A stretch of 64,000 nucleotides of DNA, taken from assembly GCA_963718895.1 (NCBI GenBank), contig CAVRAG010000008.1:288001-352000 (forward strand), given 5' to 3'. The notes beneath the pieces were generated by a model, which was given only the letters and a program-made list of their open reading frames with translations, searched no databases and was not told where the DNA came from. This DNA comes from an uncultured Nitrososphaerota archaeon. GTDB lineage: Archaea > Thermoproteota > Nitrososphaeria > Nitrososphaerales > Gagatemarchaeaceae. The translations under genes were made by a program, and so were the position numbers. The first letter of the stretch is position 1, and each line of letters begins with the position of its first letter. Below are positions 1-64,000 of this stretch, in pieces.

Positions 1-135
1 AATTGAATTCGCCGTAAGGTATTGGGCGCCCACTAATCCTTAATTATATAACCATAGTGATAACAATCCGTCCATTCAGCCTAGAAGCGGCGCGGCCCTT
101 ACCGAGCGGCCCGCGCTCGTTCCGAAATTCAATGC

Positions 136-504
136 TCAGCTCAGCTTCACGAATTGCTGTGATTCTGTCAGGGGTGTGACCACGACGGCCGTCCCGAAGG
201 CTATTATCTCGTCCATGGTGTTACCGATCTCCGTCGAGTCGAACATCACACTGATGACGGCGTTCGCCCCTATCTTGCTCGCCTGGTCTGCGAGCCGGTC
301 GAGAGCCTGCTGCCGCGCCTGCATGGCCATCTCCGTGTACTCGTTGATCTCGCCTCCTTTGAGCGTGCGAAGACCCGCCATGATGTTCCCGCCGATCCCC
401 CGCGACCTGACGGTTATTCCGTACACCAGGCCCAGGACTCTGTCGACCTTGTATCCGGTCACGTAGTTGGCGGTCAAGAGAATTGGTTTGCTCGGTGCAG
501 ACAT
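136..504 (-). CDS. YbjQ/UPF0145 family (putative heavy-metal-binding) protein
   Basis: GLVYGITVRSR...GGEINEYT...ARQQALDRL...GANAVISVMFD...EIIAFGTAV signature. Confidence 0.9.
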   Translation of the reverse strand: MSAPSKPILLTANYVTGYKVDRVLGLVYGITVRSRGIGGNIMAGLRTLKGGEINEYTEMAMQARQQALDRLADQASKIGANAVISVMFDSTEIGNTMDEIIAFGTAVVVTPLTESQQFVKLS

Positions 505-591
505 GGGAGAGGCTCGGGCCTGGCTGGGTAGAAAAGGCTTTGGAAAGTCCTCGGAGCTCCGCTAGGTTTGAGCAAAGAAAAACGAGAGGAA

Positions 592-610
592 GGTGCCCCG
601 GGAGGGCACC
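592..610 (-). terminator. Hairpin plus pyrimidine run after GMC gene copy 1
   Basis: GGTGCCC-5nt-GGGCACC stem; T/C-rich run follows on the minus strand. Confidence 0.5.
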
Positions 611-625
611 CTTGTCATGCGCCGG

Positions 626-2494
626 TCAGGTCGGACCGGTCTTTCCGTCGAGCGTTGCGGTGAGGAGTCCGGGGGACGCCAGGTACTTCTGCATGCCCTC
701 GGATGCGATCTGGACCTGGGGACCTGCGATGTGGGTTCCGGATGGGACGGTGTCTCCGGTCGTGTTGTTGACCTCGCCGGCCGCGAAGAGGTTCGGCGCC
801 ATCCAGGCCTGCTGCCACCCGTTGAATACCGAGGAAGACGCGCTGGAACCCACCCTGTTCCCTCCTCTCCAGTGGTGCCCCCACCAGTCGGTGTGGGCCG
901 AGAAGGGCGGGACCACGGTCCCTCCGTTGCTGATGCCGGTCGCCCCCATCTTGTTCAGGAACGCGATGAACGGTGCGTTGCCGGGGCTCGAGGCGAAGTA
1001 TGACGCGCCGAGGTAGCCGTTGGGCGTCCAGTCGTGGGTGATCCTCGCGCACGGGTCTCCCCATGCGTCGACGTAGTGAGGGTCGAGGTCCCAGTAGCTC
1101 GTGGTGTTGGGAAGGTCCGGCGCCACGCCTCCGAAGCCGACGCGCCCGGCCGAGCCGCCTGTGTTGTACTTGTTCTTCTGGGCCGCCTTGAACGTGCTCC
1201 CCTGGCTGCCCGCGCTGACACCGCCGGCTGTGTTCAGGTTTCCGGGTCCACCCCCTCCGTAGCCGCCCGCGCTCTGCTGAGCTCCGCCGATGAAGTTCAG
1301 CCCCGTGTGGTCGAAGTTGTCGTCCATGAAGTCGTAGATGAAGGTGTCCCCGCCCGCCGCGTTGCCGGCCGGGAACGAGTTGAGGCCCATCCCGGCGACC
1401 GAGCCGGACGGACCGCCCGTCGAACTGTATGTCCCGTAACCATAGGTGAGGCCTCTGCCGACCGATCCGGTAACAGCGGTGGGGTCGTAGGGAGCGCCGA
1501 CGCCCGAGATGAGCATCGACCTCGTCTGGTTGTAGCCCCACATGCCGTTGAAGAAGACGGTCCCCGGTTGGACGTGGATGTTGCCCTGGGCGTCATAGTA
1601 CCTGATATCCGCGATGGTACCGTCGGATTTGGTGTCCATCCTGAAGACCTCGCTGTTCAGGACCATCGTGAACTTCCCGGTCTTGATGGCAGCGGGGATG
1701 GACCTGAACGCCGAGTTGGCCTTGGCGCCGGTCTCGCACGGGTAGTTGCAGCTCGAGCCGCACCATCCGTCGTAGACGCACCCGTTAATCTGCACCCCGT
1801 AGGTGTTCATGTACGGCACGGAGGCGAGCGAGCTCACGTGCGGGCACGCGTAGTATCCTAGCGACTCGGCGGTGTCATGGAAGAGCTGACCGAGCGGCGT
1901 GAGCGGGTGGCCGGGCATCGGATAGTTCTTGCTCATTGGCATGGGCGAGCCGTTGACGTTGCCGTTGCCGTCTCCGCAGACGCCAAAAGCCTGCTCCCAG
2001 GCTACGTAGTAGGGCTCGTACTGCGCGTAGGTGAAGGGCCAGTCCTGGGTATCGTCGTTGGGGTTGATGGAAGCGAGGTGACCCGCGCCGTACCTGCTCG
2101 CCGTCGAGGAAGCCATGGTGAAGCCCCATGGGCCTGCCCTACCCATGTTCCCGCCGTAGTGCTGGGCCACTCCACCGACTCCCAAGCCGAGCGAGTGATA
2201 CTGGATCGGGAAGGTGGGCCTCCTTGCTGGGAGCGCGAACTGGTTGACATTGTTCCTGATCGTTGTTGTCTGGAGCGAAGCCGGGAAGTCGAACTTCCTC
2301 TCGAAGCCTATGCCCCACTCGTCGTACTTGTTGGACGCGAAGTCCACTGCGTAGTTCCAGTATGGGCCTCTGGTTACTCCTACCACGTTGTAGCCGGCCA
2401 GGGAGAGCTCGGCCGCGATGGTGCCGCTCATCACTCCGAGTCCCATTAGGACTACGTCTGCGGGCTTTTCCTGAATTACGGTTGACATCTCCAT
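626..2494 (-). CDS. GMC oxidoreductase flavoprotein, gluconate 2-dehydrogenase large-subunit-like (copy 1)
   Basis: N-terminal Rossmann DVVLMGLGVMSG, GLGVGGVAQHYGG, Cys cluster CVYDGWC..C...CETGAK, C-terminal HHWRGGNRVG...NLFAAG. Confidence 0.88.
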   Translation of the reverse strand: MEMSTVIQEKPADVVLMGLGVMSGTIAAELSLAGYNVVGVTRGPYWNYAVDFASNKYDEWGIGFERKFDFPASLQTTTIRNNVNQFALPARRPTFPIQYHSLGLGVGGVAQHYGGNMGRAGPWGFTMASSTASRYGAGHLASINPNDDTQDWPFTYAQYEPYYVAWEQAFGVCGDGNGNVNGSPMPMSKNYPMPGHPLTPLGQLFHDTAESLGYYACPHVSSLASVPYMNTYGVQINGCVYDGWCGSSCNYPCETGAKANSAFRSIPAAIKTGKFTMVLNSEVFRMDTKSDGTIADIRYYDAQGNIHVQPGTVFFNGMWGYNQTRSMLISGVGAPYDPTAVTGSVGRGLTYGYGTYSSTGGPSGSVAGMGLNSFPAGNAAGGDTFIYDFMDDNFDHTGLNFIGGAQQSAGGYGGGGPGNLNTAGGVSAGSQGSTFKAAQKNKYNTGGSAGRVGFGGVAPDLPNTTSYWDLDPHYVDAWGDPCARITHDWTPNGYLGASYFASSPGNAPFIAFLNKMGATGISNGGTVVPPFSAHTDWWGHHWRGGNRVGSSASSSVFNGWQQAWMAPNLFAAGEVNNTTGDTVPSGTHIAGPQVQIASEGMQKYLASPGLLTATLDGKTGPT

Positions 2495-2500
2495 CAGCTC

Positions 2501-3757
2501 CTAGGGGGACCCCTTCTGGTACATCCCGAGGCTTACCGGTTTCAGGGTGATCGGCTTGGTCGAGACCATTATCTGCTTCGTGGTCATCCCCTCGCCGTAG
2601 AAGTTGCCCTGGTTCGCGCCGTTGAAGCCGGTGTAAGTCCAGCCGACCATGTTCCTGTTTCCGCCGTAGACCGGGTCCATGGCAAAGCCTGCCCACGTCA
2701 TGAAGAAGAGCTCGTATGCGAAGTCTGAGGGGAGGATGTTGCTGAACTGTGCGGCGGTCGGCTTGTTGCTCCACAGGTCGGTGAGGCACGCAGTTTGGTT
2801 CGCGGCCGAGAGTTTCTCGAAGTTTCCACCGTAGGCTGCGTTGGCGTAGGTCTGGATTCCTGCCAAGCTTAACCTCCAGAACTCCCTCTTGTTCCAAGTG
2901 TACTGGTACCGCGTTCCTGCTCCGACCCTAACGTTAGCGGTAGGTTGGTACTTGACCGTGTAGGTTGTGGTGCCTACGTTGTAGTTGACGGTTGCGCCGT
3001 TGTAGGTGACACCGTCGACTGTTATCGGTGTCGCGACGTTCGCGGCGATGTAGGGAGCGCCCACGTAGTTGTTACCGTCGTTCCCGTACATCCCCTTCAG
3101 CTGATGGTCTATGAAGTAGGCACATCCGGCCTCGGCCGCCCCGGGTCCACTGCTGTCCGTCGGGATGATCGCTGAGACAATCGCCTGAAGCTCGACCTGC
3201 TCGTTGGTGTTCAAGACGAGGAATACAGAGTCAGAGTCGACGCTGGTCTGGAGCGTCCCAACCTGAGATGTCAGTGCCGACACCTGCGAGTTCGCGCTTG
3301 TCACCGCCGAGTTCAACGATGTCACTTGGCCGTTGAGGGAGGTAATCTGGCCGTTGGCACTCGTGAGCGCCTGCTGGGTCGCAGTGAGCTGCGAGTTGGC
3401 GCTGCTTAGCTGCGAGGTCACTCCGGTCAGCTGCGAGTTGGCGCTGCTCAGCTGGGCCTGGGTCGACGTCAGCTGGTTGTTCAGCGAGGAGACCTGCCCC
3501 TGCGCTGAGCTGAGCTGAGATGCCGTGGAGTTGAGCTGGTTCTGCGTCGAACTGAGCGCCTCCTGGGTGGAGGAGAGCTGGTTCTGCAGAGATGCTACGG
3601 TGCTGCTCGAGTTGCTATTATTCGAACCTACCAGGCCGTTGTAGTATGCGACACTTGCAACGCCTGCCACTGCTGCGCCAGCGACAACGCCGGCGCCGAT
3701 CTTAAGGAAGGTCCTGCGGTCGCCCTCCTTACTGATTGGCTTCCCACTGTCAGCCAT
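2501..3757 (-). CDS. Gluconate 2-dehydrogenase subunit 3 (gamma)-family protein with Tat signal and coiled-coil stalk (copy 1)
   Basis: DRRTFLK twin-arginine motif, heptad repeats, IIPTD..GPGA.EAG..YFIDHQL and F.MDPVYGGNRNMVGW...GF.G motifs; start taken from paralog (MADSGK). Confidence 0.85.
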   Translation of the reverse strand: MADSGKPISKEGDRRTFLKIGAGVVAGAAVAGVASVAYYNGLVGSNNSNSSSTVASLQNQLSSTQEALSSTQNQLNSTASQLSSAQGQVSSLNNQLTSTQAQLSSANSQLTGVTSQLSSANSQLTATQQALTSANGQITSLNGQVTSLNSAVTSANSQVSALTSQVGTLQTSVDSDSVFLVLNTNEQVELQAIVSAIIPTDSSGPGAAEAGCAYFIDHQLKGMYGNDGNNYVGAPYIAANVATPITVDGVTYNGATVNYNVGTTTYTVKYQPTANVRVGAGTRYQYTWNKREFWRLSLAGIQTYANAAYGGNFEKLSAANQTACLTDLWSNKPTAAQFSNILPSDFAYELFFMTWAGFAMDPVYGGNRNMVGWTYTGFNGANQGNFYGEGMTTKQIMVSTKPITLKPVSLGMYQKGSP

Positions 3758-4014
3758 CCGGCCTCGTGGTTCAGTTGTCATCTTTATAAATTATGTGATA
3801 ATAAATCACTGCTTCTTGGAGAATTCCCCGTTTTTGGTCTGGATTTTCATGCTCTAATCCCACCCGCGATAGATTGTACCCGAGATCAGGACCAGATTCC
3901 TCCGTCTCCGAGCGGTCGGTGCCACGGGAACCCTGCAGGTCCATCTAAGGGAGGGATGACCAAGAGCTCGCATGAGCACAACTATAACTACAACTCGTCT
4001 GAGCCGAGGATTGT

Positions 4015-4362
4015 ATGCCGGACCTCTGGATGGGACCGAACTTATTCAGGTTCGAGCAGGTCGTGATAGAGCGCTTGATCAGCCCGGGGGAACCTGGGAA
4101 CTATGTTCTTGGATTCAAGGACGAGTCAGGCGAGTTCCTCCCCAGATTCATCGGGAGGTCTGACTCTGACCTAAGGGCGGAGATGACCGCCAGGCTCTCG
4201 ACCATGAACTACCCCTACTTCAAGTTCAGTTTGGCCAACCCGAAGTTAGCCTTCGAGACAGAGTGCGCCCAGTTTCACAACTTCCGCGGGCAGCTGGACA
4301 ACAAGACCCATCCGTCGAGGCCTGTCGGATCAGAACTCAAATGCTTCCTCTGCGGCCTCTGA
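4015..4362 (+). CDS. Small hypothetical protein, GIY-YIG-like fold with C-terminal CxxC
   Basis: PGNYVLG...FIGRSDSDL...AFETEC...LDN pattern; ends KCFLCG. Confidence 0.55.
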   Translation: MPDLWMGPNLFRFEQVVIERLISPGEPGNYVLGFKDESGEFLPRFIGRSDSDLRAEMTARLSTMNYPYFKFSLANPKLAFETECAQFHNFRGQLDNKTHPSRPVGSELKCFLCGL

Positions 4363-4374
4363 GCGCCGATCGGC

Positions 4375-4977
4375 TCAGTGGTCGTGGTGCTTCTGCAGGA
4401 CAGCGTCTGATACGAGTTTGACTCGGTCGAGCCAGCCCAAGCCTAGGTATAACTCGCTCTTCAGCGACAGAGGAACGAGCGGGAGCTTCCCGCCAGGGAT
4501 GTAGGTGTAGTCGGCGGTGTAGTCCAAGGGGTCACCCCACTCCCACTCGCCAACCTTGATCTGCTCGTCACCGTGTATCTCCACCTTGTACCCGTCGATG
4601 GTGAGTTCGGCGTAGTAGCTCTTTGTGTAGACCGGGAGCATCTTTCCATCTATGTCAGCCTCTTTCGTGAGCTTCCACTCGACCACCGCCGGCGCAAGCG
4701 TCAGATACTGGGCCAGCACCTTGCAGATCTCCTCGCAACCCTCTTTTGTTGTTAGTATCTCCAAGAAGTCGGGATTGACGTTCACGCCCATCATTACCTC
4801 GCCCGAATCACCGCCCACTGCCCACTTGGCCTTGACGTTGTTCCTAAGCCTCTCGAGAACCTTGGTCGCTGTCTTTAGGAGCGGTGCGGGCACTATCACT
4901 ACCTCATCCGGTTTGGGGACCCTGCTGTTGATTACGTCGATCTCTGGGGCCGGATTCTTTCTGGGCGCGTTGAGCAA
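4375..4977 (-). CDS. Nucleotidyltransferase-fold hypothetical protein
   Basis: WAVGGD...GVNVNPDFLEILT and VEIHGD resemble NTase-superfamily motifs. Confidence 0.55.
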   Translation of the reverse strand: MLNAPRKNPAPEIDVINSRVPKPDEVVIVPAPLLKTATKVLERLRNNVKAKWAVGGDSGEVMMGVNVNPDFLEILTTKEGCEEICKVLAQYLTLAPAVVEWKLTKEADIDGKMLPVYTKSYYAELTIDGYKVEIHGDEQIKVGEWEWGDPLDYTADYTYIPGGKLPLVPLSLKSELYLGLGWLDRVKLVSDAVLQKHHDH

Positions 4978-5115
4978 TTCTATCTATCGCTGGGTCCTTC
5001 GTCGGGGGGAGATATTAGCTCTTCTGGGGGACCATCGTGGAGCATCGTCCCTCTCTCCGGTCGGAGGAAAGGGTAGACTGTCGCCGTCGGCTTGTCACAG
5101 AACCGCCCTCGTGCT

Positions 5116-5286
5116 TCACTCGTTCTGATAACAATCGTGCGCCCACGTGCCGATATGAACCACGCAGAAGTCCTTCAGACACACAGTGCACTGGAAGACT
5201 TGTTTTGCGGGTTTCTCGGGGCCACAGAGATCGCAGATGAAAGATGGCTGCGTCTCCCCTGTTACTTCCGCCTCTTTCCCGGTCAT
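5116..5286 (-). CDS. Stand-alone AN1-type zinc-finger microprotein (copy A)
   Basis: C-x2-C-x11-C-x2-C-x4-C-x2-H-x5-H-x-C. Confidence 0.7.
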   Translation of the reverse strand: MTGKEAEVTGETQPSFICDLCGPEKPAKQVFQCTVCLKDFCVVHIGTWAHDCYQNE

Positions 5287-5534
5287 AGTATTGGGCAGAC
5301 TCGGTCTCTTAGAAAAAATTATCGGTCTTTCGACCAATCGCCGCGATGGGGCTTCAAGTCGACAGATGGGTTACCGCGCGGTCGGATATCCGGTGAAAGC
5401 ATCCTAGTTTAGGCAGGACGCCCGGCAAACAGATTTCCCACATTGCTGGAGGCGCTAGTCGAGACGCGAACACTCTTGCGTCGCCCGATGATCGAGTAGA
5501 ACTGGTTTGAAGCCGGGTTAACACGACCAGAATT

Positions 5535-5792
5535 TCATCCGGATACGCCAATTGACTGGGGCTTACCCAGGGCGCCGAAGCAGTAGTGCGCCATTGGGGC
5601 AAGATGTCTGACGCAGTAATTCAGCGTGCAAAGGGTGCACTGGAATACTTCCTCAACTGGCTTCTCTGGCCCACAGCACTCGCAGACGAAGGTTTGACGC
5701 CCCTTCGCAGGAGCGTTAGCGGGACCCGAGGTTTCGGAGGCGTCACGGTCTCCGGCCTTGGCTCCAACCGGGTCTGCTTGTTTCTCAGACAT
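5535..5792 (-). CDS. Stand-alone AN1-type zinc-finger microprotein (copy B)
   Basis: Same Cys/His spacing and shared CGPEKP...VFQCT segment with copy A. Confidence 0.7.
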   Translation of the reverse strand: MSEKQADPVGAKAGDRDASETSGPANAPAKGRQTFVCECCGPEKPVEEVFQCTLCTLNYCVRHLAPMAHYCFGALGKPQSIGVSG

Positions 5793-6169
5793 GACCAAAC
5801 GTCGAGTCACCGCACTAAATAAATCATGAGCCGTGGTTTCGAATTCGGGCCAGTGGCTCCGCGATCCTCACTCCGTCATCTAGGCTCCGGCGATTCTGAT
5901 GGCGGGGTCGCGGCGGACGGCGGCGGTACTCCGTTATTTCCAAGAGACCCGTTTAGGCTGTTGCAATTCATGCCTGCAGGGGTGGGATAACGGCGGAACC
6001 GTGAGCGCTCTCGGACTGCAGATCCTCGCCCAGGCGATGCGAGCTGAGAGTTGAGGTTCACCATTCAGAAACTGGCTCAGCAGCCAACTGCGAAGGCTTC
6101 ATCGAGACTCAGAGAACAACCAAGCGGACGGATCACTGGAGCTAAGAATCTTAGAAAATGAGGAAGAAA

Positions 6170-6190
6170 AGGTGCCTCGTTCAGGCACCT
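6170..6190 (-). terminator. Hairpin plus pyrimidine run after GMC gene copy 2
   Basis: AGGTGCCT-5nt-AGGCACCT, followed by TTTCTTCCTCATTTTCT on the minus strand. Confidence 0.5.
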
Positions 6191-6213
6191 CTCCTTTGTC
6201 GTCGCCTACTCGA

Positions 6214-8076
6214 CTATGCGAGTAGGCCGGGACTCTTCAAGTACATCTGTATGCCTTCGGACGCCACTTCGGACTGCATCCCTGCCTGGTGCGTCCCAGA
6301 TGGGACTGTGTCGCCCGTTGTGTTGTTGCATTCGCCCGCGGCGAACAGGTTCGGCGCCGTCCAAGACTGCTGCCATTTGTTGAATGTGGACGAGCTTGCA
6401 GACGAGCCCACCCTGTTACCTCCTCTGATGTGGTGTCCCCACCAGTCGTTGTGCGCTGAGTAGGGCGCTACGGCTGTGGTTCCTCCTGTGGAGATGCTCT
6501 GTGCGCCTAGCTTGTTCAGGATGGCAAGGAACGCAACGTTCCCGGCTGAGGATGCGAAGTAGGTGGCCGCCTGATAGGGGTTCGGAGTCCATTCGTGCGT
6601 TATTCTTGGTAGTGGGTCTCCCCAGAGGTCGCTGTAGTGCGGGTCGAGGTCCCACATGTTCATCGTGTTGGGAAGGTCTGGAGCCATTCCTCCGAAGCCC
6701 ACGCGGGCCGCGGTGCCGCCCGAAGTGTACCTGTTCTGAAGGGTCTTCTTGTATGCGCTGCCTTGGCTGCCAGAGCTCGCACCGCCGGCGGTGGACACGT
6801 TTGTCGGACCGCTCCCTGAGTAGCCTCCTGCTGACTGCTCGGAGCCTCCGATGAAGCTCAGCCCGGTGTGGTCGAAGCCGTCGTCCATGAACTCGTAGAG
6901 GGTGTAACCTCCGCCCCCGTTTCCTGCGATGGAGTTGAGGCCTAGCCCTGGGATTGAGCCGCTCGGGCCCGCGGTACCGGTGAACGGAAGGTAGCCGTTG
7001 GTGTAACCCCTTCCTACTGTCCCCGTGACCGTGGTGGAGTTATACGGGACGCCTACTCCTGAGTTCAGCATTGCTCTGACTTGGTTCCCGCCGTGAAGGC
7101 CGTTGAAGAAGGCGGTGCCTGGTTGGATGTGGACGTTTCCTGACGCGTCGTAGTAGCGGATCTGTGTGATCTTCCCTGTGCTGTCCGTGTCCATCCTGAA
7201 GACCTGGCTGTTCAGGGACAGGGTGAATTTACCGGTCTTGACCGCCGCTGGGACGCTTCTGAAGGCCGAGTTGCCCTTGGCACCGGTCTCGCAGACGAAG
7301 TTGCATCCTCCGCCTGTGCACCATCCTTCGTAGACGCAGCCGTTGATCTGGACGCCGTACGGGTTTACGTAGGGTTCAGACGCTAGCGAGCTCGTCGACG
7401 GGAATGGGTTGTAGCCCATCGCCTCAGTGGTGTCATGGAACAGCTTTCCGAGGGGCGTGTCTGGGTGGCCGGGAAGAGGATAGTTCTTGCTCATTGCGAT
7501 CGGGGTGCCGCCGGCGGCGCTCCCGATTGAACCTCCGCTCCCCGTGCTTCCGGCTCCATTGCCGCTCAGCCCGAAGTTCTGCTCCCACGCCGTGTAGTAT
7601 GGCTCGTACTCGGCGTAGGTCATCGGCCAGTCCTGGGTATCGTCGAACGGGTTGATTGACGCGAGGAAACCGGCTCCATATCTGTTCGCCGTGGATGAGG
7701 CCATTGAGAAGCCCCACGGACTGTTTCGGCCCATTGCGCCGCCGTAGTGATGCGCCGCTCCGCCTACCCCCAATCCGAAGTTGTGATATTGGATCGGGAA
7801 CGTCGCACGCCTGACCGGGAGAGCGAACTGGGTGTTGTTGTTGCGAATCGTCTGGGCTCCCCAGGAGTATGGGACGTCGAACTTCCTTTCCCACTGGATG
7901 CCCCATTCGTCGTACTTGGTGGTCGCGAAGTCCGTGGTGTAGTTCCAGTATGGACCCCTCGTGACCCCCGCGACCTTGTACCCTGCAAGGGTAAGCTCGG
8001 CCGCGATTGTCCCGCTCACTACCCCGACGCCCATCAGGACGACGTCGGCCGTTGGTTCCGTTATTACAGTGGACAT
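6214..8076 (-). CDS. GMC oxidoreductase flavoprotein (copy 2)
   Basis: Close paralog of 626..2494 with the same motifs. Confidence 0.88.
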   Translation of the reverse strand: MSTVITEPTADVVLMGVGVVSGTIAAELTLAGYKVAGVTRGPYWNYTTDFATTKYDEWGIQWERKFDVPYSWGAQTIRNNNTQFALPVRRATFPIQYHNFGLGVGGAAHHYGGAMGRNSPWGFSMASSTANRYGAGFLASINPFDDTQDWPMTYAEYEPYYTAWEQNFGLSGNGAGSTGSGGSIGSAAGGTPIAMSKNYPLPGHPDTPLGKLFHDTTEAMGYNPFPSTSSLASEPYVNPYGVQINGCVYEGWCTGGGCNFVCETGAKGNSAFRSVPAAVKTGKFTLSLNSQVFRMDTDSTGKITQIRYYDASGNVHIQPGTAFFNGLHGGNQVRAMLNSGVGVPYNSTTVTGTVGRGYTNGYLPFTGTAGPSGSIPGLGLNSIAGNGGGGYTLYEFMDDGFDHTGLSFIGGSEQSAGGYSGSGPTNVSTAGGASSGSQGSAYKKTLQNRYTSGGTAARVGFGGMAPDLPNTMNMWDLDPHYSDLWGDPLPRITHEWTPNPYQAATYFASSAGNVAFLAILNKLGAQSISTGGTTAVAPYSAHNDWWGHHIRGGNRVGSSASSSTFNKWQQSWTAPNLFAAGECNNTTGDTVPSGTHQAGMQSEVASEGIQMYLKSPGLLA

Positions 8077-8088
8077 CTCAATCAGCTC

Positions 8089-9441
8089 CTACGGGGACCC
8101 CTTCTGGTACTGACCGAGGCTCGCTGGCTTGAGTGTGATTGGAGTAGTCGCGACCATGAGCTGCTTCGATGTGTATCCTTCGTTGTAGAAGTTGCCCAGG
8201 TTCACGCCGTGGAACCCGACGTAGGACCAGCCGACCATGCCCTTGTTGCCACCGTAGACTGGGTCGACCCAGAAGCCGTTCCACACCATGAAGAACAGCT
8301 CGTATGCGAAGTCGGATGGAAGTACGGCTCCGAACTGCGTTCCTCCCGGAACCCCTGCTGCCGGAGAGTTGACGCCGTTGATTACTTCTTGGTAGCCGCC
8401 CGCAGCTCCACCTGTTATGGCACCACCGGCACCGTCGTAGGTCGGCTTGTTGTTCCATAGGTCGGTGAGACAGGCTGTCTGATTGGCAGCGGAGAGGGTC
8501 TCGAAGTTTCCGCCGTAGGCGGCGTTGGCGTACGCCTGGACTCCTGCTAAGCCTATCGTCCAGAACTGCTTCATGTCAAACGGGTACTGATAGCGGCTGC
8601 CTGCGCCGACCCTGACGTTGGCGGTCGGGGGGTACTTCACCGTGTATGTGTTGGTTCCGTTCTTGTAAGTGACGGATCCTCCAGGGTAAGTGATTCCATC
8701 CACGGTTATTGAGGTCGCCACGTTCGAGGGGATGAATGGTGCACTTCTGTAGACGAGCCCGCTCGTCCCATATGTGTTCTTGAGCTGGCGGTCGATGAAG
8801 TAGATTGCGCCCGCCTCCTTGGCGCCGGGTCCGGTGCTGTCAGACGGGATTATCGCTTCACAGATTGCCTCCAGTTCCACCTGCTCCGTTGAACTTAACG
8901 AGAGAAACGCGCTGTTCTCGTCGAGACCGGCTTGGAGGGCCGAAACTTGGCTGGTCGCGCTTGTCACAGCCGAGTTCAGCGATGTGACTTGGGTGTTTAG
9001 GGAGGTGATCTGCCCGTTCGCGCTCGAAAGCGCCTGCTGGGTCGCCGTTAGCTGAGAGTTCGCGCTCGTTAGCTGAGAGTTCGCGCTGCTTAGCTGTGAG
9101 GTCACTCCGGTCAGCTGCGAGTTGGCGCTGCTGAGCTGGGCCTGGGTCGAGGTCAGCTGGTTGTTCAGCGAGGAGACCTGCCCCTGCGCTGCGCTGAGCT
9201 GAGATGCGGTCGAGTTGAGCTGGTTCTGCGTAGAACTGAGCTGCTCCTGCGTGGAGGAGAGCTGGTTCTGCAGAGAGGCCACCGCGCTGCTCGAACTACT
9301 ACTGTTCGAGCCTATCGCGCCGTTGTAGTATGCCACTGCTGCAACACCCGCTACGGCGGCACCTGCGACAACGCCGGCGCCGATTTTGAGGAAGGTTCTT
9401 CGATCGCCTTCCTTGGTCATTGGCTTGCCACTGTCAGCCAT
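8089..9441 (-). CDS. Gluconate 2-dehydrogenase subunit 3-family protein with Tat signal and coiled-coil stalk (copy 2)
   Basis: Paralog of 2501..3757; RRTFLK, heptads, DPVYGGNKGMVGW. Confidence 0.85.
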   Translation of the reverse strand: MADSGKPMTKEGDRRTFLKIGAGVVAGAAVAGVAAVAYYNGAIGSNSSSSSSAVASLQNQLSSTQEQLSSTQNQLNSTASQLSAAQGQVSSLNNQLTSTQAQLSSANSQLTGVTSQLSSANSQLTSANSQLTATQQALSSANGQITSLNTQVTSLNSAVTSATSQVSALQAGLDENSAFLSLSSTEQVELEAICEAIIPSDSTGPGAKEAGAIYFIDRQLKNTYGTSGLVYRSAPFIPSNVATSITVDGITYPGGSVTYKNGTNTYTVKYPPTANVRVGAGSRYQYPFDMKQFWTIGLAGVQAYANAAYGGNFETLSAANQTACLTDLWNNKPTYDGAGGAITGGAAGGYQEVINGVNSPAAGVPGGTQFGAVLPSDFAYELFFMVWNGFWVDPVYGGNKGMVGWSYVGFHGVNLGNFYNEGYTSKQLMVATTPITLKPASLGQYQKGSP

Positions 9442-9451
9442 TGCGTAAACG

Positions 9452-9495
9452 TATGTTATATTCCCATATTTAGGCCTTTACATATGTTATATTCC
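9452..9495. promoter_or_regulatory. 13-bp direct repeats flanking the TATA box of GMC operon 2
   Basis: TATGTTATATTCC at 9452-9464 and 9483-9495 around minus-strand TAAATAT (9466-9472). Confidence 0.6.
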
Positions 9496-9852
9496 TGCAA
9501 GTGGTCACAAATCTACTCGAAATCCGCAGGGCTTTCCCAAGCCGGCGCTCTTCCTGCTGGACGATCCTACCGGGAGAAGAACACTTTGGGACCAATTGCA
9601 GCGAAGTGCAATCAATCCAGACAGAACGTCCACAACTGATTGCATTCTATTGTGCACGGCTCATGGACCGAGGGTTCTGGATTCACGATCAAGTCTCAAA
9701 GCCGTCGCAACTCCCGCGAGTGAAGTGCCTTCACTGGGTTCGTCTGTCAGAGCAGACTGAATCTCCTGACTTGATCGCTGAACGACGCCATCGAGAGACT
9801 AATCGCGGGCGCGGGTGGCGCGGGCTCGACGCGAGAGGAAGAGGTTCTGGGT

Positions 9853-10065
9853 CTATGGCTCGATTCCTTCGAGGCGCGTGTTTCGACGCCAAATCATCGC
9901 GATGGCGACCAAGACAATCACGGCTATGACGAGAGCCAACTCTATCCTGAACGATGTGGGAGAAGGTGAGATGATTATCGCATCTAGTAGGAGCAACAGC
10001 AGCCCGGAAACGGCCATGTTGCGCCTCCAGCCCTTAGGAGGTCGTCGAACCTTTGCAGCTGTCAA
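9853..10065 (-). CDS. Small two-TM membrane protein
   Basis: Two hydrophobic stretches with basic flanks. Confidence 0.45.
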   Translation of the reverse strand: MTAAKVRRPPKGWRRNMAVSGLLLLLLDAIIISPSPTSFRIELALVIAVIVLVAIAMIWRRNTRLEGIEP

Positions 10066-10156
10066 CGTCCTCTACCCGTTCGGTCCTCGTCTATAGGCAA
10101 TCCGATTGGTTCAGGGCGACCCCTCGAGGACATGGGGGGATCTCCCTCAGCCGGGC

Positions 10157-10400
10157 TCACGCCACGACTTTTCTGAACAGGCAGAGGGTCGCCCCCATCG
10201 TCAGGATGGCGATGAGAGCAATCACTCCGAGGGCCGAGATCTCAGCCCTCAGCGAGAAGTATCCGGGAATTGAAAGGTCTCTTACCCCGATTACGGCGCA
10301 GCTGATTGGGTTGACATTCGAGAACGTCTGCATCCAAGACGGCATGAAGCTCACGGGGACGAGCGCGGTGCTCATGAAGAGCAGCGGGAAGGTTACGAAG
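10157..10400 (-). pseudogene. C-terminal fragment of an ABC-2 type permease
   Basis: PLLFMSTALVP...MPSWMQ..S.VNPIS..V..R motif with no N-terminal part. Confidence 0.6.
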
Positions 10401-10437
10401 GCCCTGATTTCTCGGATGAAATCTCCGCCCTCGAGAC

Positions 10438-11580
10438 TTACCTTTCGTGGGGTTGCGGACCCTCGGAGTTAAGCCTTGAGCTCGGCTTCCTGTGGGTGTC
10501 CTTCCTCTGGGAGACGAGTCTCTTGGCCCATGTGTTGACCTGGTCGAAGGCGTCGGCTACCTCGTAGGAGAAGACGCTGTACGAGTACCGCTCCTTCGGC
10601 GAGATAACAAGCACGTCCACCTGGCACTTCCTCTTGGTGGACTTGGTCTCTCCGGTCTTTATTATCGCTCGCGCCTCGGAGATCTCCGGGAAGGACTTCC
10701 TGAGGAGCTGAACGGCGTCCTTGAATTTCCGGCTGACCGCCGCGGCCCTGAACGGGTCGTCGGGAAGCCCCACGATGAACATCGGGAGCTGCGGTCCACT
10801 GTTCCTCCTCTCGAGGATCTTCATGAAGTCCCGATATGTGATGATCCCCTGGACTTCCCCCGTGTTCATGACGAGGGAGTAGTTGACTCTGTCCTTCTTC
10901 ATCTTCAGGTAGACCTCCAGCAGCGAGTCCGTGATCTCGTTTGTCACAAGACTGCCCTCCCCATAGTTTCTCAGTGGTTCATCGAACCTGCCGGACTGCC
11001 TTCCCCCCTTGACCTCCCTATCCGCCTTCGGGGCCAGGTTGAAGACTATCGAATCCGAGGTGGCTATGCCGGCCAGTCTTCCACCGTCCAGGATGGGGAC
11101 CTGGTCGACCTTCTTCCTCCTCATCAACTCTCTGGCCGAAGCGAGGGTCGCGCTGGCCTCGATCGTCACCGGCTCCTTGGTCATTATCGACGAGAGCCTC
11201 ACAGCGGCGTCGGACTCGACCAGCTTCCCGACTATCGCCGGCGATGTGACCTGACCGACGAGCTTACCCCCCTGGTAGATGGGCATCGACCTCGTCCTGT
11301 ACTCGAGCATCAGGGAGGCGGCGTCGCTTACGGTGTTCTGCCTGCCGAGACGAGGCACTTGGTGCATCAGCTTCGATAGGCGCGTGTCGAGGCTTGAGAG
11401 GTCCAGCAGGTCTCGAACCGTGACGATGAACGTTCGTTCACCCTCCTCCACGACGGCCTCGTACGACCGCGTCTCGCGCATGAAGCCTATCACCTCCGAG
11501 ACGCGGTCGTTAGGCGAGAATGCCTTGACCGGTGTCTCGAATTCAGATATAGGTTGAGTCATCAAGTCTGAGAGTTTCAT
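10438..11580 (-). CDS. Four-CBS-domain protein with C-terminal HPF/RaiA-like domain (archaeal Hib/Dri-type ribosome hibernation factor candidate)
   Basis: Two CBS pairs, then ~100 aa beta-alpha-beta-beta-beta-alpha region ending YEVADAFDQV...KRLV with a basic tail. Confidence 0.7.
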   Translation of the reverse strand: MKLSDLMTQPISEFETPVKAFSPNDRVSEVIGFMRETRSYEAVVEEGERTFIVTVRDLLDLSSLDTRLSKLMHQVPRLGRQNTVSDAASLMLEYRTRSMPIYQGGKLVGQVTSPAIVGKLVESDAAVRLSSIMTKEPVTIEASATLASARELMRRKKVDQVPILDGGRLAGIATSDSIVFNLAPKADREVKGGRQSGRFDEPLRNYGEGSLVTNEITDSLLEVYLKMKKDRVNYSLVMNTGEVQGIITYRDFMKILERRNSGPQLPMFIVGLPDDPFRAAAVSRKFKDAVQLLRKSFPEISEARAIIKTGETKSTKRKCQVDVLVISPKERYSYSVFSYEVADAFDQVNTWAKRLVSQRKDTHRKPSSRLNSEGPQPHER

Positions 11581-11661
11581 GCTGTTGGCTCCGGCCCCCC
11601 AGTTGGGGCTTATGAATGTGCTAGGTAGATTTCTAGAATCCCCCGAGTTGCTCGGCGGCGA

Positions 11662-12060
11662 CTAGGGGCCTTGCCAGAGCATGAGGAGGTTCCCCTCTGA
11701 GTCTTTGAAGAACGCAGCGGCGCCGCCCATGTCATAGGCGATCGGGCCTTCGACCTTCGTGGTGGTCTCGCTCTTCTCTGCCCGCTGGAATCTGACACGT
11801 CTGGACCTGAGGTCGGCGACCGCCGCTTTGATGTCCTTGACGGCGAAGACAGAGTAGGCGAGGGTCCGCTTCTCCCTCTCGGAAGGTGATACCAGCCAGA
11901 ACTCCGATTTGCTGACCTTGACCGAGGCCCAAAAGTCCTTCATCTTTCCTTCGCCCCGAAAGAGCAGCTTCCCGCCGAGAGTCTCAGTGTAGAACTTCAC
12001 GGCGCGATCCATGTTGCGGACCGAGACGAGCGTCGCATGGGTGCTTGTATCTGACAGCAT
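11662..12060 (-). CDS. VOC/glyoxalase family protein
   Basis: VSVRNMDRAVKFYTETLG...FFKDSEGNLL. Confidence 0.9.
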   Translation of the reverse strand: MLSDTSTHATLVSVRNMDRAVKFYTETLGGKLLFRGEGKMKDFWASVKVSKSEFWLVSPSEREKRTLAYSVFAVKDIKAAVADLRSRRVRFQRAEKSETTTKVEGPIAYDMGGAAAFFKDSEGNLLMLWQGP

Positions 12061-12124
12061 GACACCGAAATGGAGCAGGCTGCGTATTTAAGATTCGACA
12101 TAGGACGGAAGCAGGCCCGCGCAG

Positions 12125-12619
12125 ATGGGGATCCTCTTCTTTACGAATCTCGGCTCAATAAGGATAATAGAGGCGAATTCGCGCTCACGCATCGTAATGG
12201 AAAACAAGATCGTCCAGATAGTCCCTGCGGACGTCTCAGAATTTGCCAGGGAGGTCGACTCATCGCTCAGCCGGTCGGTGACCGGAGATAGCGTCAATCT
12301 AGGCCAGTTTGGAGGCGCAACAATCGCGGCAGGCCAGGAGATGGCGAGGAAGAGGATGCAGACAGTCTCGATACAGTCGTGCGACGTGATATTCAGGGCC
12401 GGGGGAATCGAGTACGATGAATGGGCGACAGCCCTCCTGTTCATGGCGCGCAGCGCCGAGTTCTTGAGACGGAAGGCCCGCGACGGCCAGTGTTACAATC
12501 ATGAACAGCCGTGCATGACCGCACGCGAAGAGGAAGTAGGAGTATACAGGGCGTGCCTCGATTCGTTCCAGACCCTCCTGAACGAGCTGAAGTCGAAGGA
12601 CATCAATGACCCAGACTAA
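12125..12619 (+). CDS. Hypothetical protein
   Basis: TATA-like TATTTAAG about 35 nt upstream; overlaps next gene. Confidence 0.55.
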   Translation: MGILFFTNLGSIRIIEANSRSRIVMENKIVQIVPADVSEFAREVDSSLSRSVTGDSVNLGQFGGATIAAGQEMARKRMQTVSIQSCDVIFRAGGIEYDEWATALLFMARSAEFLRRKARDGQCYNHEQPCMTAREEEVGVYRACLDSFQTLLNELKSKDINDPD

Positions 12620-13265
12620 GGATACATCAGAAGCAGCGCCGAAGACCGGGACGACGGCCCAGCTACGGTGCTACTATCATCCAGCTCACAGAGCGGTCGG
12701 GGTCTGTTCGGTCTGCAAACGAGGTGTTTGCAATTCCTGCCAGGTGATATTCAGGGGCAGACGCTTCTGTAAGGACGATGCAGCCCTGCTGCGAGGGAAG
12801 GAGCAACGTACATCCAAGACGCAGCTCAGAAGGAATGAGATCACCCTGGGAGCGATCTTCGCCTTCTTGGATGGTGTTGCGGGAGCGGTCGTGGGGTTCC
12901 TCCTGGTCATCATAGGTCTTATCGGGCCTCAGGCCCAGACTTCCTACTCGTTCACGTCCACCCTCCAGCCCTTCTTCACGTACTTCGCGAACGTGTTGGA
13001 TTTTCCGGCAACCCAAGCCCTGGAAGTCGGATTGTTCATCTTCTGCCTGGGATTGCTGGACATATTCGCGGGGGTCGGCATGCTGAGGCGATCGCGCGTG
13101 GCAGGCATACTGGCTATCGGAATCAGCATCCTCGGAGGAGTGGCTGTCGGTTCTTACCTCGTCATTCTAGCACTCGCGGGATTCTTCACGTACGTCTATC
13201 TCGTCTCCGCAGTGGCCAAGATAGTCCTGATCGGGCTGGGAAGGAAGTACCTCGACGAGAGGTAG
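12606..13265 (+). CDS. B-box-like zinc finger plus four-TM membrane protein
   Basis: CYYHP..AVGVCSVCKRGVCNSC...FC followed by hydrophobic helices. Confidence 0.75.
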   Translation: MTQTKDTSEAAPKTGTTAQLRCYYHPAHRAVGVCSVCKRGVCNSCQVIFRGRRFCKDDAALLRGKEQRTSKTQLRRNEITLGAIFAFLDGVAGAVVGFLLVIIGLIGPQAQTSYSFTSTLQPFFTYFANVLDFPATQALEVGLFIFCLGLLDIFAGVGMLRRSRVAGILAIGISILGGVAVGSYLVILALAGFFTYVYLVSAVAKIVLIGLGRKYLDER

Positions 13266-13370
13266 CGGGAGGAACTTCATGGGATCAGCGAGGCCCTGAC
13301 TGTCGCCGCCCGAAGGAGCCGCGGCTCTCCCAATCGCGCCTCCGGGGTTGGGGGGTTGCTCGGCCTGGTG

Positions 13371-14187
13371 CTAGTCCCGAATTCCGAGCTCATTCATCAT
13401 TCGTGAGGTCTGAGTGTATGCTTCGGTCACCCATTCGCGGATCTTTCGGGGGTCATCGGGCCACTGCAGCTCGATGCTCACCGGGCACACCACACCGGTC
13501 TCTTTGAGAGAGACCAGGTAGTCCTTCAGGGGGACGACACCCCTGCCCGGCGGAAGGTCCCCATGGACCTTGCCATCGCAGTCAGAAAAGTGTACGTTGA
13601 TCACTTTCCCGCGGAGTCGCTCCAGGGACCGCGGGGCGTCGCCCATCAGATAGAGGTGGGAGATGTCGGCGTTCGCCTTGACCGAGGGGTGGTCGACCTC
13701 GCCGATGAACCTGCACATCTCGGCCACCGAGTTCAGGAGGTATAGCCTGTAGGGGACGTACTCGAGAGCAATCTCTATCCCGAGCGACCTGCAGTAGTCG
13801 GCGATCTCTCTGACCCCGGCCAGAGCCCAGTTCCACTGGAGTTCGGGCTTGAACTCGCGCTGCTCGTACGAGTAGCTGCCAAGGACGAGCACCATGGTGG
13901 GCGGAATCCAGACCATGGCCGAGGTCCGCCTGCTCCTTTACGTATTGGACGCTGAACCTACGCATCTCGGGGACGAAGTCTGTGAGACCATTCGCGGCTA
14001 CGATGAACGAGGAGCACGGTAGCCCGCAGTCCCGAAGAGCCTTCCGCTCGGCCTCCCTTGTCGTTGCGAGAGTGTCGAGAAGGAAGACGTCGTAGGAATC
14101 GAAACCGATCTCCTTCGCCATCCTGATGCCGGCGACAGGGTCGACGGGAGAGTTCCACCAGCAGTTCTCGACCAGCCCGAGTTTCAA
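13371..14187 (-). CDS. Sugar phosphate isomerase/epimerase (xylose isomerase-like TIM barrel), one frameshift near 13910
   Basis: IALE...DISHL...VHFSD..GKVHGDLPPGRG...SIE metal motifs across two overlapping frames. Confidence 0.8.
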
Positions 14188-14355
14188 GGGAGGATCACCT
14201 GCTCTTCTACCGACCGGGAGATTTCACTGGACGCCATAAGTAGCTTGCGGGGTGGGTCCCGTCCAGAATTTCAGGTCTCTTTCAGGCGGCATCCGGCTGA
14301 CCTCTTAGTCGGCGAGAGAAGCGGCCTTATTACACAGCCCGCGCAAACCGCGGCG

Positions 14356-15129
14356 ATGAGATGTCCTAGGTGCGGACAGGACATACTTGACCCCGACCCC
14401 AGCTTCTGCCCGAAGTGTGGATATGAGATAGCCGCACGAAGCACAATGCAGCAAGCGCCGATCGCAGCGGCACATACCCCTCCATCACCGACCGGGGAAC
14501 CTCCTGTCTCTTCCCCCCACCCCCCGACCGGCGCGGGCACAATCGGTGCGAAGTACTATCTCCTACCACTCCTGGCGATAGTCGGGGGTTTCATAGGGTA
14601 CCGCGCAGTCAAGAGGCGCAATCCGCGCGTCGGGGCGACCATCTTCACGATAGGCCTGCTCGTTTCGCTGGTGTACGTTGGTGCAGGGTTCGAGCTTTAC
14701 TCCCACTTCTCCGCTCCCACAGGAGTCTACGGCATGGCGATTACCGGTGTCAACTTTCCCAACTCGTCCACGGTCGTCGTTACGGTCGCCAACCAGGGGA
14801 CGCTTGGGGATGGCCTGGAATCGGTGGCCATCAACAACGGCACGCTCTGGCTGGTGTACGGCTTGCTAAACGCTAGCAGCCCACAGGCATCGACCGAACT
14901 TCAGACAGGCAGCTTGGTATTCGGTCTCTACGGCTACATCTTCGCAAACGGCACCGACCAGGCCGCCGGGACCGGGGGATCTGGCACGGTTGGCACCGAG
15001 AGTTTCCCGCCCGGGCACGCAGACACCATCACGATACCGTACGCCTGGATCCCTCTCACTTCCTACAGGATCTTCATCGCCACAACCAGCACTCACTCAG
15101 ATGAGCTATCCGTAGTGAGCCCTGCATAG
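14356..15129 (+). CDS. Zinc-ribbon membrane protein with extracellular Ig/flagellin-like C-terminal domain
   Basis: MRCPRCG...FCPKCG, Pro-rich linker, two TMs, beta-rich tail. Confidence 0.7.
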   Translation: MRCPRCGQDILDPDPSFCPKCGYEIAARSTMQQAPIAAAHTPPSPTGEPPVSSPHPPTGAGTIGAKYYLLPLLAIVGGFIGYRAVKRRNPRVGATIFTIGLLVSLVYVGAGFELYSHFSAPTGVYGMAITGVNFPNSSTVVVTVANQGTLGDGLESVAINNGTLWLVYGLLNASSPQASTELQTGSLVFGLYGYIFANGTDQAAGTGGSGTVGTESFPPGHADTITIPYAWIPLTSYRIFIATTSTHSDELSVVSPA

Positions 15130-15257
15130 ACCACGGACGCTCTGGCTGAGGCACCCGGACCAGGCTGGAGGCCTCAACCTATGACCATGGCCTGAAGGCG
15201 AGTCTTGGCTTCAGAGGCAGGGCCGACGGAGAGCCCGCCCCAAACGCGAGGTACAGC

Positions 15258-15401
15258 CTAGACTTTCTTCCTGAGCTTCTTAGCGTCGGCCTTCAGTGCA
15301 CTTCCACCTCTCTTGATCTCCTTTCCGGCCTCTATGCCGACCTTGGAGAGATCCGCCTCGGTCTTCTTTACTGCCTTTGTTACCTTGCTCTTGGCTGACA
15401 T
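15258..15401 (-). CDS. 47-aa Lys/Ala-rich amphipathic microprotein
   Basis: MSAKSKVTKAVKKTEADLSKVG...KKLRKKV; host-like codons. Confidence 0.5.
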   Translation of the reverse strand: MSAKSKVTKAVKKTEADLSKVGIEAGKEIKRGGSALKADAKKLRKKV

Positions 15402-15526
15402 CTTATCGCCCCAAGACATGAAGTCCGAGATAGAAAAACTAGCCCATTCGGCCATCGGAAGGAGGAGCATGGTTGCTCCTGCGGGGCATTCGGAGGGGAA
15501 GGGGTCTGAAGTAAGAGGAGGCGGTC

Positions 15527-15700
15527 CTAGAAGAGATCGAACCCGCGGGGTTCGAGCTTGCTCTTGCAGATCGGACATCGGTAGCCCAGCTCCTTCGCAC
15601 AGATGTCGCAGAAGTGGAGCCTGCAAGTCCTGCATTGGAGATTGAGAATCTCGACGTCGTGGCATTCCGCGCACGTAGCGGGGACAGCTACAAATCCCAT
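15527..15700 (-). CDS. 57-aa RING-like zinc-finger microprotein (absent from ORF track)
   Basis: MGFVAVPATCAECHDVEILNLQCRTCRLHFCDICAKELGYRCPICKSKLEPRGFDLF read by hand. Confidence 0.7.
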   Translation of the reverse strand: MGFVAVPATCAECHDVEILNLQCRTCRLHFCDICAKELGYRCPICKSKLEPRGFDLF

Positions 15701-15860
15701 TCACAGGTCGCCTCGATTGAACGCCAGATGGAAAGAGTGCATGGACTCGCTGCCTCACGGACGTGCGCTCCGGGGGGGCTATCAAGCTTGCGGGCAGGCA
15801 CGATCATCGAAGATAAGCATCAGGTGGTCCGATCGAAAAGACAGGACTACTGGATCTCGC

Positions 15861-16319
15861 TCAGCCTAGCTTGGAACAGGCCGACCGGGGGGTCGCATCT
15901 TCTTCTTTGTCCGAGTAGCTCCCGTTCATCCACAAGAGGTGAAACTTCTCCGCGACGTCGGGGTTTAGTCTGGCGTTGGCGGACATGACTTCAAGGTTTG
16001 AGGATATCTGCACGCACTTGAATGAGCTCCTGTAGACGGCGAATCTCTTCCCTTCACCAGTGACAACTATCCGCTCTACCATGAGAAGGCCGTTGCGAGA
16101 AAGTTCGCTGGTTCTCCTGTAGCACGTGCTCAGGGGGACGGCCTGTTCAAGGCTTATCTCTTGCACGGTCTTGCCTTCCTTCACGGTCGAGGAGACGATC
16201 CTTCTCGAGAACTCGTCGGCCAGAGCCGTCAGGATGCTTCTTGCCAGCGCTCCGTTCAGGACTATCATTTCTCCGACGTTGTCGTTTTCCTTGTGCTCGA
16301 GCCTTATTGTCGTCGCCAT
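15861..16319 (-). CDS. ArsR-like winged-helix regulator (thaumarchaeal type)
   Basis: ILTALADEFSRRI...KTVQEIS....PLSTCYRR...L...GLL.VERIVVTGEGKR...YRS. Confidence 0.8.
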   Translation of the reverse strand: MATTIRLEHKENDNVGEMIVLNGALARSILTALADEFSRRIVSSTVKEGKTVQEISLEQAVPLSTCYRRTSELSRNGLLMVERIVVTGEGKRFAVYRSSFKCVQISSNLEVMSANARLNPDVAEKFHLLWMNGSYSDKEEDATPRSACSKLG

Positions 16320-16517
16320 CTGCCGTCGCACGGGAGAGGTTGAGCACGATATTTGACCGGGCCGTATTGGTTGCAACGACCTCGACGCAAATGCGGCGAA
16401 TTGCAATTCCGGCGACCACATATTGCAGGATTCGCGGGAGAAGGCATCTACGTTGGCCGATGGGTGAAAGGAATATATCGCATTACTTTCTCGACTTTAT
16501 GCCGAGGTCCTGCGAGT

Positions 16518-17039
16518 CTGAAAGAGAGAACGGTGACGATTTCCTTCCGGATCAGCGAGACCGCCTTCAAAGCGCTCCAGGAGGACTCAAAGAGGCACAA
16601 CGTCAGCATCAACACGCTCGCAAACCAGCTCTTCGTCACCTACGCCGAGTACGACAGGTATCTTTCGAAGTTCCACATGATCAAGCTCTCTGCCTCGACA
16701 TTCAAGCGGATACTCAACGCGGCGAGCGAGGAAGAGATCGCAGAGGCGGGCTCGACCGCAGGGACCAGCGTCCCCGTGTCCTTCATCCTGGCCCAGAAGG
16801 GTGACTTCACCTTCGAGAACGCCGTGGAGTATCTCAGGACGATGGGAACCCACGCCAACCTCTTCGACTTCACGGAGTCCATTGGGAACTCGAGCACCAT
16901 AAGCAACATCACTCTCACGCACGATCTTGGTCTGCGCGGCAGCGAATTCCTTGCAAATTATGTAGAATCGATGTTCAAGCCGCTTGGGAAGGAGTTCAAG
17001 ATAGTCAAGTATCCGGATGCCATCACGATAAAGTTCTAG
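16518..17039 (+). CDS. Ribbon-helix-helix regulator with C-terminal V4R-like domain (copy 1); start uncertain
   Basis: TISFRISE...LQEDSK..NVSINTL.NQ; paralog of 61622..62140. Confidence 0.75.
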   Translation: MKERTVTISFRISETAFKALQEDSKRHNVSINTLANQLFVTYAEYDRYLSKFHMIKLSASTFKRILNAASEEEIAEAGSTAGTSVPVSFILAQKGDFTFENAVEYLRTMGTHANLFDFTESIGNSSTISNITLTHDLGLRGSEFLANYVESMFKPLGKEFKIVKYPDAITIKF

Positions 17040-17128
17040 TCCTGAGATTTTGCGCCCGAACTATGCAATCAATCGCAATTAGTACATCCTGATGATATAC
17101 GGAAGGAATCCTGTTTGCCCGAAGGAGC

Positions 17129-17344
17129 TTGACGGAAGCCTCCCAGTCCACGCTAACGGTCACCCTGCGCACCATAGATGATTTCGAGAAGACCAGGAGG
17201 AGAATCCTGCGGATCAAGGGGGTGAGGACGGCAGACCTGAACTACATATCCCAGAAGCTACGCGTTCGATATGGCGGGGACGCTGAGAGCAGCGTGAAGG
17301 TCCTGGCGGCGATAAAAGAGGCAATCGCGCCCCACGTCGGCTGA
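17129..17344 (+). CDS. HMA-like ferredoxin-fold protein lacking CxxC
   Basis: ILRIKGVRTADLNY...LRVRY; paralogous context to 62247..62492. Confidence 0.55.
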   Translation: MTEASQSTLTVTLRTIDDFEKTRRRILRIKGVRTADLNYISQKLRVRYGGDAESSVKVLAAIKEAIAPHVG

Positions 17345-17658
17345 GCAGGTATCCGAGACCGGACCGAACCGGTTCCATGCCAGGCCATGAGACGATAACT
17401 TGGAGCCGAGAGTGTCTGAGCATGAGTGACCCGACTCCAGTTGACGTGGGGGGGGCCGCAGAGGACACGGAGTCGCGTCCTCCAACGGCGAGGTCCAGCT
17501 GGGCTCGTTGATTAGGCGGGCGCCGTCTCGGCGGGTGCCGATGGACTCGTTCACGGTACTCGAACAATCCCGACGCTCGTTGCGCCTCGAGGCGAATTGG
17601 CCAAGTTGGCGCCCGTTCGTCACAGTGGAGGGTCGGGGAGCTTCTTCAATCCTCGGGC

Positions 17659-19080
17659 CTAGATTGACGGCCTGATATTCTGATTGAAACGGAACATGTT
17701 GGCCGGGTCGTACCTGTTCTTCAGGGATGTCAACCTCTTGAACTTCTCTTCCCCGTACGCCGCCTTCACTCCCCCCTCACCCTCCTCGCCCATGAAATTC
17801 ACGTACCTTCCAATCGCGAACTTGTCCAACGCCGCAAAGCAAGCCCTCGTCCACTCCATGTGTCTCTGGTTCTCTCTTGAATCGGTCCAGGTGGAAACGA
17901 TGTTGACGATGAACGGGCGCGTCGCGATGGTTGTACGACGTGGAGAGGTCCACGGGCGTCTTCGAGGCGCCACCCAGCTGGTGGATGTGTATCGCGGACA
18001 ACGGCGAAGTGATCTTCTCAGCTTGCTCCAAGAGGGTATCAATCGCCGAGTCAGAGAGCCCACCAATGTAGCATGACTTCCAGTAGTTCATGACGCCCGC
18101 CGGAGCGGACTCGTCGAACAACGATTGAAGAGCCAGATAGGGCATGGGGTGCATGAGGTCGGCTACTGGCTTGCCGAACTTCCGGAGCGGACTCAGCACC
18201 ACCTCCCCTTCCTCGATCGCTCCCGCGTAGCAGACCGCGATCGCCACAACCTTCTTGCCATGTATCTCGCCTGGCAGGAAGGGCGCGGGCGGTGCAGTCA
18301 GGAAGACGGCCAAAGTGGTGAGCTCGTTAGGGACGTCCTTGACGAACTCTCTGTGGAACCTGAGAAGGGCCGGTGCGTCTTCGGCTCTATAAACGAGCAT
18401 GCCCCCGAGCACGATAGTGCCTACCTCGTGGAGTTGGTACTCGAACGAGGTCACGACTCCGAAGTTGCCGCCTCCCCCTCGTACCCCCCAGAAGAGGTCC
18501 GGATTCTCGCTGTTGCTCGTCATGAGGAGCTCGCCATCGGCGGTGACTATGTCGGCGGATACTAGACTGTCGAGGGCAAGCCCGTGCTTCCGCACGAGCC
18601 ATCCGATTCCTCCCCCCAGCGTGAACCCGGCGATCCCTGTGGTCGAGACAAGACCACCCGTCGTCGCAAGACCAAAGGTCTGCGTCTCGCGGTCGAATTC
18701 GCCCCAGGTCACCCCGGGCTCCGCCCTGACCCTGTTCCTGTTCGGGTAGACCCTTATCCCCCTCATCAGAGAAAGGTCGAGCATCAAGCCATCGTCGCAC
18801 ACAGCAGACCCCGCGATGCCATGGCCCCCTCCGCGTACGGAGACCGGTAAACCGTGCCCGCGGGCAAAGTTTACCGCGGTCATTACGTCGCGCGCGCGCC
18901 CAACGCCCTCACTATCAGGGCGGGACGTCTGTCTATCATCCCGTTCCAGACCTTCCTCACCCTGTCATAGGATTCGTCCCCCGGGGATATCACATTCCCC
19001 CTCACGTCGCTCCTCAACTCCCGAACTGCGGATTCCTGGATCAACACGGGGCGCTGCGCTCTTTCGGTCACATGACTCAC
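17659..19080 (-). CDS. FAD-binding oxidoreductase (berberine-bridge/VAO family), two frameshifts
   Basis: [47 protein letters not shown]...[15 protein letters not shown] over three frames. Confidence 0.85.
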
Positions 19081-19234
19081 ACGGGTGCGACCCGCCTTGA
19101 TATTTAGGCGCTACTCCCGTCAAGGAGGCTCATCAAGACCAGTGGCGCGCGATTAGACGTCGACGGTCGCTTCTGAATCAGGAACTCGCAGTGGAGGCAT
19201 CAGGGAATCGGATTCTGAGATAAGGAAGAGGGGG

Positions 19235-19258
19235 GAAACCTCCCCGAAGGGAGGTTTC
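19235..19258 (-). terminator. 10-bp stem with UUCG tetraloop after flavoprotein gene
   Basis: Minus strand GAAACCTCCC-TTCG-GGGAGGTTTC, then CCCCCTCTTCCTT. Confidence 0.6.
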
Positions 19259-19273
19259 AGGTCTGGCCCGGGT

Positions 19274-21046
19274 CTAGGCCCAGGGGTTCTCGGATGAAGC
19301 GTTCGAGCCCGAGATGCGCCCGAAGGCTATCATCTGTGCGTTGTTCGCTCCGAGAGAGAGCATCCCGTCGGTCGAGCCGTTCTCGCCCGCCGCGTATAGA
19401 CGCGGGATTGGGTTATTGTCTGCGTCGCAGATCTGGCCCTTCTCGTTGCGGACCGGACCTCCGAAGGCGCTCGGACCGCCCGGCCAGAGCGGCATCGCGT
19501 AGAACGGAGGAGACACGATCGGGATTAGCGCGGACTTTGGCCTGCCGAACTGGGTATCGACGCCAGAAGAGCAGAAGCCGTTGTAGTTGTTGAGGGTCGC
19601 CTGAAGGGTGGCGGGGTTGATGTTGACCGCCGTGTTGGCCGCTGGACTGCTGTTGTTGGTGCCCGGGGTCATTCCGACGTAGGCAGTGCTGTTCATCGCC
19701 GCGACCAGTGTCGGTACGTCCTTGCCCGACTGTATCCAGCCTCTTGCGATCTCTGAGCTGTTGTCCGAACTCCACGCCGGGCGTGGGTCGAGATACACCG
19801 GAAGTTGGCCGTTTGAGCCGCTGGTGATCGCCCCCGCCTTCCTGCAGGTCTCATCAAATATGATGAAACTCGGGATGCGGGTGTACTGAGGCACAGTGAG
19901 GTCGAAGTCAGACAGCTTGATCCACCAGTTGTGCGAGTACGTCGAAATCTCAGTCTCGTCAGCGTAGCGGTTCCCGTACTTGTCGACGTAGATCCACCCG
20001 TGCTGTGACGGGGCGCAGGTGCTGAACGCAATTGGATACTGAGGGAACCAGGGGACCATGCGAGCCGACATGGCGCCCATGTGCCACATGGCCGCGCCGA
20101 CCTTGGACGCCATCGTGACGCTGTCGCCTGTGCAGAACTGCCACCCGTAGAAGTGGGCGGGATAGACCCTCATGTTGTCCGCCTTCAAGGTCTCGTTGTA
20201 TTCGATGCTTCCCGTTGTGAGGACCACTCCCCTCTTCGCCTGTATGTTGAGCACCTCGCTGTTGTTGGCCATCGCCTGGACTCCGAGAATCTCTCCTGTA
20301 GTCGGGTCTTGGAACAGGTCAGTGGCCGGCGTGTTGAAGAGGATGGGTATGTTTCTTTTCTGGACGAGCGCGTCGAGTTGCTGGAAGAAGACGTTGCCGC
20401 TTGCCAGGGACATCCCCCCGAAGCCCAGCGCTCCGCCGGGAAGGTTCGGGAACTCACCCGTGGTTGAGCTCGTGGTGTACTTGATTCCCATCTGAGTGAG
20501 CCAAGCGGGGTTCTCGACCTCCATCCAGGCGAGAGCCTCGCAGACCGCCATAGGGGTGTTTCCCCAGGACTGCTGGTAGATGTAATTCGCCCCGTTCAAC
20601 GGATCTTTGACGTAGGTGGCGTTGCCGGCGTTCATGGAGGTGTTGCCGCCGCCGCCCGTGATGGTGGGGTTGGCGACCCCGAGCGCGGCGTAACTGGGCG
20701 TCTTCTCGAGCACGAGGACGTTGGCTCCGGCGTCATAGGCGGTGATTGCGGTGACGGCTCCTGCCCCTCCGTAGCCTACCACGACCACGTCTGCAACCTG
20801 GGACCAATTCTCCGGCAGCGGGAGAGGAGCGGCTCTGCTGATGACCCTGCTGACCTTTCTAGTGCCCCTTACCTCGGCTATTCCCCTGGCGGACGCTGCG
20901 CCAAGCGCTGATGAAGCGAACTGTGGTTTGAGGGCGGAGGCAGCAATTGTGGTGCCTCCGATTGCCGCTGCTCCAATGGCAGCGGTACCCAAGAAGCTCC
21001 TTCTTGAGACCCTGACGTCCTTGAAGCTGCTCTTATCCTGAGTCAT
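19274..21046 (-). CDS. Tat-exported FAD_binding_2 flavoprotein (flavocytochrome c/KstD superfamily)
   Basis: SRRSFLG Tat motif, DVVVVGYGGAG, GGGNT, GNRYADE, IPRLYAAGE, FGRISG. Confidence 0.88.
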   Translation of the reverse strand: MTQDKSSFKDVRVSRRSFLGTAAIGAAAIGGTTIAASALKPQFASSALGAASARGIAEVRGTRKVSRVISRAAPLPLPENWSQVADVVVVGYGGAGAVTAITAYDAGANVLVLEKTPSYAALGVANPTITGGGGNTSMNAGNATYVKDPLNGANYIYQQSWGNTPMAVCEALAWMEVENPAWLTQMGIKYTTSSTTGEFPNLPGGALGFGGMSLASGNVFFQQLDALVQKRNIPILFNTPATDLFQDPTTGEILGVQAMANNSEVLNIQAKRGVVLTTGSIEYNETLKADNMRVYPAHFYGWQFCTGDSVTMASKVGAAMWHMGAMSARMVPWFPQYPIAFSTCAPSQHGWIYVDKYGNRYADETEISTYSHNWWIKLSDFDLTVPQYTRIPSFIIFDETCRKAGAITSGSNGQLPVYLDPRPAWSSDNSSEIARGWIQSGKDVPTLVAAMNSTAYVGMTPGTNNSSPAANTAVNINPATLQATLNNYNGFCSSGVDTQFGRPKSALIPIVSPPFYAMPLWPGGPSAFGGPVRNEKGQICDADNNPIPRLYAAGENGSTDGMLSLGANNAQMIAFGRISGSNASSENPWA

Positions 21047-21087
21047 GTGTGGCGACCCACGAGAGGCGTTATTAAGACGAGAATACG

Positions 21088-21105
21088 ATTCTCACGTTTG
21101 AGAAT
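21088..21105. promoter_or_regulatory. Palindromic operator upstream of flavoprotein TATA
   Basis: ATTCTCAcgttTGAGAAT, 11 bp from minus-strand CTTAATAA. Confidence 0.8.
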
Positions 21106-21236
21106 CGCCGGCAAAGTCGGACCGTCATTGGAGGGGCTGCGACCGGCGAGCGGGACCGGCGAGGAAGCGGAAAGTAACAATGGTCGAGGACCTGGTCGGT
21201 GATCGGAGCGGACCGGATGCTGCCATCCGGTCCGTC

Positions 21237-22681
21237 TCACCAGTCGAGGTGAATGTCTTACGTCCGGGCTTCCCGTGCGAGAGTCCTGCCCGGGGCTGCC
21301 TCGCTGACGCTGCGGTAGCCCAGGCCCTGACACAGGCCTGGTAGAGGTCCTTCAGCGAGACCGGGTGAAGGGGTCGGGGCGAGGTCGAGCGCCCGGCCGT
21401 AGATGTGGGGGTTCTTGGGTAGGAGTCGCCGGCCGCCCTGTTCCTCTGCGGAGACCGGAAGCCGGAGACGACACGGAGCGCTCCGCGGGACTCCCCCGAA
21501 CTCCTGGCTGACCCTGTCGAAGGCGGCCTGCATGCCACCATCTACGACCAATTCGTAGTTCCCGATGTTGAAAGACCGGTCGACCGGATGGGCCAAGCAG
21601 TCGCTCCTCGGGGGGATGACGCTCTCGTTGTGGTCGATGTACTCCTGCCTCAGGAGGTCGACGTCGTCCTGGACAAGGATGAAGTGTTGTTCGATGCCCT
21701 CGAACGCCGCTGAGACGTCGTACTGAAGAGGGCGGTTGCGGAAGTGGTTGACCCGTCGTTTGGGCGCGCCCCGGGATCTGGCTGGAAGCGAAGGTCATGC
21801 TCTCGGGCGCCTGGTTGGGAACCCCGCTCCCACTGAACGGGCCCATCCCTTTGACATGCCACGCGATCAAGTTCGCCCATCCTGATTCGACGTACAGTCA
21901 CCCCCGGGATCACAATGCGAAGACTGATGGAGTCAGTGGAAACGAACAAGTGGCGGCCGTCGGACGCGGTCGTCCCGTTCGATGTTGAACGATGGGATTA
22001 GCGTGAACGTCCAAATCGTGGTTCGAATCCCCAATCCAGCCTCGTCTTGGAACGATCTGGGTGACTGTCTGCGGTTCGGGGTCCTTGAGATCGATGAAGA
22101 GGCGCTTGAACTCATTCAGACCAGTCTGGGGGAGGCTGTGGACCATGAGGAGATCGGCTTCGTTTCCTGCGGGAATGAGTGTCGCAGTGGGAGCCTTCAT
22201 CACATCGAGGATGGTCGGGGCGTCGTCGGTCCACGGCATCTCCCAGCCCCACGCAGACCGGGGAGCCTGCCAACCCCAGTTCAGCTTCGTCGAGAAGGGT
22301 CGTGGTACGGGCATCGCGCCTTGGGTGCCAACTCCTGGAGCGGTCTCCATCCCCTTTGCATCCACTCCCGAGCTACGTACAACGATGGTCATGGTCTCAG
22401 CCTAGGGGGTGATAAAGTCCCCCCACGGTCCACTGTGCGGTCCCATTCCCGGTTACCTGCAGTGTGGGGGTCGTGGCTTGGACGTCGAATACGCCTACCA
22501 TCCTTCCCGCGACAGAATTCTGCGGAATCACCGGAACTCCAGCCTTCTGAGTAGGGGCGCGCGAGAGGAAGACGTTGAACACAAGGCTGCCCTTGAAATT
22601 GAAGGAGACCGAGGTTTGGCCAGCGATCCCGCTCGTTGCCGTCACCATCGCGCTCCAAGTGCTGGAGATGTCCAAGGCCAT
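21237..22681 (-). pseudogene. Multiply frameshifted copy of the M15-peptidase-domain protein
   Basis: High nucleotide similarity to 25779..27193 (SGFRSPQRN, KNPHIYGRALDL) split over at least five frames. Confidence 0.75.
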
Positions 22682-23262
22682 AGATCTCTTTTTCGCGAAA
22701 GACCTTTTTTGGCTATTTAAGAGTGGGGTTCCGGACAGAGAGGTGCGTGGGACGGCTGGAGGCCGTTTCGGTTCACCGACGATGACTGGTCCGGGTGCAC
22801 CTTAGACCGCGCGCTAGCAGATACCGCACCCCGTCCGACCTGCTGGGTGAACTGACCACTAGACTAAATGAAAAAGGAGAAGCCAAACCCGTCGTGGAGA
22901 TTAGGTCGTGCCCCCTTTGGCAGGGCGTCTGAATTCGCTTCACCTGTTGACCTCCCGAGCTCGGGCCCTTTCGTCGCTCCCGGTCCACAATGCGGCAAGC
23001 AGCCCTTGAGTGTCGTGATTTGCACCTCCGCGGTCGCCCGTCCCATGAAGATTTCCCAATGATGGCTTCCTATGAGGTCGTATTGCCTTTTCCGTCAAGG
23101 GTTGTCCGTAGAGGTCTCTCGACTGATTGTCAGAGAACACTCTTTTGAAAGACGGCGCCCACGGGCGTACTCAGGAACCGGACGGACTCGGGGTGCGTGG
23201 TCTCGCCACACGGAAAAAGAAAGGAAGGAAGCTCCCGAGAAGGAGGCAGCTGCAAAGCAAGT

Positions 23263-25231
23263 CTAGGACGTAGGCCAGTTGTAGGGCGCTTCGTTGGCGG
23301 CGTTGTTTCCGCTATGCGGCCGAAGGCGATGCTTTCGCCGTTGTTGCCACCGCCTTGGTACAGGAACCCCAACGGATCCGCACTCTCCGCCGCCGTACAG
23401 CCTGGGTATGGGGTTGTAGTCGGGGTCACGAATGTGACCGAACTGGTCACGAATCGGACCGCCGTTGGTGTTTGGCCCTGCTGGCGAAGAGCGAGTGCTC
23501 GTCCGCGGAATGCTCAAAGACCAGGGTCGCCGCACTAGTTCCGAAGACTGTATCGCCCTTGCCAGCCGCTACGTCGGCGTTGAACTTGCTCACGGCGGCG
23601 GTCAGGTTGGCAGCGCTGAAGTGTGGGCAGTTTGTGCCTCCGGGGAGGCTTACGTTGTCCATGCTCTCGTAGCTTTCCCAGCCTGCTGGGACTGCCATTC
23701 CCTGGTTCGAACCGTAGATTGTCGCTGCAGCGATGTTTGCCGGCTAGGGTTGGTAGGTCTGCGCCCTGAATGATCCATCCCGCAGCAATCTCTGCCTGGG
23801 TTGTTGTTGCTCATGGCGTTCCATACGCCGAACCAGAAAAGGCCGCAGAAGCCAGTGCTCCCGTGCCTCCGAGCTGCGTTGGAAGGGCGTTGATGCCGGT
23901 GCCATAGACCAGCTGGGTCGAGCTGGATGTAGTCGACGTGGTAGTCGTGGTCGTTGTGGTCTGTTCCGGCTTGGGGGACTCCTTGCCCCACCGATCCTAG
24001 AACGTGGAAGTTCGGCTCCGCCTTCTGGCTGCGTTGTTCCGGTGCTGTCGAAGATCAGCATGGTCGGAACACGGGAATGCTCCCATACTGGAAGTTCCAA
24101 TCGACCACGGCTTGCCAAGTGCTGTGGCTCGGAAGACCAGTCTCGTTAGCGAACCGGTTGCCGTACCTGTCGGTCCAGATATAGGCGTTAGTCGGGTGGT
24201 GCTGCGCCGAAGCCGTGTTGTAGGTCGGAATTCAGGGCGAAAGGCGTCCTAGGTCGAGTTCATGTGCCAGAGACCGGCCCCCGCCTTCATCGCCATTCGA
24301 CTGGATCACGAGCGCTGCATTGCCAGCCGCCGAAGTGGTAGGGAGCCATCTTGAGGTAGTTCAGCTTCATGGTTGCGTCGAATTCAATCCTCCCGTGGTG
24401 ATGATGACCGCCTTGTTGGCCTGGATATGTTCACCGTTTGGCTCAGTTCTGAAGCGCCCGGACGCCAATCGCCTCGCCTGTGTTGGGGTCCTGAATCACC
24501 TTGGTCCCCTGGTGTGAACAAGAGAGGAACGTTCCTTGCTTGGACCGCTTTGTCCAACCCATAGAAGAATCCCATGCCGCTGTTCGTAGTTGTGCAGGTG
24601 GCAAAGCCGGTGTTGGCGTATGGAAAGTTAGGGTACTAGGGGTAGTTGTTGAGTAGGAGTATGGGATGTTAAAGCTGTCCAACCATGCCCGGTTCTGGAC
24701 CGACATCTCTGCCCATGCTTGGGAGACCTCCATCGGGGTACTACCGTAGCACATGTAGTTGTGCCAGCCTGCGCCCCCAATCGTCGTGAGTGGGAAGAAG
24801 ACCAGACCGCCGCATATGTGTGTGTTTGCCGCCGCCGCCCCGGATTTCAGTTTCTGCGTGCCCAGTGTTGGCAATCCCTAGGCTAGCCAGAGTGGGGTCT
24901 TTTCATAATGAGCACTCCGCCTGCATCATCCGCGGTGATCGTGTCAACAGCGCCTGTCCTCCAGAAATCGACGATCACGACGTCTGCTGAAGACTGCCAC
25001 GATGATGGAATGGTAACGCGGCCGCCTTGTAGCCCGCCGCTGGTCCTCCGCCGACGGCCGAGACGACGCCGGAAGTGCCTCCAAGCGTTGCGGCCGATGC
25101 GAGTCTGGGAGTGAGCGCGGAACGCCGTCGATCACGGTCCCCCCGATCGCCGCCGCTCCGATGGCGTCAACGCTCCGAGGAAGCGCCTCCTCGAGAGCTC
25201 GATGTCTTGGCTTTTTTTCGTCGCTAGTCAT
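23263..25231 (-). pseudogene. Heavily frameshifted third Tat flavoprotein paralog
   Basis: Fragments NTHICGGL, YNPIPRLYGGGECGS, IAFGRIA and SMDNVSLPGGTN match 27452..29293. Confidence 0.8.
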
Positions 25232-25272
25232 AAGTGTAGCGCGGCCTGCAGGCTTAAGAGAAAACGGGCACG

Positions 25273-25290
25273 TTTCTCAACTTTGAGAAC
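25273..25290. promoter_or_regulatory. Palindromic operator
   Basis: TTTCTCAacttTGAGAAC upstream of the 25231 start. Confidence 0.75.
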
Positions 25291-25334
25291 AGGAATCCGT
25301 CCGAGGTAAAACCCCTACTTGCGCTAGCGCACAC

Positions 25335-25750
25335 CTAGACCTCAAACCGACAGCCTGATGTTCTGATTGAAGCGGAAAAAGCTTGGTCTGGTCGCCCTTG
25401 TCCCTCAGCGCTGTCAACCTGCTGAGGCTTCTGTTCCGCATGCCACTCCCTGTCCTCGCCCTCTTCGTCCATGAAATTCACGGAGGCTCCCCGTCGAGAA
25501 CATGCCCACGACGGCGAAAGAATTCCATCGACCAATCGATGTGCTTCTGGTTCTCTCTCGATGGTCCACGTGGAAGTTAGGTTGACGGTGAATGGTGCGT
25601 CGCGATAGCTGTATGATATGGAAAGGTCTACGGGCATAGCTGAGGCTCCTCCTAGCCGTGAGGTGTGGATGGCTGACAGAGGCGACGTGACCTTCGACCC
25701 GGACTCCAGGATGGTGCCAATCGCCGAGCATTTGATGCATGAGGAGAGTG
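25335..25750 (-). pseudogene. C-terminal remnant of a berberine-bridge-type oxidoreductase
   Basis: PVDLS.SY..RDAPF.VN...STW and VNFMDEEGE match the 3' end of 17659..19080. Confidence 0.65.
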
Positions 25751-25778
25751 GGCCCGAGTCTGCCCATCTTGACCCGCC

Positions 25779-27193
25779 TCACCAGTCGATGTGCACGTGC
25801 TTCGCGTCCGGGCTTCCCGGTGGGACAGCTTTGCCCGGGGCTGCCTCGCAGACGCTGTGGTAGCCGGCCCTGACGCAGGCCTGGTAGAGTACCTCCAGCG
25901 CCGATGGGCTGGAAGGGTCAGGGGCAAGGTCGAGGGCCCGGCCGTAGACGTGTGGGTTCTTCGGATGGAAGTCACCGGTCGCCATGTTCCTCTGGGGAGA
26001 CCGGAAGCCGGAGACGACGCGGAGCGAACCGCGGGGTTCCCTCCCGTACTCCAGGCCAATCCTGTCGAAGGCGGCCTGCATCCCGCCGTCGACGACCAAT
26101 TCGTAATTCCCGATATTGAAGGACTTGTCGACCGCATGAGCGATGAAGTCGCTCCTCGGAGGCACGACGCTCTCGCCGTGGTCGATGTACTCCTGCCTCA
26201 GGAGGTCGACGTCGTCCTGGACGAGGATGAAGTGTTGTTCGATGCCCTCGAACGCCGCTGAGACATCATACTGGAGCGGCCTATTGCGGACGGTCGACCC
26301 GTCGGTCGGGCGCGTCCCGGGGTTGGGCTTGAACGCGAAGGTCATGCTGCAGACGTGTGGTCGGGGACCCCGCTCCCGCTGAACGGGCCCATCGCCTTCA
26401 CCTGCCACGAGGTCAACCTCGCCCAGCCCGACTCTGGCACCGTCACGCCCGGGATCGCAAGGCGAAGGCTGATAGAGTCGGTCGAGACGAACGAGTAGCG
26501 ACCGGCCGGTCCACGGTCATCCCGCTCGATGTTGAATTGCGGGATAAGCGCGAAGGTCCAGGTAGTGGTCCGGGTCCCCAGGCCGGCCTCGTCCTCGAAC
26601 GTCTGTGTTATGGTCTGGGGTTCGGGGTCCTTGAGGTCTATCGAGACGTGTTTGAACTCCTTTATGCCTGTCTGGGGCAGGCTGTGCACCACGACGAGGT
26701 CGACCTCGCGTTCGGATGGGATTACCGGCACCGCTGGAGGCGACATCACGTTGAGCACGGTCGAAGGGTCCTCAGGTCTCGGAGCAGGCCAACCCCAATT
26801 GAAAGCGGTTGAGAAGGGCTGGGCTACGGGTGTGGCGCCATGCGCTACATCCGCCAATAGAGTCTGCAGGCCCTTCGCCTCGGCTCCCGAGCTACGGATC
26901 GCGATGCTTATCGATTCGGTCACAGGGTCGAAGGTTCCCGCCAAGGTCCATCCCGCGGTCCCTTCCCCTCTCATCTGCATGGTCTCGGTAGTGACCTCGA
27001 GGTCGAAAGTCCCGACCATCCTTCCGGCGACGGAGTTCGCCGGGATGACGGACTCTTCCGGCTGAGGATCGGGGCCTAGTGCAACAAACACAGTGAACGC
27101 CAGACTTCCCTCAAAGCTGAAGGAGACCGAATTCTTGCCGCTTATAGAACTGGTCGCGATTGCTTTGGCAGCCCAAGGGCTTAGAATCTCCAA
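25779..27193 (-). CDS. Protein with unknown N-terminal beta domains and C-terminal peptidase M15 (Zn D-Ala-D-Ala peptidase-like) domain; one frameshift near 26355
   Basis: SGFRSPQRN...HVYGRALD (H-x6-D) and terminal HVHIDW. Confidence 0.75.
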
Positions 27194-27415
27194 GATCGTG
27201 AGTCTCCATTCAGGGGAACGATTTTTCGATATTTAAGAGAGGAGCTTCGCAGATGGAGTGGCGCCTAGTGCATTTCAAGTTTCGGCCAAAGAAGAGTGCA
27301 ATCCCGTGACGGCTGCACGCCAAACGATGACGAAAATAGAGGTGTGAAGGTTTGGGCTCGTCTGCGAACGCGGAAGAATCGGAGTCGCCGGGAGACGCCG
27401 AAAGTAGAGAGGAGA

Positions 27416-27440
27416 GGAAGCTCCATTCTCAGGAGCTTCC
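27416..27440 (-). terminator. Hairpin plus pyrimidine run after flavoprotein gene
   Basis: GGAAGCTCC-7nt-GGAGCTTCC, then TCTCCTCTCTACTTT on the minus strand. Confidence 0.55.
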
Positions 27441-27451
27441 CACCACTGAGC

Positions 27452-29293
27452 CTACGATGTCCAGGGAGTTTCGGCTGCTGCGTTGGTCCCGGCGATGCGC
27501 CCGAAGGCGATCAGCTCGCAGATGTCGCCCCCGCCCGTTGGGTAAAGGAACCCATAGACGGAGCCGTTCTCGCCGTTGCCGTATAGCCTCGGAATCGGGT
27601 TGTCGTAGGGGTCGGTAATCTGCGATTTCGCGTTGCGCTGAAGTCCGCCCTGGGTGTTCGGTCCTCCTACCCAAAGTGGGAGCGCATAGTACGGAGGCGT
27701 CTGCAGCGGGGCCATCGTCAGGGCGGTCCGCTGGAAGAGCGTGTCGCCCTTGCCTGCGGCGCAGTCCACGTTGTACTGGTTCACAGCTGCTATCAGGTTG
27801 GCCGAGGAGAAGTTGGGCGCGTTGGTTCCATCGGGTATGGTGACCGTGTCCATGCTCTCGGCGGCGTTCCAGCTCGGTGGAACGGTCATCCCCTGGTTCG
27901 AGCCGATGATATTCCATTTTGCGATGTTCGCGGCCAGCGTGGGGAGATCTGGTCCGGACATGATCCATCCAGCAGCTATCTCAGTGGCGTTGTTCGAGCT
28001 CCAGGGAGTTCCAGGTGACGAGCCGGCACCGAGTACTCCTCCAAGCTGGACTGGAGTCGAAGTGGGGCCTCCGGATGCAACAGGGCCTTTCTGGCAATAG
28101 GTGTTGTCGAAGATTACGAAGGATGGAAGGTTGGTGTACTCGCCGACGACCAGGTTGAAGCCGTTCATTGCGCACCATCCGCTGTGGGATGGGTAGCCGC
28201 TTTCGTTCAGGAAGCGCTGGCCGTATCTGTTCACCCAGATGTAGTTGTTGGTGGGGTTGTTGTAGGACCATCCCTGGTTGAGCCTGGGTACCCAGGGCTC
28301 GGGGCGTCCGGACACCGCGTTCATGTGCCACAGGGCCGCTCCGACCTTCTGGCCCATCTTGATCCCGTCTCCGGTGTTGTACTGCCACCCGTAGAAGTGA
28401 TCGGGATAGGCCTTGAGGAATCTCACCTTCATGACGTCGTCGTACTCGAATCCTCCTGTGCAGATGATGACTCCCCGCTTGGCCTGGATGTTGAGAATCT
28501 GACTTCCACTCTGACTCGCCTGTACGCCTAGAATCTCACCGGTCGTCGGGTTCTGTATTAGGCCCGTGGCCCGGGTGTTGAAGAGCACAGGTATGTTCCT
28601 CTTCTGGACGAAGCCGTCCAGGAACTTGAAGAGCTGCTGGCCTTGCCCGTTCACGTTGTAGTTGCTGATCGAGGAATAGCCAGGGACGTTCGGGAACTCG
28701 CCGCTCATGCTGGCGAGAGTACAGGGGATGCCCATGGAGTCCAGCCACGCCTTGTTCTGGTTCGCCATCGTGCCCCAAGCTTCGCAGACGTCCATCGGAG
28801 TCGCGCCGAACGAGAGGCTGTACAGGTGCTGCGCTCCGGCCACCGGATCGGTGGGCCATACGCACAGCCCTCCAGAGATGTGGGTGTTCCCTCCCCCTCC
28901 GGAGATCTGGTCCGAGGCTTGCGTGCCGTTGGTGATCCCCAAACTTGCAAGGCTCGGCGTCTTCTCGAGTATCACCACGTTGGCTCCGGCATCATAGGCC
29001 GTGACGGCCGAAACCGCGCCCGCCCCTCCGTAACCTACCACGACCACGTCTGCGGACTGGGACCATGTCGTGGGAACTGGTATCGGGGCACCCTTGCTGA
29101 CCGACGACGCCCTATGAATCACTGAGACCTCACCCCTAGCGCCGGCGCTTGCTGCCGCCGACGCAAACCTAGGATTGAGAGAGGACGCGGCCACCGCCGT
29201 CCCTCCTACCGCAGCGGCTCCGACCACCGCAGTCCCCAAGAAGCTCCTTCTCGATAGCTTCAAGTTGCTGAGCTTTCCCTTATCATTAGTCAT
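27452..29293 (-). CDS. Tat-exported FAD_binding_2 flavoprotein
   Basis: SRRSFLG, GYGGAG, GGGNTHISGG, GQRFLNE, GGPNTQGG, RLYGNGE, YPTGGGDI..IAFGRIAG. Confidence 0.9.
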   Translation of the reverse strand: MTNDKGKLSNLKLSRRSFLGTAVVGAAAVGGTAVAASSLNPRFASAAASAGARGEVSVIHRASSVSKGAPIPVPTTWSQSADVVVVGYGGAGAVSAVTAYDAGANVVILEKTPSLASLGITNGTQASDQISGGGGNTHISGGLCVWPTDPVAGAQHLYSLSFGATPMDVCEAWGTMANQNKAWLDSMGIPCTLASMSGEFPNVPGYSSISNYNVNGQGQQLFKFLDGFVQKRNIPVLFNTRATGLIQNPTTGEILGVQASQSGSQILNIQAKRGVIICTGGFEYDDVMKVRFLKAYPDHFYGWQYNTGDGIKMGQKVGAALWHMNAVSGRPEPWVPRLNQGWSYNNPTNNYIWVNRYGQRFLNESGYPSHSGWCAMNGFNLVVGEYTNLPSFVIFDNTYCQKGPVASGGPTSTPVQLGGVLGAGSSPGTPWSSNNATEIAAGWIMSGPDLPTLAANIAKWNIIGSNQGMTVPPSWNAAESMDTVTIPDGTNAPNFSSANLIAAVNQYNVDCAAGKGDTLFQRTALTMAPLQTPPYYALPLWVGGPNTQGGLQRNAKSQITDPYDNPIPRLYGNGENGSVYGFLYPTGGGDICELIAFGRIAGTNAAAETPWTS

Positions 29294-29334
29294 AAACCAA
29301 AGTCCGCCTGTAGCGTTAATAAAGAACGTACACG

Positions 29335-29352
29335 ATTCTCAACTTTGAGAAC
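29335..29352. promoter_or_regulatory. Palindromic operator
   Basis: ATTCTCAacttTGAGAAC, 11 bp from minus-strand TTTATTAA. Confidence 0.8.
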
Positions 29353-29573
29353 TCCTCGATTGATGGAATTCCCAGGCATCCTGAGCTGTGCAGACTTGGA
29401 ACTGGTCTAGACATGCCCGAATCAAGAATCAGGATGGCCGTGAGACTCCTCTCTTCCGAAATATTGAGAAAACAAGTGCGCCCCAAAGACCGTCCTTCAG
29501 ACACTTAGTCGTGTTAGCCGCCAGGAGGCTCCTAGCGGCCGACGCGATTGGTGTTCAACCCAGAGCGACTGCT

Positions 29574-31032
29574 CTAGGCTGCCGGTTTCTTCGACCTAGA
29601 GCCCGCTACGAGGTACCCGATGGCGAGCCCGACGATCAGGAGGACCACCATTGCACCATAGGCCCAAGCCGGGACTCCCGAGGACGAACTGCCAGTGCCT
29701 GTCGAAGTCACTGTAGCCGTTGTGGTGGAGACCGATGTGGCGACCGAGGTTATGGTTGTTGGCAGCGTCGTCGTGCTCGATCACCGTCGAAGTGACGGCC
29801 GACGCGGGCGTGTAGGAGAAGGTCGAATTTGCGTGGAAGGATCCGTATGTGGCCTTCACGGAGTACGTGCCGCTCACCCAGAGGCTGTTGACTCCGGGGT
29901 GGAACGTGTCATTGAACGCTCCGTTCGATGCCACCGTGGCGCTGTCAGCGAACACTACGGCGCCCGCAGGGTTCGTTATAGTCAGAGTGACTAGGTAGCC
30001 GTAGGTGGCACCAGTCAGAGTGCCGGATATGGTACCGGTCGGAGTCCCCACGTAGCTGCCGGAATTCGTGGAGACGGAGACCGCCGTGACGGGCGAAGTG
30101 AACGTCGACGTGGAGGACGAAGAGGTCGTCGTGCTTCCGGATGAGGAAGAGGTCGTGCTTGTGGATGCTGACGAACTGGTCGTGCTCGAGGACGAACTTG
30201 TGGTCGAGCTGGAGCTGGACTTTGTCGAGCTGGTGGTTGTCGAGCTTGTGGTGGTACTAGATGTCGAACTGGTGGTCGAGCTTGTGGTGGTCGAAGACGT
30301 AGTGCTGCTGGACGTGGTCGAGCTGGAGGTTGTTGTTACTCCGCAGGTAGTGCAGGCGCTGCCGCTGAAGGTCAACACGTATGAGGCCATGTCGGTCGCG
30401 CCGTGGTCTCCTGGATTGTTGAATTCGCCGACGGCGAAGCCGAGCTCAATCGTGGAGCCTACACCCAACTTTGGAAAGTCGTAGGGAGAGGCGCCAGAGA
30501 GCGTGAAGGGTCGATAGCACTCGGCCGTGTACACGCCGCTCGCTACCGTCAGACCGCACACAGATTGGGTCTTGTATCCCAGCGACTCTACTGTCGAAGG
30601 AGTCTGCTCGCCGGCGCTGACGAACTCGTCAACGTTTCCCTTGAACGAGGGGCTGGCGAGTATCATTATGGTGGGTGTGGAAGGCCCTCCCATCACCTGT
30701 GTGTTGTTGAGGTAACCGATCTCTATTCCACCGAAGCAGTTCGTGTCACTGCAGTAGAAGGGAGATGACTTCCAGGTCATGAGGAAGAGCCATCCCGATA
30801 CGTTCTGTTTTACCGCGAAGGTGATTCCCGAGGTCGGATCCGTGAGCACCGCGGTGTCCGTCCATTGGGAAGCTGAATAAGTTCCGTGAACGTTGACGGC
30901 AATCGTGGACTTGTAGCCGGTCACCGTCGTGGGCGCGCCCATGGCCGCACCTACCGACATGGCCGACACTAGTGCCATCAGGACCATGATAGCAGAAATC
31001 CTAGAAACGCTGAGTTTGGGTTTGTTAAGCAA
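29574..31032 (-). CDS. Secreted DOMON-like protein with Ser/Thr stalk, Ig-like domain and C-terminal TM anchor; frameshift near 29780
   Basis: Signal peptide, QVMGG...NNPGDHGA, long S/T tract; the shifted frame gives VPAWAYGAMVVLLIVGLAIGYLVAGSRSKKPAA-stop at 29574. Confidence 0.7.
30110..30340 (-). repeat. Low-complexity Ser/Thr-coding tract
   Basis: TTTSSSTTSSSTTSS... about 75 aa. Confidence 0.8.
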
Positions 31033-31081
31033 TTTTGCTCTAGCTTCCCGTGCTTGCTGCCGTAATTAAAGGCAGAGGACA

Positions 31082-31099
31082 ATTCTCAAAGATGAGAAT
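31082..31099. promoter_or_regulatory. Palindromic operator
   Basis: ATTCTCAaagaTGAGAAT, 11 bp from minus-strand TTTAATTA. Confidence 0.8.
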
Positions 31100-31776
31100 G
31101 GAATTTCGAGGCCTCGGAATCCAGGGAGGTAGCAACCCGGCACCCGTCCAGCTTCCTATTGACAGCTCCAAGCCAACGAGTGAGACGTCCGCGTGGACGA
31201 GCCGTTCTCTTGGAGGGGCCAATGCGCAAGCTCCTCACGTCCGAATGAAGAGAGCTCAAGGAGTGGAGAACTGGCGCTCGATCCGCAGCGGGAGGACCCG
31301 AATTCTCTTGCGAACGAAGAAGACGATATGATCTCTTTCCATCGAGCCCACGGCATCGATCTAAGGAACGGAGGCCGCGCACTGAGGTTCCGGCGCCATA
31401 GTCTCAGTTTTCTGTGAGGTCGCACCCGCGCGACCGAATTCGCACGCTATCCGGAGACACTGACGACTCGCGCTCTACGCGACCATGCAGAATCGCGTGC
31501 CGACGGGAGTGGAACCTGTTTCAGCCCCGCCTCTTCCGCGCCATAGCGTAGGCCAGGGTTGCGCGATTCTGAAGACGGTGTCCAACGTCGGTTGTTGTGG
31601 CTCAGTTAAGATGATCGTCGTGTGGTAGCGCCCGGGAGAGGTCGGCAGAAGAAGCTGCGACCCTTGAATCGGCAGAAATCCTCCTGCTGTTCACACGTAA
31701 CCCGCATCCGAGAATCGGGGACGCCTGATGCGGACTAGCATCCCCACGACGCCGGCCTCGCAAATCCGCTGGAGCT

Positions 31777-32412
31777 CTAGCTCGGGGCGGCCTTCGGTTT
31801 CGGAGCCCTGAGGTACGCTATCAGGGCGACTACGATGCCTACGACGACCAGAGCCGCGGTGATTTCGATGTCGACCGCCTGGACAGTGAACGTGCTCCAG
31901 CTGAAGGAGAGCGCCGAGTAGATCGGCTGGAATCCAGACTCCCCGAGCGTGATCTCAGCGCCCATCGACGCGGTCAGCGAGGTGAAGACGAATCCCAAGA
32001 CGGCCGTGAGCAGGTAGACCAAGTAGAGCCCTGTTCGCTTCCACACTCCGGACCCGAACCAGTACCTGAGGAAGAAGAAAGCAGCCCAGAAGAAGAGCGA
32101 TCCAAGGGCGAACAGGGACTTGTTGATCAGCAATGGCTGGGAGACCAGCGTCGAGTAAGGATAGATCAGGTAGCCCGTGACTCCCGAGAGGATCAGGAAC
32201 AGAACGGCCGCGAACGAGCCTACGTATGCGATCACGTCAGACGCGGTTCGTATGTTCTGGACGCGGGGCGAGGCAACCTTCCCTCTCGACGCGATGTCAG
32301 CCAGGACCCTCACTGCCAGTGCCAGCATGATGAAGACTATGATGCCGCTGTGCTCCTCGACCACGAGGGAGTGCCAGATGTTGATTGGAACGCCGAAGAC
32401 TTCCATTTCCAT
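31777..32412 (-). CDS. Five-TM membrane protein, DUF2231-like (possible heme b carrier)
   Basis: WHSLVVEEHSG near the N-terminus, ILSGVTGY, LTASMGAEIT; coupled to the upstream DOMON-like gene. Confidence 0.6.
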   Translation of the reverse strand: MEMEVFGVPINIWHSLVVEEHSGIIVFIMLALAVRVLADIASRGKVASPRVQNIRTASDVIAYVGSFAAVLFLILSGVTGYLIYPYSTLVSQPLLINKSLFALGSLFFWAAFFFLRYWFGSGVWKRTGLYLVYLLTAVLGFVFTSLTASMGAEITLGESGFQPIYSALSFSWSTFTVQAVDIEITAALVVVGIVVALIAYLRAPKPKAAPS

Positions 32413-33335
32413 CAGCTCCTTTGGTACCTCATCATCACAATCAGCAGGAAGACGCTAAAGCCGATCACCACTATGGCCAGTTCCTCCCAGTAGTTTGAGA
32501 CGCTCGGACCGGAGGGAGTGGTCTGGCTCGAGGTGGAAGTCTGAGAGGTCGTGGACGTGGTCGTGGTGGAGGTCGTGGAAGTGGATGACAGGCTCGACCC
32601 TGTCGATGCTGAGCTCCCCGTGCCTGACGAGGAACTTGTGGTGGTCGTCGACGTGGTAGCTGCAGGCCCCAAGACCAGCGTGTACGAGTTCATGTTTGTC
32701 GCCGCGTGCTGACCAGGATTGGCAAAAGCGCCTACCGCGAACCCGATCTCTATCGAAGAGCCTGCAACGAGGGCAGGAAACGGATCATATGGAGAGGCGC
32801 CGTTAAGCTTGAACGGCCTGTAGCACTGGGCGGTGTAGGTCGACCCGGAGAGGGCCAGGGAACAGGTGGATTGCGATTTGTAGCCGTGGGATTCCACGGT
32901 CGAAGGCGTTACTGCGCCCGCTGATATGAATTCGTCAAAGTTACCTTTGAAGGAGGGGCTCGCGAGGACCATGATGGTAGGAGTCAGTGCTGAACCCATC
33001 TCGGCGGTGTTATTCAGGAACCCCAGTTCTACGCCCCCAAAACAGGATTGACTCGAGCACATGAGACCTCCGTTCGCCCACTGCATCAAGAAGAGAAGCC
33101 CGGTCGAGTTGTACTTGAACGCCACAGTCATGCCCGCCGTGGATACCGTGATCATCTGGGTATCGGTCCATTCACTCGGGGAGTACGGGGCGCCGATGTT
33201 CACCGGGATCTGCGCCGATGTCGCGGTGATGGCCGTAGCCGTCTGGGCCCTCGCCTGCTGGACGGGCGCCACGGAGAGCAGAACAAGGAACATGATTGTG
33301 ACCGGAGCAATGAGACTCCATTTGCGGATAGCCAA
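32412..33335 (-). CDS. Secreted DOMON-like protein with Ser/Thr linker and C-terminal TM anchor
   Basis: Paralog of the 29574..31032 head domain (TAEMGS...PTIM, FANPGQHAA). Confidence 0.7.
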   Translation of the reverse strand: MAIRKWSLIAPVTIMFLVLLSVAPVQQARAQTATAITATSAQIPVNIGAPYSPSEWTDTQMITVSTAGMTVAFKYNSTGLLFLMQWANGGLMCSSQSCFGGVELGFLNNTAEMGSALTPTIMVLASPSFKGNFDEFISAGAVTPSTVESHGYKSQSTCSLALSGSTYTAQCYRPFKLNGASPYDPFPALVAGSSIEIGFAVGAFANPGQHAATNMNSYTLVLGPAATTSTTTTSSSSGTGSSASTGSSLSSTSTTSTTTTSTTSQTSTSSQTTPSGPSVSNYWEELAIVVIGFSVFLLIVMMRYQRS

Positions 33336-33386
33336 GCAACTCGCTTGGGGCTCGTCTTACCGTTGACTAAATAAACACCGACACCG

Positions 33387-33404
33387 ATTCTCAGGCTTGA
33401 GAAT
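33387..33404. promoter_or_regulatory. Palindromic operator
   Basis: ATTCTCAggctTGAGAAT, 11 bp from minus-strand TTTATTTA. Confidence 0.8.
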
Positions 33405-33581
33405 CACAAGACAGTCGTTCAGCGCTTCCGCCCGGCCTGGAGGACGCACTGTCCAATGGATCCTCGCTTCGCCGAGGACAACCTCTGGTACAGTGACCTG
33501 CGAGACAAATCCGTGATCGGTGGGCCGAGCGACGAGAGGAGGTGCGAAAATGCGACTGGTCGCCGACCCTCGGCGCGACGG

Positions 33582-35169
33582 CTACCGCATCTTCAGGTAC
33601 CTGTCGTTTCCTCGCGCGTCGACCGCATGCACAGTGCACGCCAGGCACAGGTCGAATGACCGTATCACGTAGGCCGTCTGTCGCAAGTCATCATCAGTTC
33701 CGGCGCTTCCCACAGGCGTACCCACAAGCGCACCCTCCATAGGCCCGTTCGGGCAGACGTTCCAGGTCGTTGGCGCTATCACCTGATAGTTGTCGACCTT
33801 CTGATTCTTTATGCTTATCCAGTGCAGCAGGGAACCTCTCGGTGCTTCCAAAAGGCCGATTCCCGTGGCCTGGCCAGGGTTCTGATAGGAGGGGTTGTAG
33901 GATGACGAGCCTACATCCATGGCTTTGAGCCAGAACTCCATCAAGCCCGATTGGGGCAGTCCGAGTGCGTTCAGGACATCAACCAGCGACAGGTTCAGGT
34001 TCTGTCCGAGGACCTGGAGGTTCGGGGTCGTGTTGTTGGAACCGACCAGGGCCACGAGTTCGACCGCCCTCGCGACCATCCTGTCGAAGACCGAACCCAT
34101 CGGGTTGAGCGGCAGTCCGGGGACGCCTGGGATGATTCCGTGGATGACCTGCCCGAGCTTCGGGTATATGCCAGAGACGTACTCTCGCGCGAGAGGCCCT
34201 GACTCGCAGAACTGACCGCTGTACTTTGGAGCCTTCCCCCAGGTGTACGCTTGGGAGTTCGTCATGTCTGGGACAGGTGTCTGCTCTCCTATCACAGGCT
34301 CCGGTGTCGGCTGATCGTACCAAGAGAGGGAGGTATCTTCTGTGATTTGGGTCGGGTCGAAGGGGACGGGTGTGGTGCTCGGGCTCAGTATGACTCCTCT
34401 AGGAAGTGTCAGTGGCATGTTGCTCGTGCGGCTGGACGTGGTAGGGTCCTGGAATGCACCCATCGCGACGAAGCTTCCCGACCCGCTTCCAAGGGCAGCC
34501 AGCGAAGCCGCGTTGGCGGTGAAGTAGTTCCAGATCGACCGGGGCCGCGATGTCGAGCGTCGTCCTGAACGTGGCAATTCTCGACAGCGTCTGCTCGATC
34601 ACGTCGGCGGTCGGCCTGACAGGGTTTCCTCCAGGTATCGAGCCCCTCTGGTGGGGCGCCTTCCCGCCCCAGAGCGTGATTATCTGGTGCATCAACGCCT
34701 GGGCAGGGATTATCACTACCCTCAGGAGATCCGCGTAACTGTTCACGACTATCGACTTCGAGAGCACGTCGAGAAGGCCGTAGAGCTTGTAGTCGGGTCC
34801 CGCGAGCGCCAGAATGTGGGCCGCATGCGAGTACGTCCAGTCAGCACCGAGGATGACGTTACGGGCGAGCACTGCGTTCGCCGGCAGGGATGTCGTCTCG
34901 TTCGCATAGCCGTTGGTGTACTGGGTCATACCCGCAGCGTTCTCGACCGCCCTGACCGAAGCGATGTGGTGGTCGCTGTGACAGACTCCGCAGATGGCGG
35001 AGAGTATGGGCGCGCAGTCCCTGGGATCCCTGTTGAGGACTATGTTCTCGAACCCTCGGTACATGGACGCGGTGTTTCTCGCGGTCTTCACGGCACCGTT
35101 CTCGACGTCGAGCTCCAGCTTGAGGTGGCCTTCGATTCTAGTTACAGGATCGATGATGATTGTCGGCAT
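33582..35169 (-). CDS. [NiFe]-hydrogenase large subunit (group 1-type), frameshift near 34540
   Basis: DPVTRIEGH, YRGFE, L1 SAICGVCHSDH, EAPRG, PTTWN, L2 RSFDLCLACTVH plus cleavable tail. Confidence 0.92.
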
Positions 35170-36094
35170 CAGTTTCCACCCTCCGCCTTGAGCCTCTCGA
35201 GTTCGAGAGGGTGTTGGTCGCGCATCTCTTCCTCAGATAGCGTTCCTGTCAGAAATACTTTGTTCATCGGGAATTCGCGTGGGTTCCAGTGTGTCTGATA
35301 GAAATGGAATACCAGGAGAAAGAGCACGGCGAGCATCGCCTCGTCGGTATGAAAGACGAAGGGGAGACCGTCGAGGAAGGTGGAACCATACGCCCAGAGG
35401 ATGACTCCGGGGACAGCCAATATTATCATGCCCCAGTATATGCCCCAGTAGTCGAACTTCTGACCATAATCGTACTTTCCGTACTTCGGTCCTTCCTTGG
35501 CCCACCCCAGCATGTGCTTCATGTTCTGTATGGCGTCGGTGATGTCACCCTTACCGATCATTATGGGCAACGGTGCAGGTTCGCCACGAGCGCGCCTTGC
35601 GAGATACTGCGCGGTGTAAAACCCAAAGTGGTAGAGTACGAGCGCGCCGAGGAATAGTGCAGCCAAGAGGTGGACGTCCATGCTAATCGCCAGACCGCCC
35701 ATCGCGTTGATGACAACGCGCCCCACGCCTCGTAGTACAGCTGCGCGAAACCCGTCACCGCCAGGATTGCGGTGGACGTGAACAGCCAAATGTGCTGCAC
35801 CCTCTGGTTCAGGTCGAACCTCTTGACCTTAGGTCCCTCGACGCGCCTTCCCACGCCGCTGGCGGCTTTGTAGACGAGGTCCAGTCCGTTATGGAAGATC
35901 GCGAACAGGATGAGGCCGGTTATGAGAAGCTCAAAGAACAGATTCACGAGATAGGGGAGACCCAGCGACCAAGGAGTGGTGAGAATCGGGCTTACGACGT
36001 CGAAGACCAGCCATGAGAAGGCGATTCCGGCGACCATCGCGAAGACGACAATGCTTTCCAGGTTCTTGCCCGAGAACGGATGATTCACGGCCAA
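35169..36094 (-). CDS. Hydrogenase/formate dehydrogenase-type cytochrome b subunit, frameshift near 35715
   Basis: RFDLNQRVQH, DVH, LYH, GKYDYGQKFDYW, FH...VFHFY. Confidence 0.85.
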
Positions 36095-37279
36095 TCACCC
36101 CTTGGGGGGTGCGTCGGTCGCCGTCTTCTCCTCCTTCTTGGCCTCCTCTCCCTTCTTCGACTTCATGGCGAGGCCGACTGCCAGACCGGCGCCCACGACC
36201 AGGGCGGCACCGCCGGCGAGTTCGAGCGTCGGGATGTCGACACCAGGGAAGTGCGGGACCGCTTCAAAGAACGAACTTGTGGGAGGGTCAGGAAAGTTCG
36301 GATGCATGCACCCCCAGCACATCGGGCCGGCCTGGGTGCAGAAGCTTAATCCGCCGTTCCACTTTGTCTCCGCACAAGCGGACACGGTTATCGGACCTTT
36401 GCACCCCAGATCCCAGAGACACTCGGGGTCGTCGAAGTTCGACGCGAACTGCCCTGCGTCATAGTAACCCCTTCTGGGGCAGGTTTCGTGTATGTAGCGG
36501 TTGAAGAACGCGGTCGGTCGTCCGAGGTCGTCCAGATCTGGTGCGAAGCCCTGGAGGACGGAGGCGAGCGTTATGAGCGTCCAGTCTGGGTGGGCGGGAC
36601 AGCCCGCAAGATTCACTACTGGGTTCTTGGTGGTCACACCTGCCATCTTCAGAGCTTCGGTCACGGGGACCGCGCCGGTCAGGTTGCCTTTGCCCGCGGG
36701 AATGCCGCCAAAGGACGAACACTGTCCCACTGCGATGACCCAGCTCGCTTTCGCGGCCAGCTTCTGTAGGAGCGTATAGGCGTTCACGTCATGGCCGTCG
36801 TACTGCCCGATCTTGCAGAAGTCACCCTGCGACCCTCCTTTGGGCGTCCCCAACTGAGGGGTTCCCTCGACCACGAGGACGTCGACTGGAGCGTCTCCGA
36901 AGGCAGCGTTCATGAGCGGCACCTGGGATTGGTCTTCCGTCGTCATGCCCGCGGTTACCCAGCCGGAACCACCAAGCTGGTAGTCAGGCGACATGAACGT
37001 GTCCCAGAAGTCGGCTGAGATGCTGAGGTTCTGGGCTGCTTCTATCAGGTCTGGGTTGGATGCCTGGAGCATGGAGACGGTGCAGCCCGAATCTCCGCCC
37101 ATGGGGAGCCAGATTAGGTGCACGTTCCCCCCGTTCTGCTGGGCGACCTGGGCAAGGGCCTGCTTGATTCCGGCAGAATAGTAGGTCACTACCGCCCCGG
37201 CTCCCATGAACGCGCACAGCTTCAGAAAATCACGCCTTGCGAATTTCGCCTTCGTTATTCCCGGCTTTTGCATAGCCAT
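36095..37279 (-). CDS. [NiFe]-hydrogenase small subunit with Tat signal and C-terminal TM anchor
   Basis: RRDFLK, DSGCT, VEG, GQCSSFGG, GCPAHP, IHETCPRR, CLWDLGCKGP, CTQAGPMCWGC. Confidence 0.92.
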   Translation of the reverse strand: MAMQKPGITKAKFARRDFLKLCAFMGAGAVVTYYSAGIKQALAQVAQQNGGNVHLIWLPMGGDSGCTVSMLQASNPDLIEAAQNLSISADFWDTFMSPDYQLGGSGWVTAGMTTEDQSQVPLMNAAFGDAPVDVLVVEGTPQLGTPKGGSQGDFCKIGQYDGHDVNAYTLLQKLAAKASWVIAVGQCSSFGGIPAGKGNLTGAVPVTEALKMAGVTTKNPVVNLAGCPAHPDWTLITLASVLQGFAPDLDDLGRPTAFFNRYIHETCPRRGYYDAGQFASNFDDPECLWDLGCKGPITVSACAETKWNGGLSFCTQAGPMCWGCMHPNFPDPPTSSFFEAVPHFPGVDIPTLELAGGAALVVGAGLAVGLAMKSKKGEEAKKEEKTATDAPPKG

Positions 37280-37328
37280 GAATAATCATAAAAGATGCCT
37301 ATCGTCCACTATTTAACGATGTCCAACG

Positions 37329-37347
37329 ATTCTCAGAAAATGATAAT
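37329..37347. promoter_or_regulatory. Operator upstream of hydrogenase operon (5-bp spacer variant)
   Basis: ATTCTCAgaaaaTGATAAT, 11 bp from minus-strand GTTAAATA. Confidence 0.7.
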
Positions 37348-37563
37348 GCGCCTGCACCCGACCAAACCTGGCGCGATGAGGGGACCCCGGACGATGATTG
37401 GGCATGCGGACCGGCCGTGTCTCAATCGATTGATTGAACTTGGGGTGAATTGAACTATCGGACTAGCGCGCACTCGCGGCGACGGCCTGAATTCTGTGCT
37501 AACTCAAAGAGGCGCGCACGGAAACCGGCCAAAGGCGTGGGATTGCTCTTGAGGGTCGTGCGG

Positions 37564-38361
37564 TTAGCCGCGTCCTCCGACGGTCAGCCGTTGGATGAGA
37601 TCTCTGAGCGCGGCCGAGGTGCTATTGTGTCCCCTAAGAATCTTGACCAAACCCTGAGAATTCACCTTCGGCTCCAGGGGTATCTCAGCTATTATCCTCG
37701 AATGGAGCGCCTCCTCCAAGACCCTCTTGTTTGCCCTTCCAAAGGGGTGCGTCCTGTGCCCCCCAAGGCTCTCCGCGAAGGCCATGTTGAGGACTATGCC
37801 CTCGACCGGGACCCCCTCCGACTCCGCCAGCCTCCTCAGTCGGGAGACCACGCTTATCGCGTTCAGAGAAGGGGTGGTGACCAGAACAATGCTTGACTTG
37901 CCGGCGAAAAGGTCGAACGCGGAAAAGTGCTCATCTCCAGTGGAGGGAGGAAGGTCGACGACGAGATAGTCGAGCGCACCCCAGTCTGTGAGAGCCAGGA
38001 GGTGCGTTATGAAATCCTGCTTCTCTTCTCCACGCATCGGGACAGGATTGTTGCCCGCGAGCAACGCCACCGACATCACCTGCAAGCCCTTCGTCACCTT
38101 GGGTTGCAGGCCATTCTTGCTGCTCTTGAGGGGAGGCCTCACCTCGAGGTAGTTCGGAACGCTCGCACCATGTATGTCAATGTCGAGGATACCGGTTCGG
38201 TATCCTTTCTCAGATAGCAGCAATGCGATGGCACACGAGACGAAGCTCTTTCCAACGCCTCCCTTTCCGCTCCCCACCAGGATCACCTTCCCAAACTTGT
38301 CCACTCTCCTCCGCGCCTCCTGTTTCTGGAACGAAAATCGGCGCTTCTGGCTACTCTTCAT
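37564..38361 (-). CDS. Mrp/MinD-family ATPase, probable ATPase-type HypB partner of HypA
   Basis: SGKGGVGKS, DIDIHG, DYLVVDLPP; no central CxxC; overlaps hypA stop. Confidence 0.8.
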   Translation of the reverse strand: MKSSQKRRFSFQKQEARRRVDKFGKVILVGSGKGGVGKSFVSCAIALLLSEKGYRTGILDIDIHGASVPNYLEVRPPLKSSKNGLQPKVTKGLQVMSVALLAGNNPVPMRGEEKQDFITHLLALTDWGALDYLVVDLPPSTGDEHFSAFDLFAGKSSIVLVTTPSLNAISVVSRLRRLAESEGVPVEGIVLNMAFAESLGGHRTHPFGRANKRVLEEALHSRIIAEIPLEPKVNSQGLVKILRGHNSTSAALRDLIQRLTVGGRG

Positions 38362-38795
38362 TCCAAGACCAGCTTCCTGATTTGCACGTCCTCTCCCTCC
38401 GTCACCTCGACGTCGGAACTCCCGCACTTCGGACAGTGGATGAAGGCTGGGTAGAGGTAGGGGAGGAAGTGCAGCGGCAGTTCGTCGCTGTCGGGTTCCT
38501 CCACCAGGAGGTCCTCCGGCACGGCACCTAGCTGCCGCTTCGCCTCTTCCATGCCCCATCTCGACGAGCACCTTCGGCACTCAAATGCGGCACGTGTCAT
38601 CTCGATCCTGACATGACAGTCCTTGAATTTCCCGCCTGCCGTGAGCATCTTCAGCGCGTCTCCGAGCACCTTCATATCCACCTGCATCAACTCGCCCACG
38701 TCGACCCACAGTTCCTTCACTTTCTCCGCCTTGTGCTTGTCGGTCTCGGAGAGAGCGAAATCTGCTATGCTCTGGGCGACGCTTAGCTCGTGCAT
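38358..38795 (-). CDS. hypA: Hydrogenase nickel metallochaperone HypA (long-insert archaeal type)
   Basis: MHELSVA, CRRC...LHFLP...CPKCGS. Confidence 0.92.
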   Translation of the reverse strand: MHELSVAQSIADFALSETDKHKAEKVKELWVDVGELMQVDMKVLGDALKMLTAGGKFKDCHVRIEMTRAAFECRRCSSRWGMEEAKRQLGAVPEDLLVEEPDSDELPLHFLPYLYPAFIHCPKCGSSDVEVTEGEDVQIRKLVLE

Positions 38796-38897
38796 CTTCA
38801 ACCAATAACTTGGAGACCTCCGTATTTGAGCCTTTGAATGGATCTGCACGGGTGGTTAGGGAAAAGGTAAAATCATACTGAGAGGCGAATACGCGAG

Positions 38898-39404
38898 ATG
38901 ACTTGGACCGCCGAGCAAGATCCTGACCTTTCTCAGGTGCCGGTCGAAGGAAAGAGCGTCGTCATAGGCCTCGGCAATCCCTACATGAAGGATGACGGAG
39001 TCGGGATCGAGGTGGCGAGAGAGCTCGGACGTCGAGCCCTCGGGCCCGAAGTCCTCGTATTTGAATATCAGACACTGGAACTGTCTCTCCTCTGGCAGTT
39101 CAGAGGCGCTTCAAAGATAGTCATCGTCGACGCAATGAGGTCCGGAGGGAGGGTCGGAACGGTCACTACGCACGCAATCGCGCCCAGAGATGGACCTCTA
39201 GTCGACCTGCCCGGCCTGCACTCCCTACAGCTGTACGACATGTTCGACCTTGCAAACCAGTCTGGAACGCTTCCCTGTCCGGTGACCATTGTAGGGGTGG
39301 AGCCCTCGGACACCAACCCTGGTGAGGGGCTTACAGAACTAGTCTCGGCCGCCGTGATGCCCGCCGCAGACACTGTTGTTCATGCACTCTATGGTAGACC
39401 CTAG
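38898..39404 (+). CDS. Hydrogenase maturation endopeptidase
   Basis: VIGLGNPYMKDDGVG, IVIVDA, LH, IVGVEP. Confidence 0.9.
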   Translation: MTWTAEQDPDLSQVPVEGKSVVIGLGNPYMKDDGVGIEVARELGRRALGPEVLVFEYQTLELSLLWQFRGASKIVIVDAMRSGGRVGTVTTHAIAPRDGPLVDLPGLHSLQLYDMFDLANQSGTLPCPVTIVGVEPSDTNPGEGLTELVSAAVMPAADTVVHALYGRP

Positions 39405-40687
39405 GCCTGCGCTAGAGGGGTCGCTGAGCGCCCCGGCTCGCGGAGGAAGATTGCCACGATGAAAGCCAGCGAGATCGGAATCATCGCGTCCAGGGCGACG
39501 GCCCTCCCCACGCCTAGTGTGAACAAAGACGCGGCGATGAATGTTGAGAAGATCGTTGCAACTGATTGGGCGGACGTACTGAGTCCCAACGCGCTTCCCG
39601 TCGTCCCGCCGGCGCTGTCGGTCATCAGAGATTGAACAACGGGGAATATGGAGGCACTGAAAAATCCCATCGAGAGCGCGGCGGCCATGTACAGCGCGAA
39701 GGTGGACGACGAGAAGAAGACGGCGTAGGAGAGGAAGGTCGCGAGAGTGACGGCGACCAGCAGCCTGTTCCTCCTGACAGAGTCGGATAGGCCGCCGAGA
39801 ATAATCTTCCCAAATGCGCCCGCAATCAGCACGGGCGAAGAGAGCAGCGAGGCAGAGAGGACCGTGAAGTGCATTACCTTGAAGAAATAGTATGGCAGAA
39901 AGACGACCTGCCAGACGCTCGCCCAGGTAGCCAGCAGGGCGAACACCATGATCAGAACCACGTTCCTTCGTCTGAGCAGCTGCTTCGCATCCCTTCCCAG
40001 GCGAATGCCACTGACGCCCTGACCGGCTGCGGCGAGCTTCTTCCTGGCAATCAAAGCTGCTGCTATGACGACCAGCCCGATGAGTGGGGCGAAGAAGAAC
40101 GCTGGTCGCCAGCTTGAGGTCAGGGTGTAGGCGACACCTCCTATCGCGAGTCCGGCGGTGCTTCCGGCATCGAACCCAACGTAGAATATGCCGAGAGCCA
40201 GCCCTTTGCGTCCCTTGAAGTAGGTAGCCACGCTCGCCATGGCGACAGGCCAGAAGGCTCCCTCCCCGAGCCCGCTGATAAGACGGAACGTGAAGGCCTC
40301 GGCGAAATTCAATGAGAACCCGATGAGCCACGTAAAAGTCGTGAAGAGAGCGAGGCCGCCGATTATCACCGGCCACCTCCCGTACCTGTCCGAGAGGTAC
40401 CCAGCGGCGAACACGATGCAGGTTACACCGATGTACTGGGCGGCGCCCAGAAGGCCTATCTCAGAATTTGTGAGCCCGAGCGAGGACGACACCGGGGCCA
40501 AGACAGCTGAGAGAACTGTCCTGTCGACTGCGTAGACGGCGTACCCCATCGTCAGTATGAACAACAATGCCGCGGACGGACCCTGGTGAGCGAGTGGCCC
40601 CAAGAGGCTCTTTGGTGAACCAAGCGCTGAGATCTTCTGAAGGATCCGATCGCTTCTTGACGCCGTAGTCCGAGCGCCTTTCTCCAT
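39401..40687 (-). CDS. MFS transporter
   Basis: AVDRTVLS, GYLSDRYGR, RLISGLGEG; about 12 TMs. Confidence 0.9.
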   Translation of the reverse strand: MEKGARTTASRSDRILQKISALGSPKSLLGPLAHQGPSAALLFILTMGYAVYAVDRTVLSAVLAPVSSSLGLTNSEIGLLGAAQYIGVTCIVFAAGYLSDRYGRWPVIIGGLALFTTFTWLIGFSLNFAEAFTFRLISGLGEGAFWPVAMASVATYFKGRKGLALGIFYVGFDAGSTAGLAIGGVAYTLTSSWRPAFFFAPLIGLVVIAAALIARKKLAAAGQGVSGIRLGRDAKQLLRRRNVVLIMVFALLATWASVWQVVFLPYYFFKVMHFTVLSASLLSSPVLIAGAFGKIILGGLSDSVRRNRLLVAVTLATFLSYAVFFSSSTFALYMAAALSMGFFSASIFPVVQSLMTDSAGGTTGSALGLSTSAQSVATIFSTFIAASLFTLGVGRAVALDAMIPISLAFIVAIFLREPGRSATPLAQA

Positions 40688-40691
40688 TCGC

Positions 40692-41480
40692 CTACCGCGG
40701 CTTGCGTAAGGCCACGAGCCGGTTTGTCGCCTCGATGTCCAGGGCGGTGTATGACCTTAGGTTCCCGAGCTGACGCGGCGTGAGTTTCTCGCTGGCGAAG
40801 TTCCAATGCAGGCTGACCCAGTTCCCTCGCCTGATGGTCGAGAAGGGGGAAATCTCGCTGTCGTAGTGGACCTCCCTCTTCTCGGGAGCCCCCAATAGAA
40901 GGTCTTCATCACGGAACGCGAGCGGCACCCTTTCTACGACGAGCGTCTTCTGCTTGACCTCGAGCACCCGTCCCCAGGACACCCTGCACGAATCCATCAA
41001 GTCCAGCAGTTTGCCTCGGTTAGCGGTCTTGATATTGGATCTTGCATACATCCCCAGCACATAGAACGTATGGTGCGGTTTGGCGATTGCCCCATACTCG
41101 CGGAAGAGCAGCTTTGTCTCCTCTTTGCTGACCCCGTCTTTCTTTCCAATCCTCTCTCTTGACGAACTAAGGTCTCTGTGGGTGAAGTCGAAAAACTCCG
41201 ATGGTTGCACGCCGTCGAGAAGGGAGTTCCCTATCCAGTAGGCTTCGGTAACCTCCTTGTCGAATGGTTGCCTGCCCGTGGATTTTGCTATCATTCGAAC
41301 GAAGGGATACGCCGCCTCGAACTTTTTCAGCGTAGATGTCAGGCCTTCGCTCACCGAGGAAGAGTGGAGATGCTCAAGTATCCTCCCGTTCTCGTCCGGC
41401 CCGCAGTAACCGAGGCTGTTGGGCTGCAGCGCGTGCTTCGCGTGGAGGAGCTCTCCCTCAATCTCCGACTTTCTCTTCAA
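40692..41480 (-). CDS. DUF6390-like protein (hydrogenase-associated)
   Basis: PNSLGYCGP, FEAAYPF, VTEAYWIGN.LL, PHHTF, DSCRVSWG, GNWVSLHW. Confidence 0.75.
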   Translation of the reverse strand: MKRKSEIEGELLHAKHALQPNSLGYCGPDENGRILEHLHSSSVSEGLTSTLKKFEAAYPFVRMIAKSTGRQPFDKEVTEAYWIGNSLLDGVQPSEFFDFTHRDLSSSRERIGKKDGVSKEETKLLFREYGAIAKPHHTFYVLGMYARSNIKTANRGKLLDLMDSCRVSWGRVLEVKQKTLVVERVPLAFRDEDLLLGAPEKREVHYDSEISPFSTIRRGNWVSLHWNFASEKLTPRQLGNLRSYTALDIEATNRLVALRKPR

Positions 41481-41710
41481 GGCGCGGCCTCCCTGAGCCG
41501 GTTCATCTCCAACCGGAGGTCCCTCTTGAACTCGGCTTCTCTCTTTGTGATTCGCCCAATCGCTTGATCTGCGAAGACCTCGACGTAGGAACCCTTCCTG
41601 GCGCGCACCATCGAGACATCTACCTCGCCCACTTCACCGCTGTCGAGATAGAGCACCGAAGCAGCGGTGCTCTTGATCGAGAGGACCCTGCCGACCCTGG
41701 TGACGCACAT
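41477..41710 (-). CDS. hypC: HypC/HybG-like chaperone (divergent)
   Basis: N-terminal MC, OB-fold pattern, GSYVEVF (conserved His replaced), C-terminal helix. Confidence 0.7.
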   Translation of the reverse strand: MCVTRVGRVLSIKSTAASVLYLDSGEVGEVDVSMVRARKGSYVEVFADQAIGRITKREAEFKRDLRLEMNRLREAAP

Positions 41711-41751
41711 CCGTTTTTTGCGACCTCCAGGCGTTAATAACTCTTGCAGGA

Positions 41752-41769
41752 ATTCTTGACGTCAAGAAT
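41752..41769. promoter_or_regulatory. Perfect palindrome, operator variant
   Basis: ATTCTTGacgtCAAGAAT, 11 bp from minus-strand TTATTAA. Confidence 0.75.
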
Positions 41770-42081
41770 CACCTCATCCTTGATTCCCCGTCCGAAGCAC
41801 CTGAATCAGATTCACGCCCAGGGGCAGGATTCCAAGGGTCCCCCGGTCGCGCTGGACGAGCTAGACGCCTCTGCCTTTGCGGTCGATGACCCGGTGAGAA
41901 TTCCAAGATGGGCTACGGTTCGCATACGCATATAGAATGCACGCAAGTGACTCAAGGATTGAGAACGACCTCTGAGCAAGCAGGTATTGCAAACCCTTCT
42001 TGCACTCACTTCGTGGGCCTCTCTGGTTCCCGATAGCGATTCCAGTAGCGGGCTTACGGGCGCGACACGTCCTCAGATGCC

Positions 42082-42099
42082 GTTGCCAACAATGAGAAT
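42082..42099. promoter_or_regulatory. Degenerate operator upstream of hsp20
   Basis: GTTGCCAacaaTGAGAAT, 11 bp, then CTTAAAT on the plus strand. Confidence 0.6.
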
Positions 42100-42149
42100 C
42101 GCCTCCACCACTTAAATGGTTCACCAATGGTCCGGTGCGCTAGAGCGTA

Positions 42150-42677
42150 TTGACAGGGGAGGAGAAGAGAGTTCCAGTAAAGGTCTCTCGGACTCCCGGA
42201 GAGGAAGATTCGCGAGCGGGGGCCAGTGGAGACGTCGATGGCGCCGACGGCGCCGACGAGAGCCTAGAGAACGAGCTAGGGCGCTTGGAGAGCGCGGCGG
42301 CCGCGGGTCCCGGGCTCGCGACCAAGCATCGGCCCAGTTACATCGCCGAGATGTGGCGCGTCTACACCGATCTCTTTGACACCGGCGAGGAGTATCGAGT
42401 CCTGATAGAGGTCCCCGCCATCCAGAAGGAAGGACTGAACGTCACCGTCTCGACCAAGGAAATCAGGGTATTGGTCGGGGGCAGAAGCGGAATCCCCGCC
42501 GACGCGGGATACGGTCAAGCGAGGAGAACAGACTCGAAGATATTAAGGACTGTGGTCCTCCCCGAAGAAGTCATGGCCGCCAGAGCCGAAGCGAATCTCA
42601 ACAACGGTGTGCTTGAAGTCAAGGTCCCTAAGAGGAGTCCGACCGACGGATCGAAGCACTGGACCCTCATCAGGTAG
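42150..42677 (+). CDS. Hsp20/alpha-crystallin small heat-shock protein
   Basis: DLFDTGEEYRVLIEVP...RTVVLPEEV...A.LNNGVLEVKVPK. Confidence 0.85.
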   Translation: MTGEEKRVPVKVSRTPGEEDSRAGASGDVDGADGADESLENELGRLESAAAAGPGLATKHRPSYIAEMWRVYTDLFDTGEEYRVLIEVPAIQKEGLNVTVSTKEIRVLVGGRSGIPADAGYGQARRTDSKILRTVVLPEEVMAARAEANLNNGVLEVKVPKRSPTDGSKHWTLIR

Positions 42678-42718
42678 CTGGGGCTCATGCAAAAAGCGAT
42701 TGGAGAGTAGAGCTCAGG

Positions 42719-43150
42719 TTGCTCTTCGTAAATGACATAATGTCATCGAAGGTCAAGACCATCGAAGGTTCATCGTCTATCCTTGAGGCTGCCGTGCTCA
42801 TGGACAAGTCTAGGATAGGTTCCCTGGTCATAATCGGTCGGGGAGGCCCGGTCGGGATTGTAACCGAGGGGGACATCTCGAGGGCGGTCGCAAAGCGCCT
42901 GGAGGTCGCAAAGGTTCACGTAGAATCGATCATGAGCAAGCCTCTGATCACAGCGAAGCGCGAAATGCGCGTCGAAGAAGCGGCAAAGCTCATGGCCGAT
43001 TCGCACGTGAAGAAGCTGCCGGTCGTCGACTACGGCCGCCTGGTGGGGATGGTCACACAAACGGACATCGTGGGAGCGAGCTTCAGCCTCGTGAGCTCTC
43101 TGAAGGAGATGGTCCGTGCACGTTACAGCCCTCCGGACTTTGAGCCCTAG
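42719..43150 (+). CDS. CBS-pair protein
   Basis: Two CBS motifs (GIVTEGDI, GMVTQTDI). Confidence 0.9.
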   Translation: MLFVNDIMSSKVKTIEGSSSILEAAVLMDKSRIGSLVIIGRGGPVGIVTEGDISRAVAKRLEVAKVHVESIMSKPLITAKREMRVEEAAKLMADSHVKKLPVVDYGRLVGMVTQTDIVGASFSLVSSLKEMVRARYSPPDFEP

Positions 43151-43245
43151 CCCCCCAGACTCCTCAGAGTGGCCAACAGCCCGGCCAGCATATGGGAGCG
43201 CAAACCCACGGTTCTCTTCGTCGAGGAGGGCAGATCCCTGACGCG

Positions 43246-43887
43246 TCAGGCTTCCGGCTCGGCCGTACCGAGTGCACGACGCACTGCGGCATCTTCGACC
43301 TGTCCGAACTCACCATAAAAGCCGCCTATTGCGTAGAAAGGCTCCGGCGTCTCGAGGCAGATTACCCGATCGGCCAGCTTCGAGAGTTTGGCGATAGATT
43401 CAGGGGGTCCCACTGGAACGGCGAGTATCACGATTGCCGCTTTCATCCGCCTAACAGATTGAATGGCGGCCCGGACGGTCGAACCGGTCGCAACCCCGTC
43501 GTCGACGATTACCACGGTCTTTCCTACGGGATCCGGGGCGGGGCGGTCGCCTCTGTAGCTCCTCATCCTCCTGCTCACCTCCGCGCTCTGCTCAGCTCCC
43601 TCTCGAACCAGATAGGAATCGGGAACTCGGAGCATCCTCACGAGTTCCGGTTCGATGATCAATTCGCCGTCCTGGGTTACGGCACCTACGGCCAGTTCGG
43701 GGTTCCCGGGAGCACCGATCTTTCGAGTTATTATCAGGTCGAGAGGTGCGCCTATCGCGTCGGCAACTTCCTTTCCGACGATTACGCCTCCACGAGGGAT
43801 CGCAAGGACGATTACATTCTTGTCGCCTCTCAGGAAACTCAGCGATTCGGCCAGCAGGCGGCCAGCTTCCTTTCTATCCTTGAACAA
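43246..43887 (-). CDS. Type I phosphoribosyltransferase-family protein
   Basis: FKDRKEAG, AIPRGGV, VIVDDGVATGST. Confidence 0.9.
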   Translation of the reverse strand: MFKDRKEAGRLLAESLSFLRGDKNVIVLAIPRGGVIVGKEVADAIGAPLDLIITRKIGAPGNPELAVGAVTQDGELIIEPELVRMLRVPDSYLVREGAEQSAEVSRRMRSYRGDRPAPDPVGKTVVIVDDGVATGSTVRAAIQSVRRMKAAIVILAVPVGPPESIAKLSKLADRVICLETPEPFYAIGGFYGEFGQVEDAAVRRALGTAEPEA

Positions 43888-44175
43888 CGAGGTTCAACTC
43901 GGATAGCACGACGTCGACCGCCCGAGTCCCGGACGGACCCCACCCCGTTGCAGATGCCTTCGGGAATGTGCGTTCATGCTCAACAAGCAACGGTCTCGTT
44001 CCCGTGTCATATATCTCGCACCCCGGCGCGCTCTCTCCCTCGCCCGTCGCAGCACCGACCAAGACCAGGAATCAGAGGGAGAGACTCACCCACCTAGGCG
44101 GGATGGTCGAGTTCTCGGTCGGGCTTATCGGGTACAAGCCCGCCGGTCATCCCCTTCAGCAGGGTCGACGAAGAA

Positions 44176-44193
44176 ATCCTCGGCTCTGAGAGG
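44176..44193. promoter_or_regulatory. Weak operator match upstream of usp
   Basis: ATCCTCGgctcTGAGAGG, 11 bp, then TTAAAT. Confidence 0.4.
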
Positions 44194-44236
44194 CATGCGC
44201 CCCCTTAAATTGAAGTGTGTCGGCGCAGCGGCCGAG

Positions 44237-44674
44237 TTGTCTCACACGCAGGGGTTCAAACGGGTCCTGGTCGCCGTGGACGGCTCAGCGGTCTCGATCC
44301 GAGCGGCGGAGCAGGCGGCTAGGATAGCCAAGCAGAACGGGGCTCAACTACTGGCCCTGCACGTGGTCCCGACCCCACCTTTTGAGTCGGTCGGGGAGCT
44401 CGGAGAGTACTACAACATCGCCCGACGGGAGGCGAAGAAGTGGGTGAAGGGGGTAGAGGAGATCGCGGAGAGCCACGGGCTGGCAGTGAAGGTCGAGATC
44501 ATCGTTGGCGCGTACTCCGTCGTGGACACAATAGTAGGGTACGCAGAGACCAGCTCTGTCGACCTAATCGTCAGCGGGACGAGGGGGAGGACTCCCTCCG
44601 CGAGGATGCGCATCGGAAGCGTCGCGTCCGGCCTCGTGGAGTACGCGGGGTGCGCCGTCCTGGTGATACGGTAG
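44237..44674 (+). CDS. Universal stress protein
   Basis: RVLVAVDGS...DLIVSGTRG...IGSVA...VLVIR. Confidence 0.9.
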   Translation: MSHTQGFKRVLVAVDGSAVSIRAAEQAARIAKQNGAQLLALHVVPTPPFESVGELGEYYNIARREAKKWVKGVEEIAESHGLAVKVEIIVGAYSVVDTIVGYAETSSVDLIVSGTRGRTPSARMRIGSVASGLVEYAGCAVLVIR

Positions 44675-44698
44675 AGGTCTTCCCAAGAGGCGATCAGG

Positions 44699-46309
44699 TT
44701 GGCCGTTGCTCGCCTCAGCAGGGTCACGTTGGAAGCCCCCAAGGGCGAGCTGGGCCTGGTCCTGGCAAGGCTAATCAAGTTCGGAGCGTTTCACCCGTCG
44801 AAGAGCGAAGGGATGGTCCAGGACGTCGGGTTGCTCATGCTCGGGTCGAGGGCCCAGGCGGTAAACGCACGGGCGACGGAGCTGCTCGGCAAGGAAGGCG
44901 CCAAGCGCGAAGGTAGCCCGTCGGTTCTCGAGCGATTTCAGGCGCACACTATAGACGAACTTGTAAGTTCGCTCGAGGAGTTTGTCGAGATAATCGAGAA
45001 GAACCTCTCGCTCTTCACGGAGGACGAGGACAGGAGAGGCATAATCGACGTGCTTCTGGGGGTCCGAGAAGCCTCTGCCATGATCTTCGGGGACCTTCAG
45101 AAGATCCTCGTCTTTCCACGGAGCGACGGGTCGGTAAGGTTAGAAGGTTTCATCGCAGCAGGGTCGGCCAAGTCGTTTAGCAGTCAGCTTGGCCAGTATG
45201 TCCACTCGGTTGAGCAGGTCAAGACCCAGGACAAGGGCAGCCCCTACGTTCCCACGCTTCTGGTCAATCCGAGAATCATATCGATCTTCGAAGACCTTAC
45301 CCTCCAGAGAGGCCTGCCACGCTACGGCCAGGTCGACCCGACGCCGATAATTGCGTTCGTCTTCCCCCTCTTCTTTGGGATAATGTTCGCCGACATCGGC
45401 CACGGGATCGCACTGCTCGCTTTCGGTCTGTATCTTGTCAACAGGACGGCCTACAGGGGCTGGGGGAAGCAGGTCATCGTACTGAGCTCATCGACGATGG
45501 TCTTCGGGTTCATCAGAGGGTCCATCTTCGGATTGACGTTCCCGTCACCCCTTGGAAGCGTGGTCCCTCTGCCCCCCGGGTTAAGCGCCTCCTTCACTCT
45601 GTCCTCCGTCCCGTTCCTGCTCGAGGTCGCGGTGGTCGTGGGGACTTTCCATCTGGCGAGCGGCTACTGGATAGCTTTCGTCAACCAAGAGCACGCGGGC
45701 AACTACGTCGATGCGTTCCTGAACCGGCTCCCCACGGTCGTTCTGTATGTGTTCATCGTCCTCTTCGGCCTTGCGGTCGTGGGGACGACCTTGGACCTCG
45801 GCGTCCTCTTTACCAGCGCGGCCCCCACGCCGGTCTTCGACGACCTGCTCGGACTGAGAATACCTGTATCGGCGACGGCCACGCTCTCGCTCCCGGTGAT
45901 CGTCGCGACCTTCTCGCTCATCGTGATTGGCCACCCCATTGGGGAATACCTGGCGTACAGAAACCTTAGGGGCACCGCAAAGGCCTTCGCCTCGGGGCTG
46001 GTCGACGCCGTCGTCAAGCCCTTTGAGTTCTTCGTCAACACCATCAGCTACGTGAGACTGGGCGTCCTCCTGATCACGACGACGCTCCTCGGCAGTCTGG
46101 TTGCGGGGGTGATGTCGGAGGGGATAGCAGGCGCCCTCGTAGCCATCCTACTGAACGTCGTTGTGATAGCTCTGGAGGGTGTGATTGTCTACATCCAGGA
46201 CATGCGGCTCCAGCTCTATGAATGGTTCTCCGAGTTCTACGTCGGGAACGGGACTCCGTTCGTGGGCTTGGTCTCAGGCGGCAGCCACTTCGTCGTCAGT
46301 TGGACCTGA
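44699..46309 (+). CDS. Orphan, shortened A/V-type ATPase subunit I (a) paralog
   Basis: PTLL.NP, P.YGQVDPT, FFGIMFADIGHG, NTISYVRL, MRLQLYEWFSEFY.G.G..F. Confidence 0.85.
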   Translation: MAVARLSRVTLEAPKGELGLVLARLIKFGAFHPSKSEGMVQDVGLLMLGSRAQAVNARATELLGKEGAKREGSPSVLERFQAHTIDELVSSLEEFVEIIEKNLSLFTEDEDRRGIIDVLLGVREASAMIFGDLQKILVFPRSDGSVRLEGFIAAGSAKSFSSQLGQYVHSVEQVKTQDKGSPYVPTLLVNPRIISIFEDLTLQRGLPRYGQVDPTPIIAFVFPLFFGIMFADIGHGIALLAFGLYLVNRTAYRGWGKQVIVLSSSTMVFGFIRGSIFGLTFPSPLGSVVPLPPGLSASFTLSSVPFLLEVAVVVGTFHLASGYWIAFVNQEHAGNYVDAFLNRLPTVVLYVFIVLFGLAVVGTTLDLGVLFTSAAPTPVFDDLLGLRIPVSATATLSLPVIVATFSLIVIGHPIGEYLAYRNLRGTAKAFASGLVDAVVKPFEFFVNTISYVRLGVLLITTTLLGSLVAGVMSEGIAGALVAILLNVVVIALEGVIVYIQDMRLQLYEWFSEFYVGNGTPFVGLVSGGSHFVVSWT

Positions 46310-46317
46310 GCCTCGCT

Positions 46318-48177
46318 TCACCGCGCGTTGTTCAGGGTAGCGAACGCCTCCATCGTCATCGGCTCGAGGGGGACCCTCTCCCCGTCGAAGACGGCGGTGT
46401 CGTATCTCCCGAACAGGCGGTGAACACCGTGGTCCATCTCCTCGGCAAGACCGAGAAACATCGTCCGCAGGAACGCCGTACCGACCCTCAGGCCGCTGGT
46501 GCCTTCCCACTCGAGCTCCTCCTTCTTGAAGAGCGTGTCCGCGTTCGCCTCCTTCACCATATCCTGGATAGCGCTCAGCGCAGCGTGCCTCTTGTCCTCT
46601 GGCAGAGTGAGGGCCGCCTCGACGGCCTCCATCGCCGTCCTGGCCGCCGTCTGGTGCTTCTTGACGTGGTTGTAGGTCTCCGCGCTGACGAGCCCGTACT
46701 TGAACTTCAGTTCGTTCAGTTCGCCGGCGGCGTCGTAGCTCGCCGCTATTATCTCGTCTCGGCACATGGCATCGGTCTCATACGAGAGGATCGACTTCCA
46801 GGTGGGTTCGAGCAAAGCCATCCTGTGGTCCTCGAGCGTGCGGTAGAAGTGCCTGTAGCCGTACTTCGGGTCCTCGTAGGCGCCGCAGCCAGGGTCGAGA
46901 AACGGCCCCATCGGCGATATGAAGAACTGGAGACGGGAGTCGGCTCCGAAGCGCTTGATCAGGCTCTCACAATAGGGCACGCTACCCATCGCGCTCTCAT
47001 ATGTCTGGTGAGGTATCCCGACCATGAAGAAGAGGTCCAGCTTGGCACATCCGTGTGAGAGGGCGCTCGCTATGGTGTCTTCCACCCTGCCGTTGGAGAC
47101 TGGGAACTTGAGACAGTCCTGCTTTCGAAGCTTCTCATCCTGGGTCTCGATGGTCACCTCGATGCTCCACCGGCGGACGCTGTCTCTGATCATCTCGAAG
47201 TACTCGTCCCCCGCCGGGTAGAAGAGCTCAGACACGAACTCGTTGGGCATCTTCTGCTCCTTGAGGAGCGAGAAGAACCTCTGGGCGCGGGCGAGGCCGC
47301 CTATCCGAGGGTCATGGACCATCATTATCGGGCTTCGGGAGAAGGACATTATCGACCTGACGTCGGAGACCAGCTTCTCGGGAGACCTGAACGCCGGCCA
47401 CGAGCGTTCGCAGACGCGCTCGTATGCGGATCGCGAACCTCCGCAGGTCGAGCAGTCTAGGGTGCACCCCCTCGAGTTGAGGAGCATGGTCGTCGGATGC
47501 TGGAGCCAGCGAAGGTATGGGGAGATATCCTCCATGCTCCGGTACTTGAACATCAGCCTTATCGCGTAGAGATAGTCCGGCACGTCGACGTAGTCGAGGT
47601 CGCCAGGGATGAACGTGAGGGGATTGACGACCACTTCTCCGTCGGGACGCTTCCATGTGAGGTTCTCGACCGAGTCCAGGGGCTGACCCCGCTTTATGGC
47701 GTGGAGCAGTTGTCGACACGGCTCTTCGGTCGAGTCGCCGCGGATCACAAAGTCGACGTAGGGGTACCTAATCAGCTCCTCGTGGTAGTAGCTCGAGGAG
47801 AGCCCTCCCATGAGGACATAGCTTAGAGGATGAATCCTCTTGACGAGCTCGGCGATGGCGAGTGCTCCGTTGGCGTGGGGGAGCCAGTGCAGGTCTATAC
47901 CGAAGACGGTCGAGCGCATCCTGCGCAGCCTCGCCTCGACGTCATAGTGCGGGTCCCGGAGCATCCTGTAGGCCAGATTCACAAGCGCGACGTTGTACTG
48001 GTTCTTCCCGAGGTAGGATGCGATGCTGGTGAGGCCTACCGGATACATCTCGAACTCGTCGGTCGATGGGATGGCGTCCGCAACCGGACCCTGCATGATC
48101 GTCTTCTTTCTGAAGTCATAGACCGACGGAGCGTGCAGCAGCGTCAGATCTGTCCGGAATACGTCGCTCAATCCCAA
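46318..48177 (-). CDS. B12-binding radical SAM protein (TIGR04190-like)
   Basis: LLHAPSVYDFR, FEMYPVG, GIDLHWLPH, RGCTLDCSTCGG, PFLDPG. Confidence 0.88.
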   Translation of the reverse strand: MGLSDVFRTDLTLLHAPSVYDFRKKTIMQGPVADAIPSTDEFEMYPVGLTSIASYLGKNQYNVALVNLAYRMLRDPHYDVEARLRRMRSTVFGIDLHWLPHANGALAIAELVKRIHPLSYVLMGGLSSSYYHEELIRYPYVDFVIRGDSTEEPCRQLLHAIKRGQPLDSVENLTWKRPDGEVVVNPLTFIPGDLDYVDVPDYLYAIRLMFKYRSMEDISPYLRWLQHPTTMLLNSRGCTLDCSTCGGSRSAYERVCERSWPAFRSPEKLVSDVRSIMSFSRSPIMMVHDPRIGGLARAQRFFSLLKEQKMPNEFVSELFYPAGDEYFEMIRDSVRRWSIEVTIETQDEKLRKQDCLKFPVSNGRVEDTIASALSHGCAKLDLFFMVGIPHQTYESAMGSVPYCESLIKRFGADSRLQFFISPMGPFLDPGCGAYEDPKYGYRHFYRTLEDHRMALLEPTWKSILSYETDAMCRDEIIAASYDAAGELNELKFKYGLVSAETYNHVKKHQTAARTAMEAVEAALTLPEDKRHAALSAIQDMVKEANADTLFKKEELEWEGTSGLRVGTAFLRTMFLGLAEEMDHGVHRLFGRYDTAVFDGERVPLEPMTMEAFATLNNAR

Positions 48178-48300
48178 AATACACCACTCCGCGGTTCCGA
48201 GATGCAGGCATTTTCGGCCCCAATAAGACTATTGGGTCGACTGACAGGATCCACCGTGGCTGACATCAGATAAATACGGGAATCAACTTCATAGAAGGCA

Positions 48301-48546
48301 GTGGGAATGATGAACGGGGACGAAGACGCGGTCGTGCAGGAGAGGGAGGAGGAAGCAGAACCCGACGTCGAGCCGGCGGAGGAAGAGGAGGAGGACAATT
48401 TAGAAGAAGAGACGGAAGTGGAGTCCGAGGATCGGGAATCGGAAGAGATCGAGGATAGAGAGGGCCAGACGGCTGGGAAGAGCCCTGTATTGAAGAAGCG
48501 GGTCAGGGGTGGGAAGAAAGCAGGAAAGAAGCCCAAGGTTCGGTGA
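48301..48546 (+). CDS. Small acidic protein with basic tail (likely disordered)
   Basis: Glu-rich body, Lys-rich end; TAAATA upstream. Confidence 0.5.
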   Translation: MGMMNGDEDAVVQEREEEAEPDVEPAEEEEEDNLEEETEVESEDRESEEIEDREGQTAGKSPVLKKRVRGGKKAGKKPKVR

Positions 48547-48644
48547 AATCTCTTCACGTTGGGCGAGACTTGTCGGTCTCGCCGCTCTTCTGCCGAGCGG
48601 TGCCGCGGCTCCGCTCGCAGGTGTCTCGGTCGTCCAGGTGATAG

Positions 48645-49079
48645 TCATGGCACAAGCACAACCGGGATTGTTGAGTTCTCGACGACCCGGCGGGAGACGC
48701 TCCCGAGGGACCGGATGCGACCTAGATGATGAAGACCGAAGACCCCGATAACTATCATACTGGCTTTCCTGCGCTTGGCGATGTCGAGTATCAGGTCGGC
48801 AGGGTTTCCGGTGTTGGTGACCACCTCGTACTCAAGGCCCTCGTTCCTGAGGAGGCTTCCCAGCGAACCCCCTATCCTCTGCGAGACCTGCTCGAAGTAT
48901 GTTGCGGGGTCGAGCCCTTCGACCTTGGTGTACTCGACATATCCGCTGGGGACGCGGGGATCCGGGATGATGTTGACCAGCAGTATGCGGGCAGGTATCG
49001 ACTTCGCGAGCTGGGCGGCGTAGTCGACCACCTTGGCGGAATGCTGCGACCCGTCCACGGCGACGACTATCTGATCCAT
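48645..49079 (-). CDS. Universal stress protein
   Basis: IVVAVDGS...GNPA..I...IVIG...LGSVSRRVV...PVVLVP. Confidence 0.9.
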   Translation of the reverse strand: MDQIVVAVDGSQHSAKVVDYAAQLAKSIPARILLVNIIPDPRVPSGYVEYTKVEGLDPATYFEQVSQRIGGSLGSLLRNEGLEYEVVTNTGNPADLILDIAKRRKASMIVIGVFGLHHLGRIRSLGSVSRRVVENSTIPVVLVP

Positions 49080-49120
49080 GCGAACCGAGGTCGCCTCCGG
49101 CTATATAATGCGGGTAGACA

Positions 49121-49138
49121 ATTCCCAAGTTTGACAAT
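49121..49138. promoter_or_regulatory. Degenerate operator upstream of usp
   Basis: ATTCCCAagttTGACAAT, 11 bp from minus-strand ATTATATA. Confidence 0.65.
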
Positions 49139-49221
49139 TTGCAGCCGCCGTGGAGCTGATCGGGACGTGCCGGTGTCTTTCTCACTCCAGAGGAGATCAG
49201 GACGGGACGCGCGACCGGGGC

Positions 49222-49956
49222 TTACTTCCACTTCGTGAGTATCTCTTCTCTCTCGAATGTGGTCCTGCTGACATAGAAGAGCGCGACATCCGCGAGGAGG
49301 AGGATCCCCGAGATGATCAGCAGGTGAGGGGGGTCGATTGCGAACGCGTTTGTCTGCGCGAGGATGAATATCGCCACGAGGGGCAAGATGATCATCGTGC
49401 CCAGCTGTTGCGCCGCCCGGATGTCATTCACCTTGGACGAGATTATGATGCTGAACTCGACGCTCATGACGCAGGCCAGGGGAGCCGCCGAGAGCAGGAT
49501 CACGGCGGCGTTCACGTTTGGAAAGAGGAGGTAGCCGAGCTGGCTTGAGGTCGAGGCGTCGACGATTGTCATGAAGACGACCGCACCAACGTAGGTTGCG
49601 GCGATTGAGGGAAGGAAGGCCGCCAGACTCTTCCCGAAGAGCAACTCACTGTCGGTCGTCGGCGTCGCGAGGAGGGGTTCCAGGCTCTTCTCCACCTTCT
49701 CCCCGATGAAGCTGTACGCACCGATGACCGAGGGGAGCAGGGCGGCGAGCATGATGAATATGGTGAACTCGCCGCCGAACAGCCTGCCCAGCGTCGCTGC
49801 CGGGATCTCCCCGGGAGTCGTCGAGAAGAGGATGCTCGCGGGGAGCAAGACCGAGATGGCGAGGGGACCCGCGACGAGGGAGTAGAGTATGTACCTCTTC
49901 CGGCGGAAGATCCCGAAGTCCTTCATGGTCACGATCCAAGCCTGCGAGAACCTCAT
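49222..49956 (-). CDS. ABC-2 type exporter permease
   Basis: SFIGEKVEKSLEPLLATP...LFGK; six TMs. Confidence 0.9.
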   Translation of the reverse strand: MRFSQAWIVTMKDFGIFRRKRYILYSLVAGPLAISVLLPASILFSTTPGEIPAATLGRLFGGEFTIFIMLAALLPSVIGAYSFIGEKVEKSLEPLLATPTTDSELLFGKSLAAFLPSIAATYVGAVVFMTIVDASTSSQLGYLLFPNVNAAVILLSAAPLACVMSVEFSIIISSKVNDIRAAQQLGTMIILPLVAIFILAQTNAFAIDPPHLLIISGILLLADVALFYVSRTTFEREEILTKWK

Positions 49957-50885
49957 CGTCCCTTCTCCCCGCCCTTCAGCAGGCGCAGATAGATGTCCTC
50001 GAGCGTGGGTCTGAGCTCCGTGACGAACCGAACGTCCCCACCCGCTCCGACCACGGCGCGGACCAACGAAGGGTTCTCCTTCTCCGGGTCGGTCACGTCC
50101 ACCACGACCTTCGTCCCGCCGACGGTCTCGACGTTCGCAACGCCCAGATTCCTGATGGCCGATAATATCGCCTCGTTGACGCTGCCGAGGTGGAGGACGG
50201 TCTTCCTGCCCCAGAGCGAGGCCCTCAGCTCCTCCGGCGACCCGACCGCCACGAGAGAGGTCTTCAGGATGCCTATGCGGTCGCAGACCCGCTGAGCCTC
50301 GTCCAGGTTGTGGGTGTTGAGGAATATCGTCCGCTTCTCCTTCTTGAGCTCGAAGATGAAATCCCGGACGGTCTTGGCGGACTCCGGGTCCAGGTTGGCG
50401 GTCGGCTCGTCAAGGAAGAGGACCTTCGGGTCATGGATGAGCGAGCGGGCTATGGCCACCTTCTGTTTCATCCCCTTGGAGTAGGTTCCCACGAGGTCGT
50501 TCCTCCTCTCCCAGAGGCCGAGCATCTTGAGCATACGCTCGGCGCGCTCGCTCACCTGCTGCTTAGTGCAACGATAGAGCTGGCCGTAGAAGTCGAGATT
50601 CCTGTAGGCCGTGAGGTCCTCGTAGAGGCCCACGTTCTCGGGGAGGACGCCGACCATCTGCCTGATTTTGAGCTGGTCTTCTCTCCGCCCGATTCGGAAG
50701 CCCCCAATCGTCGCGTCCCCGCTCGTCTTGGAGATCAGGCAGCAGAGCATCCTGACCGTCGTCGTCTTTCCGGCGCCGTTCGGCCCGAGGAACCCGAAGA
50801 CCTCGCCCTCTTTCACATCGAGGGTCAAGTCTCGGACAGCGGTGACGCCCCCGAACGTCTTGGTGAGGTCCTGCGCTTCTATCAT
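49953..50885 (-). CDS. ABC exporter ATP-binding subunit
   Basis: GPNGAGKT, YSKGMKQK, LFLDEPT. Confidence 0.95.
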   Translation of the reverse strand: MIEAQDLTKTFGGVTAVRDLTLDVKEGEVFGFLGPNGAGKTTTVRMLCCLISKTSGDATIGGFRIGRREDQLKIRQMVGVLPENVGLYEDLTAYRNLDFYGQLYRCTKQQVSERAERMLKMLGLWERRNDLVGTYSKGMKQKVAIARSLIHDPKVLFLDEPTANLDPESAKTVRDFIFELKKEKRTIFLNTHNLDEAQRVCDRIGILKTSLVAVGSPEELRASLWGRKTVLHLGSVNEAILSAIRNLGVANVETVGGTKVVVDVTDPEKENPSLVRAVVGAGGDVRFVTELRPTLEDIYLRLLKGGEKGR

Positions 50886-50906
50886 CGCACGCGTGCTTCG
50901 TGGAGA

Positions 50907-51167
50907 TTAGTCAGAGTCCTTGGTCTCTTCGTACTTGGACTCGTCCATACGCTTCTGCCTCAGTTCTTCGTCTGTCAGAGGCGTCTGGGTCTCGCCCCCC
51001 TCCTTCGCCTCCGGCGGCCAGGTTATCGGGTCGCTCACGAAGTTGTTCATCATGCTGTTCTTTCCGCATGCCGGACACTTGGTGTATCTCCAGGGACCTA
51101 TGTGGATGAGGCTCGGACTGAGCTTGATCTCGAAGACCGCTCCACACTTCGGGCACTTGCCTCTCAT
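50907..51167 (-). CDS. Small zinc-ribbon protein
   Basis: CPKCG...CPACG; first gene of the ABC operon. Confidence 0.7.
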   Translation of the reverse strand: MRGKCPKCGAVFEIKLSPSLIHIGPWRYTKCPACGKNSMMNNFVSDPITWPPEAKEGGETQTPLTDEELRQKRMDESKYEETKDSD

Positions 51168-51300
51168 GTTGGGACCGGCGGTCCGTCTCTTACTAATCCG
51201 TTTCTATAGGCAAGGTGACTCGAGCACTTTGCCCGGTAGGTGCGTCGTAGGTCGAGCCTGCAAGCCAAGGCTAAAATAAACGCAGGAGCACCGTGATGGG

Positions 51301-51720
51301 ATGGTTGCCAGACCCCGCGGCCGAAGGAGCAAGCCCGAAACGAGCCAGGAGATCCTCGCAGGCAAGATCGCAGAAGTCATCATAGACTGCGACACTTCGG
51401 TCCTCAGCCTCCTGGTCGTCAGTAGAGAGGGAAAGGTCTTGGCGATCGGGAGGTCGAAGAGGCTAGCCAGGGCGGACTATCTGGACGACAACCTGATGCC
51501 CAAGCTTGGGGTCCTGGCAAAGGTGATCATGGGAGCCGCAGACAACGAGGCTGACCTGATGGGCGACATGGAGTTCTTGATCGGCGCGTTCAAGAACCAG
51601 AAGATAGTGCTGATCGACCTGCCCGAGAAGGGGCTGGCACTGGCGCTGCGGGTATCGCGGTCCGCGATCGCAGAGTACGTCTGCAACAAGATCGCAAAAA
51701 TCGTGGCTGAAATGGACTAG
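51301..51720 (+). CDS. Roadblock/profilin-like hypothetical protein
   Basis: VVSREGKVLA...GDMEFLIGAFKNQKIVLI pattern. Confidence 0.6.
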   Translation: MVARPRGRRSKPETSQEILAGKIAEVIIDCDTSVLSLLVVSREGKVLAIGRSKRLARADYLDDNLMPKLGVLAKVIMGAADNEADLMGDMEFLIGAFKNQKIVLIDLPEKGLALALRVSRSAIAEYVCNKIAKIVAEMD

Positions 51721-51817
51721 CCCGCTTCAAATCGTCCCTGGACCGCTCGTCAAGGCGCGTCCGTCATCCGGAAGACGAGTTAGCAATATAACGCCCACCG
51801 GCAGACCGCGCATGGGA

Positions 51818-52015
51818 TCAGGTCCAGAATCTTCGCGGCTGCTTCGGTGCGAACTTCCCATTATCCATCTCGTCCTCGAAGATCAGCGCCTCGCACAGCT
51901 GGCATTCGTAGGCCTTCCTGCCGGAGGGTCTTCCCTCCAACGCTGACAGTCTGTCGGCCCAGGCTTGCTCCACGGAGGAGACTGGACGGTGGCAGAGCTC
52001 GCAGCGAATGTCCAC
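51818..52015 (-). CDS. Small zinc-finger protein
   Basis: CELC...CQLC. Confidence 0.55.
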   Translation of the reverse strand: MDIRCELCHRPVSSVEQAWADRLSALEGRPSGRKAYECQLCEALIFEDEMDNGKFAPKQPRRFWT

Positions 52016-52116
52016 TTCCTTATCGATGGTCCACTATCATGTAAGTGTTCCCAAGTGGGAGCATGGCTAGGACTCTCGGTTCCTCCGCTCGCCGAATTTG
52101 CTGGTGGAGCGCGACC

Positions 52117-53274
52117 CTAGACAGGCTTCCCGGTCGCGTTTTTCACCTCCAGGACGAGGCTCTCGGCGCGAGTCAGCACCTCAGCTTGGCTGAAACCCCA
52201 ATCTTTCTCCGACTCGCTCCAAAGATTGTAGGGTATCACGAACTGGGCCGCGTTCTTCTGGTCAACCACATAGTGTGACGCCCTTCGGCCAAATGGACGG
52301 AGTATCTCGCGGAGGAACTCGAAGGCTTCCATGGTCGTTTCGATCGGGAAGGCCAGCTGAGCGAGGTAGTCCTTCCCTCTCATCTCGCTCCACAAGTACG
52401 GCGTCCGGTTCACCTTTCCAGTAACCTCGAGGAACTCCCTCTCGGCTATGTCTCTCACGACCACATCGACGACCAGGTACTTGTAACGCCGGAGCTCGAC
52501 CCTCTCAGCCTCATTGTTGTAGCCGATCCCGAGCCACCCTATCGAATAACCGGCGATGAGCTTGTTCCCCACGACGTGGGAGCGATGGTGCCAATCGAGA
52601 GTCTTGTAGTTCAGCTCAATCTTGTTCTTCGCCTGGATCGCCCTGTTTATCTCTGTCATGGGCCTGCTGGCATCGAGCTGGAGTTCCTTCAGGATGAGAA
52701 GGTCAATCTTGTCCAGCCGGGCCCCTGCGACGGGCTTGGGTTGCATCTCATCGTTGTCGAGCGGCAACGGATTCCGCCAGTCATAGTCCCATCTTGAGGC
52801 ATCAAAATCATAGTGATCAGCACGCATCGGAACTCTCCTGAACCAATCGAACTCGTACAGTTCTGCAGACTCGAAGAGACCCATCTCCTTGAGCTTCATG
52901 ATCAAGGACGAATATTCTGAGACGAACCCTCTGGGCACCGTCGCGTGGAGGACGTAATAGTCATCTGGGATCGCCCGCTCGAACGCGGCCGCGAAGCTGA
53001 GGTCGTTCATTTTAGAGAAGGTCTTCTGGATGTGCGGGAGAAACATCTCGGCTACGCGGACCCTCGCGGCGACTCGTCTCATGCCCAGCGCCCCCTCGTT
53101 GGGAACCGCCTGGACAGACATCCCCTCTCTGAGGATCTTCTCTTTGTACCAGTATCTGATGGTCTCCTTGTGAACCCCGGACATCCTCGCGACACGGTCT
53201 ATGTCCGGCCCTATCTTCATGATGAGCTTCACAACCTGGGCGATCTTTTCGGGACGCTTGACGCCAGCGTTCAC
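52117..53274 (-). CDS. Tandem Lrp/AsnC-like HTH regulator
   Basis: N-terminal HTH (VARMSGVHKETIRYW) and internal LDKIDLLILKELQLDA. Confidence 0.7.
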   Translation of the reverse strand: MNAGVKRPEKIAQVVKLIMKIGPDIDRVARMSGVHKETIRYWYKEKILREGMSVQAVPNEGALGMRRVAARVRVAEMFLPHIQKTFSKMNDLSFAAAFERAIPDDYYVLHATVPRGFVSEYSSLIMKLKEMGLFESAELYEFDWFRRVPMRADHYDFDASRWDYDWRNPLPLDNDEMQPKPVAGARLDKIDLLILKELQLDASRPMTEINRAIQAKNKIELNYKTLDWHHRSHVVGNKLIAGYSIGWLGIGYNNEAERVELRRYKYLVVDVVVRDIAEREFLEVTGKVNRTPYLWSEMRGKDYLAQLAFPIETTMEAFEFLREILRPFGRRASHYVVDQKNAAQFVIPYNLWSESEKDWGFSQAEVLTRAESLVLEVKNATGKPV

Positions 53275-53512
53275 GGTGGGCTCTACGACCAGGTGACGTC
53301 ACCTTCGTCGGAACCCGTTTCGCCGAGAACCACACCCCTCGAATATGGAGTGGGGGAACCGCCCTCTCTTGACAAGATGAAAACAGAAGGAGTTTTCGTA
53401 TAAAAACGATATGCCGAGCCACGCGGCGCGAGAGCCCGGCGCCGCGCCCCTCGAAGTCGACCTCACCTTGCGACCCGCAGCCTTTAACAAGTCCTCGGCC
53501 CCCCGCAGATGC

Positions 53513-53902
53513 ATGACCGAAGTCATCACGGGGCTGCATGCGGTGACCCTCCACATCAGGGACATTCAGAAGGCCAGGGCGTTCTACCGGGACGTGTTGG
53601 GACTCAGCGAGCTCAGCTTCAACGAGAAGGCCAGCCGCGCCGTCTTCGCCCTCCCGGGCTCATCGACGATAATGTCGATGCACATCATGGCTCCAGGGGA
53701 AGAAGGCAGGGAGCCCGGGACAGTGACTGGCCTCGTGTTTTCGCACCCGGACCCGGCGGCAGCCTGCGAAGAGATCAAGCGCCGCGGAGGGACGGTGACC
53801 GTCGAGCCGAACACAGTCGAGTTACCGGGGGCCAAGTTCGTCCGCGCAGTCATCGCCGATCCCGACGGGAACGAGTTCCTGATATCGAACCGCAAGGACT
53901 AG
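53513..53902 (+). CDS. VOC/glyoxalase family protein
   Basis: VTLHIRDIQKARAFYRDVLG...IADPDGNEF. Confidence 0.9.
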   Translation: MTEVITGLHAVTLHIRDIQKARAFYRDVLGLSELSFNEKASRAVFALPGSSTIMSMHIMAPGEEGREPGTVTGLVFSHPDPAAACEEIKRRGGTVTVEPNTVELPGAKFVRAVIADPDGNEFLISNRKD

Positions 53903-53963
53903 CGGGGTCAGACCACTAACAGATCCTTGTCAGCGGGGACGGTGCGTGTGACAGCGAACCGAG

Positions 53964-54311
53964 TCAGGGCGCGCCTTCGTCGACTATCCGTCCCTCCACC
54001 TCCCCGCCGTCCTCCTTCCTGAAGACCTCTCGGGTCTCCATCCAGGTGTGTCCGCAGAACTTGCAGGTGTAGCTCTCCTCGATGACTTCTCTCTCCGCGG
54101 CCACCGGCTCTATCTTGGGTTGGAGGGGCAGTGCAGCACCAGGGAGAGGCCCGGCGGCGAAGGTGTTCGTGGCCACATCCGGGCTATCTGAGCCCTTTGG
54201 CTCCTCCACAAAGACCTTCTCCTTCTCGCGGCTGACCACGTGTTCGCCCCTCCAGCTCACTTCAGACATCTGGCCGCAAGAGGGACACTTCTTGAGAATG
54301 ACGGACACCAC
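53964..54311 (-). CDS. Zinc-ribbon hypothetical protein
   Basis: CPSCG...YTCKFCGHTW. Confidence 0.6.
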   Translation of the reverse strand: MVSVILKKCPSCGQMSEVSWRGEHVVSREKEKVFVEEPKGSDSPDVATNTFAAGPLPGAALPLQPKIEPVAAEREVIEESYTCKFCGHTWMETREVFRKEDGGEVEGRIVDEGAP

Positions 54312-54506
54312 CCCAGGAATCCGGGGCTCGTCACATAAACGGTCACAATCGCCTGCTCGTTGGCATCTCGATGGACGTACTCCGCCCGGGAAATCATGAG
54401 CGGATGAGCGACAGGGAGGCTCGATCGTGCTGATCCTCGTTGGGGGCTAAATAGGCAGCGGAGATACCATCCCATGAACCCCACCAGAAGCAAGTCAAGC
54501 TGCATT

Positions 54507-54806
54507 ATGGTATTTCTGTTCGGGAAGCCCGCCTGGGAACTGGACCTCGAAGGCGAGGAAGTCGACGAGAGGATGGTACTGGACCTGTCGAAGCTCGGAG
54601 ACGAGCTCAGGGAGAGACTCCACCGCACGTCTCGACTGACGAAGACCCTGCTCGAGAACGGCTGGAGCGGGTCGGGCGGGCTCTACGACATCTCGTTCTA
54701 CAAAGACCTTGCGCCCGAGGACGCACGAAAGGAGCTGACCGCACTGGGAATCAGCCCCGACGAGGTGGACATCGAGGAAGACGATTGGTCTGACGACGAG
54801 GAATGA
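54507..54806 (+). CDS. Acidic hypothetical protein
   Basis: Host-like codon usage; CTAAATA upstream. Confidence 0.6.
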   Translation: MVFLFGKPAWELDLEGEEVDERMVLDLSKLGDELRERLHRTSRLTKTLLENGWSGSGGLYDISFYKDLAPEDARKELTALGISPDEVDIEEDDWSDDEE

Positions 54807-54989
54807 GTCAGGGACTCGTACGGCGACAAGAAGAATACCATTTGAGAAGACGAATCCACTCGACATCGCGATTCAGGGGCCTCAGTATCCAAACTCAGCC
54901 TCAGGTTTGAGGACCGACGGAACCGGCAGGGAGCGAATGGAGCGAATTCGAGTGGCGGTTAAATATCCTAATCCTCTATTTGGAAGAGT

Positions 54990-55203
54990 GTCTCAAGCGC
55001 CGCGTGCACTCTCGATTGAAAGGTCGAGGGCAAGATAGGAAGACAAACCCTGACGAGGCCTAGGATTGGCGCGATGAAGCACACTTGGCCGCGGGACAGG
55101 TAAAGAGCGGGAAGGCGGTTATTCAAGTGCAGCTCAGGACCACCCGACCAAACGGCCGCTCAACGTGTCAGTTCGTCTCAGTCGAACGCATGCACAAGCG
55201 GCT
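54990..55203 (+). ncRNA. Putative ~205-nt structured RNA or leader upstream of LAGLIDADG gene
   Basis: TATA TTAAATAT at 54959-54966; closing stem 54999-55008 with 55191-55202; GAAA-tetraloop hairpin 55011-55028; nested stems 55095-55110 with 55156-55169; hairpin 55171-55187. Confidence 0.5.
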
Positions 55204-55230
55204 CACAGCGAATATAGGAAAGAACACAGT

Positions 55231-56592
55231 ATGTCCTCCGAAAGCAAGAAACAGAACGAAGGCTCTGAAGGTGATGGGGGTCACCGACAGGGCACACGCA
55301 AACGACACTTCCGAGGTCACTGGAACATGGAGAACACGAAGCCGTGGGTCGAGATGTTCGAGAAGCGGAGGATGTCAGCTCAGGCCATCGCAAAGGAAGT
55401 AGGCGCAGACCCAACCACCGTCAGCACTTGGCTGAAGAAGCAAGGCGCCAAGATCCACCAGGGGCTGCACCGCAAGGAGCGCCAGCCACCCAAGGTCTCG
55501 CCGGAACTCGCGAAGCTGCTCGCCAACGGCCCGGAGGAAGCGTTGAAGTTCCTGGACGAGCGCGTCTGGGGAATCGGCGCGTCACCGGGAGAGCTCGAGC
55601 AGCTGAGGAAGTTCTGCGAGTTCCTCAAGGTCCCTTTGAACGTGGGCAGGAACGAGACGGCGGACGAGGTTGACATCGACCGAGGCATGGTCAACGCTTG
55701 GACGGAAGGGACCAAACAGCCCTACCTGGTCAAAGCGGCGAACACAGCCCTGCAGACAGTCATCAGACCGGGACGGAAGCTGCTTCCACTGCACCTCGAC
55801 TCGGGAGGAAATGAACAGGGGCCGTGGATACAGGTTCCGACATCGATACAGGACTACAGTGACGTCGTCGATGTGACAGCGCAGCTTAGCCCCCTGGAGA
55901 GCACGTTTGAACGCGCCTCAGGGTTCAGGCTATCGAGACAACAGGTCGAAGACATGCGAAACGATCTCCTGGCATACCTCCTTGGCATACTGGCAGGAGA
56001 CGCAAGCAAGTCAGGGGGCAAACAGATTCGCTTCACCTCATCCAGCATAGACCTTCACCTCACCCTGAAACAACCAACGAACGAACGGCTCGGCGAGTTC
56101 GTCTGCATGTGCGCCAACAGCCTCAGCGTCGTCATGGACCGCAAACAGGACAAGCAACCGTCAGGCAGCACCCGGTTCGGCAGACATCCATCGGCGGCCT
56201 ACAGGTGGACTTCGGAACGTTCACCACTGATCGCCTGGATGTTCAACGTCGGGCTAGGGCTGCAATGGGACGAGTGCACCACACTCCACCCTCTCAGGAT
56301 GGACTGGATTCAAGGAACGCCACGTTCGTTCAGGATACGGTTCGTCCAAGGACTTGCCGACTCTGATGGAACCGTGAAGCCTTCAGAAGTCATAATCACG
56401 AGCGTTCCCAACGCAGACTTCCTCAGTAGGCTTCTGCAAGACCTCGGAATGACGACTGCTCACACAATCATGGAATACGGAAGGCCACTCCGCACAATGG
56501 TGAACCGCAAACAGTCAGCAACACTACCCATCTTCAAGGAGTTCGTCCGAAGCTACAGATACCTGAAGACCATGAACTACCTGAAGAACTAG
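55231..56592 (+). CDS. Free-standing double-motif LAGLIDADG endonuclease with N-terminal HTH domains
   Basis: LAYLLGILAGDAS and FVQGLADSDG motifs; AQAIAKEVGADPTTVSTWL HTH. Confidence 0.8.
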   Translation: MSSESKKQNEGSEGDGGHRQGTRKRHFRGHWNMENTKPWVEMFEKRRMSAQAIAKEVGADPTTVSTWLKKQGAKIHQGLHRKERQPPKVSPELAKLLANGPEEALKFLDERVWGIGASPGELEQLRKFCEFLKVPLNVGRNETADEVDIDRGMVNAWTEGTKQPYLVKAANTALQTVIRPGRKLLPLHLDSGGNEQGPWIQVPTSIQDYSDVVDVTAQLSPLESTFERASGFRLSRQQVEDMRNDLLAYLLGILAGDASKSGGKQIRFTSSSIDLHLTLKQPTNERLGEFVCMCANSLSVVMDRKQDKQPSGSTRFGRHPSAAYRWTSERSPLIAWMFNVGLGLQWDECTTLHPLRMDWIQGTPRSFRIRFVQGLADSDGTVKPSEVIITSVPNADFLSRLLQDLGMTTAHTIMEYGRPLRTMVNRKQSATLPIFKEFVRSYRYLKTMNYLKN

Positions 56593-56594
56593 AA

Positions 56595-56612
56595 CCCCCT
56601 CCCCTCTTTTTT
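56595..56612 (+). terminator. Archaeal oligo-pyrimidine/T6 terminator
   Basis: CCCCCTCCCCTCTTTTTT right after the stop. Confidence 0.55.
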
Positions 56613-57115
56613 ACTCTCATGTGGCTCTCGTGTATTTGTCGCGGCGTTTCGCGGCGTTAGTTGAAATCGGTGTTCGATGTCGGCGGTAACAGGCGAACCA
56701 GGCGTAACTGGATTAGGTCGCCGCTCGAGGGAGAAGCTGCCGGAGACGACTGGTTTGGCTCAGCAGAACACTTGCTGCATTTCCGCTACTCATCCACTGG
56801 ATCCATCCAGGGCCTTCTTCCTGTGGGACGTACATGACTCCGGAGTGCAAGAACTCATAGGACGGCGAAATGAAGGTGGGAATGTGAGGCGGCGAAGCGG
56901 AAATCTACCCACACTAGGGATACGTCGAGGGCAGACTCCAAGGACCGAGCGCTTTCTGCGGAATAATCGGAGCGAGAAGGAAAAGCGCAACGGCAAGGAC
57001 GATGAGGCTGCTGAGAGGCAACCCGTGTGTGCGATTCATGATTAGCCTTCGATCTTCGTTTGATATGCGTGTTTGTCCAAACGGCTCCTATGACCCAGGG
57101 CGAATCTTGACATAG

Positions 57116-57730
57116 ATGACGCAGCTGCGAATTGAGTGGCGTTTATTACGCGCCGGCGGCTATCACATTGAGTCTAAGATGTTCACACCGCTGGACCTCT
57201 GCATTCAGACGGCGAGCGCTACGAACCACATTCTGAAAGAGATGTTGAAAGGAAGAAGGACATGGAGCTCGGTGACAGATTCCAGGGAGGACGAATCGAG
57301 CCTGTCTCTTATGGTCTCGGACAACACCCAGACCGCGTTCTGCAGGGTGGAGATACTCTCCCACAGGGTCGAAGGGCGAGGCAAGAAGCTATTCCTTGAA
57401 GCCATCATTCGAATGGACGTTCGGGAGGAGCCTCGACTCAATCTGAAGGATTTCGCTGTCGAGAGGACCATGAAGGAGATCTGGAGCTACTTTCCGGTGA
57501 TAACCATGGGCACCGAGTACGGAATCAAATTCAGCAAGGAATCAGGGCCGGAGCTCTCGACGAAGTCAGTCATGAACGTAGCAATAGTCGCGGTCTCGGA
57601 GGAGCTTAGCGTGAGAAAGCTTGGAGGCTTCGATTACGACCAGCTGGGCAGGACAATTGCGAATGGGATTGCGGTGATGAACGCAATCCACGATGTCGCT
57701 AAGCAGATCCCATCTTCGGAATGGAATTAG
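57116..57730 (+). CDS. Hypothetical protein, lower-GC codon usage, converging on tuf
   Basis: 204-aa ORF ending 12 bp from the tuf stop; no recognisable motif. Confidence 0.6.
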   Translation: MTQLRIEWRLLRAGGYHIESKMFTPLDLCIQTASATNHILKEMLKGRRTWSSVTDSREDESSLSLMVSDNTQTAFCRVEILSHRVEGRGKKLFLEAIIRMDVREEPRLNLKDFAVERTMKEIWSYFPVITMGTEYGIKFSKESGPELSTKSVMNVAIVAVSEELSVRKLGGFDYDQLGRTIANGIAVMNAIHDVAKQIPSSEWN

Positions 57731-57742
57731 GGGAGAGGCAGC

Positions 57743-59068
57743 TTACGCCTTTGCGACTGCCTTCTCTACTTGGCCCTTGACGGTAACTTCGCGGACGATA
57801 CCCGCTGCCACTGTGGACCCCATGTCTCGGAGCGCAAATCTGCCCAATTCTGGGAATTCTTTGAAAGTTTCGAGTACTACTGGGCGCAAAGGTGTGATTT
57901 TTACAATAGCTGAGTCGCCGGTCTTGATGGTCTTGGGCTTCTCCTCGGTGGGCTGACCCGTCCTCGGGTCGATCTTGGCGATGATCTCGGTGATCGTCGC
58001 GGCGACCTGGGCTGTGTGGGCGTGCAGGACCGGCGTGTAGCCGGCCGCTATCGCCGTCGGGTGGAACACCACGATTATCTGCGCGAGGAACTCCTTGGCT
58101 ATGGTGGGCGGGTTGGCCGTCTCGCCGAGGACCGAACCCCTGTGGAAGTCGGTCTTGGCTACGCCCCTCAGGTTGAACCCGATGTTGTCCCCGGCCATCG
58201 CCTCCTGCATGGGGGTGTGGTGGGTCTCGATGGACTTGACCTCGGCCGGGAGGCCCTCCGGCATGATGACCACCGACTGGCCGACCTTGATCTTGCCGGT
58301 CTCCACCCGTCCCACCGGGACCGTGCCGACGCCCGTGATGGTGTAGACGTCCTGTATCGGGAGGCGGAGTGGCTTCTGGATTGGCTTCGGAGGCTCGGTG
58401 AACTCGTCGAGCGCCTGGAGGAGGGTCGGGCCCTTGTACCAGGGCATGTTCGTCGAGGCCTTGACCTCGTTCTCGCCGGTCCAGCCGGAGATGGGTATGA
58501 AGCGTATCTTCGAGACGTTGTAGCCAGAGGCCTTGAGGAGGTTCTCGACGTCCATCTTGGCGTCGTTGTACATCTTCTCGCTGTACTTCACCGTCTGGTC
58601 GTCCATCTTGTTTATCACGACGACGAGCTGGTTGACCCCGAGGGTCTTCAGGAGGAACGCGTGCTCCCTCGCCTGGCCGCCCGGCCCGAGAGCCGTGTCC
58701 TTCTCTCCGGTCTTGGCGGAGACGACGAGGACGGCCGCGTCTGCCTCGGAGGCGCCGGTGATCATGTTCTTGATGAAGTCTCGGTGCCCGGGAGCGTCGA
58801 TGAGCGTGTAGAAGTACTTCTGCGTCTCGAACTTCTGGAACGCGAGGTCGATGGTGACACCCCTCTCCCTCTCGTCCTTCAGCTGGTCGAGGACCCAGGC
58901 GTACTTGAAACTGTCACCGGCGCCGGTCTTCTCGGACTCGCGGGCGAACTCGTCTATCGTCCTCTGGTCGACCGCTCCGAGGTCAAATAGGAAGTGCCCC
59001 ATGCTGGTCGACTTCCCGTGGTCTACGTGACCGGTTACGATGAGGTTCAGGTGAGGTTTGTCTGCCAT
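57743..59068 (-). CDS. tuf: Translation elongation factor EF-1alpha (archaeal)
   Basis: GHVDHGKST, ERERGVTID, DAPGHRDFIKNMITGASEAD, NKMD, LGRFALRDMG. Confidence 0.99.
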   Translation of the reverse strand: MADKPHLNLIVTGHVDHGKSTSMGHFLFDLGAVDQRTIDEFARESEKTGAGDSFKYAWVLDQLKDERERGVTIDLAFQKFETQKYFYTLIDAPGHRDFIKNMITGASEADAAVLVVSAKTGEKDTALGPGGQAREHAFLLKTLGVNQLVVVINKMDDQTVKYSEKMYNDAKMDVENLLKASGYNVSKIRFIPISGWTGENEVKASTNMPWYKGPTLLQALDEFTEPPKPIQKPLRLPIQDVYTITGVGTVPVGRVETGKIKVGQSVVIMPEGLPAEVKSIETHHTPMQEAMAGDNIGFNLRGVAKTDFHRGSVLGETANPPTIAKEFLAQIIVVFHPTAIAAGYTPVLHAHTAQVAATITEIIAKIDPRTGQPTEEKPKTIKTGDSAIVKITPLRPVVLETFKEFPELGRFALRDMGSTVAAGIVREVTVKGQVEKAVAKA

Positions 59069-59217
59069 TGCGAATAACTACCTTTACGTTCAAAACGCTC
59101 TCGGGCTTCATTATTTAAGGTTTGAGGGTGGATTTTGGGAGAGCCTAGCCGCTTCACCTGCGCGAGGTCCGGCGAACCGCTGCAAAGGATAAGCGACCCC
59201 ATCGCTCAGGGTGGACG

Positions 59218-59883
59218 ATGGTCAAGTACTGCATCCACTGCGGGAAGGCTAACGACGACCAGGCGATGTTCTGCGTGGCCTGCGGACAGAGGTTCCCTGA
59301 GCCGGCCGCGCCCGCCGCGGCGCAACAGGCGGCCCCGGTCCCTGCGCCGACGACGCAGGCTCCGTCCATCTTCACCGCCGAGAGGGGGCCGGGCGCCCAC
59401 GAGCACATGCTCACCGACGTCTACCTCAAGGACGCAACGGGGAAGGTGCTCCTGGTGGCGAGGAAGAAGTCCCTGCTACACGCCGAGTACACGGTCGTCG
59501 ACGGGTCCGAGGGCACGGTCGGGTTCATCGAGCAGAAGACGCACCTCACGCACCGGACGGTGTCGGTCGAGGACGCGGAGCACGGCGTCCAGGGGTCGGT
59601 CCAGGTCAGCAACGTCGAGAAGAACATGGCCCCTCCGAGCTGCTGGCTGGAGGACCCGAGCGGGAACAGGCTGGGGTCCCTGGTGTTCACGGCAGGCCTG
59701 ATGGCCTTCGCCGGGGTCAAGCCAGACGGCTCCGTGATCTTCGAGGCCTCGATCATGGCTGGACAGGGCATGATGCAGGGGCTGAGCGGACTAGGCCGCC
59801 GGGCCTATGCGATCAGCCTCCATGACCCTGGCTTCTCCCAGCGCATGCTCCTTGCAGTGGTAGTTGCCCTGGATCAGGCCTAG
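59218..59883 (+). CDS. Zinc-ribbon protein with LURP-one/scramblase-like barrel
   Basis: YCIHCG...FCVACG, Pro/Ala linker, beta-rich body, terminal LLAVVVALD helix. Confidence 0.65.
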   Translation: MVKYCIHCGKANDDQAMFCVACGQRFPEPAAPAAAQQAAPVPAPTTQAPSIFTAERGPGAHEHMLTDVYLKDATGKVLLVARKKSLLHAEYTVVDGSEGTVGFIEQKTHLTHRTVSVEDAEHGVQGSVQVSNVEKNMAPPSCWLEDPSGNRLGSLVFTAGLMAFAGVKPDGSVIFEASIMAGQGMMQGLSGLGRRAYAISLHDPGFSQRMLLAVVVALDQA

Positions 59884-60027
59884 CAGAGCCAGACCAGACT
59901 TGATCGATACAGAGCATCGAACCTTGAGAAAACACCCTCCAGATTTCACGAACGAATCGCGGAGGGGAGGGGTCGTTCCGGCGTCGCGTTCCAGACCCCT
60001 CCCAGCCGCGGATGGGCCGCTGCGGCC

Positions 60028-60147
60028 CTAGGTCTTCATTATCTTGCGGCCAGCCGCGCGCTTCCTGACCGGACCCTTCCCTCCCGGTGTCTTTGCGGCG
60101 CGCACCTTTGCTGCTTCCATCCTACCGCCCCTGCTCTTTTTCGCCAT
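60028..60147 (-). CDS. 39-aa basic microprotein
   Basis: MAKKSRGGRMEAAKVRAAKTPGGKGPVRKRAAGRKIMKT; GGAGGTGA site upstream. Confidence 0.45.
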   Translation of the reverse strand: MAKKSRGGRMEAAKVRAAKTPGGKGPVRKRAAGRKIMKT

Positions 60148-60293
60148 TCTTGTCTTTCACCTCCGGAATATCTTCTCTTCCCCTTCTGACCGTCCCTCGT
60201 TCAATCTCTGACGCGCCCCTTCGGGCGCGGGAGATTCGGCGGCCTCAGCGGAAGCGCAAGTGAGAGTCCTCGTTCCCGGTCCACCCGTCCGCT

Positions 60294-60467
60294 CTACATG
60301 TTGTAGGCGAGTCCGAAGACGATGGAGAGCAGGAAGAGTAGCACGAAGACGACCACCAATATCTTGGCGATCCCCATCGAGAACCCTGCGACTCCCTTGG
60401 CTCCGACCACGTACGCCACAAGAGCGATTATCAGGAAGAGGACGGCGAGGCCCAGTATTGTTGCCAA
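60294..60467 (-). CDS. DUF1328/UPF0391 (YtjA-like) small membrane protein
   Basis: MATILGLAVLFLIIALVAYVVGAKGVAGFSMGIAKILVVVFVLLFLLSIVFG read by hand. Confidence 0.8.
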   Translation of the reverse strand: MATILGLAVLFLIIALVAYVVGAKGVAGFSMGIAKILVVVFVLLFLLSIVFGLAYNM

Positions 60468-60503
60468 AGCCGGATTTCACCAGTCTCTCTCTGATTCCGT
60501 TCC

Positions 60504-60668
60504 CTATTTGCCCGTGACTACGTCCTTCCCTTGGTAGAGCCTGACGCCCACCACGACGACAGCGGCGACGACGAGGACGTTGATCAGGACCCCGCCGAAG
60601 CCACCGATGAACCCGAAGGCCCAGAGCACCAGGAGGACGATGGCGACAGTCCAGAAGAGGTCGACCAC
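60504..60668 (-). CDS. lmo0937-family small membrane protein
   Basis: MVDLFWTVAIVLLVLWAFGFIGGFGGVLINVLVVAAVVVVGVRLYQGK read by hand. Confidence 0.75.
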   Translation of the reverse strand: MVDLFWTVAIVLLVLWAFGFIGGFGGVLINVLVVAAVVVVGVRLYQGKDVVTGK

Positions 60669-60674
60669 TGGAAA

Positions 60675-61457
60675 TCACCAGTTGAGGTCGAAGCTGGACG
60701 AGACGTCGTTCGAGCTGAGGGCCAGTATGCCGGCCTGCGTCGTACCGGTCACGTTGCCGGGTATCATGGTCCAGGACACGTTCGCCTGGTACGACTCACG
60801 GTTCGGCAGCTGTACCGAGTACTCGCCGTTGGTGACCACTGCCCAGTATCGCTGGCCGGTCGCGACGTTGCTGAACCCGACGCTCGCAGGATAGCAGTCA
60901 GCCTTGAAGGCTGGAGTGAACCGGCCCGCCACGGTGACGGTCGGATACTCTTCCGTTGACGGCATGAGCGCCAGTGACCCGAACTTCTCGAGGTCTATGG
61001 AATTCTCTCCGTCCTTTACCTCGACCATGGCCTCGTTGTCCAGGTTGATGCTCTCCGGGATGCGGAAGTTGAGTAGCCCGTTCCTCGGAAGAGGGAGCTC
61101 GTAGCGAGCGACTCCGGCCGGGTTGAGGGCGCTGAGCTGCGTTCCGGCGTACGAGACCCTGCACTTCTCAACATACCTGTTTCCTTTGACTATGATCGCC
61201 CAGTTGCTCGGGAACGGGGTCGTGACGCGCTCCTTGAAGGTCTCGATGTAGACCGCGGGCAGCAGTTTGTCGATGACCACTATCATGACCTGGTTGCCTA
61301 CCTCGACTTCGAGGTCGTCTCTGACTGCAGCGACGACGAACTTGCCGGCTCCGGTCAGCCTCTCTACCTGGCCCTCGACGACAAGAACACCTCGCTTGGA
61401 GTCCGGTACCATCATCCGTTCATTTCCTGACGCATCTATCGCTGTTACAACTGACAT
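60675..61457 (-). CDS. Hypothetical beta-rich protein
   Basis: 260-aa ORF with host-like codons; leads the small membrane protein genes. Confidence 0.6.
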   Translation of the reverse strand: MSVVTAIDASGNERMMVPDSKRGVLVVEGQVERLTGAGKFVVAAVRDDLEVEVGNQVMIVVIDKLLPAVYIETFKERVTTPFPSNWAIIVKGNRYVEKCRVSYAGTQLSALNPAGVARYELPLPRNGLLNFRIPESINLDNEAMVEVKDGENSIDLEKFGSLALMPSTEEYPTVTVAGRFTPAFKADCYPASVGFSNVATGQRYWAVVTNGEYSVQLPNRESYQANVSWTMIPGNVTGTTQAGILALSSNDVSSSFDLNW

Positions 61458-61621
61458 GGTTCGAAGTGAGTGTCTGGAGTATAACTACCCGGTGTATTTT
61501 CCGCATCGGATTGTGTTTTTTGTAATGGGTTGTAGTCGAGCCCCGAGATCTGGACGGACGACCAAGGAGTTTAATCAGCTAAGCTTAAGAGTTCCTGAGG
61601 AGAACCCCGGGTCGGGTTCGG

Positions 61622-62140
61622 ATGAAGCCAAAGACGGCGACGGCATCGTTCAGACTGGACGAGTCCGCCCTCGAGGCCCTCCAGGAGGACTCGAAGAAGC
61701 AGAACGTCAGCGTTAACACCCTGATCAACCAGCTGATCCTCACCTACGCCAACTACGACAGGCCGATGAAGAGGTTCCACATGGTGAAGGTCTCTGCTTC
61801 CACGTTCAGGCACATCCTCCAGGCGGCACAGGAGGAGACGATAATCGGAGCCGGGAACCTGGCGGGCAGCGACGGTCCGAGGACCTCGATCCTCGCCAAG
61901 TCGGGCGAGCTTACGGCCGAGAGCGCTCTCAGCTATCTGAAGACCATGGGCAACTACTCGGCCCTCTTCGAGTACAGCGAGGTGATGCACGGGGGGAAGG
62001 TCAACGTCACCCTGACTCACGACTTCGGTCAGAAGGGGAGCCTCTTCCTCCAGGAGTACGTGCAGGCAATCTTCGGGCCGATCGGCAAGCGACCGAAGTT
62101 CCAGGCGGACGAGCACGCAGTGCTCTTCGAACTCGAGTAG
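61622..62140 (+). CDS. Ribbon-helix-helix regulator (copy 2)
   Basis: TASFRLDE...LQEDSKKQNVSVNTLINQ; paralog of 16518..17039. Confidence 0.8.
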   Translation: MKPKTATASFRLDESALEALQEDSKKQNVSVNTLINQLILTYANYDRPMKRFHMVKVSASTFRHILQAAQEETIIGAGNLAGSDGPRTSILAKSGELTAESALSYLKTMGNYSALFEYSEVMHGGKVNVTLTHDFGQKGSLFLQEYVQAIFGPIGKRPKFQADEHAVLFELE

Positions 62141-62246
62141 TACGGACCAAAGCCCGATCGCATCCGGATGGGGCTGTTGATTACAACTTCACGCAAAAAA
62201 TACCAAAGGTTCAAGAGCCGCCGCGTGCCGGAACTCTTAGATTTCG

Positions 62247-62492
62247 ATGCCCAACTCGAATCACGAAGCGACTGCCTTCTTCAAGCTGGAGGGAGGGAAC
62301 GAGTCTGGGCAACACGAGAGGCTAAGGCGCGTCCTCGGCAAGCTCAACGGTGTTCTCGAGGTCAGGGTCAACTTCATCCTCGACACGATGGCGGTCCGCT
62401 ACGACTCGGACGTGCTCACCCGGGACGAAATCAAAAAGAGAGTCGACAGAAGCAATGACAGGTCCGTGTGGCCTTCTCTGGGTTCGTGCTAG
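62247..62492 (+). CDS. HMA-like protein lacking CxxC
   Basis: LGKLNGVLEVRVNF....AVRYD......EIKK. Confidence 0.6.
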   Translation: MPNSNHEATAFFKLEGGNESGQHERLRRVLGKLNGVLEVRVNFILDTMAVRYDSDVLTRDEIKKRVDRSNDRSVWPSLGSC

Positions 62493-62600
62493 TCGCCTTC
62501 GCGCTTCGCGTCCAACATTCCCTACAATCACCGCGTTGCAGTTCCATACAAAAAATACCTGCCCCTTAAGTGACGAGGCTACCCCGGAGACTCGATTAGC

Positions 62601-62921
62601 TTGGCTAAGAGAGATAAGGGCAGCGAGGCCGCGGCGGAAGCGTCCCTTGAAGATATCAGGAGAGACCTAGAAAAGAAGATTGACCAGATTAAGGCGGAAC
62701 TCAAGGAGAAGGGTCCCGAGGCTGCAGCGGCGATCGAGGAGTCCCTTGACGCACTCAAGTCGAACCTGGAGACCAGACTGGACGACTTTCATGCGACCAT
62801 CGACGACCAGCTCGATGCGGGACGCAGGGAGATCAAGAAGCAACCACTGATGGCCGTCGGGATCGCAGTCCTGGTCGGCGTGGTTGCCGGAATGCTCCTT
62901 GGAAGAAAGTGCAAAGACTAG
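62601..62921 (+). CDS. DUF883/ElaB/YqjD-like tail-anchored protein
   Basis: Helical body, then IKKQPLMAVGIAVLVGVVAGMLLGRK. Confidence 0.8.
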   Translation: MAKRDKGSEAAAEASLEDIRRDLEKKIDQIKAELKEKGPEAAAAIEESLDALKSNLETRLDDFHATIDDQLDAGRREIKKQPLMAVGIAVLVGVVAGMLLGRKCKD

Positions 62922-63203
62922 TTGTCCATCCTAAACGACGTCCTCCGGCTGGTCTCTGACGAGATCTCTGTCCAGCTGAAGCACGCGCTCGAAGCGTACA
63001 CGAGGAGGATCATCCGCCGGGCTATCAAGGTGCTCATCCTCTGCGTGGTCGGCCTCACCTTCCTTGGGGTGGGGTTCGTCTTCATGCTCTACGGAACGGC
63101 GACCTACCTCGGCCAGTTCATTTCCAGCGGACTGGCGTTCGGGCTCGTCGGCCTCATAGCGGCCCTCGTGGGGATAATCATGATTCTGCTCGTAAGGAGG
63201 TAA
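62922..63203 (+). CDS. YqjE/phage-holin-like two-TM protein
   Basis: Amphipathic N-terminus and two TMs, directly after the DUF883 gene as in bacterial yqjDE. Confidence 0.6.
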   Translation: MSILNDVLRLVSDEISVQLKHALEAYTRRIIRRAIKVLILCVVGLTFLGVGFVFMLYGTATYLGQFISSGLAFGLVGLIAALVGIIMILLVRR

Positions 63204-63216
63204 AGGGGAGACCGAG

Positions 63217-64000
63217 ATGTCGACGAGCGAGTATCAGCTCCCAAATCGGTGCTGAAGTGGGTGGCCCTAGGGCTGCTCCTCAGCTCCGCCGTCGTCATCG
63301 CGATCTCGATATTCTCAGGCGTGAAGTTCTCAGACCTCACGAAGCTCGGCTATCTGACGTTCGCTCTGGCCGCGGGGGTCTCCGCGTCTAGGCTGCTGGT
63401 CCAGATAGTCAGGTTCCGGGTCATAACGCTCGGCCTTGCGGGGGACCCCAGGCCCAATCTCAGCGGGCTGGCGCTCACCAGGGTCGCCAGCGAGTTCGTC
63501 TCCCTCTCGACCCCCGCGACGAGCATGGGCGTCTTCGTTCGCACCGCCTGGCTGAAGGGAAAGGGGATAGACGGGGGAAGGGCCCTCTCTATCGGCTACT
63601 TCGAGGTCCTCATCGAGATATATGTCGGGGCCGGTCTCGCCCTCCTCGCCGCGATCTACGCCCTCTCGAAGGGGGCAGTGGTCATCGGGTCCACGATCAT
63701 CCTGGTCGCGACGGTCTTGATCGTCGGGTACACCGTGATCTTCATCATCCCGGCCCTGAGGGGGATCAAGGTCCCCCACTTCCTCTTCACGCTTTCGCGG
63801 TACATGATCGGCGGGCCAAGGGCCGACGACCTCTACCTCCGCGCCGTCGTCGGCTCCCTGAACTTCTCGCTCTCGGCACGCGCGATAGTGAGCAGGGAGG
63901 CGCTGCCCGTCGTCGCCAAGGCGGTCGCGCCTGACGATCGTCGAGGACTTCCTGGTGGGCGCGGCTCTCTGGCTTGTCCTGAACGCCGCGGGGCTGAAGA
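63217..64000 (+). CDS. Lysylphosphatidylglycerol synthase TM (flippase-like, UPF0104) protein; runs off the window, probable frameshift near 63930
   Basis: RF..I...SEFVSLSTPATSMGVFVRTAWL...G pattern; multiple TMs. Confidence 0.75.

What the first reader, a model, noticed from the sequence alone, without database searches (positions are those of the whole stretch)
33582..37279. [NiFe]-hydrogenase with non-canonical active-site and proximal-cluster motifs
Seen: L1 is SAICGVC (the usual Arg is Ala, codon GCC) and L2 is SFDLCLAC (usual DPC). The small-subunit proximal motif is DSGC rather than CxGC; the codon GAT is two changes from Cys, so a base-call slip is unlikely. The medial site has an extra Cys (FCTQAGPMCWGC). 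All four Ni/Fe cysteines, the RIEG Glu and the APRG Arg are kept. Known: a Cys at the medial position gives [4Fe-4S] instead of [3Fe-4S], and group 1h uses an Asp ligand but at the second position (CxxD). Inference: a membrane-anchored uptake enzyme of a distinct, possibly unclassified group 1 lineage with altered redox or O2 behaviour.
Basis: partly seen in the sequence, partly recalled or inferred. Interest (0 to 1): 0.7.

Follow-up and report, generated by a model that had tools for sequence, protein, structure and literature searches.

The report
Unusual archaeal hydrogenase lacking standard maturases
Soil archaea carry a distinct branch of hydrogen-oxidising nickel-iron enzyme with an altered iron-sulfur ligand next to the active site, and most of them lack the genes thought necessary to build the enzyme's iron-cyanide-carbonyl centre, keeping an unstudied helper set instead.

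Summary
The motifs are real and define a lineage. L1 lacks Arg in 116 of 116 parsed homologues, L2 lacks Pro in 118 of 119, and the first proximal-cluster ligand is Asp/Glu in 64 of 64 small subunits (0 of 108 outside). They mark an isolated group 1 branch of non-ammonia-oxidising Nitrososphaerales (Gagatemarchaeaceae and kin), inside an archaeal cluster with haloarchaeal '1a' enzymes. The medial Cys is ordinary for 1a-like enzymes, and an Arg-less L1 also occurs in a haloarchaeal enzyme. The frameshifts are probably assembly errors; reads did not settle this.

HypD, HypE and HypF were not found in 16 of 18 carriers. Across the family, HypD is in 1 of 97 genomes against 40 with a large-subunit match. 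In their place sit a His-less HypC, DUF6390 (HypC-like domain) and an MFS permease. The scan already noted this module on other DNA; my paper searches found nothing on it. Carriers with HypDEF have the same motifs, so the two oddities are independent.

Best reading: a Tat-exported, membrane-bound uptake hydrogenase feeding a haem-copper oxidase and matured by a non-canonical route. Activity and O2 behaviour are untested.

The parts
36095..37279 (-). Small subunit: Tat motif (RRDFLK); proximal site D-x-x-C plus two further Cys; medial site with 4 Cys; distal His/3Cys site; C-terminal membrane helix
   Evidence: (best model NiFeSe small subunit, 214 bits, below the cut-off of 470)
35169..36094 (-). 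FdnI-like cytochrome b, split in this assembly by a one-base deletion near 35721; four His conserved in 7 correctly framed relatives
   Evidence: an eighth row was in the wrong frame and was disregarded
33582..35169 (-). Large subunit, split in this assembly by one extra base near 34536. L1 SAICGVC, L2 DLCLAC. E28, H229, P508/R509, T532, D574 and H582 equivalents kept (E. coli HyaB numbering, read on relative L001). 14-residue C-terminal extension
37564..38370 (-). Mrp/ApbC-type P-loop NTPase; probable HypA partner or Fe-S carrier. HypB was not found in this genome
38358..38849 (-). HypA nickel chaperone
38898..39404 (+). Hydrogenase maturation protease
39401..40687 (-). MFS permease, next to DUF6390/HypC in relatives
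40692..41480 (-). DUF6390: helical N-terminal domain plus a HypC-like domain (residues 163-252) with invariant Cys165 and His225
41477..41710 (-). HypC-like chaperone that keeps Cys2 but has Phe in place of the conserved His
46318..48177 (-). TIGR04190 B12-binding radical-SAM protein that travels with this hydrogenase clade; role unknown
27452..33335 (-). Downstream genes kept beside the hydrogenase in a few relatives: two EB_dh/DOMON-like proteins (32412-33335, 29596-31032), a membrane protein (31777-32412) and a Tat-type FAD flavoprotein (27452-29293). Link uncertain

Best explanation
This is a working, Tat-exported, membrane-bound H2-uptake [NiFe]-hydrogenase of an unclassified archaeal group 1 branch.

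Shown in sequence: the large subunit keeps all four metal Cys, the proton-transfer Glu, His229, the canopy Arg/Asp and a protease-cleavable tail. The small subunit has Asp as the first proximal ligand and 4 Cys at the medial site. A cytochrome b is encoded alongside.

Inferred function: H2 is split outside the membrane. Electrons pass through a 3Cys+Asp [4Fe-4S] (or [3Fe-4S]) proximal cluster and then medial and distal [4Fe-4S] clusters to cytochrome b and quinone. They end on O2 at a haem-copper oxidase in micro-oxic soil or peat, supplementing heterotrophy. The Cys-to-Asp, Arg-to-Ala and Glu/Gln73-to-Ser changes probably retune the subunit interface around the proximal cluster together.

Inferred maturation: in most hosts the Fe(CN)2CO unit is not made by HypDEF. 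It is handled by DUF6390 plus the His-less HypC, most likely from a precursor imported by the MFS permease. HypA and Mrp then insert Ni and the protease closes the site.
For: Motifs are clade-wide and the first-ligand change is absent outside (0 of 108). The nearest canonical relatives (family f46) keep Arg, DPC and CxxC. dN/dS is 0.05-0.23 for six gene segments, no higher in pairs with the window. A haem-copper oxidase is in this genome and in 16 of 17 other carriers, and the family is described as aerobic (PMC10640624, passages). In group 1h an Asp ligand is needed for O2 insensitivity (PMC11023054, passages). HypD, HypF and HypE were found over cut-off in 0 of 16 carriers of families f1 and f7 and in 2 of 2 carriers of f19; DUF6390 was found in 15 of 16 and 0 of 2. 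In the family (97 genomes) a large subunit matches in 40, DUF6390 in 36, both in 34, and HypD in 1, including single-contig genomes G153 and G159. HypC is the top structural match for DUF6390 (Z 5.3, rmsd 2.0 over 71 residues). The DUF6390-HypC complex has weak support: score 0.59 against a best control of 0.00, runs agree in at least 77% of contacts, partner pLDDT at least 81. That mark was reached by 116 of 157 solved pairs and 2 of 215 mismatches, and both mismatches scored at 0.60 or under. The pass may reflect likeness to solved HypC structures.
Against: There is no activity or expression data. Both structural genes are frameshifted in this assembly and reads did not bridge the sites. The nearest named relatives are anaerobic, O2-sensitive-type 1a enzymes (PMC6176080), and the O2-tolerance markers Cys19, Cys120 and Glu73 are absent. 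DUF6390 also sits inside a full HypCDEF cluster on a Sulfobacillus plasmid, so it is not by itself a replacement. The hosts are metagenome-assembled (this one 80.5% complete) and are kin, so the counts are not independent. The Foldseek E-value for HypC was only 0.009. No substrate is known for the permease.
Confidence: 0.55

Rival explanations
1. It is a functionally ordinary, O2-sensitive 1a/1j-like uptake hydrogenase. The motif changes are tolerated drift on a long branch, and H2 electrons go to anaerobic acceptors such as the neighbouring exported flavoprotein reductases. Maturation is still non-canonical.
For: The tree places it with haloarchaeal enzymes that HydDB calls 1a and whose hosts oxidise H2 anaerobically. 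One of these also lacks the L1 Arg. Best profiles are NiFeSe/1a. Asp or Asn at a proximal ligand recurs in several groups (PMC5364354), and 36 of 108 outside small subunits have Cys first and Asp/Asn second. FAD flavoproteins and EB_dh-like proteins lie beside the operon in some relatives.
Against: The three changes are fixed across sequences down to about 60% identity, which points to selection. No molybdopterin reductase was found in this genome. The flavoprotein gene is beside the hydrogenase in only 8 of 107 loci examined, many of them short.
Confidence: 0.27
2. In hosts without HypDEF the protein carries a different metal site, without cyanide/CO iron, and does something other than H2 oxidation.
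For: HypD/E/F were not found in 16 carriers and HydG in 0 of 5 family genomes tested. A subclade has further changes: NLC, and RIEGE/RIEGK. A B12 radical-SAM gene co-travels.
Against: Residues that contact the CN/CO ligands (P508/R509, T532 equivalents) are kept. Members with full HypABCDEF have the same motifs (L199, L138). Canonical-motif group 3b and group 4 large subunits also live in genomes without HypD. HypC Cys2, HypA and the protease are kept.
Confidence: 0.1
3. It is a decaying pseudogene cluster, or the missing maturases are an artefact of incomplete assemblies.
For: Two frameshifts in 3.7 kb; the genome is 80.5% complete.
Against: The large-subunit frame is open across the junction in L001-L005. 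Six further frameshift flags, some probably double-counted, appear in 62 kb of this genome. dN/dS is low. HypD was found in 0 of 26 family genomes at least 90% complete, 14 of which have a large-subunit match.
Confidence: 0.08

Closest known systems
Haloarchaeal uptake hydrogenase HydABC of Natrarchaeobaculum sulfurireducens (HydDB 1a; clusters with Archaeoglobi per PMC6176080)
   Same: Same archaeal cluster in my tree (SH 95); Tat small subunit with membrane tail, medial 4 Cys, cytochrome b; L1 also lacks Arg (GMVCGVC).
   Different: About 31% identity; keeps CxxC at the proximal site and DPC; has adjacent canonical hypC, hypD and hypE; host uses H2 anaerobically.
Group 1a [NiFeSe] hydrogenases of Desulfovibrio/Desulfomicrobium (PDB 2wpn, 3ze6, 1cc1)
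   Same: Best PDB sequence matches for the small subunit and the N-terminal half of the large subunit; medial [4Fe-4S]; Ser at the D118 position.
   Different: Separate branch; no selenocysteine; ours has Asp as first ligand, no L1 Arg, no L2 Pro.
Group 1h actinobacterial-type hydrogenase (PDB 5aa5)
   Same: Proximal cluster with three Cys and an Asp (PMC11023054).
   Different: The Asp is the second ligand there (CDGD in the Embleya sequence) and the first here; 1h lacks the Tat signal and membrane tail and has different L1/L2 motifs (PMC5364354); distant in the tree.
HypC/HybG-HypD scaffold of canonical maturation
   Same: HypC-like folds with the essential Cys2 (PMC8692609); HypA and protease present.
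   Different: No HypD, HypE, HypF or HypB found; the stand-alone HypC lacks the conserved His; a second HypC-like domain lies inside DUF6390; a permease is adjacent.

Membership tests
Group 1 [NiFe]-hydrogenase | Four metal-binding Cys in L1 and L2, plus the catalytic Glu and canopy Arg | tested here: met
Group 1 [NiFe]-hydrogenase | Tat-exported three-cluster small subunit with a membrane electron acceptor | tested here: met
Group 1 [NiFe]-hydrogenase | Large subunit branches with group 1/2 rather than group 3 | tested here: met
   (group 3-like rows as outgroup; my group labels rest on record names and recall)
Group 1 [NiFe]-hydrogenase | L1 consensus RxCGxC and L2 consensus DPCxxC | tested here: not met
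   Arg in 126 of 129 parsed outside representatives (one exception is a mis-parsed fragment)
Group 1 [NiFe]-hydrogenase | HypCDEF-dependent Fe(CN)2CO synthesis encoded in the genome | tested here: not met
   Not found in this genome (80.5% complete) or in 15 other carriers; met in 2 carriers of f19
Group 1 [NiFe]-hydrogenase | H2 oxidation activity and NiFe(CN)2CO cofactor | not testable with these tools
   needs enzyme
HydDB group 1a | Medial [4Fe-4S] cluster with four Cys | tested here: met
HydDB group 1a | Four-Cys proximal cluster | tested here: not met
   Asp/Glu first in 64 of 64
HydDB group 1a | Scores above the cut-offs of the NiFeSe/1a family models | tested here: not met
   NF033181 326.6 against 600; NF045520 214 against 470
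HydDB group 1a | HydDB classifier assignment | not testable with these tools
   A nearest-neighbour classifier would probably return 1a or 1j (inference)
HydDB groups 1j/1k/1g | Clusters with named Archaeoglobi, Methanosarcinales or Sulfolobales references | tested here: inconclusive
   No named reference was available; neighbours include an unnamed 'Euryarchaeota' protein and haloarchaea
Group 1h | CxxD proximal motif, L1 TSRICGICGDNH, cytoplasmic small subunit | tested here: not met
Group 1d (O2-tolerant) | Supernumerary Cys19 and Cys120; Glu73 | tested here: not met
HypC family (for the DUF6390 C-terminal domain) | OB-fold with Cys and His at HypC positions; free N-terminal Cys | tested here: inconclusive
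   Fold and residues match (Z 5.3), but the Cys is internal

The most novel reading that the evidence does not exclude
Soil and peat archaea oxidise H2 aerobically with a new group 1 subgroup whose proximal cluster uses a carboxylate at the first ligand position, an independent route to O2 resistance. They load its Fe(CN)2CO centre without HypD/E/F or HydG: an MFS permease imports a preformed iron-cyano(carbonyl) precursor from the community, and a DUF6390/His-less HypC pair hands it to any [NiFe] large subunit (groups 1, 3b and 4). The co-travelling B12 radical-SAM enzyme may modify this hydrogenase or its quinone.
Probability: 0.3. Interest if true: 0.92.

Novelty: new variant of a known kind. 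Interest (0 to 1): 0.72.

Why it matters
First, it is a candidate new subgroup of respiratory hydrogenases in a common acidic-soil archaeal family whose defining paper lists the genes only in a supplement. A 2024 paper states that group 1 and 2 hydrogenases are absent from Thaumarchaeota genomes. Second, a natural Asp at the first proximal ligand lets one test how that cluster sets O2 tolerance, beside the second-position Asp of group 1h. Third, HypD/E/F are regarded as indispensable for the Fe(CN)2CO unit. This family gives a clean contrast: the same enzyme clade with and without them, and three hydrogenase groups in genomes lacking HypD. A four-gene alternative or salvage route would change the maturation model and could simplify heterologous production.

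Tried and rejected
Base-call error as the source of the motifs: rejected. Medial Cys as a novelty: rejected. Motif changes as a consequence of HypDEF loss: rejected, because HypDEF-bearing members share them and canonical enzymes occur without HypD. HydG as a substitute CO/CN source: not found in 5 of 5 genomes tested. The TIGR04190 radical-SAM gene as the general CO/CN source: unlikely, since it is absent from the DUF6390-positive genomes G153, G159 and G132. DUF6390 as an exclusive replacement for HypDEF: rejected.

No listed contig bridged either frameshift, and no RNA holder was listed. The large-subunit AlphaFold model was low-confidence (pLDDT under 50) over most of the active-site segments and was not used. 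The viral search for DUF6390 was empty. The futalosine menaquinone marker was not found in this genome, so the quinone is unidentified. My count of cytochrome b '15 with, 57 without' only detects the upstream FdnI-like gene; 5 of 5 loci inspected among the rest have a different cytochrome b downstream.

Greening 2016 (ISME J), which holds the motif tables per subgroup, was not in the library, so published subgroup motifs were checked only through secondary passages. Paper searches with nothing on this enzyme or module: (DUF6390: 0 papers). Subscription journals and most supplements were not searched. Scan look-ups by sequence, words and relatives for this hydrogenase returned nothing.
Full report
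OBSERVATION. The minus strand carries small subunit (36095-37279), cytochrome b (35169-36094) and large subunit (33582-35169). Against three relatives the large subunit has one extra base near 34536 and the cytochrome b lacks one base near 35721. The large-subunit frame is open across the junction in L001-L005, while L006 and L007 have their own breaks elsewhere. Six further frameshift flags, some probably double-counted, turned up in 62 kb of this genome covered by relatives' proteins. dN/dS is 0.05-0.23 over six gene segments and no higher in pairs with the window. Short-read contigs confirm the L2 and Asp codons but no listed piece bridges the breaks. I read the breaks as probable assembly errors; this is not proven.

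HOST AND RANGE. The closest named locus is Ca. Gagatemarchaeum stordalenia (94% over the N-terminal half). Among 401 genomes of the order, 18 carry this clade: 15 in the host family, 1 in family f7 and 2 in f19. In a 400-genome sample of the phylum no other genome reached clade-level scores. In the library of 50%-identity representatives the clade's full-length representative scores 994 bits and the next full-length protein 355.

WHICH MOTIFS ARE SPECIAL. L1 has Ala (114) or Ser (2) in place of Arg in all 116 parsed of 120 homologues. L2 is DL 72, NL 38, DM 7, NV 1, DP 1 and unparsed 1. Outside the clade Arg stands in 126 of 129 parsed representatives. The first proximal ligand is Asp in 60 and Glu in 4 of 64 distinct clade small subunits. 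It is Cys in 105 of 108 outside rows, the other three being mis-framed or truncated, and 36 of those rows have Asp/Asn at the second position instead. Second-position-type substitutions are discussed in print for groups 1f, 1h and 2a (PMC5364354, PMC11023054; passages). The medial Cys is ordinary for 1a. The Arg-less L1 has a precedent: the sole hydrogenase of Natrarchaeobaculum AArc-Mg reads GMVCGVC, and its group is reported to gain energy from H2 (PMC6176080, passages). So loss of this Arg need not abolish activity. By E. coli HyaB numbering, relative L001 keeps E28, C76, C79, H229, P508, R509, T532, D574, C576, C579 and H582, with E73 as Ser and D118 as Ser. E73 and H229 lie near the proximal cluster (PMC3940037, passages). 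That Arg74 does too is my inference from its position.

TREE. FastTree on 139 rows and a quick IQ-TREE run on 68 of a slightly enlarged set (LG+G4, SH-aLRT only) give the clade 100% on a stem of about 0.7. It sits inside a 95-96% group with haloarchaeal and unnamed archaeal enzymes and apart from Desulfovibrio 1a, 1d and 1h references. The weakly supported sister (81%) is a Thermoproteota lineage with canonical RICGVC, DPC and CTGC. Members with HypDEF branch early. No named 1g, 1j or 1k reference was available.

MATURATION. This genome has HypA, Mrp, a protease, an MFS permease, DUF6390 and a HypC-like gene beside the operon. HypD, HypF, HypE, HypB and HydG were not found. Over the 18 carriers, HypD/F/E passed cut-off in 0 of 16 (f1, f7) and 2 of 2 (f19), and DUF6390 in 15 of 16 and 0 of 2. 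In 54 chosen genomes of the order, none of the 17 with DUF6390 had HypF and none of the 24 with HypF over cut-off had DUF6390. Across all 97 family genomes: large-subunit match 40, DUF6390 36, both 34, neither 55, HypD 1. Of the six with a large-subunit match but no DUF6390, G213 has HypD, G097 showed no protein with both Cys motifs, G228 has a canonical 3b enzyme and is 75% complete, and three were not examined at that match. Single-contig genomes G153 and G159 carry a canonical four-Cys group 4 large subunit about 7-8 kb from HypC and DUF6390, with no HypD, HypF or HypE found. HypC has Phe for the conserved His in all 10 DUF6390-linked copies aligned and His in the f19 carriers. DUF6390 folds confidently (pLDDT 86.5). 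Residues 163-252 match HypC best in two searches, and Cys165 and His225 are invariant in 95 sequences. A DUF6390-HypC complex got weak support (0.59 against 0.00). DUF6390 can coexist with HypCDEF. The scan had noted this module with an EamA permease in other archaea. Those notes prompted me to check the His loss and to count the permease as part of the module; they are leads, not independent evidence. These genomes are related and incomplete, so the counts are not independent events.

A FURTHER PASSENGER. A TIGR04190 B12 radical-SAM gene (46318-48177) matches in 19 of 97 family genomes: 14 of the 15 carriers and 5 of 82 others. It is also in the f7 carrier but in neither f19 carrier. It lies in 43 of 107 loci mapped, often directly beside the operon. 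It does not follow DUF6390. Its role is unexplained.

MECHANISM. The architecture is that of a respiratory uptake enzyme. This genome has two haem-copper oxidase matches and no molybdopterin reductase match, and 16 of 17 other carriers have the oxidase. I therefore favour H2 to quinone to O2 in micro-oxic soil, with a carboxylate-ligated or three-iron proximal cluster. The O2-resistance step is an analogy to group 1h and is untested; the closest named relatives are anaerobic. For the cofactor, import of a precursor is favoured because different permease families accompany the module and no CO/CN-forming enzyme was found. This is inference.

LITERATURE SEEN. Passages only of PMC10640624, PMC5037454, PMC11216029, PMC3940037, PMC6176080, PMC11094006, PMC11630254, PMC8692609, PMC11023054 and PMC5364354, plus one search in the supplements of PMC10640624. 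The family paper's main text has no 'NiFe' occurrence, and its supplement scores K06281/K06282 as present in three family genomes. PMC11630254 calls group 1 and 2 hydrogenases absent from Thaumarchaeota genomes. PMC11094006 mentions groups 1a, 1g and 1j in some Thermoproteota orders, so members may already have been binned as 1a or 1j in supplements I did not read. No searched paper describes the motifs or DUF6390. Group labels for reference enzymes and FdnI haem-ligand spacing are partly recalled.

VERDICT. Real; a new variant of a known kind. It works like a group 1 uptake hydrogenase but fails the motif and maturation tests of every subgroup I could check. Interest 0.72.

Noticed in passing
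window 46318-48177; L191, L192, L193, L195-L197, L204: The TIGR04190 B12 radical-SAM gene tracks this hydrogenase clade (14 of 15 family carriers, 5 of 82 others) and is often adjacent; it could modify the enzyme or its quinone.
   Followed up: partly
P0372, P0377, P0385, P0391, P0392; L201, L208: Some DUF6390 proteins are fused to an ArsR-type helix-turn-helix, and some genomes hold two DUF6390 copies side by side, hinting at a ligand-sensing regulator.
   Followed up: no
L145, L147, L194-L197 and many of L142-L190: A subclade carries further active-site changes: L2 NLCMAC (canopy Asp to Asn), RIEGE/RIEGK and an extra Cys in L1 (CGVCYCDHH); one member has DPC.
   Followed up: partly
window 35169-36094 versus L199:10788-11498, L138, L140, L133, L145:11589-12260: Two different cytochrome b genes serve the clade: an FdnI-like one upstream of the large subunit or a HydC-like one downstream. 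The His in the small-subunit membrane helix is absent here and present in the downstream-type members aligned.
   Followed up: partly
L232-L235 (G159, G153, G036, G135): A membrane-bound group 4 hydrogenase operon with canonical motifs lies next to HypC/DUF6390 in family genomes without HypD.
   Followed up: partly
L147:7137-7448, L194:1315-1626: A second His-less HypC type (Tyr at the His site) lies beside a group 3-like large subunit close to the group 1 operon.
   Followed up: no
window 19274-33335: Several Tat-type FAD_binding_2 flavoproteins and EB_dh/DOMON-like membrane-anchored proteins; two more paralogues of the latter lie elsewhere on the contig.
   Followed up: partly
window 626-3781 and 6214-9441: Duplicated pairs of a gluconate-2-dehydrogenase subunit 3-like protein with a long coiled-coil insert and a 620-aa partner without a Pfam match.
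   Followed up: no
window 44699-46309: Stand-alone V-type ATPase subunit I-like gene beside a universal stress protein, also near the hydrogenase in several relatives.
   Followed up: no
window 55165-56592: 475-aa ORF with helix-turn-helix and weak LAGLIDADG-like matches near the EF-1alpha gene.
   Followed up: no
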